From the IMG/VR virus record IMGVR_UViG_3300044613_003659, positions 1 through 64,000 of that record: DNA of 64,000 nucleotides. The stretch is one strand, 5' to 3'. The notes under the pieces are model-generated. The model had not been told where the DNA came from. It was given only the letters and a program-made list of their open reading frames with translations, and ran no database searches. Within the stretch, counting starts at the first letter, position 1, and the number at the start of each line of letters is the position of its first letter. Made by a program: the position numbers and the translations under genes. Positions 1 to 64,000 of the stretch are shown in pieces. The DNA comes from a virus.

Positions 1-710
1 TTTAATAGATTGACCATTGTTTCTTCAAACCTGTCTCGTAATTGACTTATTTCTAAAAATATTATGTTAGGAAATTCTTTATCAAGTATGCCTAATTCCT
101 GATGTACATTTATCCATTCTTCATACAGATATAAAGAAAGAAACTCCCTTAGTTCCCAAACTTCCATATCTTGTATGGAATCCTTATTCCAACTTGCAAC
201 AAGGTGTTTACTAGATTCCTTAAGCCTAAACAAAATATGTTCATTTAAACTCTTAGAGAATACTCCTTCATAATCTTGAATTTCATTTCGCTCTATGTGT
301 TTTAAATTAATGTAATTTTTTTCATCAAAACATTTTATCACATTATTATTATACCACAGCATATTTTCAATGTTACAATGTATAACAATTATATAATTAA
401 AATGTTGTTCAAGTAATTTTAATTCTTGTCTGTAACAATTCACTGTTTGTTTTGGAGTTAGCAATAATTTTCTAAATTCATAACTGGTAGACCCTGGATG
501 TAATCTTACAAATTTGTTGTTATTTTTTACAGCTTCTTGAAACATTTTATCTGAGGCTACAACAGTATGTTTGTTGAATTTATGAGCATTTCCGGATTCA
601 TTAAATGGCAATTCAACATTAAATAATGGATCACTAAAATAGTTCAAACACCATTCAACAAAAGTTCCATAATTTCCTGGATGGTAATAAATTGCCACTC
701 TATCGTTCAT
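1..710 (-). CDS. Hypothetical protein (partial, runs off window), paralog of 1811..2674
   Basis: ATG at 710 overlaps the stop of the 707..1294 ORF; reads MNDRVAIYYHPGNYGTFVEWCL...MEVWELREFLSL, matching FPAGGFGSTIEYC...MQRWELREYLSL of 1811..2674. Confidence 0.75.
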   Translation of the reverse strand, partial: MNDRVAIYYHPGNYGTFVEWCLNYFSDPLFNVELPFNESGNAHKFNKHTVVASDKMFQEAVKNNNKFVRLHPGSTSYEFRKLLLTPKQTVNCYRQELKLLEQHFNYIIVIHCNIENMLWYNNNVIKCFDEKNYINLKHIERNEIQDYEGVFSKSLNEHILFRLKESSKHLVASWNKDSIQDMEVWELREFLSLYLYEEWINVHQELGILDKEFPNIIFLEISQLRDRFEETMVNLL

Positions 711-1294
711 TGTTTTATTAAGGTTACTAATATGTCCGAATGTATTTTTGGAATTTGTATCGCTGTACCAAAGTTTTCTACTACCCATTTTGGCGTAAAA
801 TAATTCCAATTAGCTTGTTTTTTGCAAGCATACTCCAATATAAGTTTATTGGTTCTTGATATCTCGTGTAACATATCTGCTTCATCTTTATACCATTCAT
901 AGCTAGGGTATTTAATTTGAAATCCTCCGGCCTCATGCCACCAGGCAAAACTGGACATATCAGGACGATACACTAACATAATCCAATCATCTGGATAAAA
1001 TTTCTCTATTTCATCAAATTTATCTGGCCATTGGTGACTTTTCACTAAACGGCAACCACCAGGATCTTTCCAAGCTTGGTCTATATAATTTTCTCCTACC
1101 CATTTAATAACAGGTTCAAACTCCATACCCCATCCAAAATAGGCTCCTAAATGTCCGGTATAACTATGATGCGTGTAAGTGCGTTCTGGTGTACGGTCAC
1201 TGGTATTAAATCCAGGAATTGTTTCCAAAATTTGAGCAATGCCGGACCATCGCGATCCGGGCACGCCTGTAAAAAATATTCTCTCGGGTAGCAT
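707..1294 (-). CDS. Hypothetical protein, possible sulfotransferase-like P-loop fold
   Basis: 195 aa; N-terminal FFTGVPGSRWS loop and LVKSH motif. Confidence 0.55.
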   Translation of the reverse strand: MLPERIFFTGVPGSRWSGIAQILETIPGFNTSDRTPERTYTHHSYTGHLGAYFGWGMEFEPVIKWVGENYIDQAWKDPGGCRLVKSHQWPDKFDEIEKFYPDDWIMLVYRPDMSSFAWWHEAGGFQIKYPSYEWYKDEADMLHEISRTNKLILEYACKKQANWNYFTPKWVVENFGTAIQIPKIHSDILVTLIKQ

Positions 1295-1307
1295 AATAAG
1301 TAATTAT

Positions 1308-1829
1308 ATGGAGCAACAACTACTCAATAATTATTTCAGTCAGCATTGGCGAGGCCATTTGAATATCTATAACTATTCTGGACTAAGTCTTGCTAAAAAA
1401 GTAAAACCTGATGAATGGGTGCTAGATGTTGGATGCGGTATTAATTCATTTAAACCATTAATAGCAAATTTAATTGGAATTGATCCTGCATTTGGTCAAG
1501 CCGACTACCAAACTACCATAGAAGATTTTGAGACAGAATTAAGATTTGATGTGGCCTTTTGTTTAGGTAGTATTAATTTTGGTAGTGAAAAAACAATTAA
1601 AAATCAAATCAAGTGTGTAATAAATTTATTAAAACCAAAATCTAGAATATATTGGCGTGTGAACCCTGGACTAAAAGATCACGGAAACAATGAATGCCGA
1701 TCTATAGAATTTTTTCCTTGGTCAAAATCTTTGCTAGTAAGTTATGCTAAAGAATTTGATTTTCGAGCAGTTGACATTCAAGATGATTTGAATAACAGAA
1801 TATATTGCGAATGGCATCGAGAAAAATAA
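1308..1829 (+). CDS. Class I SAM-dependent methyltransferase
   Basis: VLDVGCG motif I; start moved to MEQQ at 1308 to avoid overlap with the divergent gene. Confidence 0.8.
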   Translation: MEQQLLNNYFSQHWRGHLNIYNYSGLSLAKKVKPDEWVLDVGCGINSFKPLIANLIGIDPAFGQADYQTTIEDFETELRFDVAFCLGSINFGSEKTIKNQIKCVINLLKPKSRIYWRVNPGLKDHGNNECRSIEFFPWSKSLLVSYAKEFDFRAVDIQDDLNNRIYCEWHREK

Positions 1830-2674
1830 TTATCTTTTTTCCAGCCGGCGGGTTTGGTTCTACAATTGAATATTGTATAAGGAAATTTTCTAAAGAATTT
1901 GAAACAATAGAAACTCAAGTGCTTGATGATGGATCCATGCATGGATTTTCTAAAGAAGCACACTTAATATGGCATGATAAGTTTGAGCTTATAAAAACAA
2001 GTTCTGGAAACATTTTTACCCCAGTTTATCCTAATTTAAATCACGCTACAGTTAAAGAAACTATTCTGCAATTTAAATCTTTTAATGAGAATAGTAAAGT
2101 TATTTTTATTACTTTAGATAACGAAGCAGCAGTGGAAAAAAATGAATTTTTTGGTTTTTACAAAATTCCAAATAAAATTATACTGCAATCTAAATTAGAA
2201 AATATTCGTCAATGGAATTCCGAATATAAAACAGTGTCTGATATGCAGCGATGGGAATTACGCGAATATTTGAGTTTAACTTATGAAGATTTTATTCCAA
2301 TGATGACTGATGCTCACACTCTGTCAGAATCTAACTGGCTTAATCTTAATCCTCAAAATTTATTAGATAATTTTGAGGAAACTGTTCAAAAAATTATTAA
2401 ATACTCTAATTTAACATTTGATGATGAAAAAAGTTTGCACGAATTTTCAAAACTTTGGTTATCAAAACAACAATATATCATTGATAAACACACTACTATG
2501 CAAACTATATTTGAAAACACCGTGCAAAATAAAAGTCTTACTTGGGATAGTTTGGATATAATTAGTGAATCTCTTTTACAATATAAGTTTAAAAAAAGAG
2601 GTATGACAATGAAATGCTTTGGTTTGAATAGTTTTCCTACATCGACTAAATCTTTAATGCAATGCTTTGAATAA
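1811..2674 (+). CDS. Hypothetical protein (paralog of 1..710)
   Basis: Long ORF with shared motifs; function unknown. Confidence 0.65.
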   Translation: MASRKIIIFFPAGGFGSTIEYCIRKFSKEFETIETQVLDDGSMHGFSKEAHLIWHDKFELIKTSSGNIFTPVYPNLNHATVKETILQFKSFNENSKVIFITLDNEAAVEKNEFFGFYKIPNKIILQSKLENIRQWNSEYKTVSDMQRWELREYLSLTYEDFIPMMTDAHTLSESNWLNLNPQNLLDNFEETVQKIIKYSNLTFDDEKSLHEFSKLWLSKQQYIIDKHTTMQTIFENTVQNKSLTWDSLDIISESLLQYKFKKRGMTMKCFGLNSFPTSTKSLMQCFE

Positions 2675-2799
2675 TCAGCAAAAACAATTACTTAGTATGA
2701 TAATTTATTCATAAACTAGCACTTTTCGGAACAAAAAAACGCATGTAAATACTTCGTGGACTTGATAAAAAAAGCCAAGCCCACTCAAGGGACAAGGCA

Positions 2800-3549
2800 A
2801 TGACAGATCCACCAACTACAAAGGAGGAAGTCTTGAGCAAGCGCCGAAAAAGCGAAGCAGCACAATTACAAGTAGTACAAATTGATTCATATCAAAAACA
2901 ACGCCGCACCATTCAATTAATCCCTAAAAGTCTCAATCAAGAAAAATATATAGATCTCTTACAAAATCCACAACGCTTAATAGTTTACGCTACAGGCCCG
3001 GCAGGCACAGGGAAAACTATGTTGGCTGTGTTGGCTGCGTTAAAAGCATTTAGAGCAGGTGAATGTTCTAAGATTGTTATAACCAGACCGGCAGTAGGCG
3101 TTGACGACGAGCAACATGGATTTTTGCCGGGCACACTAAATCAAAAAATGGAACCTTGGACTAGGCCTATTTTTGATATTGTAGAAGAATATTATAGACC
3201 ACAGGAGGTCGTACGTTTGCTAGAAGAAAAATATATTGAGATTGCTCCACTAGCATACATGCGAGGACGGACATTTAAACAATCGTGGATTATTGCAGAT
3301 GAAATGCAAAACGCGACACCAAGTCAGATGAAAATGCTGTTAACTCGACTAGGCGAAAACTCCAAGATGGTCATTACAGGCGATACACAGCAGGCCGACC
3401 GTAGGGCCAAGGACAACGGATTGTTGGATTTTCAAAATTTAATGTCAAAATTTGATAGCCAATATATTGCTGGTGTAGAATTTGCAGTCAAAGATGTCAG
3501 ACGGCATCCTGCTGTAAGCGAAGTTCTTAAATTATACGGGGAGGAATGA
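2800..3549 (+). CDS. phoH: PhoH-like ATPase
   Basis: GPAGTGKT, TRPAV, GFLPG, YMRGRTF, DEMQN, TRLGE, GDxxQxD motifs; true start may be TTG at 2833 after AAGGAGG. Confidence 0.95.
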   Translation: MTDPPTTKEEVLSKRRKSEAAQLQVVQIDSYQKQRRTIQLIPKSLNQEKYIDLLQNPQRLIVYATGPAGTGKTMLAVLAALKAFRAGECSKIVITRPAVGVDDEQHGFLPGTLNQKMEPWTRPIFDIVEEYYRPQEVVRLLEEKYIEIAPLAYMRGRTFKQSWIIADEMQNATPSQMKMLLTRLGENSKMVITGDTQQADRRAKDNGLLDFQNLMSKFDSQYIAGVEFAVKDVRRHPAVSEVLKLYGEE

Positions 3550-3566
3550 TATAGTTTAAATACTGG

Positions 3567-4556
3567 ATGCTAGAATATAAAAATATACGCCGTGTTCATT
3601 TAGAAATTTCAACTAGGTGCAACGCGGCGTGCCCTGAGTGTCCAAGAAATTTTCGAGGTGTTGATATAATAGACACATATCCAATATGCGATATGAGTTT
3701 AGAACAAGCTCAACAAATTTTCACAGTTCCTTTCTTATTACAACTTGATCAAATATTAATTAACGGCAATTTTGGAGATTTTATTACTGCTCGTGATGGC
3801 CTGGAAATTGTAGAATATTTTTTATCCTCAAATCAAAAATTAAAAATTATAATAAGTACCAACGCAAGTGGTAGACCAAATATTTGGAAACGTTTAGGGG
3901 AGTTAGGTGTTGAAGTTCAATTTAGATTAGATGGGCTCGAAGATACTCACGTTCTTTACCGTCAATATACCGACTATAATTTAATTATAGAAAACGCTAA
4001 AAAATTTATTGAAGCTGGTGGTGTTGCAGTTTGGGCAATGATAAAATTTAAACACAATCTTCATCAAATTGAAACTGCACAACAATTATCAAAAAAACTA
4101 GGATTTAATAGATTTGAGTTGATTGATGCCGGTAGAGATACTACTGTTGTTTTTACAAGAGATAAAAAATTTAGCCATGTGATAGGTGATTATAACGGTG
4201 ATACGGATTTTAATAATCTGTACGATCAATACAAACACTACATTAAGGATCCTGATTTAACACTTAAAAAAGTACCAATACAAGAGAAAAAGATTTCATG
4301 TTATGCTAAAAAAAATAATGAAATTTATATATCTGCCAATGGGGAAGTATATCCTTGTTGCTGGTTAGGTTTGTATCCCAAAAACAAACCAGGAGATCCA
4401 CGAACATTTCGATTACTCCCTTTAATTAAACAAAATAATGCATTAGAATATGGATTAGACAGGACCATTGAATGGTTTAATGCTATCGAAAAAACTTGGG
4501 ATAAAACTGTGTTAGAAGGTAAAATTTATGCCTGTAACGAAACCTGCGGCATATAA
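3567..4556 (+). CDS. Radical SAM protein with SPASM/twitch-like C-terminus
   Basis: CNAACPEC (CX3CX2C); C-terminal C...GEVYPCC...CNETC. Confidence 0.9.
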   Translation: MLEYKNIRRVHLEISTRCNAACPECPRNFRGVDIIDTYPICDMSLEQAQQIFTVPFLLQLDQILINGNFGDFITARDGLEIVEYFLSSNQKLKIIISTNASGRPNIWKRLGELGVEVQFRLDGLEDTHVLYRQYTDYNLIIENAKKFIEAGGVAVWAMIKFKHNLHQIETAQQLSKKLGFNRFELIDAGRDTTVVFTRDKKFSHVIGDYNGDTDFNNLYDQYKHYIKDPDLTLKKVPIQEKKISCYAKKNNEIYISANGEVYPCCWLGLYPKNKPGDPRTFRLLPLIKQNNALEYGLDRTIEWFNAIEKTWDKTVLEGKIYACNETCGI

Positions 4557-5029
4557 TGATTCAGTTGTAATATTGTACTTTCGTAATCTCTATGTAATAT
4601 AGCGATACCCCCTGCTGCATTCCATTCATCAATATTGCTTTGTCTATCATCAATCAAAATATCATTGATTTTACAATGTTGGTGTTTATCTTTACTATAT
4701 GGACCAAAAAAAACAGGCACATTAGGGAAGTATTTTTGTGCCCATTCAACTTTATCATAAAATGCAAATTTAACATCGTTTCTTTTTGGTACAGCAGTTA
4801 AGAATGCCCAGTTATAATTATATTTTAAACACAGTTTAACACACTCTTGGTACAATCGCTGAGCATATTCTGTAGGGAGCAAGTCTCGATATATTCTAGG
4901 ATTTGTAGCAAGTTTATTCCATTTATCGTCAGTATAGATGCCAATACTAGGAGCGAATCCAAATGCACGAAAAGCATACTCATCGAAGTCTGCCACGACT
5001 CCGTCCATGTCTAAATAAAGTGTATTCAT
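4526..5029 (-). CDS. HAD-family 5'(3')-deoxyribonucleotidase-like protein
   Basis: LDMDGVVADF and ILIDDR motifs. Confidence 0.85.
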   Translation of the reverse strand: MNTLYLDMDGVVADFDEYAFRAFGFAPSIGIYTDDKWNKLATNPRIYRDLLPTEYAQRLYQECVKLCLKYNYNWAFLTAVPKRNDVKFAFYDKVEWAQKYFPNVPVFFGPYSKDKHQHCKINDILIDDRQSNIDEWNAAGGIAILHRDYESTILQLNHYMPQVSLQA

Positions 5030-5262
5030 TTATTTTTTATTTTTGAATGTACTGCTTGCAGATAAACAGTTTGATTGTTGAGTTTGTTTTGTAATGATCT
5101 TACGCTATCTTTTAAATTGTAAATTTCAAATTGCATATTTGAAATTATGTTTTGCTGATCTCTAATTTTGACGTCATGAGTCATAAGATTGGGTCTAGGT
5201 GGAGCATTTGGATCCACGGCCCTTTTCTTTTTTGCTTTCATTGCCTTAAATATACCGCTCAT
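5026..5262 (-). CDS. Hypothetical coiled-coil protein
   Basis: 78 aa, translationally coupled in operon. Confidence 0.6.
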   Translation of the reverse strand: MSGIFKAMKAKKKRAVDPNAPPRPNLMTHDVKIRDQQNIISNMQFEIYNLKDSVRSLQNKLNNQTVYLQAVHSKIKNK

Positions 5263-5582
5263 ATATAATATTTATCGCCAGGAATACTTGGAAATTTTAC
5301 AGCAACTACTTCCGTATCTTCTAAATATTCCGCATGATATTCTTCACCGGGCTCACTTACGTAAATATCGCCAGATTTAAATACTTGATTGTTTATTATC
5401 ATGCTACCACGTGTAATAAGTTGAATTTCAGTAATAATTTTATGCGTATGTGGTTTGTCCTTAGTACCAGCTTTGTTTTGTTGCCAACAACATTCAAAGT
5501 CTTTGGTGCGAATTACGGCTTCAGGAAAATCTCCTATGAACCAACCTCTAGCACCACTATCGCTAAGTTTGTATTTCTTCAT
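5259..5582 (-). CDS. Cupin-fold protein
   Basis: HTH...E...G...GD...PGEEYH cupin pattern. Confidence 0.7.
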   Translation of the reverse strand: MKKYKLSDSGARGWFIGDFPEAVIRTKDFECCWQQNKAGTKDKPHTHKIITEIQLITRGSMIINNQVFKSGDIYVSEPGEEYHAEYLEDTEVVAVKFPSIPGDKYYI

Positions 5583-5937
5583 TTTTACCTGCGTCTACTT
5601 CTGCCTGTAATTCATCTAACATACTATTAAAATATTCAGCATCAAGTTGTACCATAACATCGGTAATATATTTGTGGTAACCTTTAAAAAAATATTTAAA
5701 TAAATCGTTAAAATTTTTATTATTATTAAAATTATTAATTTGCACTTCTTTATCACTTAAATTAATAATGATTTTTGCGCTGTTTAAATCTTTTGGTCGT
5801 AACTTTGTGCTTATATGAACTTGCTCGTCATATCTAACATTAGCTGGATCTTTCATATACCCAGGAATATGTGTCTTGGCAGGATTTTTAGGTTTAGCAC
5901 TATAGTTTGCTAACAGATATATTTTTTGTTTTTTCAT
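5563..5937 (-). CDS. Hypothetical phage protein
   Basis: 124 aa ORF in operon. Confidence 0.65.
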   Translation of the reverse strand: MKKQKIYLLANYSAKPKNPAKTHIPGYMKDPANVRYDEQVHISTKLRPKDLNSAKIIINLSDKEVQINNFNNNKNFNDLFKYFFKGYHKYITDVMVQLDAEYFNSMLDELQAEVDAGKNEEIQT

Positions 5938-6854
5938 ATTTGAGATAATTCAACTAGTGTAGCACTTAAATTTATTTCAGGATCGGCAATTATAGGATGA
6001 TTAACTAAACCTTTGCGAATAATTAAAATTGCCTGATCTTGTTTGTCCTGAGTGTCTCCCCAAAGATCAAGATTATCGTACATCCAACGAAACACTTCCT
6101 CCATTTCGTCAGCTGAAGTATGTGTACATAATAAAGTTCTTCCTTCTTTGATCTTGCCTTGTTTAAATAGATTTATTACTTCTAATTTATGATCAGCTGA
6201 GTTAGATCCGCTGCTGGATCGTGATAATACTAGTTTTCCTGACACGCTATTTGTTTGTAGTAGTTTTAAACAACTACGTAAATCAGGATATGTTGCTTTA
6301 ACAAAACTATCTAGTGTGTCTAGATCAAATTCTATATTTTCGTTTATAAGAACAGTTGCAGCTCTGCTTGTAAAATCAGTTTGATCTGTCTTGTCTATAA
6401 TAATTTGCTGGCAACGACTTTTTAAAGGAGCAATTATTTTATGGGCAAGATTTGCTGTTAAAATAAATCTAGCCTGACTTTGGTAAGTCTCCATTAATCC
6501 ACGTAGGATAGCCTGTGCATTATGACTCAGATAATCTGCTTCATCTAACAACACAATCTTTAAATCGCCAAATGGTAATGTACTTACAAAACCTTCAATT
6601 TTAGTTTTTAAAAAATCAACACCATTATCTCTAGATGCATTTACCTGCAAAAAATCATAAGAATCAATTTCAAGACTATTAACTAATATTTTAGCTAGTG
6701 TAGTTTTTCCTGTACCGGCAGGTCCAATAAAAAGTAGATGTGGAATACTTTTTTCGCTTACAAAGTATTCAATTTGTTCCTTTTGTATAGGATCGGTGAA
6801 AACGTATCCATCTAGTGTTTGTGGACGATATTTTTCAGTCCATAATTCCTTCAT
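5934..6854 (-). CDS. Sliding-clamp loader AAA+ subunit (RFC small subunit / T4 gp44-like)
   Basis: WTEKYRP, GPAGTGKTT, NASR, LDEADYL, SRC motifs. Confidence 0.93.
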   Translation of the reverse strand: MKELWTEKYRPQTLDGYVFTDPIQKEQIEYFVSEKSIPHLLFIGPAGTGKTTLAKILVNSLEIDSYDFLQVNASRDNGVDFLKTKIEGFVSTLPFGDLKIVLLDEADYLSHNAQAILRGLMETYQSQARFILTANLAHKIIAPLKSRCQQIIIDKTDQTDFTSRAATVLINENIEFDLDTLDSFVKATYPDLRSCLKLLQTNSVSGKLVLSRSSSGSNSADHKLEVINLFKQGKIKEGRTLLCTHTSADEMEEVFRWMYDNLDLWGDTQDKQDQAILIIRKGLVNHPIIADPEINLSATLVELSQI

Positions 6855-7651
6855 ATATTATCTCGATGTAAACAAACTAAATCCTCGCTACGAATGCTAG
6901 GATCTGATTCTTCCATTGTCAATGGATTTAATGCAACATAGCCTGCATCATTTATTACACGGAACAGTTCTGCTGTATCAGCTTGACTGTATTGAGCGAA
7001 CCATTCTGTAAACAACACGGGTTTGTATTTTATTAGAATATCACGAATATTGCGAATAATTTCTATGTCGTGTCCTTCAGTATCAGTTTTTATAAAACCA
7101 ATGTTAGCTATTTCGTCATTGGTTAGATATTTGTGCAACATTGATTCTAAAGTCAATCCTGAAACTTGAATACTATCTCCACTCATTCCAGCCATCCTGG
7201 CCTGTGTTTCTGCGTCCCAATTCTCTCCTACTAATCCTCCGTTACACATGCCATTATGATGATCCTTAAAAGTTAAATTATCTGCATTTTTGTCAGTAAC
7301 TGCTTCTGAGGCAATAACAAAAGTGCCACCTAAGTGTCTGTTAAGATGGCAGTTTAGTTCTAGGTATGGACGTATAGTTGGGTTGGGCTCAACTGTTAAT
7401 ACTGTTCCACGACTGTATACCATCATGGGAATGGCCGTATCACCTGAGTGTCCTCCTATGTCTATGCAGGTTGTACCCGGAGTTATCCATTTACTCCAAT
7501 GATTTTTTACAGCATAGTAGTCAAAAATTTCTTTAAAACTAGGAACACGTTCAAATTGATGGTCCATTTCTAACCAAATACAATGGTCGTCATAGCCGTA
7601 ATCTATCAGCTCAAGTGTATGAGCTCTGCGTAATGGTAATGTTAATATCAT
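6851..7651 (-). CDS. FkbM-family methyltransferase
   Basis: IDIGGHSG, VEPNP, IKTDTEGHD motifs. Confidence 0.85.
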   Translation of the reverse strand: MILTLPLRRAHTLELIDYGYDDHCIWLEMDHQFERVPSFKEIFDYYAVKNHWSKWITPGTTCIDIGGHSGDTAIPMMVYSRGTVLTVEPNPTIRPYLELNCHLNRHLGGTFVIASEAVTDKNADNLTFKDHHNGMCNGGLVGENWDAETQARMAGMSGDSIQVSGLTLESMLHKYLTNDEIANIGFIKTDTEGHDIEIIRNIRDILIKYKPVLFTEWFAQYSQADTAELFRVINDAGYVALNPLTMEESDPSIRSEDLVCLHRDNI

Positions 7652-8070
7652 TCGTATTGTTCTCTTGTGCGTCGTTCTGCGTGGAGTGCATTTGAAATTG
7701 TGTCTATGTGTTCAGGTTCGGTATCTGATACAAAAATAATTGCCCCAGGATCTGCTCTGCGTATAATCGTTTCTTGATCATCTTTAACGATCTTTACACC
7801 TCGGCTCCATCGGCCGTGTTCAACAAGCACCCATTGACCAACACGAATATCTCGCTGCTCAGGTCCAACAGCATATACTCTTGCCCAGCGTGGACGAATG
7901 CCGTCTGTTTTACCATCATCACCTAATAATACTATACCGCTGGCTAGTTGTCTACCTTCAAAGCTCATGTCAGTAACAATTATACTGTCATGAAGAGGTT
8001 TTATTTCGCCATCTATGTGTAAACCAAATTGATATCCACGTTTTTGATCAAACGGATTTTCGACTGCCAT
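7648..8070 (-). CDS. GroES-like co-chaperonin
   Basis: IKPLHDSIIV, SGIVL, VYAVGP, VGQWVL pattern. Confidence 0.85.
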   Translation of the reverse strand: MAVENPFDQKRGYQFGLHIDGEIKPLHDSIIVTDMSFEGRQLASGIVLLGDDGKTDGIRPRWARVYAVGPEQRDIRVGQWVLVEHGRWSRGVKIVKDDQETIIRRADPGAIIFVSDTEPEHIDTISNALHAERRTREQYE

Positions 8071-8081
8071 GTTTTCCTCGC

Positions 8082-8489
8082 TTAAATTCTAGTTGGACCA
8101 GTTTTCTTAGGTTCTGGAATTTTTGGTAATTGTGTTTTTGAGACTGAACTAGCTAGACTTCCTCTAGGTGGTTTAACTTCAATTTCATCCAACTGTTCTT
8201 CTACTGAATCAGTTACTGTAATTATAGGTTCAACCCAATCATCGACTAAATCTTTTTTAGCTGGTTCTCTTGGAGTTGGAATTAGATCGGATGCAACCGG
8301 AGTGTTTAATTTATAGTAGTCGGCCATAACTTTATCTTTAGAACGCTCAATTTTGCCACCTGGACCTAACTCGTCACCTCTTGCATTTACTTTCATGTTT
8401 CCAATGGCGATTGAATCTTCATTTTGTGCTATTATAGCGTCAATGTTAATACTTCTACCATTAGCAGTTCTGTAAACTCTTTTTGTCAT
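8082..8489 (-). CDS. Hypothetical phage protein
   Basis: 135 aa, SD AGGAG. Confidence 0.7.
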   Translation of the reverse strand: MTKRVYRTANGRSINIDAIIAQNEDSIAIGNMKVNARGDELGPGGKIERSKDKVMADYYKLNTPVASDLIPTPREPAKKDLVDDWVEPIITVTDSVEEQLDEIEVKPPRGSLASSVSKTQLPKIPEPKKTGPTRI

Positions 8490-8511
8490 CTAAATCTCCT
8501 TGTGCGGGTAT

Positions 8512-9030
8512 TTATCGTAAGAATTCATGTATGTCTAAATCATAATATATACTGTTAATTTGATGAACTCCGATTAGATACAAAACATAGCTAGCTACAC
8601 TTGATCCTCGACCTACGCCCCATACTATGTTATTTGATCTCCAAGTATCTATTATGTATTTTAGTTGTCTTAATAATGGAAATAAATTGCGTTCTTGATA
8701 TAACAGTAATTCACTGCCAACTCTTTGTAGTTCAACTTCTGTTTTACATTGATCTAACAACCATTGAGCAATATTCATATCGACGTATTTCGCGGGCATA
8801 TTCCATACATCTTGTCTACTCTTATGAAATACATCAACAGAATAATCATCTGGGTAAGGATGATATTGTTTGACCTGCGGTAGGTCTGCAAAGGTTGTGT
8901 GGACTGCGCTGTTGTATTGACTCCAATCTTCAACATAAAACAAATTTAAATCAATGTCTGGATTTTTATAAAGTAAATCGCACAACTCTGTGCTAGACAC
9001 ATAGCCTTGCCCAAATTTATCGTACTTCAT
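8512..9030 (-). CDS. DNA polymerase III alpha (DnaE) N-terminal palm fragment
   Basis: GVGRGSSVASYVLYLIG motif; ends at EFLR just before where PDID would be. Confidence 0.8.
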   Translation of the reverse strand: MKYDKFGQGYVSSTELCDLLYKNPDIDLNLFYVEDWSQYNSAVHTTFADLPQVKQYHPYPDDYSVDVFHKSRQDVWNMPAKYVDMNIAQWLLDQCKTEVELQRVGSELLLYQERNLFPLLRQLKYIIDTWRSNNIVWGVGRGSSVASYVLYLIGVHQINSIYYDLDIHEFLR

Positions 9031-9263
9031 TGAATATCAATTATGCCTTTAAACTTGTCATTCTTTGCTTCCATTTCTTCTAATATTTTCCTATTACGTA
9101 CATCCATTTCATACCTATAGTTTTCTAGTATCATTTGCATTTGCGGTATAGCACCGCTAGGTCCAAATTTGTATGCCTGATTTAATTTTTGAAGTAATTC
9201 ATTATATTTTTTATGTAGGTCTTCTGTGCTTAAACCTGACAAGTCTGGTACCAATGGATGCAT
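9027..9263 (-). CDS. Hypothetical protein
   Basis: 78 aa, coupled ORF. Confidence 0.65.
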   Translation of the reverse strand: MHPLVPDLSGLSTEDLHKKYNELLQKLNQAYKFGPSGAIPQMQMILENYRYEMDVRNRKILEEMEAKNDKFKGIIDIQ

Positions 9264-9718
9264 TATAAATCTCCTTCGCTCCTGTTTTCGGAGTGGTGTA
9301 CATCAAATTCGCCACCGGGATAACGAGCTTTTAATTTATTTACATTTTCTTCAATAACGTCGTTTGGATTTAATCTTAATGCTCTACAAGCATTGATCCA
9401 ATACCACATGATATCACCCAGTTCTCGTTTCATATGAAATAAATTTTCTTCATTCAAGGGTTTACCTTGGAAATATATTTTTTTTGGTATTTCACAAAAC
9501 TCGCCTGTTTCTGCTGCTAAACCTAAGGCAGCGGTGAGTAGCAAAGGAACATTGATATCTGGTCCATGACCTTTTACTTCAACATCCCAATTGCCATCAA
9601 GTTGATCTAGTCTGGTCATGAAGGTTGTGAGATCATTGGAAGGTTTACTGGTTACAGCCTCAACAAACTCTTGATATCGCTCTAAATCTACAGTCATAAA
9701 AAAACTCCTAGTTTGCAC
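9263..9718 (-). CDS. MazG-like NTP pyrophosphohydrolase
   Basis: GLAAETGE...KK...RELGDIMWY...NVNKLKARYP; start probably MTVDL after AGGAG. Confidence 0.85.
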   Translation of the reverse strand: MQTRSFFMTVDLERYQEFVEAVTSKPSNDLTTFMTRLDQLDGNWDVEVKGHGPDINVPLLLTAALGLAAETGEFCEIPKKIYFQGKPLNEENLFHMKRELGDIMWYWINACRALRLNPNDVIEENVNKLKARYPGGEFDVHHSENRSEGDL

Positions 9719-9766
9719 AATTATAAACTATGCAAAACTAGAAGTCAATTATAGCAGTAAAAAAAA

Positions 9767-10894
9767 TTATCCTACTTTAAACCATCTACCAACTGATGAG
9801 TTATAAAGTAATTTAATCGAAACTGAGTTAGTTAAACTAGCAGATGCAGACCAGTTGTTGGCCAACCCATATACAGAAGTTACATCTGGCGTCATGTTTG
9901 ATACAAAACAACTTGTGATAGCAGTCATTGAAGTAATATCAATGATTCTACCATCTTCTATTGAATCGGGTAGTGTAATAAAAAGGTTGGCTACTGTACC
10001 AGTTGGGCTGCAATTAGCAATAAATCTATTATAATTTACGTTGGCAAAAAGATTCTGTCCGGTAACAACATTAGCAAGTAAATAATCTGGATTTATAATA
10101 CCGTTGTTAATTATGAGATTACCGTTGACAAATGTATTGCCACTTACACCTACACCTCCGTTAACTACTAATGCTCCTGTAGTGGATGAAGTTGAGCCAG
10201 TGGTAGCTGCAACAACAACATTACTTGAACCTGAACCTAAAGTGGCAGTACCATTTGCTGTAAATGATCCGGCTACGCTAAATGTGTTACCGTCAAAATC
10301 TCTATTTCTTCCTAAATCTCTGATACCTAAAGTGGTTCCGCCATCAACTGTGAAGATTTCAAAGAAATAATCGGTCGAGTTTGAAATTTCTGTTGAACTA
10401 AAAGTGATTGTATTTCCACTGAATCCTATAATGCTAGAAGGATTGCCTAATGTCAATGAGTTAGGAAAGGTTAATACATAGGCAGAATTTGGGTTGCTTA
10501 CCCATAACTTAATGCTTGCATATTGTGAGCTAGCATTTGAAGGCCAACTAAATGTTAGCGTAGTTGATCCTGCCATAGTAATTTTTTGGAAATTACCATT
10601 TGTAAAATTGATAGTAACACTTCCACTAACAGCTCCAATGTTATTATATGTTTCACGCCAGGCTGTTAGGGTAGGGTTAACTATTGCGTTACCGGCAAAA
10701 TCATTGCTTAATGTTGTGTTTAAAAGTGCGCTTTTTAAAACCGCTTTATTTTGAATATCTTCAATTTCGGCTTTAACAAAAGTAAAATTGTTTCTAATGT
10801 TAGTAAAATTATCGCGAAAACCTTGGCTGTCATTATCTTGCCCGGCAACAGGATAAGTACCATCAATATTATTTGGATTAACTTGGCTTGTCAT
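9767..10894 (-). CDS. Virion structural (tail/baseplate-associated) protein
   Basis: N-terminal YPVAGQDNDSQGFRDNF; S/T/N/G-rich with STTTGALVVNGGVG fibre motif. Confidence 0.7.
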   Translation of the reverse strand: MTSQVNPNNIDGTYPVAGQDNDSQGFRDNFTNIRNNFTFVKAEIEDIQNKAVLKSALLNTTLSNDFAGNAIVNPTLTAWRETYNNIGAVSGSVTINFTNGNFQKITMAGSTTLTFSWPSNASSQYASIKLWVSNPNSAYVLTFPNSLTLGNPSSIIGFSGNTITFSSTEISNSTDYFFEIFTVDGGTTLGIRDLGRNRDFDGNTFSVAGSFTANGTATLGSGSSNVVVAATTGSTSSTTGALVVNGGVGVSGNTFVNGNLIINNGIINPDYLLANVVTGQNLFANVNYNRFIANCSPTGTVANLFITLPDSIEDGRIIDITSMTAITSCFVSNMTPDVTSVYGLANNWSASASLTNSVSIKLLYNSSVGRWFKVG

Positions 10895-13800
10895 TTATAC
10901 AAATACTCCAATCTGTGGGAATTTAATATATTTATCTAAAGATTCCGGAACGATCCAAATATCTTTATTACTGCCAAAGGTGGTGCCTCCAGCAAAGGAA
11001 TTTCCAGCAGTAAATCCTTCGCGCACCACACATGTTCCGCCATCAAAAGTAGTTTCTGCTGTACGGAAAATTCCTGTAGGATTTTGGAAAATAAAGTACG
11101 ATGGTATGATTTGGCCGGGGAAAGTTTGATACTGCAAAGTTGAAACTTTATAAGTGTCTCCGGTTCTAACTTTCACTGTCTGATTTACAATTATTTCTAA
11201 TAAAAAGGTTAATTTTACCTCTGCGTCATTACCTTGATCAAAATGGCTGAAATTTAACTCTTCGCCTTCTTCATCAAATCCTATACTATTATCATCAAAC
11301 CCCAATTCTGCGAATTCAGTCCAAGTTAATTCCCATACTCCCCCTTGTTGGTTAATAACAGACGCACCACTTACTTTTGACAAATATCCTGGTATAGCTT
11401 GACCACTTGAATTTATCCATCCGTCATTAATGCCCCCATATCCATATTGTTGAGCAAAAATAATTTTACTTCTTTGATTAAATTCTCTTACACCATCAAT
11501 TAAGAAATTATCTCTTACAGCACTTAAATTTTCCCCATCGATGGTGCTAAACGGGGTACTTACTGCATAATCAACGCTGGCTTCTCCATTGATTCTTATA
11601 CTCTGACCAGCTTGAACATTTATATTACTCGTTATGGAAAGTACATTGCCACTTGAGTTGTAATTACTAATTGTGGTGTTTTCGGGAATTGACAGGTTAG
11701 CACTTCGACTCTGTACCGTCCATCCATACCCAATGTTTATATTATTTGGAATAGTAATAACATTTGAGTTCGTTACGGTATTTGTTATAATTGTGTCAAT
11801 TATAGCAGATCCTTGTGTAATAGTTGGGTATTTGTCAAAAGTAGTGGGTACACTTGGCTCAAAACTATTAGTTTCTGTGTTATAAAATCTTGATAGATAG
11901 TTGTCCCATTGGTATCTGTCTGCAATAAATGGAATAGAATTTATTTCAAATCCACTGTTTTCTAATCTATATGCAATTAGTTTTGAAGCTCCTGGTTTTG
12001 TATATGCCAATACAACACATCTTATTAAACCTAAAACCATGCCGTCTTCTTGCACACTGGTCATCCAACCAGGTAAAGTGCTTCTATTTGTATATCCTAT
12101 TCCATTCTCTAACCTTTTTTGCATATTAGGGAAACTATTAGGGTAGATAATATTATATGCTTGATTGTTAAAAAGAAAACTATTTGCTATCGTCAATTGA
12201 ACTTCTAAAGGAGGACCTGCAGTGCCAAAAGATTGTTCATCTATTAGATCAACATATACAACTTCGTAGTCAACGTCGCCATTTTCATTAACTGCTCTTG
12301 CAGTCTTAATTTGTCCAAAGTTTAATCTCTTAAAATAATGATTTCTATTTATTGCAGACACAAATGTTTCCGCAGTTGAGGCTGCTAATCCAGATAAAAA
12401 TAAAGATTTGAAACTTTGTTGTACACCAAAATAGGTATCATCGGGCCTGTAAATAAGTTCAGAAGGAAAAATTGTTTCATCTTTTGTAATATTAGCCCAA
12501 CTGTTTCTTGCTGTATAGCTAGGTAGTGCTTTAAAATAAACATTTTCATACGGTGCTAAATTTCTTGGCCTTACTATGATTGTAAATTCTTTAGTGGCCG
12601 AAATCGTACCATCAATTGAAGTGGCTTTAATAGTAAATCCACATTGTTGATCAAAAGTTGTTGTTCCACTATCAATTACAGTAGATATCGCATTTGTAGT
12701 TGTGCTGACTGCTTTTTGTATTAAATCATTTGTAAATACTAAAATTGATCCTTGTGTAACATAAATTGCTGGCCGAACTTCTATAGTATTAGCATCAACG
12801 ATTGCGGTTAATCGACAACCTTGTGCCACTCCTACACCTTGCACAGTCATGCCTACTGTCAAATCTTGTGTGGAAGTAACATTAATTGTAGCGGATTGGC
12901 CATCTAAACTAAAATATCTAAACGAAGTACGTCCAACCATTTGCCCACTTTGTAAAAATTTGAGCCCTTGTGGAATTTTCCTAAACGGTGCATAAATTAA
13001 CGAATAGACTAATTCTTTGCCTAAAGTGTTATAAGCACTGATACTTATTTCACTAACAGCACCATTATCAATAGTTCCTAAATCTCTTGCTGTCGTCCAG
13101 ATTATTTCTTCATTAATAGTTTGTTTAACTGTTAGTGAAAAAGTTACAGGATCACTTTGTTCATTTATGTTTGAAGTTCTATATGCAATAACTATAAAAG
13201 AATAAGTCACAAAACTTTCTGTTTGGTCAGGTAATACGCCTATTACCCAGCCTGTAGACTGATTTATAGATAACCCAGACGGTAGCCCACTGGCTCCTTG
13301 ATCAAAAAGTATTGAATCATAACCCGTATTCACTGCGATAAATTGTATATAGATGGTATCAGTAACACCGGGAGTTAGACTTACAAACGTTAATTGATTT
13401 CCTGCCGTGGTGTAATCAGTATAGGCAGTATATAACACACCGTTTACCTGTACAACTATCCTGGCAGCGTTCAATGGTGATTGACTCATACTATATGGAC
13501 CTGATGTTCCGTTTCCAATTATTGTTTGTTCTGCTGCGGCATCTAAATCGTCCATACCACTGAATTCTAATTCGTCAATTTTCCATTTTACATCTTCATC
13601 TTCAGGATCGTAGGCAATAAATTTATAAGCAAATGTATTACCTGCAACAACAATAGGTAGAGATGAAGGGTTATTTAAAATAATTGGTCTGTAACTATTA
13701 TCTGCATCGACTTTTATAAATGAATTGTTTATTAAAGTAAGACTATTATCTGCAGTATAATTGCCCTTACTTACAATAAGCAATCTTACATTATATGTCT

Positions 13801-14413
13801 CAGTCTTGAATCCGTCATCTGCTTGTACAGTAAAATTATAAAATCTATCTGTACTAATTGGTAATGCATCGTAAATAACAGATTCAATTGGTGCTGCTTC
13901 AAAGCCCAGACTGGTAATATTTTGAGCTATAATACTTACATAACCAGATAATCTACCATTTGAATCAAATGTCGTGCCCAATGGAATGTCGCCGTCTATA
14001 ATGCTCCAGGTTTGCACAGCATTTGGATTATCATTTACAGCATTAAAAGTATAATCTAAAAAATTTCCATCAAACCATGCGCCAATAAAATCTGGTTTGG
14101 GAATTATCTGTGGACCATTGATATTACTGACAGTTACACTAAAAGTTCTATCGGCTACATCTCCGTTTGGATTAGTTGCCCTTATAGTAAAAGTGCTTAC
14201 AAATGTTTGATTAACTGAACTGAGAATAGTTGGTATTCCGCGTAATTCTCCGGTGCGTGTTACGTACATCCCTCCGGGCAAATTACCACTGATAAAACTA
14301 TAAAATAAATCTTGCTGACTGCTATCAACCGCTTCAAGTTGATAAGAATAAAACGTATTTTCAGGAATGGTTCCTAAATCGCCTCGAGGTGTTATCCAAG
14401 TAATGACACTCAT
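10895..14413 (-). CDS. Large baseplate wedge-like protein with Ig/cadherin-like repeats
   Basis: 1172 aa; repeated ISGNLPGGM / LPSGLSIN Ig-like units and TTFD motifs. Confidence 0.7.
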   Translation of the reverse strand: MSVITWITPRGDLGTIPENTFYSYQLEAVDSSQQDLFYSFISGNLPGGMYVTRTGELRGIPTILSSVNQTFVSTFTIRATNPNGDVADRTFSVTVSNINGPQIIPKPDFIGAWFDGNFLDYTFNAVNDNPNAVQTWSIIDGDIPLGTTFDSNGRLSGYVSIIAQNITSLGFEAAPIESVIYDALPISTDRFYNFTVQADDGFKTETYNVRLLIVSKGNYTADNSLTLINNSFIKVDADNSYRPIILNNPSSLPIVVAGNTFAYKFIAYDPEDEDVKWKIDELEFSGMDDLDAAAEQTIIGNGTSGPYSMSQSPLNAARIVVQVNGVLYTAYTDYTTAGNQLTFVSLTPGVTDTIYIQFIAVNTGYDSILFDQGASGLPSGLSINQSTGWVIGVLPDQTESFVTYSFIVIAYRTSNINEQSDPVTFSLTVKQTINEEIIWTTARDLGTIDNGAVSEISISAYNTLGKELVYSLIYAPFRKIPQGLKFLQSGQMVGRTSFRYFSLDGQSATINVTSTQDLTVGMTVQGVGVAQGCRLTAIVDANTIEVRPAIYVTQGSILVFTNDLIQKAVSTTTNAISTVIDSGTTTFDQQCGFTIKATSIDGTISATKEFTIIVRPRNLAPYENVYFKALPSYTARNSWANITKDETIFPSELIYRPDDTYFGVQQSFKSLFLSGLAASTAETFVSAINRNHYFKRLNFGQIKTARAVNENGDVDYEVVYVDLIDEQSFGTAGPPLEVQLTIANSFLFNNQAYNIIYPNSFPNMQKRLENGIGYTNRSTLPGWMTSVQEDGMVLGLIRCVVLAYTKPGASKLIAYRLENSGFEINSIPFIADRYQWDNYLSRFYNTETNSFEPSVPTTFDKYPTITQGSAIIDTIITNTVTNSNVITIPNNINIGYGWTVQSRSANLSIPENTTISNYNSSGNVLSITSNINVQAGQSIRINGEASVDYAVSTPFSTIDGENLSAVRDNFLIDGVREFNQRSKIIFAQQYGYGGINDGWINSSGQAIPGYLSKVSGASVINQQGGVWELTWTEFAELGFDDNSIGFDEEGEELNFSHFDQGNDAEVKLTFLLEIIVNQTVKVRTGDTYKVSTLQYQTFPGQIIPSYFIFQNPTGIFRTAETTFDGGTCVVREGFTAGNSFAGGTTFGSNKDIWIVPESLDKYIKFPQIGVFV

Positions 14414-14414
14414 T

Positions 14415-16496
14415 TTAAATTATAACCGCCTCGATAATTTTACTACCATTTCTACCATCAGTAACTAAACTTTTTGCAAATACTGCCTGACCAAAATTAT
14501 TTGCTTGTCCTATACTCTGGGCAAAACCGGCCTGAGCTGATGTAACGAGTAGATCACCTTTACTTACAGCTCCTAGTACCTGCACAGGCACTCTGCCACG
14601 TAATGCAATTGGTAATCCTGGAGAAGCAGCATTCATGAGATATGCAGGATTAGTTGACACGACACCAGCAACACGTATATCAGCAAAAGTATCAGTTACG
14701 GTAATTTCTTGATCTCCCCCAAAGACTACAACGGTGCCAGGCGAATAATCTGAGTCTGCTACATATCTTTCTGCTAAGTCAGCGTATCTAGCTTGTGTCG
14801 AAACTCCATAGAAAGTATTCCACCATTGAGTAACGCTACCTAAGTTATAAGTTATGTTGGCTCCAAAAGGCAAAATATGGCCAACCACGCCAACATTACC
14901 AGTTGCAACAATTGAATTGCCGCCGCTACCACCAATATACAAATTACCCTGCGTAAGGCTGGCTCCTCCTTGTATTTGTAAAGCTCCAGTGGTGGTTGAG
15001 GTAGCCTGCGTATTGCTTGAGGTTTCTAATATATTATTGGTCCAGATCATTCCAGTAGCCACAATAGCGTTTCCGGCACTTCCGCCTATGTAAAGATTTG
15101 CACCTGTACTGATTGCCATGCCACCGGTAAGAACTACTGCACCTGTCGAAGTTGATGTTGCTTTTGTATTATTTCTAAATTGCGTAACACCACCGCCACC
15201 AATTCTGATTGTGGTTGGTCCTGATTCAAACAATTCACCTACTGCGGTGGTAGATGTCAGTGCCGCTGCTGTGGCTGTGTTAATTGCTATGTTACCAGTA
15301 TGAGTTCCTCCGGTCCCGTTAACTGTGCCACCAGTTAAAGTTCCACTCATGTCTATATCGAATACCCACAGTTTACTCCATCTATCACTGGTGCCGGTCC
15401 CTAAAACATACGTGTTGTTGGCATTTGGGCTTATGTCATTGGCATTGATCTGACCGGACACATCTAATCCGGTAAGAGTTCCTAAACTTGTTATATAGGG
15501 TTGAGCTGCGGTAAAAATGTTTCCTTGCACATTGGCTCTGACATTGCCACCAATGTTTGATTGTAGGTTGCCTACCCACACATTGCCAGCTACACCCAGT
15601 CCACCTCTTATTTGCACAGCTCCAGAAATTGCCGAGGTTGATTGTGTGGTATCATTGAATGTAGTGGGTAATCCTATTGGGCCACCATTAAATGCGGTTG
15701 CCGCTGTTTGCACCGGACTACCGCCTATATATATGGTATCTGCTCCGCCATTGAAATACATGCTACCTTCTACATTACCACGCACAACTAGATTACCAAC
15801 GTTTGCTGTATTACCAACAAAAACATTACTTTGAACAAAAACATTACCCTGGATACCAGCACCGCCAACTACCTGAAGTGCGCCTGTCACGTTACTGGTT
15901 GATGATGTTGTATTACTTAATAGAAGTTGTCCAAATTGAACATTACCAAATGTACCTGATGTGATAACATTTGCTGTATCAACTACATCGTCTAAATAAA
16001 CTAAACTACCAGTACTGTTTTGTCTGCCTAAAAATCCATATTTGTCGGCTCCATCATAGTATTGCCATTCTAGGCCTATATCTTTAAGATCATTTACAGT
16101 GTACGGAGCAGCATTAGCATGTATCAAAATAATAGGGGCAGTAGAGTTACTTGTTTGTGTAGCTAATTGCGAACCAGAGACTGATAAATTGCCTATAATA
16201 CTAACATTACCAACAATATAAGCACCTTGTTGACTAACATATAAATTACCATTGCTAGTTACTGTTCCTGCTACTACACTTCCTGCATTAACATAAGTTG
16301 TTGCATAAACATAGCTATTTGAATACAAGTAACCGCCAGTTACACTTACAGCACTTATTATTGAAGGTTCAGTGCCAGCAAATAATCCTGCCTGTACAAA
16401 ACTAAAATTGTCATTGACAGTATCAAAAGCTGTCCTGATTGGATCACCTGTGCCATCATTGGCTACTGCACCTATGTTAATATTGTTTATTGCCAT
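14415..16496 (-). CDS. Tail fibre protein with C-terminal chaperone-like domain
   Basis: ANDGTGDPIRTAF N-terminus; repeated STSTTTGALxxxGG; C-terminal YADLAERY...GVVSTNPAY...ALRGRVPV. Confidence 0.8.
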   Translation of the reverse strand: MAINNINIGAVANDGTGDPIRTAFDTVNDNFSFVQAGLFAGTEPSIISAVSVTGGYLYSNSYVYATTYVNAGSVVAGTVTSNGNLYVSQQGAYIVGNVSIIGNLSVSGSQLATQTSNSTAPIILIHANAAPYTVNDLKDIGLEWQYYDGADKYGFLGRQNSTGSLVYLDDVVDTANVITSGTFGNVQFGQLLLSNTTSSTSNVTGALQVVGGAGIQGNVFVQSNVFVGNTANVGNLVVRGNVEGSMYFNGGADTIYIGGSPVQTAATAFNGGPIGLPTTFNDTTQSTSAISGAVQIRGGLGVAGNVWVGNLQSNIGGNVRANVQGNIFTAAQPYITSLGTLTGLDVSGQINANDISPNANNTYVLGTGTSDRWSKLWVFDIDMSGTLTGGTVNGTGGTHTGNIAINTATAAALTSTTAVGELFESGPTTIRIGGGGVTQFRNNTKATSTSTGAVVLTGGMAISTGANLYIGGSAGNAIVATGMIWTNNILETSSNTQATSTTTGALQIQGGASLTQGNLYIGGSGGNSIVATGNVGVVGHILPFGANITYNLGSVTQWWNTFYGVSTQARYADLAERYVADSDYSPGTVVVFGGDQEITVTDTFADIRVAGVVSTNPAYLMNAASPGLPIALRGRVPVQVLGAVSKGDLLVTSAQAGFAQSIGQANNFGQAVFAKSLVTDGRNGSKIIEAVII

Positions 16497-16513
16497 GTTT
16501 TATCCAAGTTATT

Positions 16514-19285
16514 TTATCCACCTAATGCTTTTAATCTTGCCGCTAGCTCATCTAATGCATCTTGTATGTTAGTTATTGTGGCGTTATAGTTAGCTGCATT
16601 ATTAGGAGTATATGGTTGTGATCCTATATTAGAAAGTGATCCAACATTCGCGTCAATATAAGTTTCAAATGCGCCAACATTAGCACTTAATAAATTTAGA
16701 TCAATTACTGTTGTATCAACAATAGTGCTAATGTTTCCAACGTTAGCATCTAGTAAGTTAAAATCAATTACTATTGTATCAACAGTAGTGCTAATGTTAC
16801 CAACATTACTGTCCAAAGTATCTAAACTAATTTGCAAATTACCAATATTTGCATATAATCCTGGTACATCTGTAATCGCTGATGATTGTACAGTGCCATC
16901 TTGAAATTGTAAATTAGAAGTACCTAGTGAAAAAATATTACTATTTAATAGATAAACCAGTGCATTTCCTGCGCCCAAGAAAACGTTGCTCAAAGTTTTT
17001 ATAATAACATTACCACCTACGCATTCAATGAATCCATCAAATGGCTTATCATTAAATATTGTGCCTTGCCAGGGGTTATCATAATTGCTACTATGAATTC
17101 CTATAGACATATAATGATTTTGGTTGTCCCCGGTGTCGCCTACTAATTTTAACTCCGACGTGGCATTTATACTATCGCTTAAATTTTGAACTACAATTTG
17201 ATAATTGCTATCAACATTGGCTACAAATCTGCCTCCTAGATTTGGATAGTTGATACTATTTTGAGTTTGAACTGACTCAATGATTCCACTTACCTTTAAA
17301 TTAGCATTTGCTAACAAGTAATCAGATTGAACATTTCCTGAAAATATTGCTCCTGACAAATTTGCTTTCGAGGCTATGTTTAGGTTTGCTGATTGCAGTG
17401 CTGAATTGGCATATGTCTGGTAAGCACCCAAATTGGCTTGTATAGCCACAACATTGGCATTTGCATATGTCTGGTAAGCACCCAAATTGGCTTGTATAGC
17501 CACAACATTGGCATTTGCATATGTCTGGTAAGCACCCAAATTGGCTTGTATTGCCACGACATTGGTTTGTATTGCAGCAACATTGGCATTTGCATAGGTT
17601 TGATATGCTCCCAAATTGGCTTGTATAGCCACAACATTGGCATTTGCATAGGTTTGATATGCTCCCAAATTGGCTTGTATTGCCACGACATTGGTTTGTA
17701 TCGCAGCAACATTGGCATTTGCATATGTCTGGTAAGCACCCAAATTGGCTTGTATAGCCACAACATTGGCATTTGCATAGGTTTGATATGCTCCCAAATT
17801 AGATTGTAAGTTAATTTGGAACGCACCTAGATTTGCCTGCAAATTTGTAATGTTTATGTTTGCCGCAGTTAGATTGGCATTTATTAAATTTATTTGAGTT
17901 GCTTGTGTAGTGGCGTTTGATAATAATGTGCTTATGTTAACGTTAGCCGCTGATACGTTAGATTGAATGGAATTGACATTATTAGTCAAACCTATTAATA
18001 CAGTCTCTTGCACAATTGCGTTTGATAATAAATTATCAAGTTCTAATGCTTGTGCTGCTGCATTGGACTGTAAAGATATTAAATTTAAGTTTGCAGCTAT
18101 AATATTAGCATTAATTAAATTAATTGACGAAGCCAACCCGCTTACATTTGCATTTGCAAATATTTGATAAGATCCTATGTTAGCATTTATTGAATTAATA
18201 GATGTAGTCTGACTACTTGCATTAGCTGTGAGTGTAATTATATCTGCTGCTTGGGAAGCAGCATTAGATGTTAAACTGTCAATATCTAATGCTTGACTAG
18301 CAGAATTGGACTGCAGGATAGAAATAGCTGCATTAGCAGCAGACAAGTTAGCATTAATAGAAGCAACATTGATTGCAGAAATAGCTAAATTTGCTGCCGT
18401 AATGTTTGCCCTTAACGAATTAATTTCTATGTTAGCTGCTGCTACTCTATTAGTATTAGTTAATATTGCAGAGTTAGCACTAGTTACGTTTGCATTAATT
18501 GTGTTAATATAGGCAGCTAATATTCCTGTGTTGCTTTGTAGATTTGTTATTAGAGTAGACTTTGTGCCGAGGTTAGCATCAATGCTTGCAATTTTTGCAT
18601 TAGCAGCAGTTACATTAGCATTAACAGCATCAACATTAGAATTATTAATCGAAGCAATTACTAAATTTGCCGCAGTAATATTTGCTCTAAGGGAATTTAT
18701 TTCAATATTTGCCGCAGTTATTCTATTTGTGTTTGTTGCAATTAGGGTATTAGCGGCATTAACGTTGGCCTGAACAGAGTTTATAATATTTGTAACATCA
18801 ACTATTTCTGAATTTATAAGGCTATCTACATATGCAATGCTAGCTGCGCCTGTTATATTATTAACTGTTAATGTTACATTTCCAGTCAGTCCGTTTACTC
18901 TTAAAACAGGAGAAACTGGTATACCAACCGCAGAAACTGTAGCAATGTTTCCAACAGTTACATTGGCAAGTGAAGTTACAGTTAGAAGGACATCATTTAA
19001 TGGTGTAGTACCACCTAGCACATTGCCACGTATTAAATAAACATTGCCTACAACTTGGCCAGTGCCCTGTAGTACAGGATTGGCTGAATAGCTTTCTGTG
19101 TACCTAGTTACATTAAATGTTATACCCGAAACATTTGATGAAACATTGCCATAGGTTAATCCTTCGTTATCTACGGATCCGTAGAGTTCAGAAAAGTTGT
19201 CATTAATTTTAGTAAACGCTGTGCGTAATGGATCTCCTGTGCCATCACTAGCAGAAGTTCCAACATTAATAACTTGTTGTGCCAT
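16514..19285 (-). CDS. Long coiled-coil fibre protein with internal tandem repeats
   Basis: DGTGDPLRTAFTKINDNF N-terminus; A/N-rich heptads; QANLGAYQTYANANVVAI repeats. Confidence 0.8.
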   Translation of the reverse strand: MAQQVINVGTSASDGTGDPLRTAFTKINDNFSELYGSVDNEGLTYGNVSSNVSGITFNVTRYTESYSANPVLQGTGQVVGNVYLIRGNVLGGTTPLNDVLLTVTSLANVTVGNIATVSAVGIPVSPVLRVNGLTGNVTLTVNNITGAASIAYVDSLINSEIVDVTNIINSVQANVNAANTLIATNTNRITAANIEINSLRANITAANLVIASINNSNVDAVNANVTAANAKIASIDANLGTKSTLITNLQSNTGILAAYINTINANVTSANSAILTNTNRVAAANIEINSLRANITAANLAISAINVASINANLSAANAAISILQSNSASQALDIDSLTSNAASQAADIITLTANASSQTTSINSINANIGSYQIFANANVSGLASSINLINANIIAANLNLISLQSNAAAQALELDNLLSNAIVQETVLIGLTNNVNSIQSNVSAANVNISTLLSNATTQATQINLINANLTAANINITNLQANLGAFQINLQSNLGAYQTYANANVVAIQANLGAYQTYANANVAAIQTNVVAIQANLGAYQTYANANVVAIQANLGAYQTYANANVAAIQTNVVAIQANLGAYQTYANANVVAIQANLGAYQTYANANVVAIQANLGAYQTYANSALQSANLNIASKANLSGAIFSGNVQSDYLLANANLKVSGIIESVQTQNSINYPNLGGRFVANVDSNYQIVVQNLSDSINATSELKLVGDTGDNQNHYMSIGIHSSNYDNPWQGTIFNDKPFDGFIECVGGNVIIKTLSNVFLGAGNALVYLLNSNIFSLGTSNLQFQDGTVQSSAITDVPGLYANIGNLQISLDTLDSNVGNISTTVDTIVIDFNLLDANVGNISTIVDTTVIDLNLLSANVGAFETYIDANVGSLSNIGSQPYTPNNAANYNATITNIQDALDELAARLKALGG
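17405..17800 (-). repeat. Intragenic 54-bp (18-aa) tandem repeat with two 21-bp insertions
   Basis: Seven NLGAYQTYAN units, near-identical in DNA, two codon variants; two units carry extra QTNVVAI. Confidence 0.9.
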
Positions 19286-19344
19286 AAATTATCCTATATA
19301 CTAGGTATTTATGGCTTTTGGTAGGATTGAAGTTTTGAGTAAAA

Positions 19345-19671
19345 CTAGTAAGGATTAAAACTGCTACCGCAACCACAAGTAGTTTGTGCCTGTGGATTAT
19401 CAATGCTGAAACTGGCACCCATAGCATCTTCTGAGTATTTAATTTTAGCACCTTGCAGGTACTGTGCGCTCATTGAGTCAACCAGTAAGCCTACACCGTC
19501 AAATTCTAAGTCAAAATCATCTTCGTTTTTGTCTTCGTCGAAGGTAAAACCATACTGCATACCCGAACAGCCGCCGCCCTGCACAAATATACGTAGTTTA
19601 AGATCCGGATTGCCTTCTTCAGCAATAAGTTCCTTTAGTTTGGATACTGCACTTTCTTGTAAATCAATCAT
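19345..19671 (-). CDS. erpA: Iron-sulfur cluster insertion protein (ErpA/IscA family)
   Basis: GGGCSGMQY and CGCGSSF motifs. Confidence 0.92.
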
Positions 19672-20219
19672 GCTCGATCTCCTGCGTAAATTCTACGATT
19701 AACATATTCCCAGTTGATAATACGCCAAATGTTTTTAAGATAACGTTTTTTGTCTGCACCATAATCATTAACCCAGGCATGCTCCCACCAATCTACAAGC
19801 AAAGCAATGTCTGTACGTTTTTGATGATTTTTAATTGTTTTTATCTTACCATCCCTGCTTAGATAAATCCAATTAGAACCTTGAAGTTTCATTGCTTCTT
19901 CTTCAAAATCTTTTTTGAAATCTGTAAAATTACCAAAGTGTCTGTTAATTAATGCTAGACTAGCGCCTGTAGGACTATTACCATTCTTGGGTGCCTTTAG
20001 CTGCGGAAAGAAAATATTGTGCAAATATGCACCTGCTTCATTAAAAGTAGCATCGCCTTCGCCCTTGTTGTACCTATCCACATACCCACGAGCTAGTTTA
20101 CCATAATGATTTTTAATTGTGGTACTACTCATTACTGGAGCCAATCCACCTTCGCTGTAAGGAAGTTTTTTTAACTCTAGTTTTTTCTTTTCTTCTAGTA
20201 AATCAATGATGTCACGCAT
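19668..20219 (-). CDS. Fe/Mn superoxide dismutase
   Basis: LPYS..LAPV, metal-ligand His residues, DWWEHAW motif. Confidence 0.88.
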
Positions 20220-20223
20220 GTAG

Positions 20224-20442
20224 CTATTTAGTGCGATATACTATGCGTCCACGATGTAAATCATATGGACTCATTTCAATTTCTACACTGTCGCCGGCTA
20301 ATATACGTATATTATTTTGACGAAGCCTACCTGCAATGGTGGCTATGATTTGATGGTTGTTTTCTAGTGTTACACGAAACATTGCACTTGGTAGTAGTTC
20401 ATCCACTACCCCAGTCATCCTAATTAAATCTTCCTTGCCCAC
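20224..20442 (-). CDS. infA: Translation initiation factor IF-1
   Basis: 72 aa; KEDLI..G.V.ELLP.AMFRV.LEN...[20 protein letters not shown]. Confidence 0.95.
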
Positions 20443-20465
20443 ATATCCTCTTATAAAATACCTAT

Positions 20466-20843
20466 TTATCTACGCATAGAACTGATGTCTTTAGCTTCTT
20501 GATCAGTGAAGATAGGCACAGCATTTGACTTATGCATAGTACCAATACCTACAATATTATCTCCTGTATACTTCTGTGGCATACGAACATTGACAGCACC
20601 CTTTACGCCTGTGTCTAGGCTAGGAATACGCGGCTTGTCTGCGTCACGTCGCAAAGGCTTAGGAGCAACAAAACTTTTGCGCTCAAATTTGATTTTGGTC
20701 TTGGGCGCATAACGGTCCTTAAGAGCCTGCCATTCTTGTTCGAGAATTTCAGCCTTGCGTTTTTGCTCTGCCGATGCAAATTTTTTCTTTCCTTTGCGCT
20801 TGCCTGTAAGCGACAGCCAAGGACCTTCCATGTGCATACTCAT
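20466..20843 (-). CDS. Basic hypothetical phage protein
   Basis: 125 aa, [10 protein letters not shown]; sigma70-like promoter upstream. Confidence 0.7.
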
Positions 20844-20914
20844 AGCAAACTCCTAAATAATTTTACAGATTTACATTATAACAAATAAAGGATTTATTGT
20901 CAAGTGTTGCTTAT

Positions 20915-21349
20915 CTAGCAAGATTTTGGACCTAGGATTTCGTAGCCATCAATTTGACTTTTATATTCGTTCGCTTCACCAAGGTAAAAAAATTGATATC
21001 CTTGCTGTTTGTAATATGCACACTCATGTTTTAAACTTGTAATGCCTAATCTTAATTTAGGGTTGTTGTAAGTCCATGCAAATTGAACTGCTTCGACATT
21101 ATCTTTGTCGTGTTTTTTAATCAAGCTAAATGCAACTAGTATGTTGTTGTCATAGTAACCAATTATCTCTGACTTACTATCTAAGTATTCAGATTCAAAT
21201 ATTGGCATGTAGCTTTTGAATTTTTTATACAGGCAATAAGTGTCGTATATTGTATTAAGAACTTGTATGTCTGGTTTTAAAATGATTTGCCAGTTATTTT
21301 CTAATAGAAAGTAATTAGTGTTTTTTAAATTTATTCTAGCAAATATCAT
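20915..21349 (-). CDS. Aminoacyl-tRNA-protein transferase C-terminal (ATE_C)-like domain protein
   Basis: LVAFS...LRLGITSLKHE...GYQFFYLG...YKS resembles the ATE/Bpt C-terminal GNAT domain. Confidence 0.55.
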   Translation of the reverse strand: MIFARINLKNTNYFLLENNWQIILKPDIQVLNTIYDTYCLYKKFKSYMPIFESEYLDSKSEIIGYYDNNILVAFSLIKKHDKDNVEAVQFAWTYNNPKLRLGITSLKHECAYYKQQGYQFFYLGEANEYKSQIDGYEILGPKSC

Positions 21350-21824
21350 AACGCCAGTTAACTACTTCATCTAAACATTGTTTAGACCAAGTGTGGTAAT
21401 ATCCTTTTGATTTTAGCTGATCTGCTGCTGTGTTTAATTTACTTAGCCGTTGTAAGATAAACAGACCGCATTTTCCAAAATTCATTTTCACGCCATTGAT
21501 AAATTCTTCGGAATTGGGATGATCTTCTAAGACAACATAATCCTGAAACATTAAAATAGAGTTTACATGTTTTGTAAATAGTTCAATTTGACCGGCTGAA
21601 TAAGCACGATGATCGAAACATAAAATAACCACATCAAATTCTGAAAGTTTATGGGTATACTGTGCAATTTCTAGTGGGCAATCAAAAACCGTGAGTATTT
21701 TATTGGTAAGTCTGGCTTGCCTTGCATAAGGGCAAGGCGGCCAGTTATTTAAAAGTGGATTTGGTTGTTCAACAAAATTAACAAGCCAATGCTCTAAATC
21801 TTGTCGAATTTGCAATTCATCCAT
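21336..21824 (-). CDS. Hypothetical protein (DUF1415-like CPYA motif)
   Basis: PPCPYAR and DHP motifs. Confidence 0.55.
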   Translation of the reverse strand: MDELQIRQDLEHWLVNFVEQPNPLLNNWPPCPYARQARLTNKILTVFDCPLEIAQYTHKLSEFDVVILCFDHRAYSAGQIELFTKHVNSILMFQDYVVLEDHPNSEEFINGVKMNFGKCGLFILQRLSKLNTAADQLKSKGYYHTWSKQCLDEVVNWRYDIC

Positions 21825-22176
21825 TGGATGTTTGTAACGGGTCTAAAACTTTTGTAATTGTAGCTTTATCGTTTACAATAAGAATTTTGTGTCGAGGGTA
21901 ATATATTTGAATATTTTTTGCTGCATCATCTTCTGAGAGTCCTTGTCCGAGAAATTTGTTATTTTTTCCATAGGCCAAAACTACATGGTGTCCGTTTTCC
22001 TCTACGTGTTCAAATCTAAGAGCCAAGACTGCTTTTTCAGCTTCTCTAAGAAGCTCTGCTTCTTCTATGGCATCGTTCATTTTATGTTTTAACTGTTGGA
22101 CAAATACCCAAGAACGTAACAACTGCCACATCAAGTAAAAGAAAACAGCCCACCCAAGAATGTCCAAAAAGTTCAT
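21817..22176 (-). CDS. Hypothetical protein with N-terminal membrane anchor
   Basis: Hydrophobic N-terminus. Confidence 0.6.
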   Translation of the reverse strand: MNFLDILGWAVFFYLMWQLLRSWVFVQQLKHKMNDAIEEAELLREAEKAVLALRFEHVEENGHHVVLAYGKNNKFLGQGLSEDDAAKNIQIYYPRHKILIVNDKATITKVLDPLQTSNG

Positions 22177-22177
22177 A

Positions 22178-23005
22178 TTAAGTCCAAAGTGATTGACGGA
22201 TTTTAATTAGACGAATAATCATTTCTTCGTCCTCTCGATTATACTTATCTTCTATTTCATTTGAAAGGTCAAGTGCTTTTTTACTTTGTTCCTGTTCTTC
22301 ATCAGTACGATCTTCAAAGTCTAAAAAGTCGCGACCGGACTGTCGGCGCTGTTCGCAGAATGCACTCCACCCACTTGCATCCATGGGATCTGGACGGTTA
22401 GGATACACTTCAGTCCACCATTTGTATAGTTCAAGTATTTCCGTAGCAGTTTTAGCTTGTTGACTTGGTTTGTGTCTGTCAGGATGGTCGTCATCTAGCC
22501 AATCATTGGTAAGGCTCATTTGCCACTCAAGATTGTCAAGCCCGGCTTGAGCGCAACGCCAAGTGCGCCAACGAAACCAACCAGTTGCCCAAAATGGCGG
22601 ATCATATTTCTTTCTGAATTCCTGACCTTCCCAGGCTATGTGCCACCAAGCGAGCTCAACTTCAACAAAGTCTCTAAGTTCATTAAACAGACATGGAAGA
22701 AACCTGCTGCCAACATCACGCCAAGAACCGCGAGGAATATCGCTTGCGCTAGCAGTAAGAGCGTGGGTACGAGTGACCCAACGATTGTTGATATAGTATT
22801 TGAGATCATACAGTTTGTCTGGTATGTAGAAAAAAAAGCGTTGAAGATAATCTAGCCCTTCTTCGGCCAACCAATAGCGCACAGGATGCCGTGCTTCAGC
22901 TTCGGCACGCCACTCTTTCCAACCACGGTGTGTTAAGGCACCGGGGCTAGGTGTACCTCTCAGCCAGTCAGCAAATGGTCCAATTGTCCAATAATGATTA
23001 CGCAT
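22178..23005 (-). CDS. Trp-rich hypothetical phage protein
   Basis: 275 aa coupled ORF. Confidence 0.7.
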   Translation of the reverse strand: MRNHYWTIGPFADWLRGTPSPGALTHRGWKEWRAEAEARHPVRYWLAEEGLDYLQRFFFYIPDKLYDLKYYINNRWVTRTHALTASASDIPRGSWRDVGSRFLPCLFNELRDFVEVELAWWHIAWEGQEFRKKYDPPFWATGWFRWRTWRCAQAGLDNLEWQMSLTNDWLDDDHPDRHKPSQQAKTATEILELYKWWTEVYPNRPDPMDASGWSAFCEQRRQSGRDFLDFEDRTDEEQEQSKKALDLSNEIEDKYNREDEEMIIRLIKIRQSLWT

Positions 23006-23208
23006 TATTCTTGAAAATATTTGTTTATAACTTCCAGTTTATCTTCGTATTCAGCAATAGCTGCGATTTCTGCTTCCATGGCTGTCATCCAGTCTGTATG
23101 ATCATGTATGGCAATGGGATTGCCCAACATAACTTCTACATTCATGCGATGCTTTTCGATGTTGCTAACAAAATAGGCTCTTGCTGCATTTAGTAATTGC
23201 TGTCTCAT
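23005..23208 (-). CDS. Hypothetical phage protein
   Basis: 67 aa coupled ORF. Confidence 0.65.
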   Translation of the reverse strand: MRQQLLNAARAYFVSNIEKHRMNVEVMLGNPIAIHDHTDWMTAMEAEIAAIAEYEDKLEVINKYFQE

Positions 23209-24045
23209 TTAAACCTCCACATATTTGAGTTGAAATTGATCGGCACGAGCTTCGTACCCATCGTAGCCACGAGGATTACAAACAATTCTGGTAGTGCCAA
23301 TCATATAATCAAAATCCTCATGTGTGTGACCGTGTGTCCATAGTCGAATCTGCCTACGGTCTAATATATAATTATCCAAACTGGTACTATAAGCACCATT
23401 CATTACCAGTTCATTTTTGTATCTTGGATGAGTACTGGCTCGACTAGGTGCATGATGCCCGCAAACTACCACCGGCAAATCAGGGTGCTGCTCTAATACC
23501 GCATCCAATCCACGCTTAAATGCAAAATGATCTTCAACTGCATCTTCGGGCATGAATACCTTTTTGCCTTCTTCGCTGGTATTTTTGATGCAATTAAAAT
23601 CATTCATCATCATGCGAATACGATGCATAGTGGTAGGATCTTGCCCATTCATGTCGGTCCATAGTGTACCGCCATAGAATAAAACACCGTTGATGATACG
23701 CCACTCTTTGTCTAAGAAATGAACATTGTGCATATCACCAAAAGCACTTCTAATGTCTTGAGCACTGGTAGCAAAGTCACCGTGATAATGTTCGTGGTTA
23801 CCCATGATAAGAATCACGTGCGGAAATCTCTCTGCGCAACGGCCAACAAAATTTACATAACGTTGGGCTCGGGCACGAGCGGTAGCAGTCACAGCGATCA
23901 ATCCTGAATCATCGTACATGAAGTCACGCAGCTCTGAGGCAATAAAAATATCGCCGCCTAGAACTAGAACATCCGCGCCATGGGTGTTCTCTAATTCTAA
24001 ATCTCCAAATTCTAAGTGGAGGTCTGAGCAAATTGCAATTTTCAT
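23209..24045 (-). CDS. Calcineurin-like metallophosphoesterase
   Basis: SDLHLE, GD, GNHE, HHAP, HGHTH; start at MKIAICSDLH. Confidence 0.9.
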   Translation of the reverse strand: MKIAICSDLHLEFGDLELENTHGADVLVLGGDIFIASELRDFMYDDSGLIAVTATARARAQRYVNFVGRCAERFPHVILIMGNHEHYHGDFATSAQDIRSAFGDMHNVHFLDKEWRIINGVLFYGGTLWTDMNGQDPTTMHRIRMMMNDFNCIKNTSEEGKKVFMPEDAVEDHFAFKRGLDAVLEQHPDLPVVVCGHHAPSRASTHPRYKNELVMNGAYSTSLDNYILDRRQIRLWTHGHTHEDFDYMIGTTRIVCNPRGYDGYEARADQFQLKYVEV

Positions 24046-24273
24046 ATCACATCCATTTAAGTGCAAATAGTGTTGCTTGATCCGGCCGCTCAAATGTAAA
24101 TTCATACATGTTGCCGGGAAAATTATGTTGTATAATGTAACCACCTGGCCCAAATTGTTCACTGGCCCAAATAATAGCATCATATGCCTTTGTATTCGGA
24201 ACGGTAATTTTATTCATACACACAGTATAGCATAAAAATCATTTAGTGTCTATAAATATCCAAAAGGATCCGT

Positions 24274-24471
24274 ATGTGGTTATTATTAATTATTGTACTT
24301 AGTTCAGAGTCACCATACAATCATCGAGGCTCAGTGCAAAATTTTTATATTTCCGAAAATGAATGTAGAACAGAACTATCCAAAGCGGTACAGGCGCTAT
24401 ATCTAAAAGGTACACAAGTAACAGGTAGTTGTGAATTTAGAGAATACCTGACACCTAAGCGGACCTTTTAA
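24274..24471 (+). CDS. Small hypothetical protein
   Basis: Preceded by TATAAATA and AAGGA. Confidence 0.55.
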   Translation: MWLLLIIVLSSESPYNHRGSVQNFYISENECRTELSKAVQALYLKGTQVTGSCEFREYLTPKRTF

Positions 24472-24675
24472 ATGAAAACTCATATTGCGTTATTACTAGA
24501 AAAATTTGATTCTGTATCCAAATATCAACCCAAAGATAGTGAGAAACAAACTGAAGCAGTGGCAATGATTGTAGCACTTGATATTTTAAAATGTATACTG
24601 CAAGATAAATCTTTAGGTAAGGCTAGGATTGATTTAGTCAAACGCATAGCAGCAACATACGAAATAGACTTGTAA
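24472..24675 (+). CDS. Small hypothetical protein
   Basis: Abuts previous ORF. Confidence 0.55.
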   Translation: MKTHIALLLEKFDSVSKYQPKDSEKQTEAVAMIVALDILKCILQDKSLGKARIDLVKRIAATYEIDL

Positions 24676-24677
24676 CT

Positions 24678-25031
24678 TTAACTTTTTTTAAGTATATCAA
24701 ACACTTGTTGCTTTTCTAGTAATTTGCGTTCTAGTTCAACATACTTCATTCTTAACTCGGCCAATTCCGACCATTCGGCTTCTAATTCGGTATTCGGGCG
24801 TAAAATAGCCAAACGAGATTCAACTGATTCTAACCATTCTCGCATATCTCTACCCTGCCACGTGATATTTCCTTTGAACTCAGCATCACCTTGTACCTGT
24901 AAATCACTCGGGGATATGGTAGTGTTGGTAAAATCATAGTCTGAAACAGCAATTGTTGTCATGTTATCGTCAGTGAAATCCAGATCAATATGGTACGTAT
25001 CCGGATCTAATGGATCAAAATGTTCGTTCAT
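24678..25031 (-). CDS. Hypothetical protein
   Basis: 117 aa, C-terminal coiled coil. Confidence 0.6.
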   Translation of the reverse strand: MNEHFDPLDPDTYHIDLDFTDDNMTTIAVSDYDFTNTTISPSDLQVQGDAEFKGNITWQGRDMREWLESVESRLAILRPNTELEAEWSELAELRMKYVELERKLLEKQQVFDILKKS

Positions 25032-25207
25032 TTAACTTTTACCATACTGTCTTTTCTAATCCAATTTACTCTACGATGCGGATCAGATTCACGCCAGACA
25101 CCAATAAACTGTTCTCCATCAATGTCCTTTTCGTAAACCGTGCTCGTAGTGAAAACTTCACCAGTGCGAAGATTTTTTACTCTATAAATTTTTTCAGGTT
25201 TACGCAT
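25028..25207 (-). CDS. Small hypothetical protein (59 aa, not in ORF track)
   Basis: MRKPEKIYRVKNLRTGEVF...RVNWIRKDSMVKVK*, ATGA-coupled to the next gene. Confidence 0.6.
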   Translation of the reverse strand: MRKPEKIYRVKNLRTGEVFTTSTVYEKDIDGEQFIGVWRESDPHRRVNWIRKDSMVKVK

Positions 25208-25238
25208 AACATTATTGTATTATTAAAAATAGAAAAAA

Positions 25239-26000
25239 TCAAACATTAAATGTAGGCAATTCAGTCAAATCAAAATCTTTTAGATCCAAATCCACTAAAG
25301 AATTATTAACTTGTGGGTACTTATCTATAATATTTTTCATTTGTGTAACAAATATTTCGTGATTGTGATCATTGAAATGACCCATTCTGCCACAGGCAAT
25401 AGGCATTGGTCCAATGCTACCCGTTTCTAAGTTTGATAACACTTCAAAACTAAAATTCACCAAAACACCACTTGTAAAATATTTTAAGGACAAGTGCCTA
25501 CTATGTTCTGTACAAGGTAAAAATATAAATTTAATATTCTTATATTGATTTGGTAATTCTAGAATCCATTTTAAAGAGTGTTCATAGTTAAACAGTTTTT
25601 CATTTTCTTGATAAAAATATTTGTAATATAAATCAAGACCTTGATCTATTTCGTGATAGTTTATGTGTGGATTGGTAGATTCGGGTATAGGTCTGCGCTC
25701 TGCTCTGGCAGAAAAAACCGGCTGAAAGTGTTCGCTGGTATACAAGCGATTGTGCCAAGTTAGTGACCAAAATACAAAATCATAATCATTTTTATGAACA
25801 TCTTTTTCCCACTTATCGATTGAATGGTATATACTAGAACCTCCCAATCCCGAAGACAGAATTGGTGATTGCATATCGTCTAACAATCTTGCACACCAAG
25901 TTTTGTATTGCCTGCCCCATTTTTCGGGATGTGCTCTGTATTCTTGATCATCAAAATAAATTATGTCGCAATAACTATCTCCAAAAAAACCAATGTTCAT
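25239..26000 (-). CDS. SGNH/GDSL-like hypothetical protein
   Basis: N-terminal FFGDSY, late GH motif. Confidence 0.6.
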   Translation of the reverse strand: MNIGFFGDSYCDIIYFDDQEYRAHPEKWGRQYKTWCARLLDDMQSPILSSGLGGSSIYHSIDKWEKDVHKNDYDFVFWSLTWHNRLYTSEHFQPVFSARAERRPIPESTNPHINYHEIDQGLDLYYKYFYQENEKLFNYEHSLKWILELPNQYKNIKFIFLPCTEHSRHLSLKYFTSGVLVNFSFEVLSNLETGSIGPMPIACGRMGHFNDHNHEIFVTQMKNIIDKYPQVNNSLVDLDLKDFDLTELPTFNV

Positions 26001-26042
26001 AAATATCCTATATCAATATAAAGCTACTTATTTCAATTCCTA

Positions 26043-27329
26043 ATGCCAGATCATATTTTAACCAACGACAGCTTTGATAGGTACACTCAAAGAAAAGAAT
26101 GGGCTACAGATAATAAACATATTTGTTATTTGCCTTACAATAGCTTACAATTTTTCCATTCATCCAAATATGTAAGTCCATGTTGTAATTTAATACCAAC
26201 TGTAGAAACAGATTATTTAAGACCCATTATCCAAATCAAAGAAGCGATAAAAAACAAAAAAACTTTTCTAAATTGTTCTATTTGTTACGAATGTGAAGAG
26301 GATGACAAAATTAGCGAAAGAACCCGTTATTTAATCGAACTTACTGATAGTCAGCTCGACAACTTTTTGCGAGAACAAGAAATTACCGCGTTCAATATTC
26401 ATTGTACCTTTAGTAATTTGTGTAATATGGCATGTAGAAGTTGTAATGTTGACACAAGCAGCCTGTTTGCCAAAATTGAAACTGGTCAAGAGATAAAAAC
26501 ACCAACTATTTCAGATGATCCCCAATATTGGAATACAATGTTGGATTCAATTGCAAACGAAGTTAATAAAAGAGAATTAGTAAACCTAGTAATTTCTGGA
26601 GGTGAAGGATTTGTTCAGCCCGATTTTAAAAAACTTTTAGATTGGTTAATTGAGACTAATATAGCCCAAAAAATAAATTTAACAATAAACACAAATGGAA
26701 TAATTGACAACGAAAAATTTATACAATTTTTATGTAACAACTTTAAGATGCTATCTTTGGCTGTCAGCGTAGACAGTATTAACGAAAATTATCATTATGT
26801 AAGATGGCCGGGAACTTGGCAAAAAATAGAAGAAAACTTAAAAACTTTTGCTTATTATAGAAATAATACTAACAATTTTAACTTTTTTTTAACTCCAGTA
26901 TGGAGCACTAACAACATATTTTATGTCGAAGATTGGATTCGTTATTTTGAAAATTTTAAAAAAGAATTTAATTTTCCATATTTTTTTGCCTATGATACAC
27001 CTTTGTATCAACCATCATGGCTAGATATAAAATATATGCCAGCTTATTTAAAAAAACATGCTGCTACAAGTTTATCCACTATACTAAACAATAAATGGTT
27101 ACAGTCAAATAAATCATTATACGTTAATATCAATAACTTGTATTCAATATTGTTAGATACTGATAATTCTGATGAGAAAATTTGGAAATACTATTTACAA
27201 AAAACAGCAGAATGGGATTTAAAAACAAATGCAAAAGCACAAATCTATAACCAAAAAATGTTTAATTTCTTAAGCGAAGAAGATAAAAATCTTTTTAATT
27301 CTAAACAAAAATTGATTTTTAGAAATTAA
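26043..27329 (+). CDS. Radical SAM protein with N-terminal twitch/SPASM-like cysteines
   Basis: CNMACRSC, SGGE, TNG; N-terminal PCC and CSIC. Confidence 0.88.
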   Translation: MPDHILTNDSFDRYTQRKEWATDNKHICYLPYNSLQFFHSSKYVSPCCNLIPTVETDYLRPIIQIKEAIKNKKTFLNCSICYECEEDDKISERTRYLIELTDSQLDNFLREQEITAFNIHCTFSNLCNMACRSCNVDTSSLFAKIETGQEIKTPTISDDPQYWNTMLDSIANEVNKRELVNLVISGGEGFVQPDFKKLLDWLIETNIAQKINLTINTNGIIDNEKFIQFLCNNFKMLSLAVSVDSINENYHYVRWPGTWQKIEENLKTFAYYRNNTNNFNFFLTPVWSTNNIFYVEDWIRYFENFKKEFNFPYFFAYDTPLYQPSWLDIKYMPAYLKKHAATSLSTILNNKWLQSNKSLYVNINNLYSILLDTDNSDEKIWKYYLQKTAEWDLKTNAKAQIYNQKMFNFLSEEDKNLFNSKQKLIFRN

Positions 27330-28899
27330 TATTAGATACCAGTTTATCTTGTACTATTAGGTGATCAAGATCAGTTGTGTTTAGAATAGTAAGAGCATCT
27401 TTAATAGATGTAATCATAGGTGTGCCATTGATATTAAATGAAGTGTTTAGTAATACATTAGTTTGGCCTAATAGATTATATAAAAATTCATTTTGCTCAC
27501 TAGTTACAGTTTGTACTCTAGCTGTACCGTCGACATGTGTTATTGATGGGAACATTTTTTGATATTCATTTCTAACCTTTGGTGAAAAAGACATAAATCT
27601 TGATTCGTAATCAAATTCAAAATATTTGTTTCTATCTTCAAATCGCACCACTGGTGCAAATGGCCTGAACCATTCTCTATTTTTTATTTTGTTTAGTTTG
27701 TCTTTCATGTTAGGAAAAGACGGATCGCATAGAATACTTCTGTTTCCAAGTGCTCTTGGTCCAATTTCAGATTTATTCATTATGACCCCAAAAATGTGTC
27801 CTTGTTTTAATAATAAACTTATTTCATTTATATCAATGTTTTTTGTATAATATCCGGCTAATAAAGTATCCTTTTCTTCAAGATCTAAAATAGGGAAACC
27901 GCAATAAGTTACATCAATTTGACGAGTAGGCGGGTTAACCAAAAAAAGTTGCCCTAAAGATATACCACTATCATCGGTATTAGGTGGAACAAATACACGG
28001 TTGCCATATCGAAGTCTTATATTTTCATTAAGTAGAACATTTAACCCACAGCCACCTGCAATTATTATAGGACGATCATCTATAAAACTATCAACCAAAT
28101 TAAAAAATTCTTTTTCAAATACGTATTGATTTGTTGCTGCTAAATCATATGCAAGTTGTCCTGAATATTGTGTGTATGCAATGTCATTTTTTATCCTAGT
28201 TAAAAATTCATCTTCGTTTATATGTAATAAACCTGTTGTTTGTTTTAACTTTGTAAGATTACCAGTTTGGTAAAAATCACTGAATCCTTCTATCCAATCA
28301 TTTCTTACTTTGCCATACGCTACTAGTCCCATTAATTTACCAGCATAGCCAACCATGAGTTTTGCTTTGCCATTTTTTACTTTTTCTATATCCTGCAAGA
28401 TAAAAGCAACTTGTCTGTAACACTTACCAAAAGAAGGAACATCTAACCGTGTAATATGTTCTATTGTTTTATCATAGTTGTAAAGATTAAATCTACCGTC
28501 ATTTCCTGATCCGTCAAAAGAAATTACCAGACCAGAGGCATAAGGAGATTGATATGCGGCACAAGCTGCGTGTGATAAATGATGATTTAGCAAGACATAT
28601 TTGTTAGCAGAAATTAAATTTCTACACGCCTCGATTAATGGAAGAGTTTTAGCCTGGGCACGAAGCGTATATCCAGGAAATACGCAGGTATCAAATTGGT
28701 TATCTATGTTATAATGATATTGCAAAATATTTAAAGCGTCATTGATTATTTTTAGAGCATCATCAATTGCCACACTTAATAAACTAAAATATCTTTTTTT
28801 TACTAATCTTTCCAGTTCAAAAATAAAATATTCGCCATTTTTTTCAACACTAATTGCAGCGCCGTGTTGAAAATAAAAAGAAATATTATTTTTTAACAT
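27319..28899 (-). CDS. Carbamoyltransferase (NodU/CmcH/TobZ family)
   Basis: HHLSHA, DGSG, GKLMGL, GGCGLNV, EIGPRALGNRSIL, REWFRPFAP, HVDGTARVQT, LNTSFN. Confidence 0.93.
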   Translation of the reverse strand: MLKNNISFYFQHGAAISVEKNGEYFIFELERLVKKRYFSLLSVAIDDALKIINDALNILQYHYNIDNQFDTCVFPGYTLRAQAKTLPLIEACRNLISANKYVLLNHHLSHAACAAYQSPYASGLVISFDGSGNDGRFNLYNYDKTIEHITRLDVPSFGKCYRQVAFILQDIEKVKNGKAKLMVGYAGKLMGLVAYGKVRNDWIEGFSDFYQTGNLTKLKQTTGLLHINEDEFLTRIKNDIAYTQYSGQLAYDLAATNQYVFEKEFFNLVDSFIDDRPIIIAGGCGLNVLLNENIRLRYGNRVFVPPNTDDSGISLGQLFLVNPPTRQIDVTYCGFPILDLEEKDTLLAGYYTKNIDINEISLLLKQGHIFGVIMNKSEIGPRALGNRSILCDPSFPNMKDKLNKIKNREWFRPFAPVVRFEDRNKYFEFDYESRFMSFSPKVRNEYQKMFPSITHVDGTARVQTVTSEQNEFLYNLLGQTNVLLNTSFNINGTPMITSIKDALTILNTTDLDHLIVQDKLVSNINF

Positions 28900-28908
28900 T
28901 TAAAGATT

Positions 28909-30495
28909 TTACCAGACATCAAACGAAATTCCATCAGCGATCAACGACGCAACATTAGTTTGATTTTCAGGGCTCTCGGAGAAATCGGCTAGTACCTTTG
29001 CCCAAGTTTTATCAGTATTTGTCGTCATCTCATTTACCCACCAAGCAAGACCGTTGGTATCAGGATTTCGATCGAGTACATTGTTATACACCCGAGTTAA
29101 AAATTCTGAGTGTGTTGGATTTTGCCCATAGTTGGATTTAAATTCTGCAGAGTCAATAAATCTCGCGGATACCTCAACCAAGTCCATACCACCGTTCATC
29201 CTAGCTATCCAATAATTCAAGCCAGCAGTGTCAGGAGTTCGATCAAATGCAGCTTTGTAGATTCGAAAAGCTTTTGCTGCCGTACTATTGTTTACCGAAG
29301 GCGAAATTTCGTTTACACCGATTTCTAGATCTATTAACTTCGCACCATCGTAAAAGGTATTATTGTCTAACGGGATTACTCTTGGCAAAACTGAATACTT
29401 AGTGTAAATCTCAAATTTTGAACCATCACTAACACATACGTCAAACAGTATAGAACCTGTGTTGTTTACATTTGGAAAACGTGCCCACGCAAAATCTGAA
29501 ATACCGTCCATGTTCACATCGCAGGTATCAAGATACGCCATGCTGGCAGACATGTTTTGGTACTTGTTTCCTAAAAACTGTTGTGTCCGATCGACTAGAT
29601 CAGTGCCATTTTGATTAATCAATACTCTTATGCTTTTATTCAAATCTGGCGTTCGACGATCAACTCCAAACACAACAATGTCTGGCAATTTATCACCATT
29701 GAAATCTCCAACAGCAACTTCTTCAACATGCACATTTGGTGGCAAGCCGGTATCAATGTGTTTGTAATAACTAAATTTTCCGTTGCCGTCATTTAAATAG
29801 GCTACGTTGTCTCCTGACAGCCAAGCTGAAAATCCAATTATGTCTGAGTTTCCGTCATTGTTTATGTCAACGGTAGTTTGATAGAAAAATTCTTTGCCTG
29901 ACACTTGATCGTAATAAGTGCTTTTACTTGTAAAGTAATCTGAAGTGAACTTCTGTGTGATCGAGTCATAGGTGGAAATGACTGTGCTAACTCCGCCAAT
30001 ATGATTTTCAGTCCAGGGTGTGTTAAACACAATTCTAAATTTATTGTCCCGACTGTTTATGATTCCCCATCCATGCACAGCGTACTTGTCATTGCCAATC
30101 TGTACTTTACGGTAACTCCCAATGCCTGAGCTAATGTAGGCATATTGAAAATTTCCTTCGAAGGTTCCTTGGGTACCCGGAACTTCACTTTGATCGATAG
30201 GTATGATGTCTGGTATTCCATCTTGATTGATGTCGTCCACAACCGTGTACATGCCGAACTTCACTTGCGGGAATTGATCAGGCACACCGTCTATAGTAAT
30301 TTTGTAGGGAACAAATCCTGATTCAGTGTTTTTGAAAATGCCTACAGGCGATAGATAATCATTTTTTCCGCCATTTGAAATATCCATGCTGTAGGCAATG
30401 TCCATCAAGCCGTCTTGATCAAAATCCGCAGCGGTGCCATTGCCTAGTCTGTCAGAATCTTTGGTTGGATAAGATTTAAATGTGTGTTTGAGCAT
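28909..30495 (-). CDS. FG-GAP/VCBS beta-propeller protein with C-terminal DUF4214-like domain
   Basis: Repeated DFDQDG/DINQDG/DFNGD; C-terminal RIYKAAFDRTPDTAGLNYW...YNNVLDRNPD..GLAWW...FSESPEN. Confidence 0.8.
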   Translation of the reverse strand: MLKHTFKSYPTKDSDRLGNGTAADFDQDGLMDIAYSMDISNGGKNDYLSPVGIFKNTESGFVPYKITIDGVPDQFPQVKFGMYTVVDDINQDGIPDIIPIDQSEVPGTQGTFEGNFQYAYISSGIGSYRKVQIGNDKYAVHGWGIINSRDNKFRIVFNTPWTENHIGGVSTVISTYDSITQKFTSDYFTSKSTYYDQVSGKEFFYQTTVDINNDGNSDIIGFSAWLSGDNVAYLNDGNGKFSYYKHIDTGLPPNVHVEEVAVGDFNGDKLPDIVVFGVDRRTPDLNKSIRVLINQNGTDLVDRTQQFLGNKYQNMSASMAYLDTCDVNMDGISDFAWARFPNVNNTGSILFDVCVSDGSKFEIYTKYSVLPRVIPLDNNTFYDGAKLIDLEIGVNEISPSVNNSTAAKAFRIYKAAFDRTPDTAGLNYWIARMNGGMDLVEVSARFIDSAEFKSNYGQNPTHSEFLTRVYNNVLDRNPDTNGLAWWVNEMTTNTDKTWAKVLADFSESPENQTNVASLIADGISFDVW

Positions 30496-30513
30496 GAGAT
30501 TTTTAGAAAACAA

Positions 30514-32472
30514 TTATATTATAATTTCTTTAGAATCATTGAGCCTAGTCCAATTTCCTTGTCCTTCCCAATCTAATACAAAATCATAAATTTTATCTTC
30601 GCTGTTGTAACTGGTGAGATTGGCTTTTACATCATAATGGTGTTTAGAATAATACTCACCAGAATCTAAGATTTTAAATTCTACACTTGCATTAAGTTGA
30701 GTATTGCCATCGTCTGCTGGCATACGACTATGACCCCACTCTAGCATATCAACATTGTGATCAAAGTTCACTGTAATTTCGTAACCGCCGTAGGCTAACC
30801 ATAACGTTCTAAACAATGGCCAAAGTTCATTGACAAGACTATCTGCTACTGGATTGATGTTTGGCTGTATTATATTATAATCAAAATCAGTTTCATATGG
30901 AATAAATGTTCGAGCTTTGTTATCTTTATAATTTAAAGTATAATGTGTCTCTACTCCAGGTCTTTCAATAGCATGTCTATCAGTTCCACGTCGCATGTGA
31001 TTCATAATAATGTTAATACTTTTTAACCTTATTAACCGGTGTAATATTGTGTTTTTATGATCATCTGTTAACCATTGGCCGCCAAGATGATCTAGACTGA
31101 TACCAAATTTTTCTGGCTGTTGACCTAATGGGGTATCGTGTAAAACATAACATGATTGGACAGAATACACTGTAATATTTGTTTGCCGTGTACGCCACAT
31201 TAATGTCATTGTGTGTGCTAGATCTTTAAGATCTTCTCCAGGAAATCCCACAAACCAGGTAGTTATGGCCCCAATTCTTACAGTGGTAATATCTCTCATG
31301 TTTTGTTCAATGGCAGTCACTGATACATTTTTTTTCATGAGATTTAAAACTTTTTGGCTTCCGGATTCAATTCCAAAATTTAAATATTGACAACCTGATT
31401 TTTTTAAATCTTGTAAATACTCTAAATCCATTCTATGGTCGCATCTGCAATATCCGACCCAATTTAAATCATGCAGTCCTTTGGCAACTACTCCTAATGC
31501 AAATGCTCTCAATTCTTTAAGATTACCATTTACTAAACTATCAATAAACCAAATTGTCCTTACATTGAATGTACGATAATGATATTCAATTTCGTCAACA
31601 ATATTTGTTGCTAGTCGCCCGCGATATCTCCAAAAAGTTGTTTCGGAACAAAATTGACATTTAGCCACGCAACCTCGACTTATTTCACTGCCAACCGCTG
31701 TTCCGAGTTCATACAGTTCCAATGGTAAATCTGAATAGTCAGGCCAGGGCATGCTGTCCAAATCTATTCTTTGAGATTTAGGGTGGTATAACATTTTATC
31801 TAAAGGCGGTGAATTTGATTCTATATTTTCTAATAGTTCTAAAAAAATTATCTCACCTTCGCCAGAAACTATATGATCAAACAGTTCCTCATACCTAACC
31901 TGACCTTGCACTGCTTGACTACCACCTCCTAATATTTTAATATTGGGTAATCTTTCTTTTAATTTTCGAATAATCCAAGATGCACAATTATTATTTGTGT
32001 AATAAAGACTGAATCCTGCTATATCTGGTTTAAATTCTACAATACGATCTATTTCTTCTAATAAAATATCTTCTATTAAAGGATGAACTTCTGTCCAATA
32101 AACATCTTGGTCCCATTTCCAATCAAGGTAAGGGCTCCACAAATCTTTTGCTTTATGATAACACAACACATTTAGATCATAGGCACATGATTTAAAACCA
32201 GCACTTTTAGCTAAAGCTGTAAGACGTGCAATATTGTAAGGGGCAATGTGCGGGCTCCAAAAAGGAGCCATAATCATAGCCACTTTCTTTGTCCTAGTCA
32301 CAGGATTAATAATTACAGAACTTAAATTTTTCTGGGGGTTAACTCGGCTAAGTTCGGCTACCCTAGCTAGCATTTGAGTATGAGGGTTTTGATCTGGGCC
32401 ATACAACTGTATGCCATCTACCGGTTCTTCGGAAGCAGAATTTTGAATTTCGATTATATTTTTAGAAATCAT
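30514..32472 (-). CDS. Cobalamin-binding (class B) radical SAM protein
   Basis: B12-binding Rossmann segment then SRGCVAKCQFC, GIESGS, GFPGE. Confidence 0.88.
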   Translation of the reverse strand: MISKNIIEIQNSASEEPVDGIQLYGPDQNPHTQMLARVAELSRVNPQKNLSSVIINPVTRTKKVAMIMAPFWSPHIAPYNIARLTALAKSAGFKSCAYDLNVLCYHKAKDLWSPYLDWKWDQDVYWTEVHPLIEDILLEEIDRIVEFKPDIAGFSLYYTNNNCASWIIRKLKERLPNIKILGGGSQAVQGQVRYEELFDHIVSGEGEIIFLELLENIESNSPPLDKMLYHPKSQRIDLDSMPWPDYSDLPLELYELGTAVGSEISRGCVAKCQFCSETTFWRYRGRLATNIVDEIEYHYRTFNVRTIWFIDSLVNGNLKELRAFALGVVAKGLHDLNWVGYCRCDHRMDLEYLQDLKKSGCQYLNFGIESGSQKVLNLMKKNVSVTAIEQNMRDITTVRIGAITTWFVGFPGEDLKDLAHTMTLMWRTRQTNITVYSVQSCYVLHDTPLGQQPEKFGISLDHLGGQWLTDDHKNTILHRLIRLKSINIIMNHMRRGTDRHAIERPGVETHYTLNYKDNKARTFIPYETDFDYNIIQPNINPVADSLVNELWPLFRTLWLAYGGYEITVNFDHNVDMLEWGHSRMPADDGNTQLNASVEFKILDSGEYYSKHHYDVKANLTSYNSEDKIYDFVLDWEGQGNWTRLNDSKEIII

Positions 32473-32514
32473 TTACAAGATATTTAGTAATCAACAACTG
32501 CAATGATTACATAA

Positions 32515-32591
32515 TGGTTGCGGAGAACAGGAATCGAACCTGATGTCTTCAGCTTATGAGACTGACGAGTAAACCGTTTCTCCCCTCCGCC
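32515..32591 (-). tRNA. tRNA-Met(CAU), initiator-like
   Basis: Loop CTCATAA; G1:A72 mismatch, A11:U24; encoded CCA. Confidence 0.85.
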
Positions 32592-32675
32592 ACAGTTTAT
32601 CGAAAGCGTTTCAACAACTGTTTAAAACGCCATTTGATGTAATAGGGAATTTCACGTAATGGTATTGTAAACATA

Positions 32676-32867
32676 TTATACCGAATCCTTGTTTGAACTA
32701 TCTTTCCTAAAGTTAATAATTTCATCTACCATGATAATTACCCAGCCAAGAAAAGCAGTCATGTATGCCTGACTGGCAACATAATTTTCATCGTAATAGG
32801 TTATATAGCAATTTGCAATAATTGTTAAAACAACAATAAAAGGAAAACCCACTCTAACGTATTTCAT
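32676..32867 (-). CDS. Small membrane protein
   Basis: Two hydrophobic segments, SD AGGAG. Confidence 0.6.
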   Translation of the reverse strand: MKYVRVGFPFIVVLTIIANCYITYYDENYVASQAYMTAFLGWVIIMVDEIINFRKDSSNKDSV

Positions 32868-32891
32868 AATCTACTCCTAAAATTAAAAGTT

Positions 32892-32965
32892 TGGCTCCGG
32901 TGGAGAGAATCGAACTCCCACTAACGGTTTTGGAGACCGCCGCACTGCCATTATACTACACCGGA
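32892..32965 (-). tRNA. tRNA-Trp(CCA)
   Basis: Loop CTCCAAA; cloverleaf; CCA end. Confidence 0.93.
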
Positions 32966-32970
32966 CAGGA

Positions 32971-33228
32971 TTACTCTGGATTTTTAACCATGTTGGAAAT
33001 CATTGTTTCTCTGCGCTCTTGAATCTCTTTGATTTTTTCTTCACTCTCTAGCTGGCCCAAATTGATTGAATAAATTACCCAGACCATCCAAACAAAAACC
33101 GAAAAGATAAACAAATTAAAAAGAGTTTCGGCATCCAATTGAAACAATGCTACGATTGCAATTGGTCCTAATGCTGCAACAGCTATCATGCCCACAGTAC
33201 GAAGAATTGCTCGAGTTCGAATATTCAT
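32971..33228 (-). CDS. Small membrane protein
   Basis: Two TM segments, SD AGGAG. Confidence 0.65.
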   Translation of the reverse strand: MNIRTRAILRTVGMIAVAALGPIAIVALFQLDAETLFNLFIFSVFVWMVWVIYSINLGQLESEEKIKEIQERRETMISNMVKNPE

Positions 33229-33283
33229 TACTACTCCTAATTAACTAATGTACTTAACATTTTACTTGAAGTTCTAATAAATG

Positions 33284-33583
33284 TCAATTATATCCGCGAA
33301 CAATATCATCCTCATCGTAATAATGGAATTTGTCCTGTAAGAATCGTTTTTCTTGTATTGTTATTTCTTTGAACCATTTTCTAGGATTACCGCAAATAGA
33401 ACAATTAGAATCACCGCAGTTTAAAATATGTTTTTTATGATTGCGATGTGGTTGAGTTATATACTTCCATTTTGTGTTTTGGTGCATGAGATAATCTTTG
33501 GCTATCTTTATCTGTCTTTCGATCGCTGTATCGTCTCGATACCTACGAGTACTATTTTTAATTTTATCATTTTCGTTTGACAT
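33284..33583 (-). CDS. Hypothetical protein with CxxxxCxxC motif
   Basis: Start at MSNEND after AGGAG; upstream ORF extension lies in tRNA-Ser. Confidence 0.65.
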   Translation of the reverse strand: MSNENDKIKNSTRRYRDDTAIERQIKIAKDYLMHQNTKWKYITQPHRNHKKHILNCGDSNCSICGNPRKWFKEITIQEKRFLQDKFHYYDEDDIVRGYN

Positions 33584-33601
33584 ACTTGCTCCTGTAAAAT
33601 C

Positions 33602-33692
33602 TGGCGGAAGCGGACGGAGTCGAACCCTCAAGGCGCCATTAACGCTCAACTGTTTTCAAGACAGGTACCATCACCAATTGGTTTGCGCTTCC
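33602..33692 (-). tRNA. tRNA-Ser(UGA)
   Basis: Loop CTTGAAA; long variable arm; G73; CCA. Confidence 0.93.
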
Positions 33693-34330
33693 TTGTGACT
33701 ATTAAAACGACTTTCAATTATCTCTTTGAGTTTATGATAATAAGCCAATTGTCCGGCCGGGCCATCATGTCCATTCCACCCATATAAATCATAATCCCAT
33801 GGTTTTATTCCGCTGTATGTTTCATGAAAATTATATCTAGAATACTGATATAAGTTTAATATTCTAGGATTATCTTTGATGTAATCAAAAAACGGTTTCC
33901 GCGGTCCAAAAGGATCCCAATCAAATGCTTTTGAATTATTAATGATGTAATAATTTTTTTTGTATAAATCTAAGCAAGAAACAACACCGACGATTTGACT
34001 GTACGCTATTAGCTCTGCGGTTTCAAAATCAATTCTGCTGATAGCTTCTGGTGTTAATATCTCTTGAAATTTATCTGACTTACATTGCTCTAAATCTAGT
34101 CTGTTTAATGAAGTAAGATTTATTATATAAAAAGTATCAGAATCTAAATTTGATAACAAATGACGATACACTCGTTGGATAATTAAGTTGTTGCTAGAAC
34201 CATGGCCGGAATCATTTACGATAGTTTTTGCTCCCATATCTAATGCAAGATAATGCCAATACATTTGTTCATTGGTTATTATGCCGGGCTGCTCTGAAGT
34301 AAAACTACATCCAGAATTATAAAGTATCAT
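33671..34330 (-). CDS. SGNH-like hypothetical protein
   Basis: SGCSFT N-terminus, late GH; last 22 nt lie inside tRNA-Ser. Confidence 0.65.
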   Translation of the reverse strand: MILYNSGCSFTSEQPGIITNEQMYWHYLALDMGAKTIVNDSGHGSSNNLIIQRVYRHLLSNLDSDTFYIINLTSLNRLDLEQCKSDKFQEILTPEAISRIDFETAELIAYSQIVGVVSCLDLYKKNYYIINNSKAFDWDPFGPRKPFFDYIKDNPRILNLYQYSRYNFHETYSGIKPWDYDLYGWNGHDGPAGQLAYYHKLKEIIESRFNSHKEAQTNW

Positions 34331-34377
34331 ATGCAGTTACCTCTTTGTTACCTTTCCAGTACATTTATTATCAATTG

Positions 34378-34614
34378 CTAGTCAGACCAAGTTAAAATAA
34401 ACAATGTTCTATCCTGATCCCACTTGAATGCAACACCTATATTATAAAGTGCTTGACAATCATCATAGGCCCATCGAGCATATCTTGGGCCTACACATTC
34501 ACGTAACCACGATTCAATTGACAATAATCCTTCTATCCAGTCTAACTGAGCTGAATTGCTGATTGGCCACGGTATTTGGGCATGGTATCGGAAAGCATGA
34601 CTGTCCACTAACAT
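34378..34614 (-). CDS. Hypothetical phage protein
   Basis: Start MLVDSH; upstream extension is in tRNA-Cys. Confidence 0.55.
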   Translation of the reverse strand: MLVDSHAFRYHAQIPWPISNSAQLDWIEGLLSIESWLRECVGPRYARWAYDDCQALYNIGVAFKWDQDRTLFILTWSD

Positions 34615-34625
34615 GCAGATATTTA

Positions 34626-34703
34626 TGGAGCATCGGGCGTGATTCGAACACGCGGTTGTACAGTTTTGCAGACTGCTGCTTTGGACCACTCAGCCACCGA
34701 TGC
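34626..34703 (-). tRNA. tRNA-Cys(GCA)
   Basis: Loop CTGCAAA; U73; CCA. Confidence 0.92.
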
Positions 34704-34711
34704 ATCAAATT

Positions 34712-34786
34712 TGGTCCGGCGTAAGGGAATCGAACCCCTATTTAAAGATTAGAAGTCTTCTGTATTATCCATTATACGAACGCCAG
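34712..34786 (-). tRNA. tRNA-Arg(UCU)
   Basis: Loop CTTCTAA; CCA. Confidence 0.93.
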
Positions 34787-34793
34787 TAAAACT

Positions 34794-34870
34794 TGGTGGG
34801 CCGGGTGAGACTCGAACTCACTGTCCCCCGATTATGAGTCGGACGCTTATACCAATTAAGCTTCCGGCCC
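34794..34870 (-). tRNA. tRNA-Ile2(CAU, lysidine type; Met not excluded)
   Basis: Anticodon arm CCGAC TCATAA TCGG resembles bacterial tRNA-Ile2; CCA. Confidence 0.8.
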
Positions 34871-34877
34871 TACAACT

Positions 34878-34962
34878 TGGTGCGACTGGCCGGAATCGAA
34901 CCGGCACGACTTTCGTCGGCAGATTTTAAGTCTGCTGTGTATACCTGTTTCACCACAGTCGC
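34878..34962 (-). tRNA. tRNA-Leu(UAA)
   Basis: Loop CTTAAAA; variable arm; CCA. Confidence 0.93.
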
Positions 34963-34970
34963 ATTTTAAA

Positions 34971-35049
34971 TGGTCCGGGAAGTGGGATTCGAACTCACGA
35001 TCTCCTGCTCCCAAAGCAGGCGCTTTAAGCCAGACTAAGCTACACCCGG
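34971..35049 (-). tRNA. tRNA-Pro(UGG)
   Basis: Loop TTTGGGA; C1:G72; CCA. Confidence 0.92.
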
Positions 35050-35057
35050 ATAATTTT

Positions 35058-35282
35058 TTATTCTTCCTCGCTTGAATTAAAATATGCTATTATTTTACTA
35101 CGAGCTTCTGCTTCTGTCAAGGCCGGAACAGTTACGGTAGCTGTTCCGTTTTTAATACTAATATCAAATGGTACACGACCATTAGGCATCCAATTTTCTT
35201 CTACAGGAACACTGATAGTAAACTCCTGTAAGTTCATTAATCTGTCAATTACGCTTTTTGTAAGATCGCTTGGACGTGGCAT
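35058..35282 (-). CDS. Hypothetical protein
   Basis: 74 aa between tRNAs, SD AAGGA. Confidence 0.6.
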   Translation of the reverse strand: MPRPSDLTKSVIDRLMNLQEFTISVPVEENWMPNGRVPFDISIKNGTATVTVPALTEAEARSKIIAYFNSSEEE

Positions 35283-35293
35283 AAAGTATCCTT

Positions 35294-35367
35294 TGGTGCC
35301 CCTTGACAGAATCGAACTGCCATCAGAGGATTACAAATCCACTGTATTACCATTATACTAAAAGGGC
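35294..35367 (-). tRNA. tRNA-Thr(UGU)
   Basis: Loop TTTGTAA; CCA. Confidence 0.93.
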
Positions 35368-35373
35368 CGAATT

Positions 35374-35468
35374 TGGCGGAGAGTGAGGGATTCGAACCCT
35401 CGATACAGGTTTTAGCCCGTATGTCTTCTTAGCAGGAAGGTGGTTTCAGCCAGCTCACCCAACTCTCC
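35374..35468 (-). tRNA. tRNA-Ser(GCU)
   Basis: Loop CTGCTAA; long variable arm; CCA. Confidence 0.93.
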
Positions 35469-35477
35469 AATAACATT

Positions 35478-35506
35478 ATTATATAGTTGAGTAATAGTCC
35501 TGTCAA
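35478..35506 (-). promoter_or_regulatory. Sigma70-type promoter inside the tRNA array
   Basis: TTGACA-17-TATAAT directly upstream of tRNA-Ser(GCU). Confidence 0.8.
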
Positions 35507-35509
35507 CAA

Positions 35510-36112
35510 TTACATGATAGGACCATTACCGTTACGCATTTCAATTGTACCACCTTCTGCCTTGATTCTTTTAATCAAGTCTTCAAGCAAGATAGGTGCA
35601 AAGTCAGTTTGTTCTACACATACACAATGATAGCGAGGATCAATTCGTTCTCGAACACCCCATTCCATGAACTCCATCATAGAACTAGCTCTGCGCATCA
35701 CACGGTTGGCATGAAGGTGACCGTGTACATTTACACCGAAGCGACCCAGGCTTTCTTCATGTATAGGTATATGACTCAAGATCATGCCACTCATCACATG
35801 ATAGCCACGAATATCTCTAAAGTATTTGGTGTAGTCCTCTAGTTTAAAAATATCATGGTTACCACGGATTAACACTTTGTCGCCGTTGAGACGGCCGAGT
35901 GTGGTCAAATGTTTCCTATTAATAACTACATCACCTAGGTGATATACTTTGTCCTTAGGTCTAACACGCTCGTTCCAGGCTTGGACCATGAACTCGTCCA
36001 TTTCCTCAGGGTCATCCCATGGGCGCAGTTTGGTAATACCGTCATTGCGTAGGAATCTGCAGACGCCGGCGTGACCAAAATGCGTGTCACTTATTAAAAA
36101 AGTTGCCGGCAT
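35510..36112 (-). CDS. Metallophosphoesterase
   Basis: SDTHFGH, HLGD, GNHD, HGHLH. Confidence 0.9.
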   Translation of the reverse strand: MPATFLISDTHFGHAGVCRFLRNDGITKLRPWDDPEEMDEFMVQAWNERVRPKDKVYHLGDVVINRKHLTTLGRLNGDKVLIRGNHDIFKLEDYTKYFRDIRGYHVMSGMILSHIPIHEESLGRFGVNVHGHLHANRVMRRASSMMEFMEWGVRERIDPRYHCVCVEQTDFAPILLEDLIKRIKAEGGTIEMRNGNGPIM

Positions 36113-36125
36113 CTTGTTCTCCTTG

Positions 36126-36431
36126 TTATGCTACTAGCCACTTGGTGTTGGCTTTTAATTCAATTGATTCCGCACCATCAAATTCGTCAATTCTAAACTC
36201 TGTGCCTTGATCTATCCATTCAACAGTTAAATCGTCTAATCCACCAAAATATTCGTTTGGATATTTCAATGTTAGGTAGTGTTCTATTTTGTCTAGTTCT
36301 TTGGCCTCAAGCCATAATACAATACTAGGGTCATAAAGCAGTTCCTCTATTTTGTGCCAAGAATACCAACCGGCACCGTAGTCAGGCGATACGAGAACTG
36401 CTACCTTTCCGTCACGGATTAACTTATTCAT
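36126..36431 (-). CDS. Hypothetical phage protein
   Basis: SPDYGAGWYSW, EFDGAESI. Confidence 0.7.
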   Translation of the reverse strand: MNKLIRDGKVAVLVSPDYGAGWYSWHKIEELLYDPSIVLWLEAKELDKIEHYLTLKYPNEYFGGLDDLTVEWIDQGTEFRIDEFDGAESIELKANTKWLVA

Positions 36432-36598
36432 TACAATAACACATTACATGCCTCGTAAAACTTGGTAATATTAAATCTCGTATTAATTTTCATACATGCA
36501 GCGGCTACCGCTGTCGCTGCTTCTACTCTAGTGTTTCTATCTGCAATTTCACTAATATGTTTTGCTATCAACTCAAAGTCTTTTCTAGACATCGTCAT
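36431..36598 (-). CDS. Small hypothetical protein
   Basis: Start MTMSRKDF after AAGGAG. Confidence 0.55.
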   Translation of the reverse strand: MTMSRKDFELIAKHISEIADRNTRVEAATAVAAACMKINTRFNITKFYEACNVLL

Positions 36599-36602
36599 CT
36601 CC

Positions 36603-36914
36603 TTAGGCCCAAACAAGTTCACGTGCTGGAAATTCAATCCGGCCATCAAACTCAAGTTGGTCACGCTCAAATTGGGTTAGATAGTCATCGGCTACAATAT
36701 TGAAATCAACAATGTGTTCACGGAAGTACGCACTGTCTTCTTCAATCTGACTACGCAAAGCCATAACAGCCTGGGTCACATCTTTGCCTCGAAAATTCTT
36801 GACCACATAGTCGTTGCCGCCTTTGGCTTTCCAATACTCAGGGCACTCGCCTTTGCCGTCCCAATCGTGGGCGCCGTAGTTTTCGTAAACTTGGGTAGTG
36901 ATTACTAGTTTCAT
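36603..36914 (-). CDS. Hypothetical phage protein
   Basis: TQVYENYGAHDWDG...YWKAKGG; SD AAGGAG. Confidence 0.7.
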   Translation of the reverse strand: MKLVITTQVYENYGAHDWDGKGECPEYWKAKGGNDYVVKNFRGKDVTQAVMALRSQIEEDSAYFREHIVDFNIVADDYLTQFERDQLEFDGRIEFPARELVWA

Positions 36915-36942
36915 AACAGCTCCTTTGCTTTACTATACCTGT

Positions 36943-37022
36943 ATTATAGCAAAATGAGCCATTATGGTCTACCGTTTTGTTTTGTTGCAAGAATAGCAAC
37001 AAACGTTGCTAGAATAGTAACA
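36943..37022 (-). promoter_or_regulatory. Early-type promoter with two upstream GTTGC-N7-GYAAC palindromes
   Basis: TAGACC-17-TATAAT (36943-36971); palindromes at 36983-37001 and 37004-37022. Confidence 0.7.
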
Positions 37023-37028
37023 ATGTAG

Positions 37029-37102
37029 TGGAGCGGGGTAAGAGAATCGAACTCTCAGCATGAGCTTGGAAGGCTCAGGTATTACCATTATACGAACCCC
37101 GC
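37029..37102 (-). tRNA. tRNA-Gly(UCC)
   Basis: Loop CTTCCAA; U73; CCA. Confidence 0.94.
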
Positions 37103-37110
37103 ATAAAATT

Positions 37111-37185
37111 TGGCGGTCGGTACGGGAGTCGAACCCGTGACTACGGCGTGACAGGCCATTATTATCACCGTTTAACTAACCGACC
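37111..37185 (-). tRNA. tRNA-Asp(GUC)
   Basis: Loop CTGTCAC; CCA. Confidence 0.92.
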
Positions 37186-37191
37186 TACAAC

Positions 37192-37268
37192 TGGCTCCAG
37201 GAATAGGAATCGAACCTATCTGATGAACGGATTAACAGTCCGCTGCCCCACCTTGTGGCCGTCCTGGA
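37192..37268 (-). tRNA. tRNA-Asn(GUU)
   Basis: Loop CTGTTAA; CCA. Confidence 0.9.
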
Positions 37269-37275
37269 ATAAAAC

Positions 37276-37349
37276 TGGTGCCTCGTGATGGAATCGAACC
37301 ACCGTAACCACCGTGTAAGGATGGAGTTCTACCATTAAACTAACGAGGC
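37276..37349 (-). tRNA. tRNA-Val(UAC)
   Basis: Loop CTTACAC; CCA. Confidence 0.92.
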
Positions 37350-37350
37350 T

Positions 37351-37647
37351 TTAAATATATCTATCAATGTTTAGTCCTACTGCACTAGCACGTTGAACTA
37401 ATCTTTGTTCTTTGATACTTTCGCCAAAGGCATAAAGTCTTAAAAATTCTGTTTGTTTGTCATAATCATAATTTCGCTGTAACCTTGTGGCTTCTTGAAT
37501 TGCCATCAAATGGGCTAATTCTCTCATTTCCTGCTGATCAATGTCCTTGCGTTTCATGTCCATAAGAACCTGCACTCGCTGACCAATCATTTGATAATCA
37601 TTCAAATAAGCATAAGGCACACGATATATAATCATAACTATTCCCAA
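37351..37647 (-). CDS. Hypothetical protein
   Basis: Fills the gap between tRNA-Tyr and tRNA-Val; start uncertain. Confidence 0.55.
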   Translation of the reverse strand: MGIVMIIYRVPYAYLNDYQMIGQRVQVLMDMKRKDIDQQEMRELAHLMAIQEATRLQRNYDYDKQTEFLRLYAFGESIKEQRLVQRASAVGLNIDRYI

Positions 37648-37649
37648 TT

Positions 37650-37734
37650 TGGTGGGGATGGAAGGAATCGAACCTACTCACCCGAAAGAACTGATTTACA
37701 GTCAGCCGCCACTCTCCAACTTAGCCGCATCCCC
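37650..37734 (-). tRNA. tRNA-Tyr(GUA)
   Basis: Loop CTGTAAA; variable arm; CCA. Confidence 0.93.
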
Positions 37735-37735
37735 T

Positions 37736-38380
37736 CTATTGCCAAAATTTAATTATTCTACCAGATATGTTAGAATTGAAAGTATTTAAATTTTCATAAA
37801 TTCTACTGATAGTTTTTGACAGTTTTTCACTGTTATCATATTCAAAATGTGTGGAAATAGAATAGACTATAACACCTTTATCATTATGTTTAGCTAGTGC
37901 AAACATTAAATGAGTTTGTGCCGCTTTACCTCCAGGATGACCTACTGAACTGGTAGCAAAATTTCTTGGCACAGCAAAGGCCAATCCACTGGTCATAAAA
38001 ACTATTTTACTATTTTTTTCCATTTTTGTCAGTGCAATAGTAGCAATGATATGTGGAATTATAGCTTGAATAGAAAGGGTAGCTATCCAAGAATTTGTTA
38101 TTCTAGTTATATCTGCTCCTGTGCAATAATCTTCTTCGCTACAAGGGCCGTAATCTGCATTAGAATTGTAAAGAAACAAGTCAATTTTATCAATGTTCTC
38201 TATTAGCTTTTTAAATTTATTCACTACATCATGAATGTCAAAAAAATTTGCGTATAAGTGGTTTGGATTATTTCCGTAATCTTTATGACTCAATATGTAA
38301 ACATTATTACCTTCATCTCGAAATTTATCTGCAATAATTTTTCCGAACTTTTGCCCGCCGCCAATAATAACCACATTCAT
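37736..38380 (-). CDS. Short-chain dehydrogenase/reductase-like protein
   Basis: VIIGGGQKFG Rossmann motif; catalytic YxxxK replaced by HPGGK. Confidence 0.7.
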   Translation of the reverse strand: MNVVIIGGGQKFGKIIADKFRDEGNNVYILSHKDYGNNPNHLYANFFDIHDVVNKFKKLIENIDKIDLFLYNSNADYGPCSEEDYCTGADITRITNSWIATLSIQAIIPHIIATIALTKMEKNSKIVFMTSGLAFAVPRNFATSSVGHPGGKAAQTHLMFALAKHNDKGVIVYSISTHFEYDNSEKLSKTISRIYENLNTFNSNISGRIIKFWQ

Positions 38381-38398
38381 AGTAGATTCCTGATATAA

Positions 38399-38474
38399 TG
38401 GTGGAGGTGACAGGACTTGAACCCGCTACCTTGACCTTGCAAAGGTCCTGCTCTCCCAGGTGAGCTACACCCCC
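38399..38474 (-). tRNA. tRNA-Ala(UGC)
   Basis: Loop TTTGCAA; G3:U70; CCA. Confidence 0.94.
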
Positions 38475-38476
38475 AA

Positions 38477-38725
38477 TTATTCTTTTACGTCTTTTGCATC
38501 AACGCACGTTTCGCCTCTAAACACGTATACATCAGAGTCTACTCGCAGTTGTTCAAATACTTGATTGTTTACACAAATATATGGATCTTTGTGATTTTCC
38601 ATATAAAAGAAAATGCCATATCCAATACCCGCTAATACCATCAATACAGGTACATATTTTAAATATTTTACAATTTCGGGCATAGCACCCAAAATTTGCG
38701 GTAAGTTCTTGAGCAATTCTTTCAT
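38477..38725 (-). CDS. Small membrane protein
   Basis: Start MKELLK; one TM segment. Confidence 0.6.
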   Translation of the reverse strand: MKELLKNLPQILGAMPEIVKYLKYVPVLMVLAGIGYGIFFYMENHKDPYICVNNQVFEQLRVDSDVYVFRGETCVDAKDVKE

Positions 38726-38738
38726 GCTCGTATTTATG

Positions 38739-38814
38739 TGGCACACCCAACCGGATTCGAACCGGTGTAACCACCGTGAAAGGGTGGTGTCCTAGGCCAC
38801 TAGACGATGGGTGC
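38739..38814 (-). tRNA. tRNA-Glu(UUC)
   Basis: Loop CTTTCAC; CCA. Confidence 0.93.
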
Positions 38815-39043
38815 ATCTATTTTTCAACTCTACATTCAGCATTCATTTTACTATTCACTGCTCTTAATCTTGCATTCCAAGTTTTTGCTGATTCTAAGCA
38901 CTTAAGTTCGTTAGGAAACTTTTCGTAGATAGTAAAGTTTTCAGGAAATTGTATCCAAAACACTAACACCCAAGTCATTGCAATCTCCTGTTATGACACT
39001 TAGACCACTGGTACTTGTTAGGTAATCCAATAACCAAAAAATT

Positions 39044-39469
39044 TCATTTATCTGTTATAATTTTTTTACAGTCTAGTAACCAAAGGGCAGCATCGTCTTT
39101 ATCAATAATTAACTTTGCAACGCCATTTCTAGACCAGTAATAACTAAAAATTTTTGTATGTTGATCTGTTTCAAAATAAAACGACTCTTCCGGTAATTGC
39201 CAGGATTCTATAAAAAATCCATCTATTTCTAAACTATCAATGCGAATAAATTTATCAGCTACAATTTCACCATTACTGGTGATTGTGTCATTATCTTTCC
39301 TGTTACCTAAATGAAACTCAATAGTTGTAGGTAATGCAATATCAACATTGACGCAAAATATATCTTTCGTCTCTATTTGTTTAATTTGATTGCCAAATTT
39401 AAGTTCAAGAAACATATATTCATCAGATACCTGTCCTGCTGAAAAATTAAATTTAAAACTAGCAATCAT
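39044..39469 (-). CDS. Hypothetical protein
   Basis: 141 aa coupled ORF. Confidence 0.6.
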   Translation of the reverse strand: MIASFKFNFSAGQVSDEYMFLELKFGNQIKQIETKDIFCVNVDIALPTTIEFHLGNRKDNDTITSNGEIVADKFIRIDSLEIDGFFIESWQLPEESFYFETDQHTKIFSYYWSRNGVAKLIIDKDDAALWLLDCKKIITDK

Positions 39470-40116
39470 AAAAAGTTATTTGCAGCCAAAAAACTCTTGA
39501 CTTCTGACACCGGACTCAACCATCTCATTTGAAATACTTCTCTAAAGCCAGCATTTATAACTCCGTGATCAACTGAAGCATCAATTAAGTTTATTGTACC
39601 AGGTATTGATTGATAAGTTTCTTTATGACCTGTTACTTTATCTATGGCATAACTATATGCTTTTGGATCTGTAGAAGTTATGATTAAATTCAAGTTACAA
39701 ATTTTTTTTGATTCATTTTGAAATGGTTGTGCATTCCAAGTATATTCAGGAATTCCGTCATAATGTTTTATTAATTCTCCATAATGTTCAAAAAAACTAA
39801 ATCCTACAAAATTTAACTTTGCTTCTTTACTTTTTGTAGCAAAATTTTTTAACTCTTGAGGTAAAATATATTCTAAAAAAAGCCCTGACCAAACATAAAA
39901 ATCACAAGCGGAAACATATTTTTTTGATTTATCTACAGTCATTGAACCGTACTTACCTATGCTTCCTCTATAGGCTTGATAACCTGGTTCAAATTCTAAC
40001 TTCAATTCGTTGTTATCAATCTTTTCACGTATTCTATAATATATTTTTCTAATTCTGTCAGAATCAATTTTGATTTTTAAATTTTTTACTGGACAGCAGA
40101 GTAGATTTTTGGACAT
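39466..40116 (-). CDS. Hypothetical protein, possible 2OG-Fe(II) oxygenase fold
   Basis: HYD...HGVIN...R pattern. Confidence 0.45.
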   Translation of the reverse strand: MSKNLLCCPVKNLKIKIDSDRIRKIYYRIREKIDNNELKLEFEPGYQAYRGSIGKYGSMTVDKSKKYVSACDFYVWSGLFLEYILPQELKNFATKSKEAKLNFVGFSFFEHYGELIKHYDGIPEYTWNAQPFQNESKKICNLNLIITSTDPKAYSYAIDKVTGHKETYQSIPGTINLIDASVDHGVINAGFREVFQMRWLSPVSEVKSFLAANNFL

Positions 40117-40174
40117 AAAATTCTTTCGTCTATTAAATATTTAATAGACTAATTTCTCAACACAAATATATTTT

Positions 40175-40367
40175 GGATGTAATTGCTTAGGCCACGCTTT
40201 TCCACGGTCGCCCCCAAGCTGAGTTGTTACCCTGTCCGAACACTAAAGGACTTTGCCGCGTAGTGTTCACGCTGCTATGTCGTCTGAGTTGCCCCGCTAA
40301 AGGTGCCATAGCCACCTGGATTTTCTCGTGCACCACACGCCACTTTCAGGAAAGTGGTAACCGGAAA
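40175..40367 (-). ncRNA. Putative structured ncRNA of about 190 nt
   Basis: GC-rich intergenic stretch with several helices (CCACTTT/AAAGTGG, CTATG/CATAG, GAACACTA/TAGTGTTC, GCTTGGG/CCTAAGC). Confidence 0.6.
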
Positions 40368-40452
40368 CCATATTGAAACACACTCATCTCGCACCGTCAT
40401 ATAGGCGATCAACTCTATACGCTTATAGGCATCAAAATGTGCTTCAATATGG
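40368..40452 (-). ncRNA. Long hairpin starting at the CCA of tRNA-Leu(UAG)
   Basis: CCATATTGAAGCACATT...AGTGTGTTTCAATATGG inverted repeat. Confidence 0.6.
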
Positions 40453-40530
40453 TGCCCCAGGAGGGACTCGAACCCTCACCCGAAGACTGGCTTCTAAGAC
40501 CAGCGTGTCTACCAGTTCCACCACCGGGGC
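40450..40530 (-). tRNA. tRNA-Leu(UAG)
   Basis: Loop CTTAGAA; CCA. Confidence 0.92.
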
Positions 40531-40575
40531 ATTTACTGCTTGATTGTTAATGAACGTTTACTGCACTATTTCATT

Positions 40576-40604
40576 ATTATATAAAACTAGTGATTAATTG
40601 TCAA
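40576..40604 (-). promoter_or_regulatory. Sigma70-type promoter inside the tRNA array
   Basis: TTGACA-17-TATAAT. Confidence 0.8.
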
Positions 40605-40629
40605 CCTAAAGTGTCTTATAAATATTGCA

Positions 40630-41691
40630 ATGAATAAAGTGTTTACAATCAAGCCAAATTTATTTCCAAAGAAAAACTTTAAAGATTTGTACTGCCCGGA
40701 TCCATTTGAAACAGTTCAAATTGATCAAGCAGGTAATGTTCGTTTATGTGGATGCGAAAACTGGCATCCTCAGCAAATAGGAAACATATTTCAACAATCA
40801 TTAGTAGAAATTTTTAATAGTAAATTAGCCAATCAAATTAGACAAAGTATACGTGATGGTTCCTATATATATTGCAACGAACAAACGTGTGGAAGCATAA
40901 TTAATCAAACATTAATTCCGTTAAATAAACTTGACCCAGAGCTTCAAAAAAAATTTACTACCTGCGATTACTTTGAAATGCCTTATACTTTTTATATTGC
41001 CGGCGATGATACTTGTAATCTAAGTTGCCCAAGTTGTCGCACAAGAGTAATTGATAAAAATGAATATAACCTCACGCAAAATTCTGCAGCATTAAATATT
41101 TTAAATGAACAAATTTTCAATGGATCAAGCGATAAAAATATTACTATAAAATTAAGCACATCCGGCGAAGTGTTTGCCAGTACTTTGTTAATGGAATTTG
41201 TTTCAAAATTCAACATTCAAAACTATCCTAAAGCAGAATTTTGGTTTCAAAGTAATGGACTTTTGATCAGCAGTAGATGGAACAGAATAGCGCATATCGC
41301 CGATCACATACAAAATTTCACTATTACAGCAGACAGTTGTACCAAAGCCACTTACGAAAAACTTCGAAGAGGTGGTAAGTTTGAAAAATTGCTTGATAAC
41401 TTAAATTTTTTGAAAATTAAAAAACATCAGCATCATTTTCATTTTATGTTACGTATAGTAGTGCAATATGACAACTATAGCGAACTAGAACAGTTTTATA
41501 ATTTTGCCAAATCGTATGATGTTGATTTAGTTGAATATGTTAGAATCACCAATTGGAACACATATTCTCAAGAACAGTTTTCTAGTATCGATGTCCTTGA
41601 TGCCAGACATCCATTATACGATACTGTTTCTAGTAAATTAAAAGTACTGCACCAGCGACCCGATGTAAAAATTTATGGAGCAACTTTGTAA
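40630..41691 (+). CDS. Radical SAM protein with N-terminal SPASM/twitch-like domain
   Basis: CNLSCPSC; N-terminal C..PF...GNVRLC...IGNI; TATAAATA upstream. Confidence 0.88.
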   Translation: MNKVFTIKPNLFPKKNFKDLYCPDPFETVQIDQAGNVRLCGCENWHPQQIGNIFQQSLVEIFNSKLANQIRQSIRDGSYIYCNEQTCGSIINQTLIPLNKLDPELQKKFTTCDYFEMPYTFYIAGDDTCNLSCPSCRTRVIDKNEYNLTQNSAALNILNEQIFNGSSDKNITIKLSTSGEVFASTLLMEFVSKFNIQNYPKAEFWFQSNGLLISSRWNRIAHIADHIQNFTITADSCTKATYEKLRRGGKFEKLLDNLNFLKIKKHQHHFHFMLRIVVQYDNYSELEQFYNFAKSYDVDLVEYVRITNWNTYSQEQFSSIDVLDARHPLYDTVSSKLKVLHQRPDVKIYGATL

Positions 41692-41693
41692 AA

Positions 41694-41769
41694 TGGCAGT
41701 AGAGATCGGATTCGAACCGATGATAGCCACCGTATGAAGATGGTGCATTAGCCACTATGCTACTCTACT
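41694..41769 (-). tRNA. tRNA-Met(CAU), elongator-like
   Basis: Loop TTCATAC; paired 1:72; unusual G73; CCA. Confidence 0.8.
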
Positions 41770-41999
41770 TTGGATTTTACTAATTTGATTATTTTTTCAA
41801 TTGTGATAGCATCAGCAGCTTCGTCGGCTTGGATAGCTATCTTGAACACTCGTTCAATATCCATGGTGATCTCTACGGTGTCAAGCGAGTCGGCACCAAG
41901 ATCAGCAACAATGGCATGCGCCATTGATAACTCTGCTGGATCTACTCCAAACTGATTGGCAATTATTTCAAATATTTTTGATTCTATGTCAGTCAACAT
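41760..41999 (-). CDS. acpP: Acyl carrier protein
   Basis: DLGADSLDTVE phosphopantetheine motif. Confidence 0.92.
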   Translation of the reverse strand: MLTDIESKIFEIIANQFGVDPAELSMAHAIVADLGADSLDTVEITMDIERVFKIAIQADEAADAITIEKIIKLVKSKVE

Positions 42000-42714
42000 A
42001 TTGATACACTAGCCTACTTTGGTTGATTGAATTCATACTAACTACTTCGTTTTCAGTGGTGCCTCTGCGTATGTAAATACCCTCATGTATGAAGCTGTTA
42101 CGTTTAAAAACTGCACCTGGTTTTAGAGCTTTTACAGCCACTCCAAAAAATACATCCGGCTCCACAACGTTGTTGCCGGTCAAAATGCATTGTCTTTGAA
42201 ACACGCAATTTTTACCTACCACATTGTCATGCCCTATTAGCGTATTATAGTATATGCTAACAAAATCGCCAATCTTTGATTTTACCTCTATCATTACATG
42301 TGCATCCAAAAATACTCCGCGCCCAATTTCTGCATACTTGAGCATTCGTGCATCCCTATCAACCAAACTGATACAGTTTAGACTGTTGGATTCAATCAAG
42401 TCAATCAAACGATTTCGCTTTTGTCTGTTGCGTACAGCAACAGGAGATTGTTCCGGTATCCAATTGGTAGCACAGAAAAAATTATAGTTGTTTCTGTAGT
42501 GCGCCAATTTTGCAGTGTCATTGATAAATGATTCTGAATCAATGACAGGAATCTCACACAGTTGATCACAGTTACCGTAGTAATCAGAATCAATTATGCC
42601 AGCAACTGTAATGCCGTGGTCTTCGCAAATGCCGGCCAACTTGTACATTATGCTGTTTGATCCCAGAAATATCAAAGGCCGAGTGGCGTCATTGATGTGC
42701 GAGATATGCGTCAT
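41989..42714 (-). CDS. Hexapeptide-repeat sugar O/N-acetyltransferase (NeuD/PglD-like)
   Basis: Rossmann-like N-terminus then IGRGV/IGDFV/IGHDNVVG hexapeptide repeats; start MTHISH. Confidence 0.75.
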   Translation of the reverse strand: MTHISHINDATRPLIFLGSNSIMYKLAGICEDHGITVAGIIDSDYYGNCDQLCEIPVIDSESFINDTAKLAHYRNNYNFFCATNWIPEQSPVAVRNRQKRNRLIDLIESNSLNCISLVDRDARMLKYAEIGRGVFLDAHVMIEVKSKIGDFVSIYYNTLIGHDNVVGKNCVFQRQCILTGNNVVEPDVFFGVAVKALKPGAVFKRNSFIHEGIYIRRGTTENEVVSMNSINQSRLVYQYVD

Positions 42715-43750
42715 GTTGCTCTTCTTCAAATATCCTACGACGTTCTTGATCAACAAGACTTGCAAATTGATCATGTGTGATTGTTTCACCTTTGAATCTC
42801 AATGTGTTCATTGGCGCTGCATGTTCATACAACTTGTCCCAATAGGTAATTACTCTTGCCATGGTTCTACGGTCACCATCTTTGACATTGGTAGGGCGTT
42901 TGTGCAACGTGATCTCTTGGTCCATGAATACAATTTGCCCATCTTGCCAATGCTGGCTGTAAACCCAACGATTGTTATATACTATTCTTTTTAACTCATC
43001 AAATAGTCTCACACTTTCATCCATACTCATTCCCACAAATCCATCAAAACTGTGTGCAGGAAATTTAATACCCGGTAATCCTGTGACTGACTCGGCATAC
43101 AATCTAGTTTCTGTACCGTCCAGTGGTGCTTGATTGTAGCGTATGACCAAGCTGGGAGTTGGTTCTAGGTCTGGCGCCATACGTCCTTCTACCCAACGGT
43201 GTTTGCAATATAATTCTTTGACTGTGCTTTGCATATCGGCACTCATTGAGTCAAATGCATCATGGGTGCATAAAAATTGTGTACAACTGTTGGCAGTATC
43301 ACTTACGCTTTGCAGACCAATCACTCTTGGACTGTCATCGTATGCACATTGATCACTGTGCCAGTCTAGTTCACCATTTGGAAACAATCCCTTGGGACGA
43401 TTCTTTTCGTCTTTTTTGTATGTGACAGCAGAAACTGCAGAAATCATTTGTTTGTCTACATTTCTGATGTCTTTGGTTGTATATCCTAGGTGTAAATAAA
43501 TTTCTCTCCAATGCCGCCCATTCAAGCGTTCACTTACAATATAATCGTGTATAAGTGCGCGGCTGGGCCTGCCCCACTGAGTCTGTATTTCAAACAGTCT
43601 TTGTGTACTGATCTTTTGATCCACTAGAACAATACACTGGCTAGCAACTAGGCGCCCAAATTCAAGTATTTCCTCATCGGAGTTCAAATCAATATCATAC
43701 ACTTCTACACCTACACTGGCGCTATAATTCTTTAACGCACGAATTTTCAT
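42689..43750 (-). CDS. TauD/TfdA-family Fe(II)/2-oxoglutarate dioxygenase
   Basis: WHSD and W..G..V..D...TLHKR...R motifs. Confidence 0.88.
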   Translation of the reverse strand: MKIRALKNYSASVGVEVYDIDLNSDEEILEFGRLVASQCIVLVDQKISTQRLFEIQTQWGRPSRALIHDYIVSERLNGRHWREIYLHLGYTTKDIRNVDKQMISAVSAVTYKKDEKNRPKGLFPNGELDWHSDQCAYDDSPRVIGLQSVSDTANSCTQFLCTHDAFDSMSADMQSTVKELYCKHRWVEGRMAPDLEPTPSLVIRYNQAPLDGTETRLYAESVTGLPGIKFPAHSFDGFVGMSMDESVRLFDELKRIVYNNRWVYSQHWQDGQIVFMDQEITLHKRPTNVKDGDRRTMARVITYWDKLYEHAAPMNTLRFKGETITHDQFASLVDQERRRIFEEEQHDAYLAHQ

Positions 43751-43927
43751 AACATTATCCTCTTAAAATTTTTTTTGTAGGCTAGCAGCAATCTGCATAC
43801 GGACGGCGTTCTACATGTAACACAGTAGTAAAAGGGTCGTACCCTAAGCGTCATAGTGATACCGACGTCAACTGTTGTTGGCGTTGCAAAATTATTTATA
43901 ATTAATTGTGTGTAATAAAAAAATACT

Positions 43928-44004
43928 TGGTACCCACTCCTGGAATCGAACCAGGGACCCCAACCTTATCAAGATTGTGCTCTAACCGACTGAGCTAAGT
44001 GGGC
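43928..44004 (-). tRNA. tRNA-Ile(GAU)
   Basis: Loop TTGATAA; CCA. Confidence 0.93.
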
Positions 44005-44005
44005 A

Positions 44006-44080
44006 TGGCCGGTCCGGACAGATTCGAACTGCCGACAGCTGGTTTCGAAGACCAGAACTCTTCCGCTGAGCTACGGACCG
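44006..44080 (-). tRNA. tRNA-Arg(UCG)
   Basis: Loop CTTCGAA; CCA. Confidence 0.9.
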
Positions 44081-44110
44081 TTAAATAAAAGTATGCTTGG
44101 TAAATTAATA

Positions 44111-44187
44111 TGTTGGGTCTGGATGGATTTGAACCAACTACCTCCGTGTTGTTTGCACGGTGCTCTACCAGATTGAGCTACAGACCT
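44111..44187 (-). pseudogene. Degenerate tRNA-like gene (nominal anticodon AAC)
   Basis: Good D arm and anticodon stem; loop CAAACAA lacks U33, 1:72 mismatch, ends ACA not CCA. Confidence 0.65.
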
Positions 44188-44264
44188 CCCCGGTCCGGGA
44201 ACTAATTCTCCTGCAACCGGTACAATATTTATAGGACAACAATTTACATAGTTCGAGAACTTAT

Positions 44265-44966
44265 ATGACATTACACATCATTGGACACAGTATGACAATC
44301 GGGCATCATTGTCATGAATCACAGTCAAATCGAAATTTACCTACAACATTCAGTGACATGTTGATAGAAAAATATCGTGATCAATTTGATGTTCAAGTGC
44401 ATTCCTACAGACAATGTTCTGAAGAACGAATTTTACAGATTGTAAGAACAATAAAGTCGCCCATCGATAAAGTGATTATTTTCCATTCCCACCCGTCATT
44501 TGTTTATTTTCCTAGTTTTGATCGAGACATTGGATGCATAGATGATATAGAATATATACAAAGTTTAGATATTGTATGTTACTATAATTACTGTAAACCC
44601 GGAAAACCATTTGACCCTAACGATAAGCTTTCTAGACCCATATCCGGCTCTGAGTTCGTGCAGATATATAAAACAGTTATGAACTACACGGTGTCAGCTG
44701 ATGTTTCACAAAAACGTTTCAATGGAGCAATACTACAAATTGATCAACTGCTAACAGTTAGAAAAATTCCTGTGATACATTGTCCAATGGCCAAAACATT
44801 ACCAGTCTGGTTTAATTTTTCTTCTGGCATTACAGATAACGAGTTGAGTATCATCGACTCGGGTAAACATAATATAGGGTACCAAAGATCTTTAAACGCT
44901 ATTGATAATGAAGGGAATACAATTATCTTTAATAAATTATCAGAATATATTGACAATTTAACTTAA
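44265..44966 (+). CDS. Hypothetical protein (SGNH-like N-terminus)
   Basis: IIGHSMT start; antisense insertion in the tRNA array. Confidence 0.6.
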   Translation: MTLHIIGHSMTIGHHCHESQSNRNLPTTFSDMLIEKYRDQFDVQVHSYRQCSEERILQIVRTIKSPIDKVIIFHSHPSFVYFPSFDRDIGCIDDIEYIQSLDIVCYYNYCKPGKPFDPNDKLSRPISGSEFVQIYKTVMNYTVSADVSQKRFNGAILQIDQLLTVRKIPVIHCPMAKTLPVWFNFSSGITDNELSIIDSGKHNIGYQRSLNAIDNEGNTIIFNKLSEYIDNLT

Positions 44967-45042
44967 TGGTGCCGGCTCCTGGTTACGCTCCAGGCCATTA
45001 TGCTCTTCAGGCATACGCTTCCACTAGGTTAGCTTAGACGGC
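44967..45042 (-). tRNA. tRNA-Phe(GAA) with non-canonical T loop
   Basis: Loop CTGAAGA; T loop AGCGTAA; CCA. Confidence 0.85.
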
Positions 45043-45043
45043 A

Positions 45044-45119
45044 TGGGGTGTCCGACCGGTATCGATCCGGTACTACCAGTTTCACAGACTAGTGTGCAGG
45101 CCACTACACTACGGACACC
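45044..45119 (-). tRNA. tRNA-His(GUG)
   Basis: Loop CTGTGAA; G-1:C73; T loop ATCGATA; CCA. Confidence 0.9.
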
Positions 45120-45121
45120 AC

Positions 45122-45196
45122 TGGTAGGGGATGAGGGATTCGAACCCCCGCATGGCGGAATCAAAATCCGCTGTCTTACCGCTTGACGAATCCCCA
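45122..45196 (-). tRNA. tRNA-Gln(UUG)
   Basis: Loop TTTTGAT; CCA. Confidence 0.92.
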
Positions 45197-45197
45197 A

Positions 45198-45347
45198 TTA
45201 ACTTGGTATGACTTTTGGAATGTAAGGAACATTCCTGGGCCCGTGACGTTGTTCAAACAACATTCTTGCTTCTTGCAAATCTTTTGCGTACACACGATCT
45301 TTTTGATCACCTTGCGGTGTTCTTACTGTAGTTTCATACATTGGCAT
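45198..45347 (-). CDS. Small hypothetical protein
   Basis: MPMYETTVRTPQG... after AAGGAG. Confidence 0.55.
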   Translation of the reverse strand: MPMYETTVRTPQGDQKDRVYAKDLQEARMLFEQRHGPRNVPYIPKVIPS

Positions 45348-45361
45348 TACCGTCTCCTTGT

Positions 45362-45460
45362 ACCATATAGAAACACACTGTGGGATTCGAACCCTCACTC
45401 TCGGCATCAGAGAGCATTACCACCCGTCGTGCCCTTCGGCTCAATGTGTTTTTATATGGT
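45362..45460 (-). ncRNA. Long hairpin from tRNA-Lys CCA enclosing a tRNA-like T arm
   Basis: ACCATATAAAAACACATTG...CAGTGTGTTTCTATATGGT; inner CTCTC/GAGAG hairpin and GGGTTCGAATCCC. Confidence 0.6.
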
Positions 45461-45533
45461 GGGTGCGGTGAGATTCGAACTCACGACTCTCTGATTAAAA
45501 GTCAGATACTCTAACCAACTGAGTTACGCACCC
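45457..45533 (-). tRNA. tRNA-Lys(UUU)
   Basis: Loop CTTTTAA; CCA. Confidence 0.94.
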
Positions 45534-45882
45534 TTACGTTTGGGACCGCCGTCCGTCTTGTCACTGTCCATATGTCTCCTTAAAAATATATTTTACATCT
45601 ATTTTACATTACGGTCAACCATTACTAAAATTACTATTGTAAAAAATAATACTGTCAAAGCCCCATTTTGGTTTCCTCCTAAAAAATTATTTAAATGGAA
45701 TACACCCTGCACTCGCTCTATAGTTTTCAATTTGAATAGTTTTTACTGCCTGATCTCGAGCCCTAATACAAGATTCGTAGTTTGGGAATTTCGCTTGAAT
45801 ACTACCGCTACTGGTTGGCAACTCAGATGTATTACTCCATAATGAAATTACCAGAATCCACATACAGCCTCCTTGTTGTATT

Positions 45883-45977
45883 TGGTAGTAGGCCAGGGAT
45901 TCGAACCCTGTCGTTCCAGCCCATCTAGCCAGTCTCCACGGTTTATAAGTCCGCGCCGCATACCAATGCTGCCTACC
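45883..45977 (-). tRNA. Atypical tRNA with UAU anticodon, long variable arm and 4-nt D loop
   Basis: GGTAGGC/GCCTACT-A-CCA acceptor; GCAT-TGGT-ATGC D arm; loop CTTATAA; CAGGG-TTCGAAT-CCCTG T arm. Confidence 0.75.
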
Positions 45978-45984
45978 ATTTCAG

Positions 45985-46245
45985 CACACTCTGGTTGTCC
46001 AAAAGACCTCCTTCTCATCGTCACGGGACAAGAACGATATTCGTCCAAAGTGTATGATTGAGCAGACTAGTGGCTACGGTGATAGCACGACTGCTGTCCA
46101 AGCAGCTGGGATTACAAGGCCCCCGATACTCTTCTAATCTGTTCAATCATTCCCGTTTTACTAAGCCGTTACCGCCGGCAGGTTCATCAAGGGCTCCGCC
46201 CGTTTAGCAATTTATAGTGCTGCTGCGGCCTCGTTCCGCTTACAC
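45985..46245 (-). ncRNA. Cluster of putative structured ncRNA elements
   Basis: Closing helices ACACTTTGG/CCAGAGTGT (45985-46053) and ATGATTGAACAGATTAG/CTAGTCTGCTCAATCAT (46054-46150), plus GC-rich 46151-46245. Confidence 0.55.
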
Positions 46246-46249
46246 TTTG

Positions 46250-46417
46250 TTATCTATGTCGCTTAGTTAGACGACGTAATTCTTCATTTGTTTCCAATTG
46301 CTCACGCAATCTTTTCATTTTACCTTTAACTAATTGTTCAAGTAACTTATCGTTAAAAACAAAATTACGTTCTTCTAACTTTTTTTGAAACGACAGTATA
46401 TCTTGTTCGTTCGTCAT
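46250..46417 (-). CDS. 55-aa charged helical protein (not in ORF track), first gene after the attenuator
   Basis: MTNEQDILSFQKKLEERNF...RRLTKRHR*; SD AAGGAAG. Confidence 0.6.
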   Translation of the reverse strand: MTNEQDILSFQKKLEERNFVFNDKLLEQLVKGKMKRLREQLETNEELRRLTKRHR

Positions 46418-46429
46418 CGCTTCCTTTAT

Positions 46430-46466
46430 AAAACAAAAACCCCAGGGTTTTGAGTCCTGGGGTTTT
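46430..46466 (-). terminator. Intrinsic terminator (attenuator) upstream of the tRNA array
   Basis: AAAACCCCAGG-9 nt-CCTGGGGTTTT followed by TGTTTT. Confidence 0.85.
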
Positions 46467-46508
46467 ATAGAATTTAATTACAACCTTAGATTCTATGATC
46501 CCCCCAGG
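46456..46508 (-). promoter_or_regulatory. Antiterminator hairpin, mutually exclusive with the terminator
   Basis: CCTGGGG..ATAGAAT in the leader ORF 3' end pairs with ATTCTAT..CCCCAGG, which includes the terminator 5' arm. Confidence 0.75.
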
Positions 46509-46605
46509 CACGATTACTATCACCGCGTGTAATCATAACCCAATAGGCTATTAGCCCAAATTCGGGTTGTGATTTAAATGAGCAATGTAATTGTACTTGG
46601 TTCAT
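46486..46605 (-). CDS. Putative attenuator leader peptide (39 aa, all 20 amino acids)
   Basis: MNQVQLHCSFKSQPEFGLIAYWVMITRGDSNRAWGDHRI*; lies between promoter and terminator, overlapping the antiterminator. Confidence 0.75.
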   Translation of the reverse strand: MNQVQLHCSFKSQPEFGLIAYWVMITRGDSNRAWGDHRI

Positions 46606-46615
46606 AATAGTTTCT

Positions 46616-46644
46616 ATACTACATTTATTTATCTTTGTAGTCAA
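46616..46644 (-). promoter_or_regulatory. Promoter of the leader/tRNA transcript
   Basis: TTGACT-17-TAGTAT with a TAAATA motif in the spacer; ATG 10 nt after the -10 box. Confidence 0.7.
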
Positions 46645-46655
46645 CCTGATTTGAT

Positions 46656-46682
46656 AAAAAAGCCCGATAGTTGGGCTTTTTT
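46656..46682. terminator. Intrinsic terminator after pqqA
   Basis: AAAAAAGCCC...GGGCTTTTTT. Confidence 0.8.
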
Positions 46683-46705
46683 ATTTTTAAAAAGTTAACA
46701 ATGAA

Positions 46706-46780
46706 TTAACGATTTGCAATATACATAGTGATTTCAAAACCAAAACGCATATCATTTGCTTGTGGTGTAGTCCATGCCAT
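46706..46780 (-). CDS. pqqA: PQQ precursor peptide PqqA
   Basis: MAWTTPQANDMRFGFEITMYIANR*; W..P...R.GFE..MY with E-X3-Y; SD AAGGAG. Confidence 0.92.
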   Translation of the reverse strand: MAWTTPQANDMRFGFEITMYIANR

Positions 46781-46880
46781 TTTATTTCTCCTTGATTAAA
46801 ATTAACATACTGCACAAGTATGTATCACGATTATACCTTATGTTGCGGTGCATTTGCATCCATGGCATCATGATTTTGTA

Positions 46881-47072
46881 CTAGTGATTTTCTTTAGCAC
46901 CAGTGCCCCATTTTAGTTTTAACCACAATCTTTCGTGTATATAGTGAGCTATAGTCATAAAAATATTAATTACTATAGCACCACTCAAACCTGTCCATAC
47001 TGCTGTAACTAATGTAGCTACTATACGCCATGTTATCGCTCTGATAATTGTTCTTTTATGTGTTTCTGTCAA
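46881..47072 (-). CDS. DUF2061-like small membrane protein
   Basis: ETHKRTIIRAITWR...HERLW..LKWG. Confidence 0.75.
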   Translation of the reverse strand: MTETHKRTIIRAITWRIVATLVTAVWTGLSGAIVINIFMTIAHYIHERLWLKLKWGTGAKENH

Positions 47073-47110
47073 TTGTTTCTCCTAAAAAAAAGCCCCTTTC
47101 GGGGCAAATA

Positions 47111-47506
47111 TTATTTTGTTAGCTTACCTAACATTCGATATCCTTTTGCTGTTGGATGCACACCATCGGGTGATAGTTCAGGTATATTTATAAAAGTATC
47201 GCCATAACTTCGAGCAATCTTTTGTACTATTTCTTGTTTTTGTGGTTGATTGGCAGGCACAATCCAAAACACTCGATCAGATTTTACGCTATGCCTCAGT
47301 GCCACTAGCTCTATTTGTGTATTAAGTAATCTGTAGTCATTGCTGCCCAAACTGATAATTGTAGTCTGGGCAGGTTTGACTTTTCTTATATAGATGTTGT
47401 TCCAATCATGACTGTTAATACCACTTTGTGCATAGGTTACACATTCGGTTCTAACTTGACCAATACCTTTGGCGATACTGTCACCTACTATCAAACATTC
47501 TAACAT
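47111..47506 (-). CDS. SGNH/GDSL hydrolase
   Basis: GDSIA, GSND, DGVHP. Confidence 0.85.
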   Translation of the reverse strand: MLECLIVGDSIAKGIGQVRTECVTYAQSGINSHDWNNIYIRKVKPAQTTIISLGSNDYRLLNTQIELVALRHSVKSDRVFWIVPANQPQKQEIVQKIARSYGDTFINIPELSPDGVHPTAKGYRMLGKLTK

Positions 47507-47516
47507 ACCACTCCTA

Positions 47517-48137
47517 TCAAGACAAAGTTAAACTAGGTTGACTATCAAAGTCTCGAATTAAACTTTGTACAGTATTGGCATATACCTGAGTACTGTGAGA
47601 GTAATCAGCATGATCCACACCAACAGTCAATGCAGTTTGGTTGTCGCGCAGTGTCTTGATCATGTCTGCAGTTAGTTCAAAACGTAAAAAATGCACTGCT
47701 GCTGTTTTAACTTCGTTGCTACGATCAAGATCTTCGTCTGCAATTGCATACACAGGATCATGACCTTCTACTCGAACATACACACGGTCTTCAACTCCGC
47801 GTAGTCGAGCCAACTGTTGTTGTCTTACTGCAGGATCACCGTATTCAAGAGTGAGAGTAGCTTTTAGATTGGTACCTGTGGGAATCAATGGATTGTATGC
47901 ATCAAGTTCATCCTGGATTCCCTGCTTACTAAAAGTACGCTCAATCAACAGCATCTCTTGAATCTGATATTGAACTGTAACACGATCCTCAAAGTGCAAG
48001 GTCATGTTCATGCCCAATTTGATCTGCCTACGCTTACGGTGTTCTACAGCCAGACGCTTGTAGTCTGGACGTTTTGAACTGTACTGTTCAAGAGAATGTA
48101 GGTCTTGATGTGTAAGCATATTAGGCACTTTCAGCAC
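47517..48137 (-). CDS. DUF3501-family protein
   Basis: YQIQEML..E, ELDAYNPLIP, AVHFLRF; adjacent to rubrerythrin. Confidence 0.85.
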   Translation of the reverse strand: MLKVPNMLTHQDLHSLEQYSSKRPDYKRLAVEHRKRRQIKLGMNMTLHFEDRVTVQYQIQEMLLIERTFSKQGIQDELDAYNPLIPTGTNLKATLTLEYGDPAVRQQQLARLRGVEDRVYVRVEGHDPVYAIADEDLDRSNEVKTAAVHFLRFELTADMIKTLRDNQTALTVGVDHADYSHSTQVYANTVQSLIRDFDSQPSLTLS

Positions 48138-48555
48138 GATAGGTGTCTAGAGTTTTCTTGAACTTGCCAGCATGGCTACGCTCGGCCTTGGCCAATGTGT
48201 CAAACCAGTCAGCAATTTCGTCAAAGCCTTCGTCTCTGGCATCACGAGCCATACCCGGATACATATCGGTATATTCGTGTGTTTCGCCATGGATAGCACT
48301 TTCTAGAGCCTGTACGATATCACCAGCTGGCAAACCAGTTTCTGGATCGCCTGAACCGCCGGCAATTAGATATTCCATGTGACCATGTGCATGACCTGTT
48401 TCACCTTCTGCGGTATGACGGAAGATGTTGGCTACGTCAGTTGCACCAGCGATGTCGGCCATGTTTGCGAAATACAAATAGCGACGATTGGCCTTTGATT
48501 CACCTGCAAAAGCATCTTTCAAATGCTGTTCTGTTTTAGTTCCTGTAATTTTCAT
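48121..48555 (-). CDS. Rubrerythrin (short type, no rubredoxin domain)
   Basis: AFAGES.ANRRY, ETGHA, E..EYTDMYP, AERSHA; start MKITG after AAGGAG. Confidence 0.92.
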
Positions 48556-48736
48556 TTTGATCTCCTTGTTGAAAAAGTGTTGCATTGCATTATATTATAT
48601 ATGACTATTAGGCCTATTGTCAACTCGTTTTTAATAGTTTTTTTATGAATATTTTTTTATTGTTCTAATAGAAAAAATCTAAGTCCGTGTTGTCCAATAA
48701 ATATTTGTGCTTAAGGCTTTCAATTATGGGTGATAA

Positions 48737-50410
48737 ATGAATCGATATGATGAACTTGAATTACTGATCAAAAAATTTACCAGACCGATACCGGACACAG
48801 AAGAATACAATAACAGACTACAAGAAGAATTAGAAATTATTGCAAAGTTAGGTTTTGCCAAACACTTTCTTCGTGTTAGAGAAATATTAGATTTAACAAA
48901 AGACATACCACACATTACCAGAGGTTCAGCAGGTTCAAGCTTGATATGCTACCTTATGGGTATTAGTGATGTAGATCCTATTCAGGAACGTATACCACTA
49001 AGTCGTTTTATGAATCCACGTCGTGATGACTTGCCCGACATCGACTTAGACTTTCCACATTGGCAGCAAGAAACTGTAATGAACAGAATCTTCAAACGGT
49101 GGTCCGGACAGAGTGCTAGAGTATCAAACTATGTGATGTATAAAGAAAAGAGTGCCGTACGTGAAGCAGCCAAACGTTATGGTGCCAAGGGTAGACTCAA
49201 ACGCAATTTCAAGCTTGAGGATGTAGTACCTGCTGAATATGTGGGCGAAGCAGAACGTCTGGCAGACAAGTTGTTAGGTAAGAAACGTTGCATAAGCAAA
49301 CACTGCGGTGGCATATTGATATTTGATCGAGCTGTGCCAAAGAGTTTGATCAATGGTGAAAATCAAATCTTGCTTGACAAATACGAAATCGAAGATCTCG
49401 AACACTTCAAGATTGATATCTTGGCCAATCGTGGACTGAGTCAACTGTGGGAAATAGATCAAAGAGATCTATTAGATTATCCAGAACACGACGAAGCAAC
49501 TGCTGCATTGCTCAGCAGAGGTGATGTGCTAGGAGTAACACAGGCAGAATCACCAGCAATGAAACGACTGTTTAGAGCAATACGTCCTCAAAGTCGTGCA
49601 GACTGTGTGCTAGGTACAGCACTAATTCGTCCTGTGGCCACACAAGGTCGTCGGCGTGCATCAGCGTTTCAAGATTGGACCCGAGATAATTTGTCTGAAA
49701 CTATTGTGTTTGAAGATGATGCTATAGAACTTATATCAGAAATACTAGGGTGTGACCAATATGAAGCAGACATGTGGCGTAGGGCATTTGCTAAGAAGAA
49801 CGAAGAGAAGATGTTTGAGTTCATGCAAAAGGTTGGGGATCATCCTCGTAGAGATGATGTGTTGTTGGCCTTACGTGAATTGAGTCACTTTGGCTTGTGT
49901 CGTGCTCATGCCATCAACCTAGGCAGACTAATTTGGGCACTAGCGTATCAAAAAGCACATAATCCAACTCTATTCTGGCAAGCTGCTCTCAAACACTGTC
50001 AAGGCAGTTATGCCAGATGGGTGTACTGGCAAGAAGCCAAACTGGCAGGAGCTGTTCCAGCTGTAGGTGAAGGCGGTGAAGTGGCAGACTTGTTACAAGA
50101 AGGTCGCTGGCGTAGTGGTAGATTTATCCCGGTATGTCAAGAAATTCGTAAACCCGGGCAGGTAGAATTCTGTGGCCTAGTTGCCAACTATCGTGTGTTT
50201 AAAAGTGGTCCCAAAGAGTACATTACTTTTGCTACTCTAGGAACCGGTAACGGTAGATACCTAGATGTGATATTACCACATGCCACCAGTTTTCATGAAC
50301 AGCCTATCTTGTGGGGAACGGGCAAGTTGGGGTATAAAAATAATTCAGAATATGTTACAGTATATCGTAGCAAGAAAATGAAACTTGCAGATATCGCACA
50401 TATAACATGA
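48737..50410 (+). CDS. Compact DNA polymerase III alpha (DnaE)-like polymerase lacking the PHP domain
   Basis: RGSAGSS, PDIDLD, HCGG, KIDIL, C-terminal OB-like region; 557 aa. Confidence 0.88.
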   Translation: MNRYDELELLIKKFTRPIPDTEEYNNRLQEELEIIAKLGFAKHFLRVREILDLTKDIPHITRGSAGSSLICYLMGISDVDPIQERIPLSRFMNPRRDDLPDIDLDFPHWQQETVMNRIFKRWSGQSARVSNYVMYKEKSAVREAAKRYGAKGRLKRNFKLEDVVPAEYVGEAERLADKLLGKKRCISKHCGGILIFDRAVPKSLINGENQILLDKYEIEDLEHFKIDILANRGLSQLWEIDQRDLLDYPEHDEATAALLSRGDVLGVTQAESPAMKRLFRAIRPQSRADCVLGTALIRPVATQGRRRASAFQDWTRDNLSETIVFEDDAIELISEILGCDQYEADMWRRAFAKKNEEKMFEFMQKVGDHPRRDDVLLALRELSHFGLCRAHAINLGRLIWALAYQKAHNPTLFWQAALKHCQGSYARWVYWQEAKLAGAVPAVGEGGEVADLLQEGRWRSGRFIPVCQEIRKPGQVEFCGLVANYRVFKSGPKEYITFATLGTGNGRYLDVILPHATSFHEQPILWGTGKLGYKNNSEYVTVYRSKKMKLADIAHIT

Positions 50411-50703
50411 AATCAAGAATACACCTTTACCCACACACAGGACCCGGAACTCGCGGCTATATTGTGGCCGAACGATCTGCATTGAGATCATTAGCCAGGC
50501 ATCTCGAAGACGCTGCTAGAGGCATTGTTGGATTTGAAACAGTTCGATGCTATGGATCAGATGGGCACGAATACGAACTAGTAATAGTGTGTGATGTATC
50601 AGAAGATGAATGGCAAAACTTGCCGGTACCCGATGATAAAAATTCTGATCCCAGCAAGTTAACAGTGGTCAAAACTTTTGATGAACTAAGAGGAAATACC
50701 TAG
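50407..50703 (+). CDS. Hypothetical protein coupled to DnaE
   Basis: ATGA overlap. Confidence 0.6.
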   Translation: MKSRIHLYPHTGPGTRGYIVAERSALRSLARHLEDAARGIVGFETVRCYGSDGHEYELVIVCDVSEDEWQNLPVPDDKNSDPSKLTVVKTFDELRGNT

Positions 50704-50892
50704 CTATTTCTTCTTGTAACTACTACACATCATTTCAAATTCTGACTGTTTAGACTGTATTTGTCCGTAGCTGGCTTTTGGATTACGCTGTCTGTATTCT
50801 TCTTTTTGTCTTTCAATACAGGCATCATATTCATTTGAACATCCTGCTAACGACATTAATACTAATAATACCACAACAATTGCTTGTAACAT
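50704..50892 (-). CDS. Small lipoprotein
   Basis: Lipobox LAGC. Confidence 0.65.
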   Translation of the reverse strand: MLQAIVVVLLVLMSLAGCSNEYDACIERQKEEYRQRNPKASYGQIQSKQSEFEMMCSSYKKK

Positions 50893-50903
50893 TTTTTTAG
50901 CTC

Positions 50904-51149
50904 CTAAACGTATTCACCAAAATTCATTGGAACAAATTCACTGGCGGGTTTGAACACAGGTTTATTAGATTCTGGGTCAAATTTTATACTAAACCCTACA
51001 AGTTGACCTTCGTCAATTATTACTTCCATATCTGTAACTTGTTTACCCGTTTCCCGCTCAACTGCGGCAACAATAATACTCTTAGCTACTTCGGCATCTA
51101 TGTTTGCTGTCATTGCAACATCAATTTTAAAGTTATATGGCATTCGCAC
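50904..51149 (-). CDS. Hypothetical protein
   Basis: 81 aa, SD AAGGAG. Confidence 0.6.
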   Translation of the reverse strand: MRMPYNFKIDVAMTANIDAEVAKSIIVAAVERETGKQVTDMEVIIDEGQLVGFSIKFDPESNKPVFKPASEFVPMNFGEYV

Positions 51150-51164
51150 TCCTTATACAATAAT

Positions 51165-51803
51165 TTATCTACTCATTAGATTATTAACAAAATCCAGCAA
51201 GTAACTGTGTTTTGGTGCTTGCCAACGTCGTCTCATCCATGAGTAATCTTGATACCAATGCTGTTCCGCTTCAGGATGACACCCAATCAGTCCTATTCTA
51301 TCTTGAATAATGGCCATTGGTGCTCCGTTTGGATATGATGCAATTGTTTCATATCCTGTGCCATAATAAGTACAACCATCATAAAAATACATACTTGTTT
51401 GCACACCTTGCCAATTTACTGCCATTTCTTTAGCGTGTGGCCTACGAGTGCAAGCGGTAGGATGTGTTATGTATTGTTGTACTCTAATACCATTCATCAA
51501 ACCAAAGTAATCTGTATCTGCCCAATATGCGCCCATACAAATGCCCAGATAATGACCGCCGGCTGCTACATAATTTCTGATGTCACGTTGATGTATACGC
51601 ATTAGATAATCATAACTATCTGCTTCGCCCACTCCGCCTGGCACAGCGATCAGATCTACATCCGTGAAAAAATCCGTTTCAAGCTCGTGTCGTGTGAAGA
51701 TTTTGAAGTTGTAATACTGCCCTAATGCTCTTATAATGCCGTTAGCCGACTGCACAGAGCATTTTGGTTGATGAATAAACAGAGCAATAGTGGCTCGGCG
51801 CAT
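51165..51803 (-). CDS. BPL_N / class I glutamine-amidotransferase-like protein
   Basis: VPGG, YLGICMGAY, HPE. Confidence 0.8.
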   Translation of the reverse strand: MRRATIALFIHQPKCSVQSANGIIRALGQYYNFKIFTRHELETDFFTDVDLIAVPGGVGEADSYDYLMRIHQRDIRNYVAAGGHYLGICMGAYWADTDYFGLMNGIRVQQYITHPTACTRRPHAKEMAVNWQGVQTSMYFYDGCTYYGTGYETIASYPNGAPMAIIQDRIGLIGCHPEAEQHWYQDYSWMRRRWQAPKHSYLLDFVNNLMSR

Positions 51804-51835
51804 GGTTGATATAATTTTACTTTGTATTTAGCGAT

Positions 51836-51860
51836 AAAAAAAGCCCTTTCGGGCTATTTT
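51836..51860 (-). terminator. Intrinsic terminator after the porin
   Basis: AGCCCGAAAGGGCTTTTTTT. Confidence 0.8.
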
Positions 51861-51903
51861 GTGCTGGTTACGAGTTCCAGCTGCACTCTATCATTGTGCT
51901 CGA

Positions 51904-53310
51904 TTAAAAGTTCAATTGGCTTCTAAACATAATTGCTTGGTCGCCATTTACACGGCTACCTGAACTACCAACTAATTGATCAAACTTGGTGTCAACATAA
52001 TTGACGGTGAATCGTAGATTGTCAGTGGCAAACCAAGTTAGGCCGTATGTGATTGCTGTAGCACGGTTAGTTTTGCCAGCAACCACTGTGATCGGGCTAG
52101 CATCAAACTCACTGGCTCGTATACCCACTTGCCAAGCACCGCGTCCACCTTTGTCTACAGGATTAGCGGGTTTAACTGAACTAAACACCCCATCCCGATA
52201 GTTATAGCTTTCACCGGTTAAATTGTACACAGCTTGAACATAATAACCTTTAATTTCTTGATCTGAACCTGTAGCAGGATCGTATCGAAAGTTAAATTGT
52301 TCTGCTTGTACCTTGAATGCATTGTAAGCAAATGCAGCTTCTAAGCCTTGACGAGTTCTATTAGTTACGCCACTCAGAGCAGGTCCAGTGAAGAATGTAT
52401 TAGCTGAACGCGATTCTGTTCTGCCACTGGATGGAGTAACACCGCCTTTGATTTCACCTGTACTGTATGCAGCTCCCAAATGTGCAACGTAAGTTTTTAC
52501 ACCTTGTATGTCGGCAATATTGGTAGTAACACGACCAATATAGTCAAAGCCATCACTTACAGCATCCTTGTTGGCACGACCTCGGCTGGCTGCTAGAGCA
52601 TATGTAAAACCAGGTTTTGGTACACCATGTAACATGAAGCCAGTTTCCTTACCAGGAATGAACTCGCCTTCGACCTGGCCGATCAAACTACGCTCCATAA
52701 AGTCTATGTTATTAGAACTAGTTAATTGTTCCAAGCTGAATGGCATTTTGAATAAACCAAATTGAAACTGAGCTTCTGGATTAGCAGCGTAGTTTACCCA
52801 GGCCACATCCATGGTAGTAGTCGAACTTGATGCTCCAACATCGTTGCCTAAGTTGCCTACAATCTCATATTTGAAATCTTTTTGAAATTGACCACGTACA
52901 CCAAACCTAGCTCTACGTACTTCTGCTAGGTTCTGGTACGAATCCGTGGTTTGACCTGCACCATAAGCGGGTGAGTACTGACGATAGTCCATGTGTAATC
53001 GACCTGTAAGTTGGATGGTACTGTTTCCATCCTTGCTTTTGAGTCCGATTCCATTTTCAGCGACCGATCCATCGTTTGCTCTGGCTTGTCTGTATTTGAC
53101 TGATTCACTGACATCTTTGTCGATTCTTTGTTCGGCAAACTTTTTGTTTTCCGCTTTTTCTTCGTATGCTTTGACTTTAACATCATATTCTGTTTGTGTC
53201 AATACGCCTTTGTCTCTCAAGATGTTAAGTGTTTCTAAATACTCGTCTGCATATGCAGGTACACTGAATACCAAACTGATAGCCAATGCAATTTTTGTAA
53301 ATGCTTTCAT
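51904..53310 (-). CDS. Phosphate-selective porin (OprO/OprP family)
   Basis: Signal peptide, RRARFGV.G, FSLEQLTSS...FMERS, C-terminal Phe; follows pstS. Confidence 0.9.
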   Translation of the reverse strand: MKAFTKIALAISLVFSVPAYADEYLETLNILRDKGVLTQTEYDVKVKAYEEKAENKKFAEQRIDKDVSESVKYRQARANDGSVAENGIGLKSKDGNSTIQLTGRLHMDYRQYSPAYGAGQTTDSYQNLAEVRRARFGVRGQFQKDFKYEIVGNLGNDVGASSSTTTMDVAWVNYAANPEAQFQFGLFKMPFSLEQLTSSNNIDFMERSLIGQVEGEFIPGKETGFMLHGVPKPGFTYALAASRGRANKDAVSDGFDYIGRVTTNIADIQGVKTYVAHLGAAYSTGEIKGGVTPSSGRTESRSANTFFTGPALSGVTNRTRQGLEAAFAYNAFKVQAEQFNFRYDPATGSDQEIKGYYVQAVYNLTGESYNYRDGVFSSVKPANPVDKGGRGAWQVGIRASEFDASPITVVAGKTNRATAITYGLTWFATDNLRFTVNYVDTKFDQLVGSSGSRVNGDQAIMFRSQLNF

Positions 53311-53319
53311 TTCGGTTCC

Positions 53320-54345
53320 TTATTTCCAAATTGGGTTACCATCAGGACCACGGAAATCTCGCTTCCAGTTTTCCTGAACTAGTTTAATTACATCGGCTGG
53401 CATGTGAACATACTCTAACTCTGTTGACATCTGGCCACCGTTCTTGTAGCTCCAATCAAAGAACTTGAGAACTGCACGACCTGTCAGTGCATCTGCTTGC
53501 TGCTTGTGCATGAGAATAAAACTTGCACCTGTAGCTGGCCAAGCATCCTTACCTGTTTGCCATGTCAGTAATAAATACATACCTGGTGCATTCGCCCAAT
53601 CAGCATTAGCGGCTGCTGCTTTGAATGTAGTGTCGTCGGGTAATACAAAGTTACCATCACGATTCTTTAGTGCTGCGTATGGAATCTTATTGCGTTTTGC
53701 ATATGCATATTCAACATAACCAAATGCACCTTTCAGTCTTTGTACTTGTGCTGCAACACCTTCATTACCTTTACCACCTACACCAACTGGCCACTTGACT
53801 GCTGTACCTTCGCCGACTGTCTTTTGAAAGTCTGCGTTGGCTTTACCCAAAAAGTTTGTCCAGATAAATGTGGTGCCTGAACCATCAGCACGATGAACTA
53901 CAGTGATGTTCATTGCAGGCAAGTTTACACCAGGATTCAAATCAGTAATTGCTTTGTCATTCCATTTGGTAATTTTACCAAGATGAATGTTTGCAATTAC
54001 ATCAGGTGTCAACTTTAGTTTACCTGCATCAACACCATCAAGATTGTAAACTGGTACAACACCACCAATGATTGCTGGAAACTGTACTAGACCTTCTTTG
54101 TCTAGTTCTTCTTTTTTGAGTGGCATATCACTTGCACCAAAGTCAACTGTCTTGGCTTTGATTTGACGAATACCGCCACCTGAACCAATTGACTGATAAT
54201 TTAAACCAATGCCAGTTTGTGCTTTGTAGGCTTCTGCCCATTTAGCGTAGATAGGAAAAGGAAATGTTGCTCCTGCTCCAGTGAATTCTGCGGCTGTTGC
54301 AGTAACAGCTAGGGTAGCAAATACAATTGCCAAAAGTTTTTTCAT
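53320..54345 (-). CDS. pstS: Phosphate ABC transporter periplasmic binding protein
   Basis: GAGATFP, YQSIGSGGG, FGASD, RADGSGTT; start MKKLL after GGAG. Confidence 0.96.
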   Translation of the reverse strand: MKKLLAIVFATLAVTATAAEFTGAGATFPFPIYAKWAEAYKAQTGIGLNYQSIGSGGGIRQIKAKTVDFGASDMPLKKEELDKEGLVQFPAIIGGVVPVYNLDGVDAGKLKLTPDVIANIHLGKITKWNDKAITDLNPGVNLPAMNITVVHRADGSGTTFIWTNFLGKANADFQKTVGEGTAVKWPVGVGGKGNEGVAAQVQRLKGAFGYVEYAYAKRNKIPYAALKNRDGNFVLPDDTTFKAAAANADWANAPGMYLLLTWQTGKDAWPATGASFILMHKQQADALTGRAVLKFFDWSYKNGGQMSTELEYVHMPADVIKLVQENWKRDFRGPDGNPIWK

Positions 54346-54397
54346 TCTGTAATCTCCATTTAATGTGCGATGCACAATAATATTTAAACACACTAAG

Positions 54398-54415
54398 ATT
54401 ACAATTCCGTTACAA
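54398..54415 (-). promoter_or_regulatory. Putative Pho box
   Basis: TTGTAAC-N4-TTGTAAT, an 11-bp-period direct repeat resembling CTGTCAT-N4-CTGTCAT upstream of pstS. Confidence 0.65.
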
Positions 54416-54445
54416 AATCAGGTTTTTAACAAATTATTTTGCCAT

Positions 54446-54472
54446 AAAAAAAGCTCGCCGAAGCGAGCTTTT
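54446..54472. terminator. Intrinsic terminator
   Basis: AAAAAAAGCTCGC-CGAA-GCGAGCTTTT. Confidence 0.85.
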
Positions 54473-54488
54473 GCTTTGACTTCTACGC

Positions 54489-54758
54489 TTAGTCAACTAG
54501 GCCCATTGCAATAGCTTTGTAACCAGCTGCAATAATCTTACGGCTGGCCTTACCATGACGGTATTCGGTTACACGAACGCCATTACCTGCTTTACGGGTA
54601 TTAGCATATACAGGAAAACCTGCATAACGAATTTCGCTGATGGTAGCACGTGGATTCTTGATTGAGAATCGCTTTGTGATCTGGCTAGCAGTCAGGGACT
54701 CACCGTCAAGGACGAGAGCACGGAACAACTTTCCTTGTTTTGTGTTTAAATCAAACAT
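54489..54758 (-). CDS. Small winged-HTH-like DNA-binding protein
   Basis: LTASQI...NPRATISEIR..G. Confidence 0.6.
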   Translation of the reverse strand: MFDLNTKQGKLFRALVLDGESLTASQITKRFSIKNPRATISEIRYAGFPVYANTRKAGNGVRVTEYRHGKASRKIIAAGYKAIAMGLVD

Positions 54759-54809
54759 CTAATATCTCCTAAATTAAGATATGCTGTACGACAGCATTCA
54801 AGTATTATA

Positions 54810-55019
54810 TTAGATTGTTTTGGATTTTGCAACGACTTTGTTCTTCTTTTTGTTTTTTTTCTTTACCAAACTCCAAGAGCCATCTTTGTTATCCACCCAT
54901 TCTAACACATCACCTTCTTGCCATCCTAGATCGGCTAGTATTTCGTCTGTGAATGGCAGTAAAAGATCACCAGTAACTGGGTCTTCTTCCAGTGTAACAG
55001 TCCAACTCTTATTCGCCAT
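54810..55019 (-). CDS. AbrB/MazE-like small protein
   Basis: LLPFTDEIL..LGW.EGD.LEW. Confidence 0.6.
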   Translation of the reverse strand: MANKSWTVTLEEDPVTGDLLLPFTDEILADLGWQEGDVLEWVDNKDGSWSLVKKKNKKKNKVVAKSKTI

Positions 55020-55180
55020 CTTTATCGCCGCGATTTCGAGCTGAACGGGTTTTAGCTGAACGTTCTTTAATTTTTACAAACTCACGAATTAAATGTCTTT
55101 CAACTTCTTTATTGAAGGACATAATTGCCATTGTTTTTTCAGACTTGTGAATTTTTACTGCTCTTGGATCGTATCCCATT

Positions 55181-55588
55181 TTAGTTTCCTTTCAGTTCAT
55201 TTATGTGTTTACAGCTCTGTCTAAATTGAAATCCCGGACATGTACATGACCAAGCATTGTTAGAATTAATTACAACGTATTTACTACCACGACTTCCGTC
55301 AACCGAATATATTTTTTCTTGATTTTTTGTTTGTGTTTTGCTTGCTATACGACCGTCTGCGTACACAATATCGATTACACGGTCAAGTGCAATTTCTCTA
55401 GTACGTACAGGACTGTCAAAATCTGTTACGATTCTAACAAAATTTGGGGGAGTAAATTTTGTTGCTTTTTCAACAATGCCAGTAATTGTTGTTTTGTTAA
55501 CTTTTAATTGTCCTATAACGTAGCTAGGAAACTCAAAAGTAATAGCAACTTTGCAACCTGGATCCGGATTAGAGAATTGTGTATTCAT
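55181..55588 (-). CDS. SWIM zinc-finger protein
   Basis: CTCPGFQFRQSCKH. Confidence 0.75.
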   Translation of the reverse strand: MNTQFSNPDPGCKVAITFEFPSYVIGQLKVNKTTITGIVEKATKFTPPNFVRIVTDFDSPVRTREIALDRVIDIVYADGRIASKTQTKNQEKIYSVDGSRGSKYVVINSNNAWSCTCPGFQFRQSCKHINELKGN

Positions 55589-55632
55589 GCTCTTATTATA
55601 GCAAAGAGCTGAATTCTAGTCAATATGGAATA

Positions 55633-55995
55633 TTAAGGTAAAATTTCCCCGGTAAAACTTCCAGGTGTAGACCATTTTGGGTCTTGTAAAAATTCATTGA
55701 ATACCATGTCTAATCCTTCGAAGCTGAAATTTTCAGGAACCTCAATTATATAATCAGTTGATGTTGGTGAATAAGAAAGGCCTTCGGCTGTAAAAGTATT
55801 TAAATGAATTTCTCTTTGATACTTGATAATATTACCCCATTTTTCTACATCTTGGGGATATTTTTCTTTAATCCAGTCTAGCAACTCTTTTAGAATATAA
55901 TTTAAGCTACCAAACTCCGAATCTATTGATGTGTATTTGTCTTGAAATTTAAACGACAATTCATCTGGTACACTAATGGTTATACGAGCTCGCAT
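55633..55995 (-). CDS. Hypothetical protein
   Basis: 120 aa; TATAAATA upstream. Confidence 0.55.
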   Translation of the reverse strand: MRARITISVPDELSFKFQDKYTSIDSEFGSLNYILKELLDWIKEKYPQDVEKWGNIIKYQREIHLNTFTAEGLSYSPTSTDYIIEVPENFSFEGLDMVFNEFLQDPKWSTPGSFTGEILP

Positions 55996-56025
55996 ACGAT
56001 TTTTCCTATTATACAGTTATATTTA

Positions 56026-56050
56026 TAAAAATAGGCACCTAAGTGCCTAT
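56026..56050 (-). terminator. Terminator of tmRNA
   Basis: AATAGGCAC-TTAG-GTGCCTATTTTT. Confidence 0.8.
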
Positions 56051-56370
<320 letters not shown>

Positions 56371-56771
56371 GTTTACTTACGTAAAAACCAAATCATATCT
56401 AAATATTTTTGAAGATGTTTTTCTTGAACGGATTTAGCCCAACTTGGTTGTGGTAAATTCCACCCAATAAATGCACCTACCATAATCCAAAAAATTGTTT
56501 CTAACATTGTACGCTCCTTTGTTTTTTTACATTAGAAAACCATACAAAGCACACCATAATTCAAGAAGAACATAATATCCAGCATATGCTAGTATGCATA
56601 CCACTATTAAATCAACCACTGACCGAATATCATTTATTTTCATCGTCTTTGTTTTCTTTGATCCATTCATAATAGATTAAGCCTAATGCAACGGATATAC
56701 TACCAACTAGTAAAACTCCGAGCAAAAAGCCTACAATAAAATACAAACGGTTTACTTCATCCACCTAATAT

Positions 56772-57329
56772 TTATATCACTAAATGTTTGAAATAACTGT
56801 AATGTTGTTCAAGTGTCCAATTTTCAGAATCAATTTCTGTGCCATCATATGTAATAAATTGACTAGCAAAAACATTGCTGTAGCGACGAAATGGCAACCA
56901 CATGTCAGGAGTATGAGCAGCCCATCCGGCATCTTTTAATAACTCATGTTTGGATCTACTTAATCTTACTGTTGGTGCATTTAAACCTTGTTCAACTGTG
57001 ATTACATTTGCCAATATCAAATCACGTATCCTAGCTGCCGGTATGAGATGTTCAAAATCACAATCTTCGTCGGCGCCCACTTCGTAATAATGAGCTTTCA
57101 TACCATCACGTTGTTTAATACAGTATTCATGATATCTGCGTAGATAGTAATCAATATCGTTGCGTATTTCTCTTAGCAACTGTTGATCATTCTCAACGTT
57201 GTGATATTCTTCTACTAGCCTAACAATGTGCTTAGTGCAGTGTCCTGCTACCGTTCGATAGGTAGCAGGAGATCGCTGAGTCTTACCATAGTTTGGTGCA
57301 GTAAAATTTTCTAGCGATTCTTTAAGCAT
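56772..57329 (-). CDS. Hypothetical protein with HNH-like EHLIP motif
   Basis: Start MLKESLE; DFEHLIP. Confidence 0.55.
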   Translation of the reverse strand: MLKESLENFTAPNYGKTQRSPATYRTVAGHCTKHIVRLVEEYHNVENDQQLLREIRNDIDYYLRRYHEYCIKQRDGMKAHYYEVGADEDCDFEHLIPAARIRDLILANVITVEQGLNAPTVRLSRSKHELLKDAGWAAHTPDMWLPFRRYSNVFASQFITYDGTEIDSENWTLEQHYSYFKHLVI

Positions 57330-57948
57330 GTTTAATAATTTGTGTAATAAAACTACCTTTGAAACTCCAAGCAGGATAATTGTATCCACAATATCCGCTT
57401 CCTTTATAAGACAAAGTTAAATAATCACCCGAAATAGTTCCACACTGTCTGAGATGAGCAGTCAAATTATCTCTTGATGTAGAGTATCTTTTAATTTGTC
57501 TACATATAAAACGATAATCACCATCTAGTTCTTTTTTTACATAGTCAGAAAGTAAATCAAGTTTACACATAGCCCAACCAAGCACTACATATTCAGGCTG
57601 CGGGTAATCAGTCAACTTGTCATATACAACAAAAAGAGTATTCTTCATTTTTCTGTAAGGCTCGCTGTCAAAAAAAGAATAATCGTCGGAAGTAACAATT
57701 TTACGATGTTCTGATTCGGGCATTGTACCTATGCTAATTTTTTTACCCGGCCTTGTGGTTTTTAATTCCCACGAACCAAGGTCAGGACTCCTGTCATTGT
57801 TTGGTAGAATTCCAAAGTTTCGTTCAATAAAAAATCCTACTCTGCCGGTATTATCGTGCATGGTTTGCGAAGAACCATCTTGTTCAATAATAAAAGGCTT
57901 TCTCAAATGCCCAATTCGTTCTTCAATATACTCTTTTGAAGTTTTCAT
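57322..57948 (-). CDS. MutH/Sau3AI-like PD-(D/E)xK endonuclease
   Basis: G..G..IE..FG...N...PDL..WELKT; YL...KGSG. Confidence 0.75.
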   Translation of the reverse strand: MKTSKEYIEERIGHLRKPFIIEQDGSSQTMHDNTGRVGFFIERNFGILPNNDRSPDLGSWELKTTRPGKKISIGTMPESEHRKIVTSDDYSFFDSEPYRKMKNTLFVVYDKLTDYPQPEYVVLGWAMCKLDLLSDYVKKELDGDYRFICRQIKRYSTSRDNLTAHLRQCGTISGDYLTLSYKGSGYCGYNYPAWSFKGSFITQIIKHA

Positions 57949-59000
57949 TAATTTTCCTCCGGGAATAGGCCTGGTGCAATATTGTTTGACTCAATACCTA
58001 TTTTACTGCCTTCCCCGTGATAGGGCAACACAATTGTGCCACCGTTGCGAATATACAACTCTCGCAAAAAGTTACTCATGGCCAACGGAGCATTCCAACC
58101 CGCACCCGGATGACTGTATTCCCATTGGGTCTTTGCTTTACTATGGATCCATTGCGAACTCTTGAATGTCTGTTTGCACTTGGCCAGAACTTCTCGCATC
58201 CAACCCTTGGGCAGCTGGTCCCGCACATTGGTGCTGGACAATCTATACAATTCGTACAATCCAATATAAACACCTTGATCAATTTCTTCCTGCATTTGAA
58301 AAGTTTCTTTAATTGCAGCAAGAATATCGTACAACACTTTGCCCTTTTCGTCGAGTTCAATACCTTTTTGTGCGTATTTAAAATGGCTAAAGAAATACTC
58401 GTTGTCACCACGCAAGGCAGCACTTCTACGAGTGTTTTTATCTTCGAGATCAATACCTAGTGCATCAAATTGGTCCTGCATGACTCGGGCACGAACATTC
58501 TTAATCTCTTTACTACCATTCTTATATCGTACCAAAGCGTTACGATGTAGATCGCCCGGACCCAGTCTACGAACACCTGTGTCGTTGAGCATTTCAAAAG
58601 CCAACGAAGGAAAATTGGGATCATCAGTTTCTACAATGGCACAAGGAATTTCTTTAAAGCCAAGCAAAGTGGCTGCAATAGTACGATGTTGTGCGTCATA
58701 CAAAAAAATACGTCCATCACCACCAATGATACGGCATGCAGAACCCGGCGAGCAAATTCGCGGATCCCACTTCTTCATAATGTTTTTTATGTGCTCGTGT
58801 ATTACGTCCCGTTGTACTTCGTAGTCAATGTAAAGATTGCCAATGGCAACCATGCTACTGGTAGGGAACGTATAGGAGTTTGCATGAGCAGCATTGCACC
58901 ATACATCTAGTTGTTCTTGTGTTACGTTGAAATGAGATTTAAGGGTCTGCTCAACTTCAGCAGCAACATCGGTGAGTTTTCGAACAAGGCGCTTGGCCAT
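57948..59000 (-). CDS. ParB/Srx-superfamily (DGQHR/DUF262-like) protein
   Basis: IDYEVQR and YDAQHRT motifs. Confidence 0.65.
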   Translation of the reverse strand: MAKRLVRKLTDVAAEVEQTLKSHFNVTQEQLDVWCNAAHANSYTFPTSSMVAIGNLYIDYEVQRDVIHEHIKNIMKKWDPRICSPGSACRIIGGDGRIFLYDAQHRTIAATLLGFKEIPCAIVETDDPNFPSLAFEMLNDTGVRRLGPGDLHRNALVRYKNGSKEIKNVRARVMQDQFDALGIDLEDKNTRRSAALRGDNEYFFSHFKYAQKGIELDEKGKVLYDILAAIKETFQMQEEIDQGVYIGLYELYRLSSTNVRDQLPKGWMREVLAKCKQTFKSSQWIHSKAKTQWEYSHPGAGWNAPLAMSNFLRELYIRNGGTIVLPYHGEGSKIGIESNNIAPGLFPEEN

Positions 59001-59077
59001 ATAATATTCTCCTAGTTAATGATGTACAATACATCCTGGAATTAACCGCTCTGTGTACGTGTGACAGAACTAGTTAA

Positions 59078-59102
59078 ATAAGGCGGGACGAGCCCGCCTT
59101 AT
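59078..59102. terminator. Intrinsic terminator
   Basis: ATAAGGCGGG..CCCGCCTTAT. Confidence 0.7.
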
Positions 59103-59119
59103 GCTACAGTTTACAACTA

Positions 59120-59449
59120 TTAGGCTGTGACAGCAGTTTTTGCACCAGCACGGGCTTTGATAGCATCCATGCTTGGCTTGGCACCTTTGACTTTAACAGT
59201 AGGTGCAGCATTGTATTTTGCATCAGCTGCATCAATGGCAGCAGCAAACTCTGGATTCTTGTAAAGATCCGTAGTCTTTAGATGTGTCACCAACTCGCCC
59301 TTGGTCATTGCACGTGGCAATTCAACAAGATTGATATCAGTGTCTGTCTTGGACAAGATCTTGACACGAGTCATGTCGCCAGCAAAGCGAACCTTGTACT
59401 GGCCTTTAGTTTTAGAAACACCACCAACGTTAAAAGTTTTGTCAGTCAT
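59120..59449 (-). CDS. Basic hypothetical phage protein
   Basis: Start MTDKTF after GGAGAG. Confidence 0.65.
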   Translation of the reverse strand: MTDKTFNVGGVSKTKGQYKVRFAGDMTRVKILSKTDTDINLVELPRAMTKGELVTHLKTTDLYKNPEFAAAIDAADAKYNAAPTVKVKGAKPSMDAIKARAGAKTAVTA

Positions 59450-59692
59450 TTTATACTCTCCACAAGTAAGTTGAAAATTTAGATTACTGTTTGTAACCAT
59501 ACCACTATTATATTGCCATTCGAACAACAGGTCAACCTGTTTTTGGTCGGCAATTTAACCAAAATCATTTACTAAGTTCTACTGCTTGAGTTTTGGTAAC
59601 ATTTACAGCCTTATCCAGCATACGAGCAATACCCGCAAAGCCAATGGTAGCTACCACAATGCCAAAAATGGTTCCGTAAATAAAAGTCTTCA

Positions 59693-61397
59693 TTACTTTT
59701 CTCCTACATCTACACTAATTAACATGGCCAATCTATCAGCACAATCACGCAGATCCAAACTCAGTTGACCTTGGCCAATTTCGCGTTCAACTGATCTGGC
59801 GATGTCATGTAATTCAATCACTGACTGTTTTAATTGTTCGTACATTTTTTGCCTTTGGAAACTTAGAACACCAAATACACTTGGTTGAGCTTGTACCATA
59901 AAAGTAAAGACCTAGATCAGCAAATCGACCACCGCAGCCTTTACACTCATATGTTAACATTTCTGGCTCGTTTTGGTCAATTGGTCCATTTGCTGCTTCG
60001 TGCTGCTTTGGACCAAGTTCGCCAGTGATAGCCTGAGACTCCATTAGTTGTAACCAACTTCAAAATCAGGCTCTAACATGTCGGCTTCAAGTACGGCGTC
60101 CTGATAGTTAGTAGCATTAAGCAAAATTGTCTGTCCATGCAAGAAACAGGCCATATACACACCAGTAGACTCGTCGCGTTCTACACTGATCAAAAAATTA
60201 GCCATTACCATTTACCTCCAGTTTGATTGACGTCTAGCAACATGTCATTGTCTTGAAATGCTGCACTCAGTTGTGTTTCTAATACATCTGCTCTAGTAGG
60301 ATAATCAGTTACAAGAATCTGTGCAAGTTGTACGATGCTCTGATTAGACAAAAGAGCTAATTCATTAGCAAGAATTTCAAGTCTGTTCATAGTTCGTCCA
60401 AGTTGATATCACTCAGTTCTTTGGGTTTAGCCTGCGGCCTGCCCCATGCGCTTTGACCTACTTCAGGAGAGCTTTTACCCAACGGTATCTGTTGAATCTC
60501 TCCTCCATTGGCCAAAAAATCTCGAATGGCCTGTTCATAAAGTTCTTTGTCTAATTTCATTACATATTCCCATAATGTTCTGCATCCAGATCGGCTGCAT
60601 GTTCAGCATAATACGTTGGATCTTCGATTTCGTCAAGTATGTCCAACACTTGGCGTACAGAAAGTCCCACGTGATCTGCAATAGCCTGTATTTGCATACC
60701 AGCGAAATCCAACTCACGGATTTCTTGATCAATGTGTTTCCAATAAGTCATATTAACCCCAATCTTTCTTATCGCCGAAACGTTCATTCCATTCGTAACC
60801 GGCCATATACTCAGCTACACTGGCCTCATCCTTGACTTCTACTCGCGGACCTGAGTCGCCGCCTACGCCACCAAAGTGAGCCAACGGCGCACGATGGTAG
60901 TAGCTGTCAGCTGAACCACGATCATACAGACTGCCATGGTTGGCACGAACAAATTGCCATTGTTCCTTGAGGATTTTAAATACACGTTCTTTTTCTGCTT
61001 GCACAATCAACTCCTTATTAATTACTATACCACAATTATAACAAAATGGGTCTTTATGGTCAACTCATTAATTCTTAGGAATACGATACGTAATACCTTG
61101 GGCTGTTACAACTTTTGCAATACCTTCAACCGCATAGTCCTCTTCCAACAATGCTAAATTGCGGCGGTCCTTGACCCGTGGATTTTCTACCTTGATAGTA
61201 ATAAATTTGGCACGTGGGTTAATATAAAAGTTCTTAGCGGAGTAGCAAAGTTCTAGAGCCAACTTCATACGCTCGGCTCTAACACGTTCGGCTTCTGTGT
61301 AATGACTCCACATTGCCGCAGCTCGCATACGAGCGTCGCGGGCAGCGGCATAAGCATAAAAACCAGCACTACGAGTTTCTAGTTCACGCTCTTGCAT
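59693..61397 (-). other. Cluster of small early-type hypothetical genes (e.g. 59814..60044, 60205..60390, 60560..60751, 60753..61010, 61068..61397)
   Basis: Short abutting ORFs with SD sequences behind repeated promoters. Confidence 0.6.
61035..61063 (-). promoter_or_regulatory. Early-type promoter (repeat cassette)
   Basis: TTGACC-17-TATAAT. Confidence 0.8.
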
Positions 61398-61429
61398 TTT
61401 TGCTACTCCTTATTAGTTACTATACCAAT

Positions 61430-61527
61430 ATTATAGCAAAACGGTGAATTATGGTCAACCCAAAAGATTCTGTGCTAAAATGTTGCCCAAAAGCAACAAA
61501 ATTGCCGAGGTTGCAAAGATAGCAACA
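61430..61527 (-). promoter_or_regulatory. Early-type promoter with upstream GTTGC-N6/7-GCAAC palindromes
   Basis: TTGACC-17-TATAAT (61430-61458); palindromes at 61481-61498 and 61509-61527. Confidence 0.75.
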
Positions 61528-61555
61528 AAAGTTGCAATTAATTTAACGGTAGAAA

Positions 61556-62602
61556 TCATACAAAAGTCATAACATAGTTGTCGTAGTATTTGTAGAAATA
61601 ATTAAGACCTAATTCCATTGGATCGTGGACAGGTCCACTGTCGGTGGTGCCTCTACGGTCAAGTTGTCGTCTACCACGATCCATACGTTCGGCAATTTCG
61701 TCATCTTCATCACAGGTCTCCATGTACGCAGCCTGATGTGCTGCTACAAAGTCTGCTTCAAAATGAGCTATTTCTTCCGGGTAGTAAAATTCAACAATGT
61801 TTCTTGTTCGTTGCGGACCTTCGGGCCATAGTGTTGAAATAACAAGCACCTCTGGATACCACTCTACCATGACATTAGGATAGATGGTCAACCAAATAGC
61901 ACCAAAGTCAGGTAGTGCACCACGCCTGTAGTCTAACAAAGCTTTATGCCATGTTTTATAAACAGACGTGCCTGGTGTTTTTAATTGATTGCTGATACCC
62001 ACACTTTGTACACTGTACCATTCGCCAAATTGCCAATCTAATTTATTGCAGTCAACAAAATTACCAAGTCCTGGATGAAATGGAACCACATGGTAATCAT
62101 CCATGTACACTTCAATGAACGTTTTCCAGTTGTAATTGCATACATGTTCTTTTCTAGAATGGAAAACATAACCGGTAAAATCAAAATACCGACCTAATCG
62201 CATGGTATTCAAATCTGATTCTAAATCTGCTATACCGCGACCAAAGTATAATCCGTTCCATGTTTGAGTGCCAAATTTTGTCAAATGCCTTTCCGGACAA
62301 GGATCAAAGTGCGGCGCACCAATTAACTTACCTTCCAAGTCATAAGTCCAACCGTGTAACGGACAAACAATGTTGGCTGTGGTACCGGACCGATTCAACA
62401 TCACAGCCTGTCTATGCCTACAGGTATTTGATATACATTCAATGCCATTCTTGTTACGAATTAACATTCGTGCCGAATCTTCTTGTGGCAATGTATGGTA
62501 ATTGTCTACAAGAAGTTCGTGTGCAAAATACGGTGCGTGTTTGAACAAAATTTGCTCACGACGTAAAATATCGTCGTCAAAGTAAAAATGGCTGTATTTC
62601 AT
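61556..62602 (-). CDS. Rieske non-heme iron oxygenase alpha subunit (choline monooxygenase-like)
   Basis: CRHR...CPLHGW Rieske motif; NWK...DDYHV..FH and distal Asp. Confidence 0.92.
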   Translation of the reverse strand: MKYSHFYFDDDILRREQILFKHAPYFAHELLVDNYHTLPQEDSARMLIRNKNGIECISNTCRHRQAVMLNRSGTTANIVCPLHGWTYDLEGKLIGAPHFDPCPERHLTKFGTQTWNGLYFGRGIADLESDLNTMRLGRYFDFTGYVFHSRKEHVCNYNWKTFIEVYMDDYHVVPFHPGLGNFVDCNKLDWQFGEWYSVQSVGISNQLKTPGTSVYKTWHKALLDYRRGALPDFGAIWLTIYPNVMVEWYPEVLVISTLWPEGPQRTRNIVEFYYPEEIAHFEADFVAAHQAAYMETCDEDDEIAERMDRGRRQLDRRGTTDSGPVHDPMELGLNYFYKYYDNYVMTFV

Positions 62603-62608
62603 TTATTT

Positions 62609-63833
62609 TCATGTAATCTTTGTAGTGTTTAACTGTCTATCATATTGAGATTCAATGCTGTTACTTGGTTCTAGTCCTTTGTATTTAACCGAACTTTCTA
62701 CTGGTAGTCCAAAACGCTGCCTGATGTTTTGGCGGTCGGCCTGACTCATACACATTCTGGCACATTCTTCTGCGATCATTTCGCCAAATCTGCGTCCGGT
62801 ATTCGTCCATAAGGAACTGTGATAGATATTAAAATGTGCCCTATCGGCGATTTCTTTAAAAGGGTCGTCCATATTACCTCGATAGCATTCGTGTAAGTTC
62901 ACAATGAAGTTCATTGACTTCGTCTTGTGGTACATAAAAATCTGTAGTAGGATCCCAATACTCTCCTACTTTGACATCATAATATAGCACACGACCTGTT
63001 GCAAAATAAAATGGACCTTCCAATCCTTTACGTGGTAGCCAACGTTCGTCACGCTTGCCGAGTACGGTGTATCCCATTATTCAACTCCAAAATGTTTTTT
63101 TATTTCCCGAACAGTCAAGTTCACAGGATATTTAACTTCAAAGTCAATCATCAATTGACAACATTCTTTGACAATCAATTCGGCGAACTTTTGATTGTAT
63201 TGTTCAATCCACAGTTCCGGACTCAGTATGCCTTGCGGCACCTGTGTTTTTGCTTGCTCGGCCAACTGTTGAATCAGTTCAGACATCAATCCAACCTTGA
63301 TCCTGCGTAGGCATCGAATCCATACTTGCGGAACACATCGGCCGCAGCTCTGGCACCTGTTTCCAGTGTATCAATGTTCTGCACTGGATAACCTGCCGGA
63401 TTCCAAAGTTGGAATGCCTTGGTATAGTCTTGACGCACACCAGCGGCCTTGAGCATTTTGCCCAACTTGGTATTGCCTTTTACCTTATAAATATTGGTCC
63501 AAGCAAAACCACAAGCATACTGATCTACGCCGCCTAACTTGACACGAAAAAACTCATCCGCAGCCGCATAGGCAGCATCTCTAGCTTCGCGCACAATTGA
63601 GTTAACTTGTTCTTGTGTAAAGTCCATTACGCTGCCTCCCTCATAACATAACCTTCCGCCACATTAAAAAGATTACTACGCTGCCAGTCCCAAAGATCAT
63701 TTATACGATTATACACAGGACCAAATGGATATTCATTACCGTCGGCAGTATAAACTACAGTCTGCCAACCACCTGGTACATTTGCACAGGTAATTTTCAT
63801 TTTATTTCCCCTTGAATACTTTTCGGACATCAC
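62609..63833 (-). other. Cluster of small hypothetical genes (62609..62872, 62874..63077, 63077..63289, 63286..63627, 63627..63801)
   Basis: Translationally coupled short ORFs. Confidence 0.6.
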
Positions 63834-64000
63834 TTAGTGATACCTGCAACTCGAGTGCAATAAAGTCTATGGTTTCGTCCAATTTGCCTTTTGGGTCTTC
63901 TAGGATGTCTGCCAATTGTCTTACTTGTTTTTCAAATTTGCTCATTTTAATCTCCTTGACGATTACATGCTGTAAAAAGATTCGCTGGACGGCGAGCAGT

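Follow-up and report, generated by a model that had tools for sequence, protein, structure and literature searches.

The element described here lies on the minus strand of a 64,000-nucleotide stretch of viral DNA (hereafter, the window), directly downstream of a pqqA gene (46780-46706; Pfam PqqA, PF08042, E = 2e-10). As read from the sequence, an intrinsic terminator of pqqA at 46655..46680 (minus strand; AGCCC-loop-GGGCU followed by a U run) shields the element from transcription arriving from upstream, in line with the insulation proposed in the original prediction. pqqA itself was considered as a member of the module and dropped, since its synteny with the element is not kept in relatives. 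A promoter scan finds a predicted sigma-70-type promoter at 46616..46644 on the minus strand, namely: TTGACT (46644-46639), a spacer of 17 nt and TAGTAT (46621-46616), just where it had been claimed to be. The leader ORF follows on the same strand at 46486..46605 (39 codons plus TAA; MNQVQLHC...GDHRI*), and its ATG (46605) stands 10 nt 3' of the -10 hexamer and is not preceded by a Shine-Dalgarno sequence, both as first described. The window copy is probably leaderless or nearly so, with a 5' UTR of 0-4 nt.

The encoded peptide contains 20 of the 20 amino acids, the last kind being reached at codon 29, and has 2 Ala among its 39 residues. Leu (TTA and CTA), Ser (TCA and AGT), Ile (ATA and ATT) and Arg (CGC/CGT and AGA, the latter as codon 38) are each represented by codons of both boxes, and there is an internal ATG; the full coverage within 29 codons and the isoacceptor boxes had both been claimed, and both are present. 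A predicted central hairpin (46531..46574, minus strand; AAUCACAACCCGA / UUGGGUUAUGAUU, with an inner GGGCU/AGCCU stem) forms inside the ORF and holds the invariant Trp codon UGG in its 3' strand; it might serve as a pause site. The antiterminator hairpin (46456..46508, minus strand) pairs CCUGGGG..AUAGAAU (46508-46490, codons 33-38) with AUUCUAU..CCCCAGG (46473-46456), the complementarity between leader and terminator arm that had been noted originally, and the stop codon TAA (46488-46486) is found one base 3' of the 5' strand of its apical helix. The intrinsic terminator (46435..46462, minus strand) consists of CCCCAGG, a 9-nt loop and CCUGGGG, giving a 7-bp GC-rich stem, followed by UUUUU; its 5' arm doubles as the 3' strand of the antiterminator. 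The window transcript folds far more stably than its shuffles (z = -5.4).

The first downstream gene encodes a 55-aa protein (46250..46417, minus strand) and has its own Shine-Dalgarno sequence (AAAGGAAGCG-ATG). AlphaFold2 predicts a two-helix hairpin for this protein (pLDDT 89.6), and Pfam has no match for it or for its homologues; in 95 of the 138 members of the family described below, the homologue starts 14-19 nt downstream of the terminator. Between the attenuator and the tRNA genes lies a conserved structured RNA of ~130-150 nt (46100..46245, minus strand, ends approximate), which is marked by the motifs AGUG.., GGAACG(A/C)G..CC, CACU.. and ACGGGCGG and by a helix closed after GAUG. Of 60 representative loci, 55 carry this RNA; compensatory changes are seen in 7 of 8 predicted pairs, and it has no Rfam family even at lax thresholds. 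Two readings of this RNA were dropped: a T-box-like one, prompted by the resemblance of AAUGAGGGCGG to T-box sequence, for lack of a model match, and a hammerhead-like one, prompted by GAUGA..GAAA motifs, for lack of an Rfam model at lax thresholds. The predicted regulated unit also includes this small protein gene and the structured RNA ahead of the tRNAs.

The tRNA array spans 32519..45978 on the minus strand, in the same direction as the leader, and ORFs and internal consensus promoters are scattered among its genes. It comprises 24 tRNAs found by ARAGORN and one more found with Rfam at 33605-33692, and includes, at 45978-45886, a tRNA-like gene whose anticodon is UAU. The caveat that internal promoters might limit the reach of the element was well founded: consensus promoters are located within the array at 40604 and 35506, and in 16 of 60 representative relatives a promoter-like site occurs in the gap that separates the terminator from the first tRNA, often just before that tRNA. 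At most, therefore, the attenuator contributes to tRNA transcription and does not gate it completely.

Searches with the window copy by BLASTN and nhmmer reached two close relatives only, and an exact search for the central hairpin returned the same two. The family was therefore recovered by scanning IMG/VR with the terminator motif and then with the central motif; chance matches of the latter inside long ORFs were removed. This gave 140 unique homologous leader ORFs in huge-phage contigs, and the 138 with at least 34 codons were used for the counts of frames, decoding classes and start signals. BLASTN against 50,697 GenBank phage records gave no match for the element or for a type-B relative, and the family is so far known from uncultured IMG/VR contigs alone. 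The position at the head of tRNA arrays is constant: a same-strand array follows in 63 of the 63 loci with more than 1.5 kb of downstream sequence, and an opposite-strand array in none. The distance from leader to array has a median of 446 nt, the arrays hold 20-41 tRNAs, and those behind leaders with all 20 amino acids carry 18-20 isotypes.

The reading frame of the leader is open in 138/138 homologues, while only 8% of composition-matched shuffles are free of stops, and the other two frames are closed in 132/138 and 138/138. Indels in two close relatives (L002 and L004) keep the frame. In 46 homologues with a conserved -35/-10 pair (type A), the ATG comes 6-10 nt after the -10 hexamer (9-10 nt in 41/46 and 6-7 nt in 5/46), a spacing that suggests leaderless translation; outside type A, a purine-rich Shine-Dalgarno-like motif is found in 81 of 92. 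That so many diverged copies retain an open frame with closed alternatives, in-frame indels and an ATG either at the fixed leaderless spacing or behind a Shine-Dalgarno-like motif speaks against the idea that the element is a non-coding regulatory RNA (an sRNA, or a leader resembling a riboswitch, with a ligand or a tRNA as its binding partner) whose open frame is a by-product. Rfam also gives no family for the leader at either gathering or lax thresholds, T-box and known leaders included; the best scores of Trp_leader, His_leader and Thr_leader are 15-21 bits, compared to gathering thresholds of 41-55 bits, with E of 0.3 or higher. The strong structure (z = -5.4), the conservation at the nucleotide level and the second conserved structured RNA downstream are points in favour of such an RNA, which we nevertheless regard as very improbable. 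The leader ORF is instead likely to be translated.

A translated ORF could also encode a functional small protein, with the hairpins merely as its terminator and the amino-acid diversity as an incidental feature. Many members have a common peptide core, ..AKQ.GFMPSYWSAI..NDRTPE.., as this explanation would have it, but the third codon positions are under no less constraint than the other two (entropies of 1.19/1.12/1.21 for positions 1/2/3), and the C-terminal part is read in three frames across members, the antiterminator motif GGGUC being in frame 0 in 56, in frame 2 in 59 and in frame 1 in 5. The peptides are neither hydrophobic nor charged in character and match no Pfam family, and the stop codon keeps a fixed place at the apex of the hairpin that competes with the terminator. 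A functional small protein is, we think, hardly to be expected here. By these comparisons the leader peptide itself is not conserved, and the expectation that relatives would keep the ORF while the peptide diverges agrees with what was found.

In the family alignment (A3), a GGC..GCC hairpin and a CCAA/UUGG pairing recur that correspond to the central hairpin of the window, and this region is conserved at the nucleotide level without relaxation at third positions. The central RNA motif (AAUGAUCGYACACCAGAG and others) is itself conserved, for a reason that the attenuator model does not account for.

Amino-acid coverage is far beyond what such short ORFs hold by chance. Among stop-free 29-codon windows in the six frames of the 64-kb window, only 7 of 33,812 contain all 20 amino acids, each of them inside the leader ORF; for 38 codons, the figure is 72 of 26,411 (0.27%). 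In the family, 116 of the 140 homologous ORFs (83%), which are 34-53 codons long, contain 20/20 amino acids and 18 further ones contain 19/20, with the qualification that homologues are related by descent and such counts are not independent events; two peptides of just 34 aa hold all 20. The corresponding rates are 2.0% for 46-aa windows from the phages' own proteins, 6.4% for composition-matched, stop-free dinucleotide shuffles and 17% for column shuffles. A comparison with random windows had been proposed as a check, and its outcome is clear (0.14-3% in random windows and 6% in composition-matched shuffles vs. 83% of 140 homologues). Cys, Trp, His and internal Met average ~1.1 copies each, yet each is present in 92-99% of the ORFs, and Cys is spread over 32 different alignment columns. 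The claimed coverage of isoacceptor boxes holds in the family as well, with all nine split decoding classes in 80 of 138 ORFs, where 24.6 are expected. At least 19 kinds of amino acid are found ahead of the antiterminator strand in 96% of the ORFs. These results support the view that full amino-acid coverage is under selection.

A natural control is provided by G041, a complete 357-kb relative in which the tRNA array is split. Its first leader, from which C, H, I, K, Q, W and Y are missing, includes each of the 10 isotypes of block 1. A second leader (MTKQIFKHMFCIRWY..), which has an antiterminator and a terminator of its own, contains all 9 isotypes of block 2. In this one case of a split array, each leader thus matches exactly the isotypes of its own tRNA block. 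This partition bears on the possibility that the element is a generic translation-coupled attenuator, one that reports global translation or ribosome availability rather than each tRNA and for which amino-acid diversity matters little. Any failure of translation would indeed lead to read-through, since naked RNA is predicted to default to the antiterminator; whiB7-type uORF attenuators answer to general translation stress (PMC10274678), and a tRNA operon of Anabaena is induced by general translational stress (PMC8421152). A generic device, however, leaves unexplained both the exact partition in G041 and the presence of all 20 amino acids and of both boxes of the split families in 34-50 codons, with the rare residues shifting in position. 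We consider it unlikely, if less so than a small protein or a non-coding RNA.

The competing hairpins are conserved along with the ORF. In 136/136 homologues the stop codon coincides with the top of the antiterminator's 5' strand to within -2 to +5 nt, and it precedes the terminator arm by 22-34 nt. The mean predicted energy in the family is -25 kcal/mol for the antiterminator and -16 for the terminator (z = -5.6), and folds of the naked RNA before the 3' arm of the terminator is made contain the antiterminator in 136/137, so that it is, by folding prediction, the default across the family. Column 64 of the alignment has a covarying partner in each of the two competing helices: column 2 in the antiterminator (GC 23, AU 8) and column 80 in the terminator (CG 26, UA 5). 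The outer helix of the antiterminator covaries, and the terminator stem does so through CCCUAGG/CCUAGGG variants; the covariation of antiterminator and terminator that had been put forward as a check is thus borne out in the homologues. It should be noted that ungapped stacks resolved the outer helices only, and that RNAalifold on the whole-element alignment gave only the terminator. The variable apical helix is misaligned there, and the evidence for it therefore consists of per-sequence folds and shuffle z-scores.

The claim of a trp/his-like geometry stands in part. The stop placement and the competing helices agree with it, but a search for a trp-like 1:2 anti-antiterminator did not find one. 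Hairpins are conserved within the leader ORF, as seen in predicted folds and the family alignment; the 5' strand of the antiterminator is unsequestered in 136/137 predicted folds, and the antiterminator is the predicted default of naked RNA. Untranslated RNA should therefore read through, rather than super-attenuate as in trp. The window copy has an antiterminator of about -14.5 kcal/mol, weaker than its terminator (-16.1), and its full-length minimum-energy fold is the terminated form; its read-through may therefore be modest.

We conclude, with a probability of roughly 75%, that the element is a ribosome-mediated (leader-peptide) transcription attenuator that heads the phage tRNA array. Host RNA polymerase would initiate at the sigma-70-type promoter, and the nascent leaderless or near-leaderless RNA would be translated at once. 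Two folds would then compete, namely: the antiterminator, which takes up the 5' arm of the terminator in its 3' strand, and the intrinsic terminator. The leader ORF climbs the 5' strand of the predicted antiterminator and has its stop at the apex, so that a ribosome in step with polymerase would melt this strand, allowing the terminator to form and transcription to end. A late or stalled ribosome would leave the antiterminator in place and permit read-through into the small protein gene, the structured RNA and the tRNA genes. The ~35 codons ahead of the antiterminator include all the amino acids and, in most cases, codons from both boxes for Leu, Ser, Arg and Ile. Since the leader samples every class, slow decoding of any codon class would raise transcription of the array, and the tRNA genes are probably transcribed more under such conditions; restored decoding would shut transcription down again, in a feedback loop of supply on demand. 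The trigger may be host anticodon nucleases, a mismatch in codon usage or starvation. We agree with the earlier caveat that a stall at AGA38 would probably go unsensed, since this codon lies inside the antiterminator strand; codons in that strand (in relatives, frequently those for Glu or Val) should elicit little or no response. The original proposal of an attenuator responding to tRNA depletion is thus largely supported by the comparative evidence, with its trp-like details amended as to the default fold and the 1:2 hairpin.

The purpose and control of phage tRNA genes have long been debated; the genes have been variously explained as a means to compensate for codon usage, to replace host tRNAs that have been degraded, or to escape defences that cleave tRNAs. 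If our reading is true, the arrays of these phages are expressed on demand, attenuation, familiar from textbooks as a control of amino-acid biosynthesis, reaches the tRNA genes themselves, and the question of what phage tRNA genes are for becomes directly testable with an element of only ~190 nt. More broadly, and with somewhat less confidence, we favour the view that giant phages run a closed-loop tRNA homeostat, in which a disposable and often leaderless test message takes in every amino acid and most isoacceptor boxes, and the speed of its decoding directly sets transcription of the complete tRNA set that the phage encodes. The sensor would be modular and re-writable, with the blocks of a split array gaining leaders for their own isotypes, and would counter anticodon nucleases and codon-usage mismatch; the co-transcribed downstream RNA may be a new functional RNA (e.g. 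in processing or processive antitermination). The leader element would provide a compact natural part for reading out translation capacity at the level of codon classes, and the module also brings to light a small protein and a structured RNA of wide occurrence, neither of which has an assigned family.

Leader-peptide attenuators are well known from enterobacteria, as trpL, hisL, pheL and leuL and the multivalent thrL and ilvL. The phage element has in common with the trpL/hisL type a short promoter-proximal ORF, mutually exclusive antiterminator and terminator hairpins, and regulatory codons that correspond to the output of the operon; termination with the ribosome at the stop and read-through with the ribosome stalled at regulatory codons would be shared as well. 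It differs in that tRNAs (together with a small protein and a structured RNA) are regulated instead of biosynthetic enzymes, in having one or two codons per amino acid rather than runs of a single residue, and in the probable leaderless start of many copies. It has no sequence or Rfam relation to the Trp, His and Thr leaders. T-box riboswitches similarly couple tRNA status to the choice between antiterminator and terminator, by binding one specific uncharged tRNA directly and with no need for translation; no T-box model matches the phage element. The proposed attenuation logic is that of trp/his and whiB7-type systems but is applied to tRNA genes, and we found no published account in the literature of an all-amino-acid leader attenuating tRNA genes.

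In mycobacteria, leaderless polycysteine short ORFs at the 5' ends of operons are reported to be amino-acid-responsive attenuators; they are Cys-specific, lie on bacterial chromosomes and regulate cysteine-related operons, unlike the phage leaders (bioRxiv 10.1101/834739). The trn operon of Anabaena is comparable in its output, as its ~26 accessory tRNA genes are kept low and induced when translation is impaired, but control there is by a protein repressor without a leader ORF or RNA switch, namely: TrcR, a ribbon-helix-helix protein whose binding sites are direct repeats overlapping the -10 hexamer and the transcription start site (PMC8421152, PMC10272220). The whiB7 uORF is comparable in its logic, as efficient translation leads to a Rho-independent terminator, and translation stress to an antiterminator and read-through. 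That of M. smegmatis is long and diverse and contains every amino acid but Cys, and experiments with Trp-less and His-less variants show that composition decides which starvations are sensed (PMC10274678). whiB7 uORFs are, however, 25-40% alanine and vary in the amino acids that they are missing, and their output is a transcription factor that serves drug resistance and the homeostasis of alanine (PMC10274678). The resemblance is one of mechanism only, since the phage leader is not Ala-rich, belongs to a virus and lies ahead of tRNA genes: complete, even coverage is itself conserved here (83% of copies), and the output of this viral element would be the very tRNA pool that its sensor measures.

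On the minus strand of the window, a promoter (TTGACT, 17 nt, TAGTAT; 46644-46616) is followed, ten bases 3′ of the -10 hexamer, by an ATG at 46605 that lacks a Shine-Dalgarno sequence and opens a leader ORF of 39 codons, ending with a TAA at 46488-46486. Beyond the ORF lies a terminator at 46462-46435 (CCCCAGG, 9 nt, CCUGGGG, U5). Codons 33-38 (CCUGGGG..AUAGAAU) can pair with AUUCUAU..CCCCAGG, a segment containing the terminator 5′ arm, and the fold of the transcript is much better than those of its shuffles (z = -5.4). All 20 amino acids are reached by codon 29; among 33,812 stop-free stretches of 29 codons in the six frames of the 64-kb window, 7 hold all 20, and all seven lie within the leader ORF. 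Upstream of the element is pqqA (46780-46706, minus strand; Pfam PqqA, E = 2e-10), a stand-alone gene for a 24-aa PqqA precursor with a terminator of its own; pqqB-E were not found nearby. The observations of the original prediction are therefore confirmed: the promoter, ORF, terminator and antiterminator pairing read as described, the pqqA terminator is in place, and all 20 amino acids do occur early, with split codon families in use.

The IMG/VR record to which the window belongs is 107.6 kb long, with an estimated completeness of 29%, and its source is a huge phage, given that relatives measure 320-357 kb. In IMG/VR, the DnaE-like polymerase of this phage has some 80 close relatives, at 60-97% identity; the best match among GenBank phages reaches only 37%, in an uncultured 484-kb phage. 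A phage-encoded tmRNA (56026-56415, minus strand; tag peptide ANAANDEVFALAA) matches both the betaproteobacterial and the permuted tmRNA models, which hints at a betaproteobacterial host. The adjacency of pqqA to the element varies, the gene being absent in one related locus (L002) and about 940 bp off in another (L004). Synteny also varies among relatives around an upstream accessory operon encoding rubrerythrin, DUF3501 and a GDSL-type hydrolase (47111-48585, minus strand), which has a strong terminator at 47105-47092.

Two close relatives of the window copy share 80-84% nucleotide identity with it and show in-frame indels and mostly non-synonymous substitutions. One relative that shared the promoter and terminator but had a different leader prompted a scan of IMG/VR with the terminator motif, and a second scan used a central motif independent of the terminator. 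Combined, they yielded at least 147 elements with at least 140 unique ORFs of 30-53 codons, the true family being larger. The element was found neither in GenBank phages nor among Rfam families.

The leader frame is open in all 138 listed copies of at least 34 codons, while stops interrupt the +1 frame in 132 and the +2 frame in 138; when the same sequences are dinucleotide-shuffled, the frame stays free of stops in only 8% of cases. In 46 listed copies, including that of the window, the ATG lies 6-10 nt past a conserved TTGACA-17-TACAAT promoter, implying a leaderless or nearly leaderless mRNA, and 81 of the remaining 92 carry a purine-rich Shine-Dalgarno-like motif. From these features we infer that the frame is translated. 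The peptide itself is not under purifying selection. The entropy of codon positions 1/2/3 is flat (1.19/1.12/1.21), and the frame in which the conserved antiterminator motif GGGUC is read differs between copies (frame 0, 56; frame 2, 59; frame 1, 5); thus, it is the RNA and the open frame that are conserved, not the protein. This agrees with the expectation that relatives would keep the ORF open as the peptide diverges. The central RNA motifs of the leaders are also strongly conserved, which the attenuator model leaves unaccounted for.

All 20 amino acids are present in 116 of the 140 unique listed ORFs (83%) and 19 in another 18, counts that are not independent trials since the copies share ancestry. 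Two leader peptides of only 34 residues carry the complete set. Full coverage is far rarer in three null sets: 2.0% (46 aa) and 0.14% (35 aa) of stretches from the long ORFs of the same phages, 6.4% of stop-free dinucleotide shuffles of the leaders, and 17% (maximum 24%) when residues are shuffled within alignment columns. Cys, Trp, His and internal Met average ~1.1 copies per leader, yet each occurs in 92-99% of leaders compared with the 47-68% expected. Cys is spread over 32 different alignment columns; it has thus changed position repeatedly instead of being lost. Furthermore, both boxes of Leu, Ser, Arg and Ile together with an internal Met are found in 80 of 138 leaders, against 24.6 predicted by resampling synonymous codons at genomic usage. 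In the ~38 codons ahead of the antiterminator strand, all 20 kinds occur in 74% of leaders and at least 19 in 96%, so that coverage sits where a stalled ribosome could matter.

A natural control comes from a divergent member (L114), in a complete record of 357,559 bp (G041), whose leader has only 13 kinds of amino acid, lacking C, H, I, K, Q, W and Y. The tRNA array of this phage, running downwards from 284263, is split into two blocks (loci L300/L301), each with its own leader, antiterminator, terminator and copy of a downstream RNA. Block 1 comprises tRNAs for Asn, Ser, Asp, Ala, Glu, Gly, Thr, Leu, Pro and Met, 10/10 of which are represented in leader 1. A second short ORF (start MTKQIFKHMFCIRWY...), some 4 kb beyond, runs into a GGGGG/CCCCC antiterminator, with its stop codon at the apex; block 2 comprises Ile, Trp, Cys, Lys, Gln, Met, Arg, His and Phe, and 9/9 are in leader 2. 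The amino acids of a leader therefore match the tRNA isotypes downstream of it. By this comparison, the all-20 leader of the window is the limiting case, in which a single leader precedes a complete tRNA set. The moving residue positions and the split array argue for selection on amino-acid presence.

In 63 representatives, the segment from a G-run to the terminator 5′ arm folds as one hairpin, built of outer (GGGGUCC/GGACCCC), middle (GGAG/CUYC) and apical helices; the apical one varies in sequence between members but keeps its complementarity. The mean energy of the hairpin is -25 kcal/mol (mean z-score -5.6) vs. -16 for the terminator. In the family alignment (A4), the antiterminator pairs column 64 with column 2 (GC 23, AU 8), whereas the terminator pairs column 64 with column 80 (CG 26, UA 5, UG 4); column 64 covaries with both partners. 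For either structure, the number of cells paired and the covariation score were higher than in all shuffled and slid controls. Both helices are thus conserved, as had been anticipated. The stop codon of 136/136 copies has its first base -2 to +5 nt from the top of the 5′ strand and is 22-34 nt ahead of the terminator arm. Naked RNA folded as far as the terminator 5′ arm adopts the antiterminator in 136/137. At full length it is the minimum-energy form in 108/137, and the terminator wins in 29, among them the window copy, whose antiterminator is comparatively weak. No trp-like region sequestering the antiterminator was found in folds of the family RNAs.

A same-strand tRNA array follows the leader in 63/63 loci with more than 1.5 kb downstream, with no opposite-strand tRNAs, at a median distance of 446 nt and typically with 10-30 tRNAs within 6 kb. 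Arrays with enough sequence hold 20-41 tRNAs of 18-20 isotypes; in the window, 24-26 tRNA genes on the same strand cover the code. Among the window's minus-strand tRNA genes, a 93-nt tRNA-like gene at 45886-45978 (anticodon loop CUUAUAA, UAU, reading AUA; long variable arm) is missed by ARAGORN and matches the Rfam tRNA-Sec model at 31.7 bits, under the gathering score; the tRNA at 44114-44187, originally called Phe, is tRNA-Val(AAC) by ARAGORN, an unusual anticodon; and that at 33605-33692 is detected by Rfam only (34.4 bits). Within the array, two of the internal sigma-70 promoters cited as a caveat to the original prediction, those at 40576-40604 and 35478-35506 (minus strand), have perfect 12-of-12 consensus and would transcribe later tRNA blocks independently of the attenuator. 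About one in four representative relatives also has promoter-like sites between terminator and first tRNA. Thus, the attenuator would modulate tRNA transcription rather than fully gate it.

Two conserved parts lie between the terminator and the first tRNA: a two-helix protein and a structured RNA. The 55-aa protein gene (46250-46417, minus strand) starts 17 nt past the terminator, and homologues of 50-60 aa with the motif ..HTLTxEQxxKLIxxKxxRA.. are found at this position in 95 of 138 listed members; its AlphaFold2 model is a predicted two-helix hairpin (pLDDT 89.6), with no Pfam match. The RNA of ~130 nt (46100-46245, minus strand; also, e.g., L126:3239-3391 and L085:1358-1510 in relatives) occurs in 55/60 representative loci, with a further copy behind the second G041 leader. 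It contains AGUG.., GGAACG(A/C)G..CC, CACUAUAAACAU, ACGGGCGG and a covarying helix closed after GAUG ... AAAA, with compensatory changes in 7/8 predicted pairs, and has no match in Rfam 15. It may act as a processing signal, in processive antitermination or as a trans-acting RNA.

Taken together, the sequences support the original interpretation of a pan-codon attenuator, and we put the probability of ribosome-mediated attenuation of the tRNA array at roughly three in four. A ribosome close behind the polymerase would melt the antiterminator 5′ strand and halt at the apex, freeing GGACCCCAGG to pair with CCUGGGG, and transcription would stop. A ribosome delayed at any earlier codon would leave the antiterminator intact, allowing read-through into the small gene, the ~130-nt RNA and the tRNAs; more tRNA would then speed decoding and close the loop. 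Candidate triggers are host anticodon nucleases, starvation, and phage codon usage that does not match the tRNA pool of the host, each of which would fit the sequence alike.

The original prediction knew of no such element, and our literature search, which covered few subscription journals, likewise returned no attenuator for tRNA genes and no all-amino-acid leader. Translational stress induces the tRNA array of Anabaena, but via the repressor TrcR. The trp, his, thr and ilv leaders follow the logic proposed for the phage leader, and the closest known system is the mycobacterial whiB7 uORF attenuator. There, termination results from efficient uORF translation, the M. smegmatis uORF contains every amino acid except Cys, and Trp-less and His-less variants prove that composition sets what is sensed (PMC10274678). 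The whiB7 element is Ala-rich and targets a transcription factor, whereas the phage leader would act on a tRNA array.
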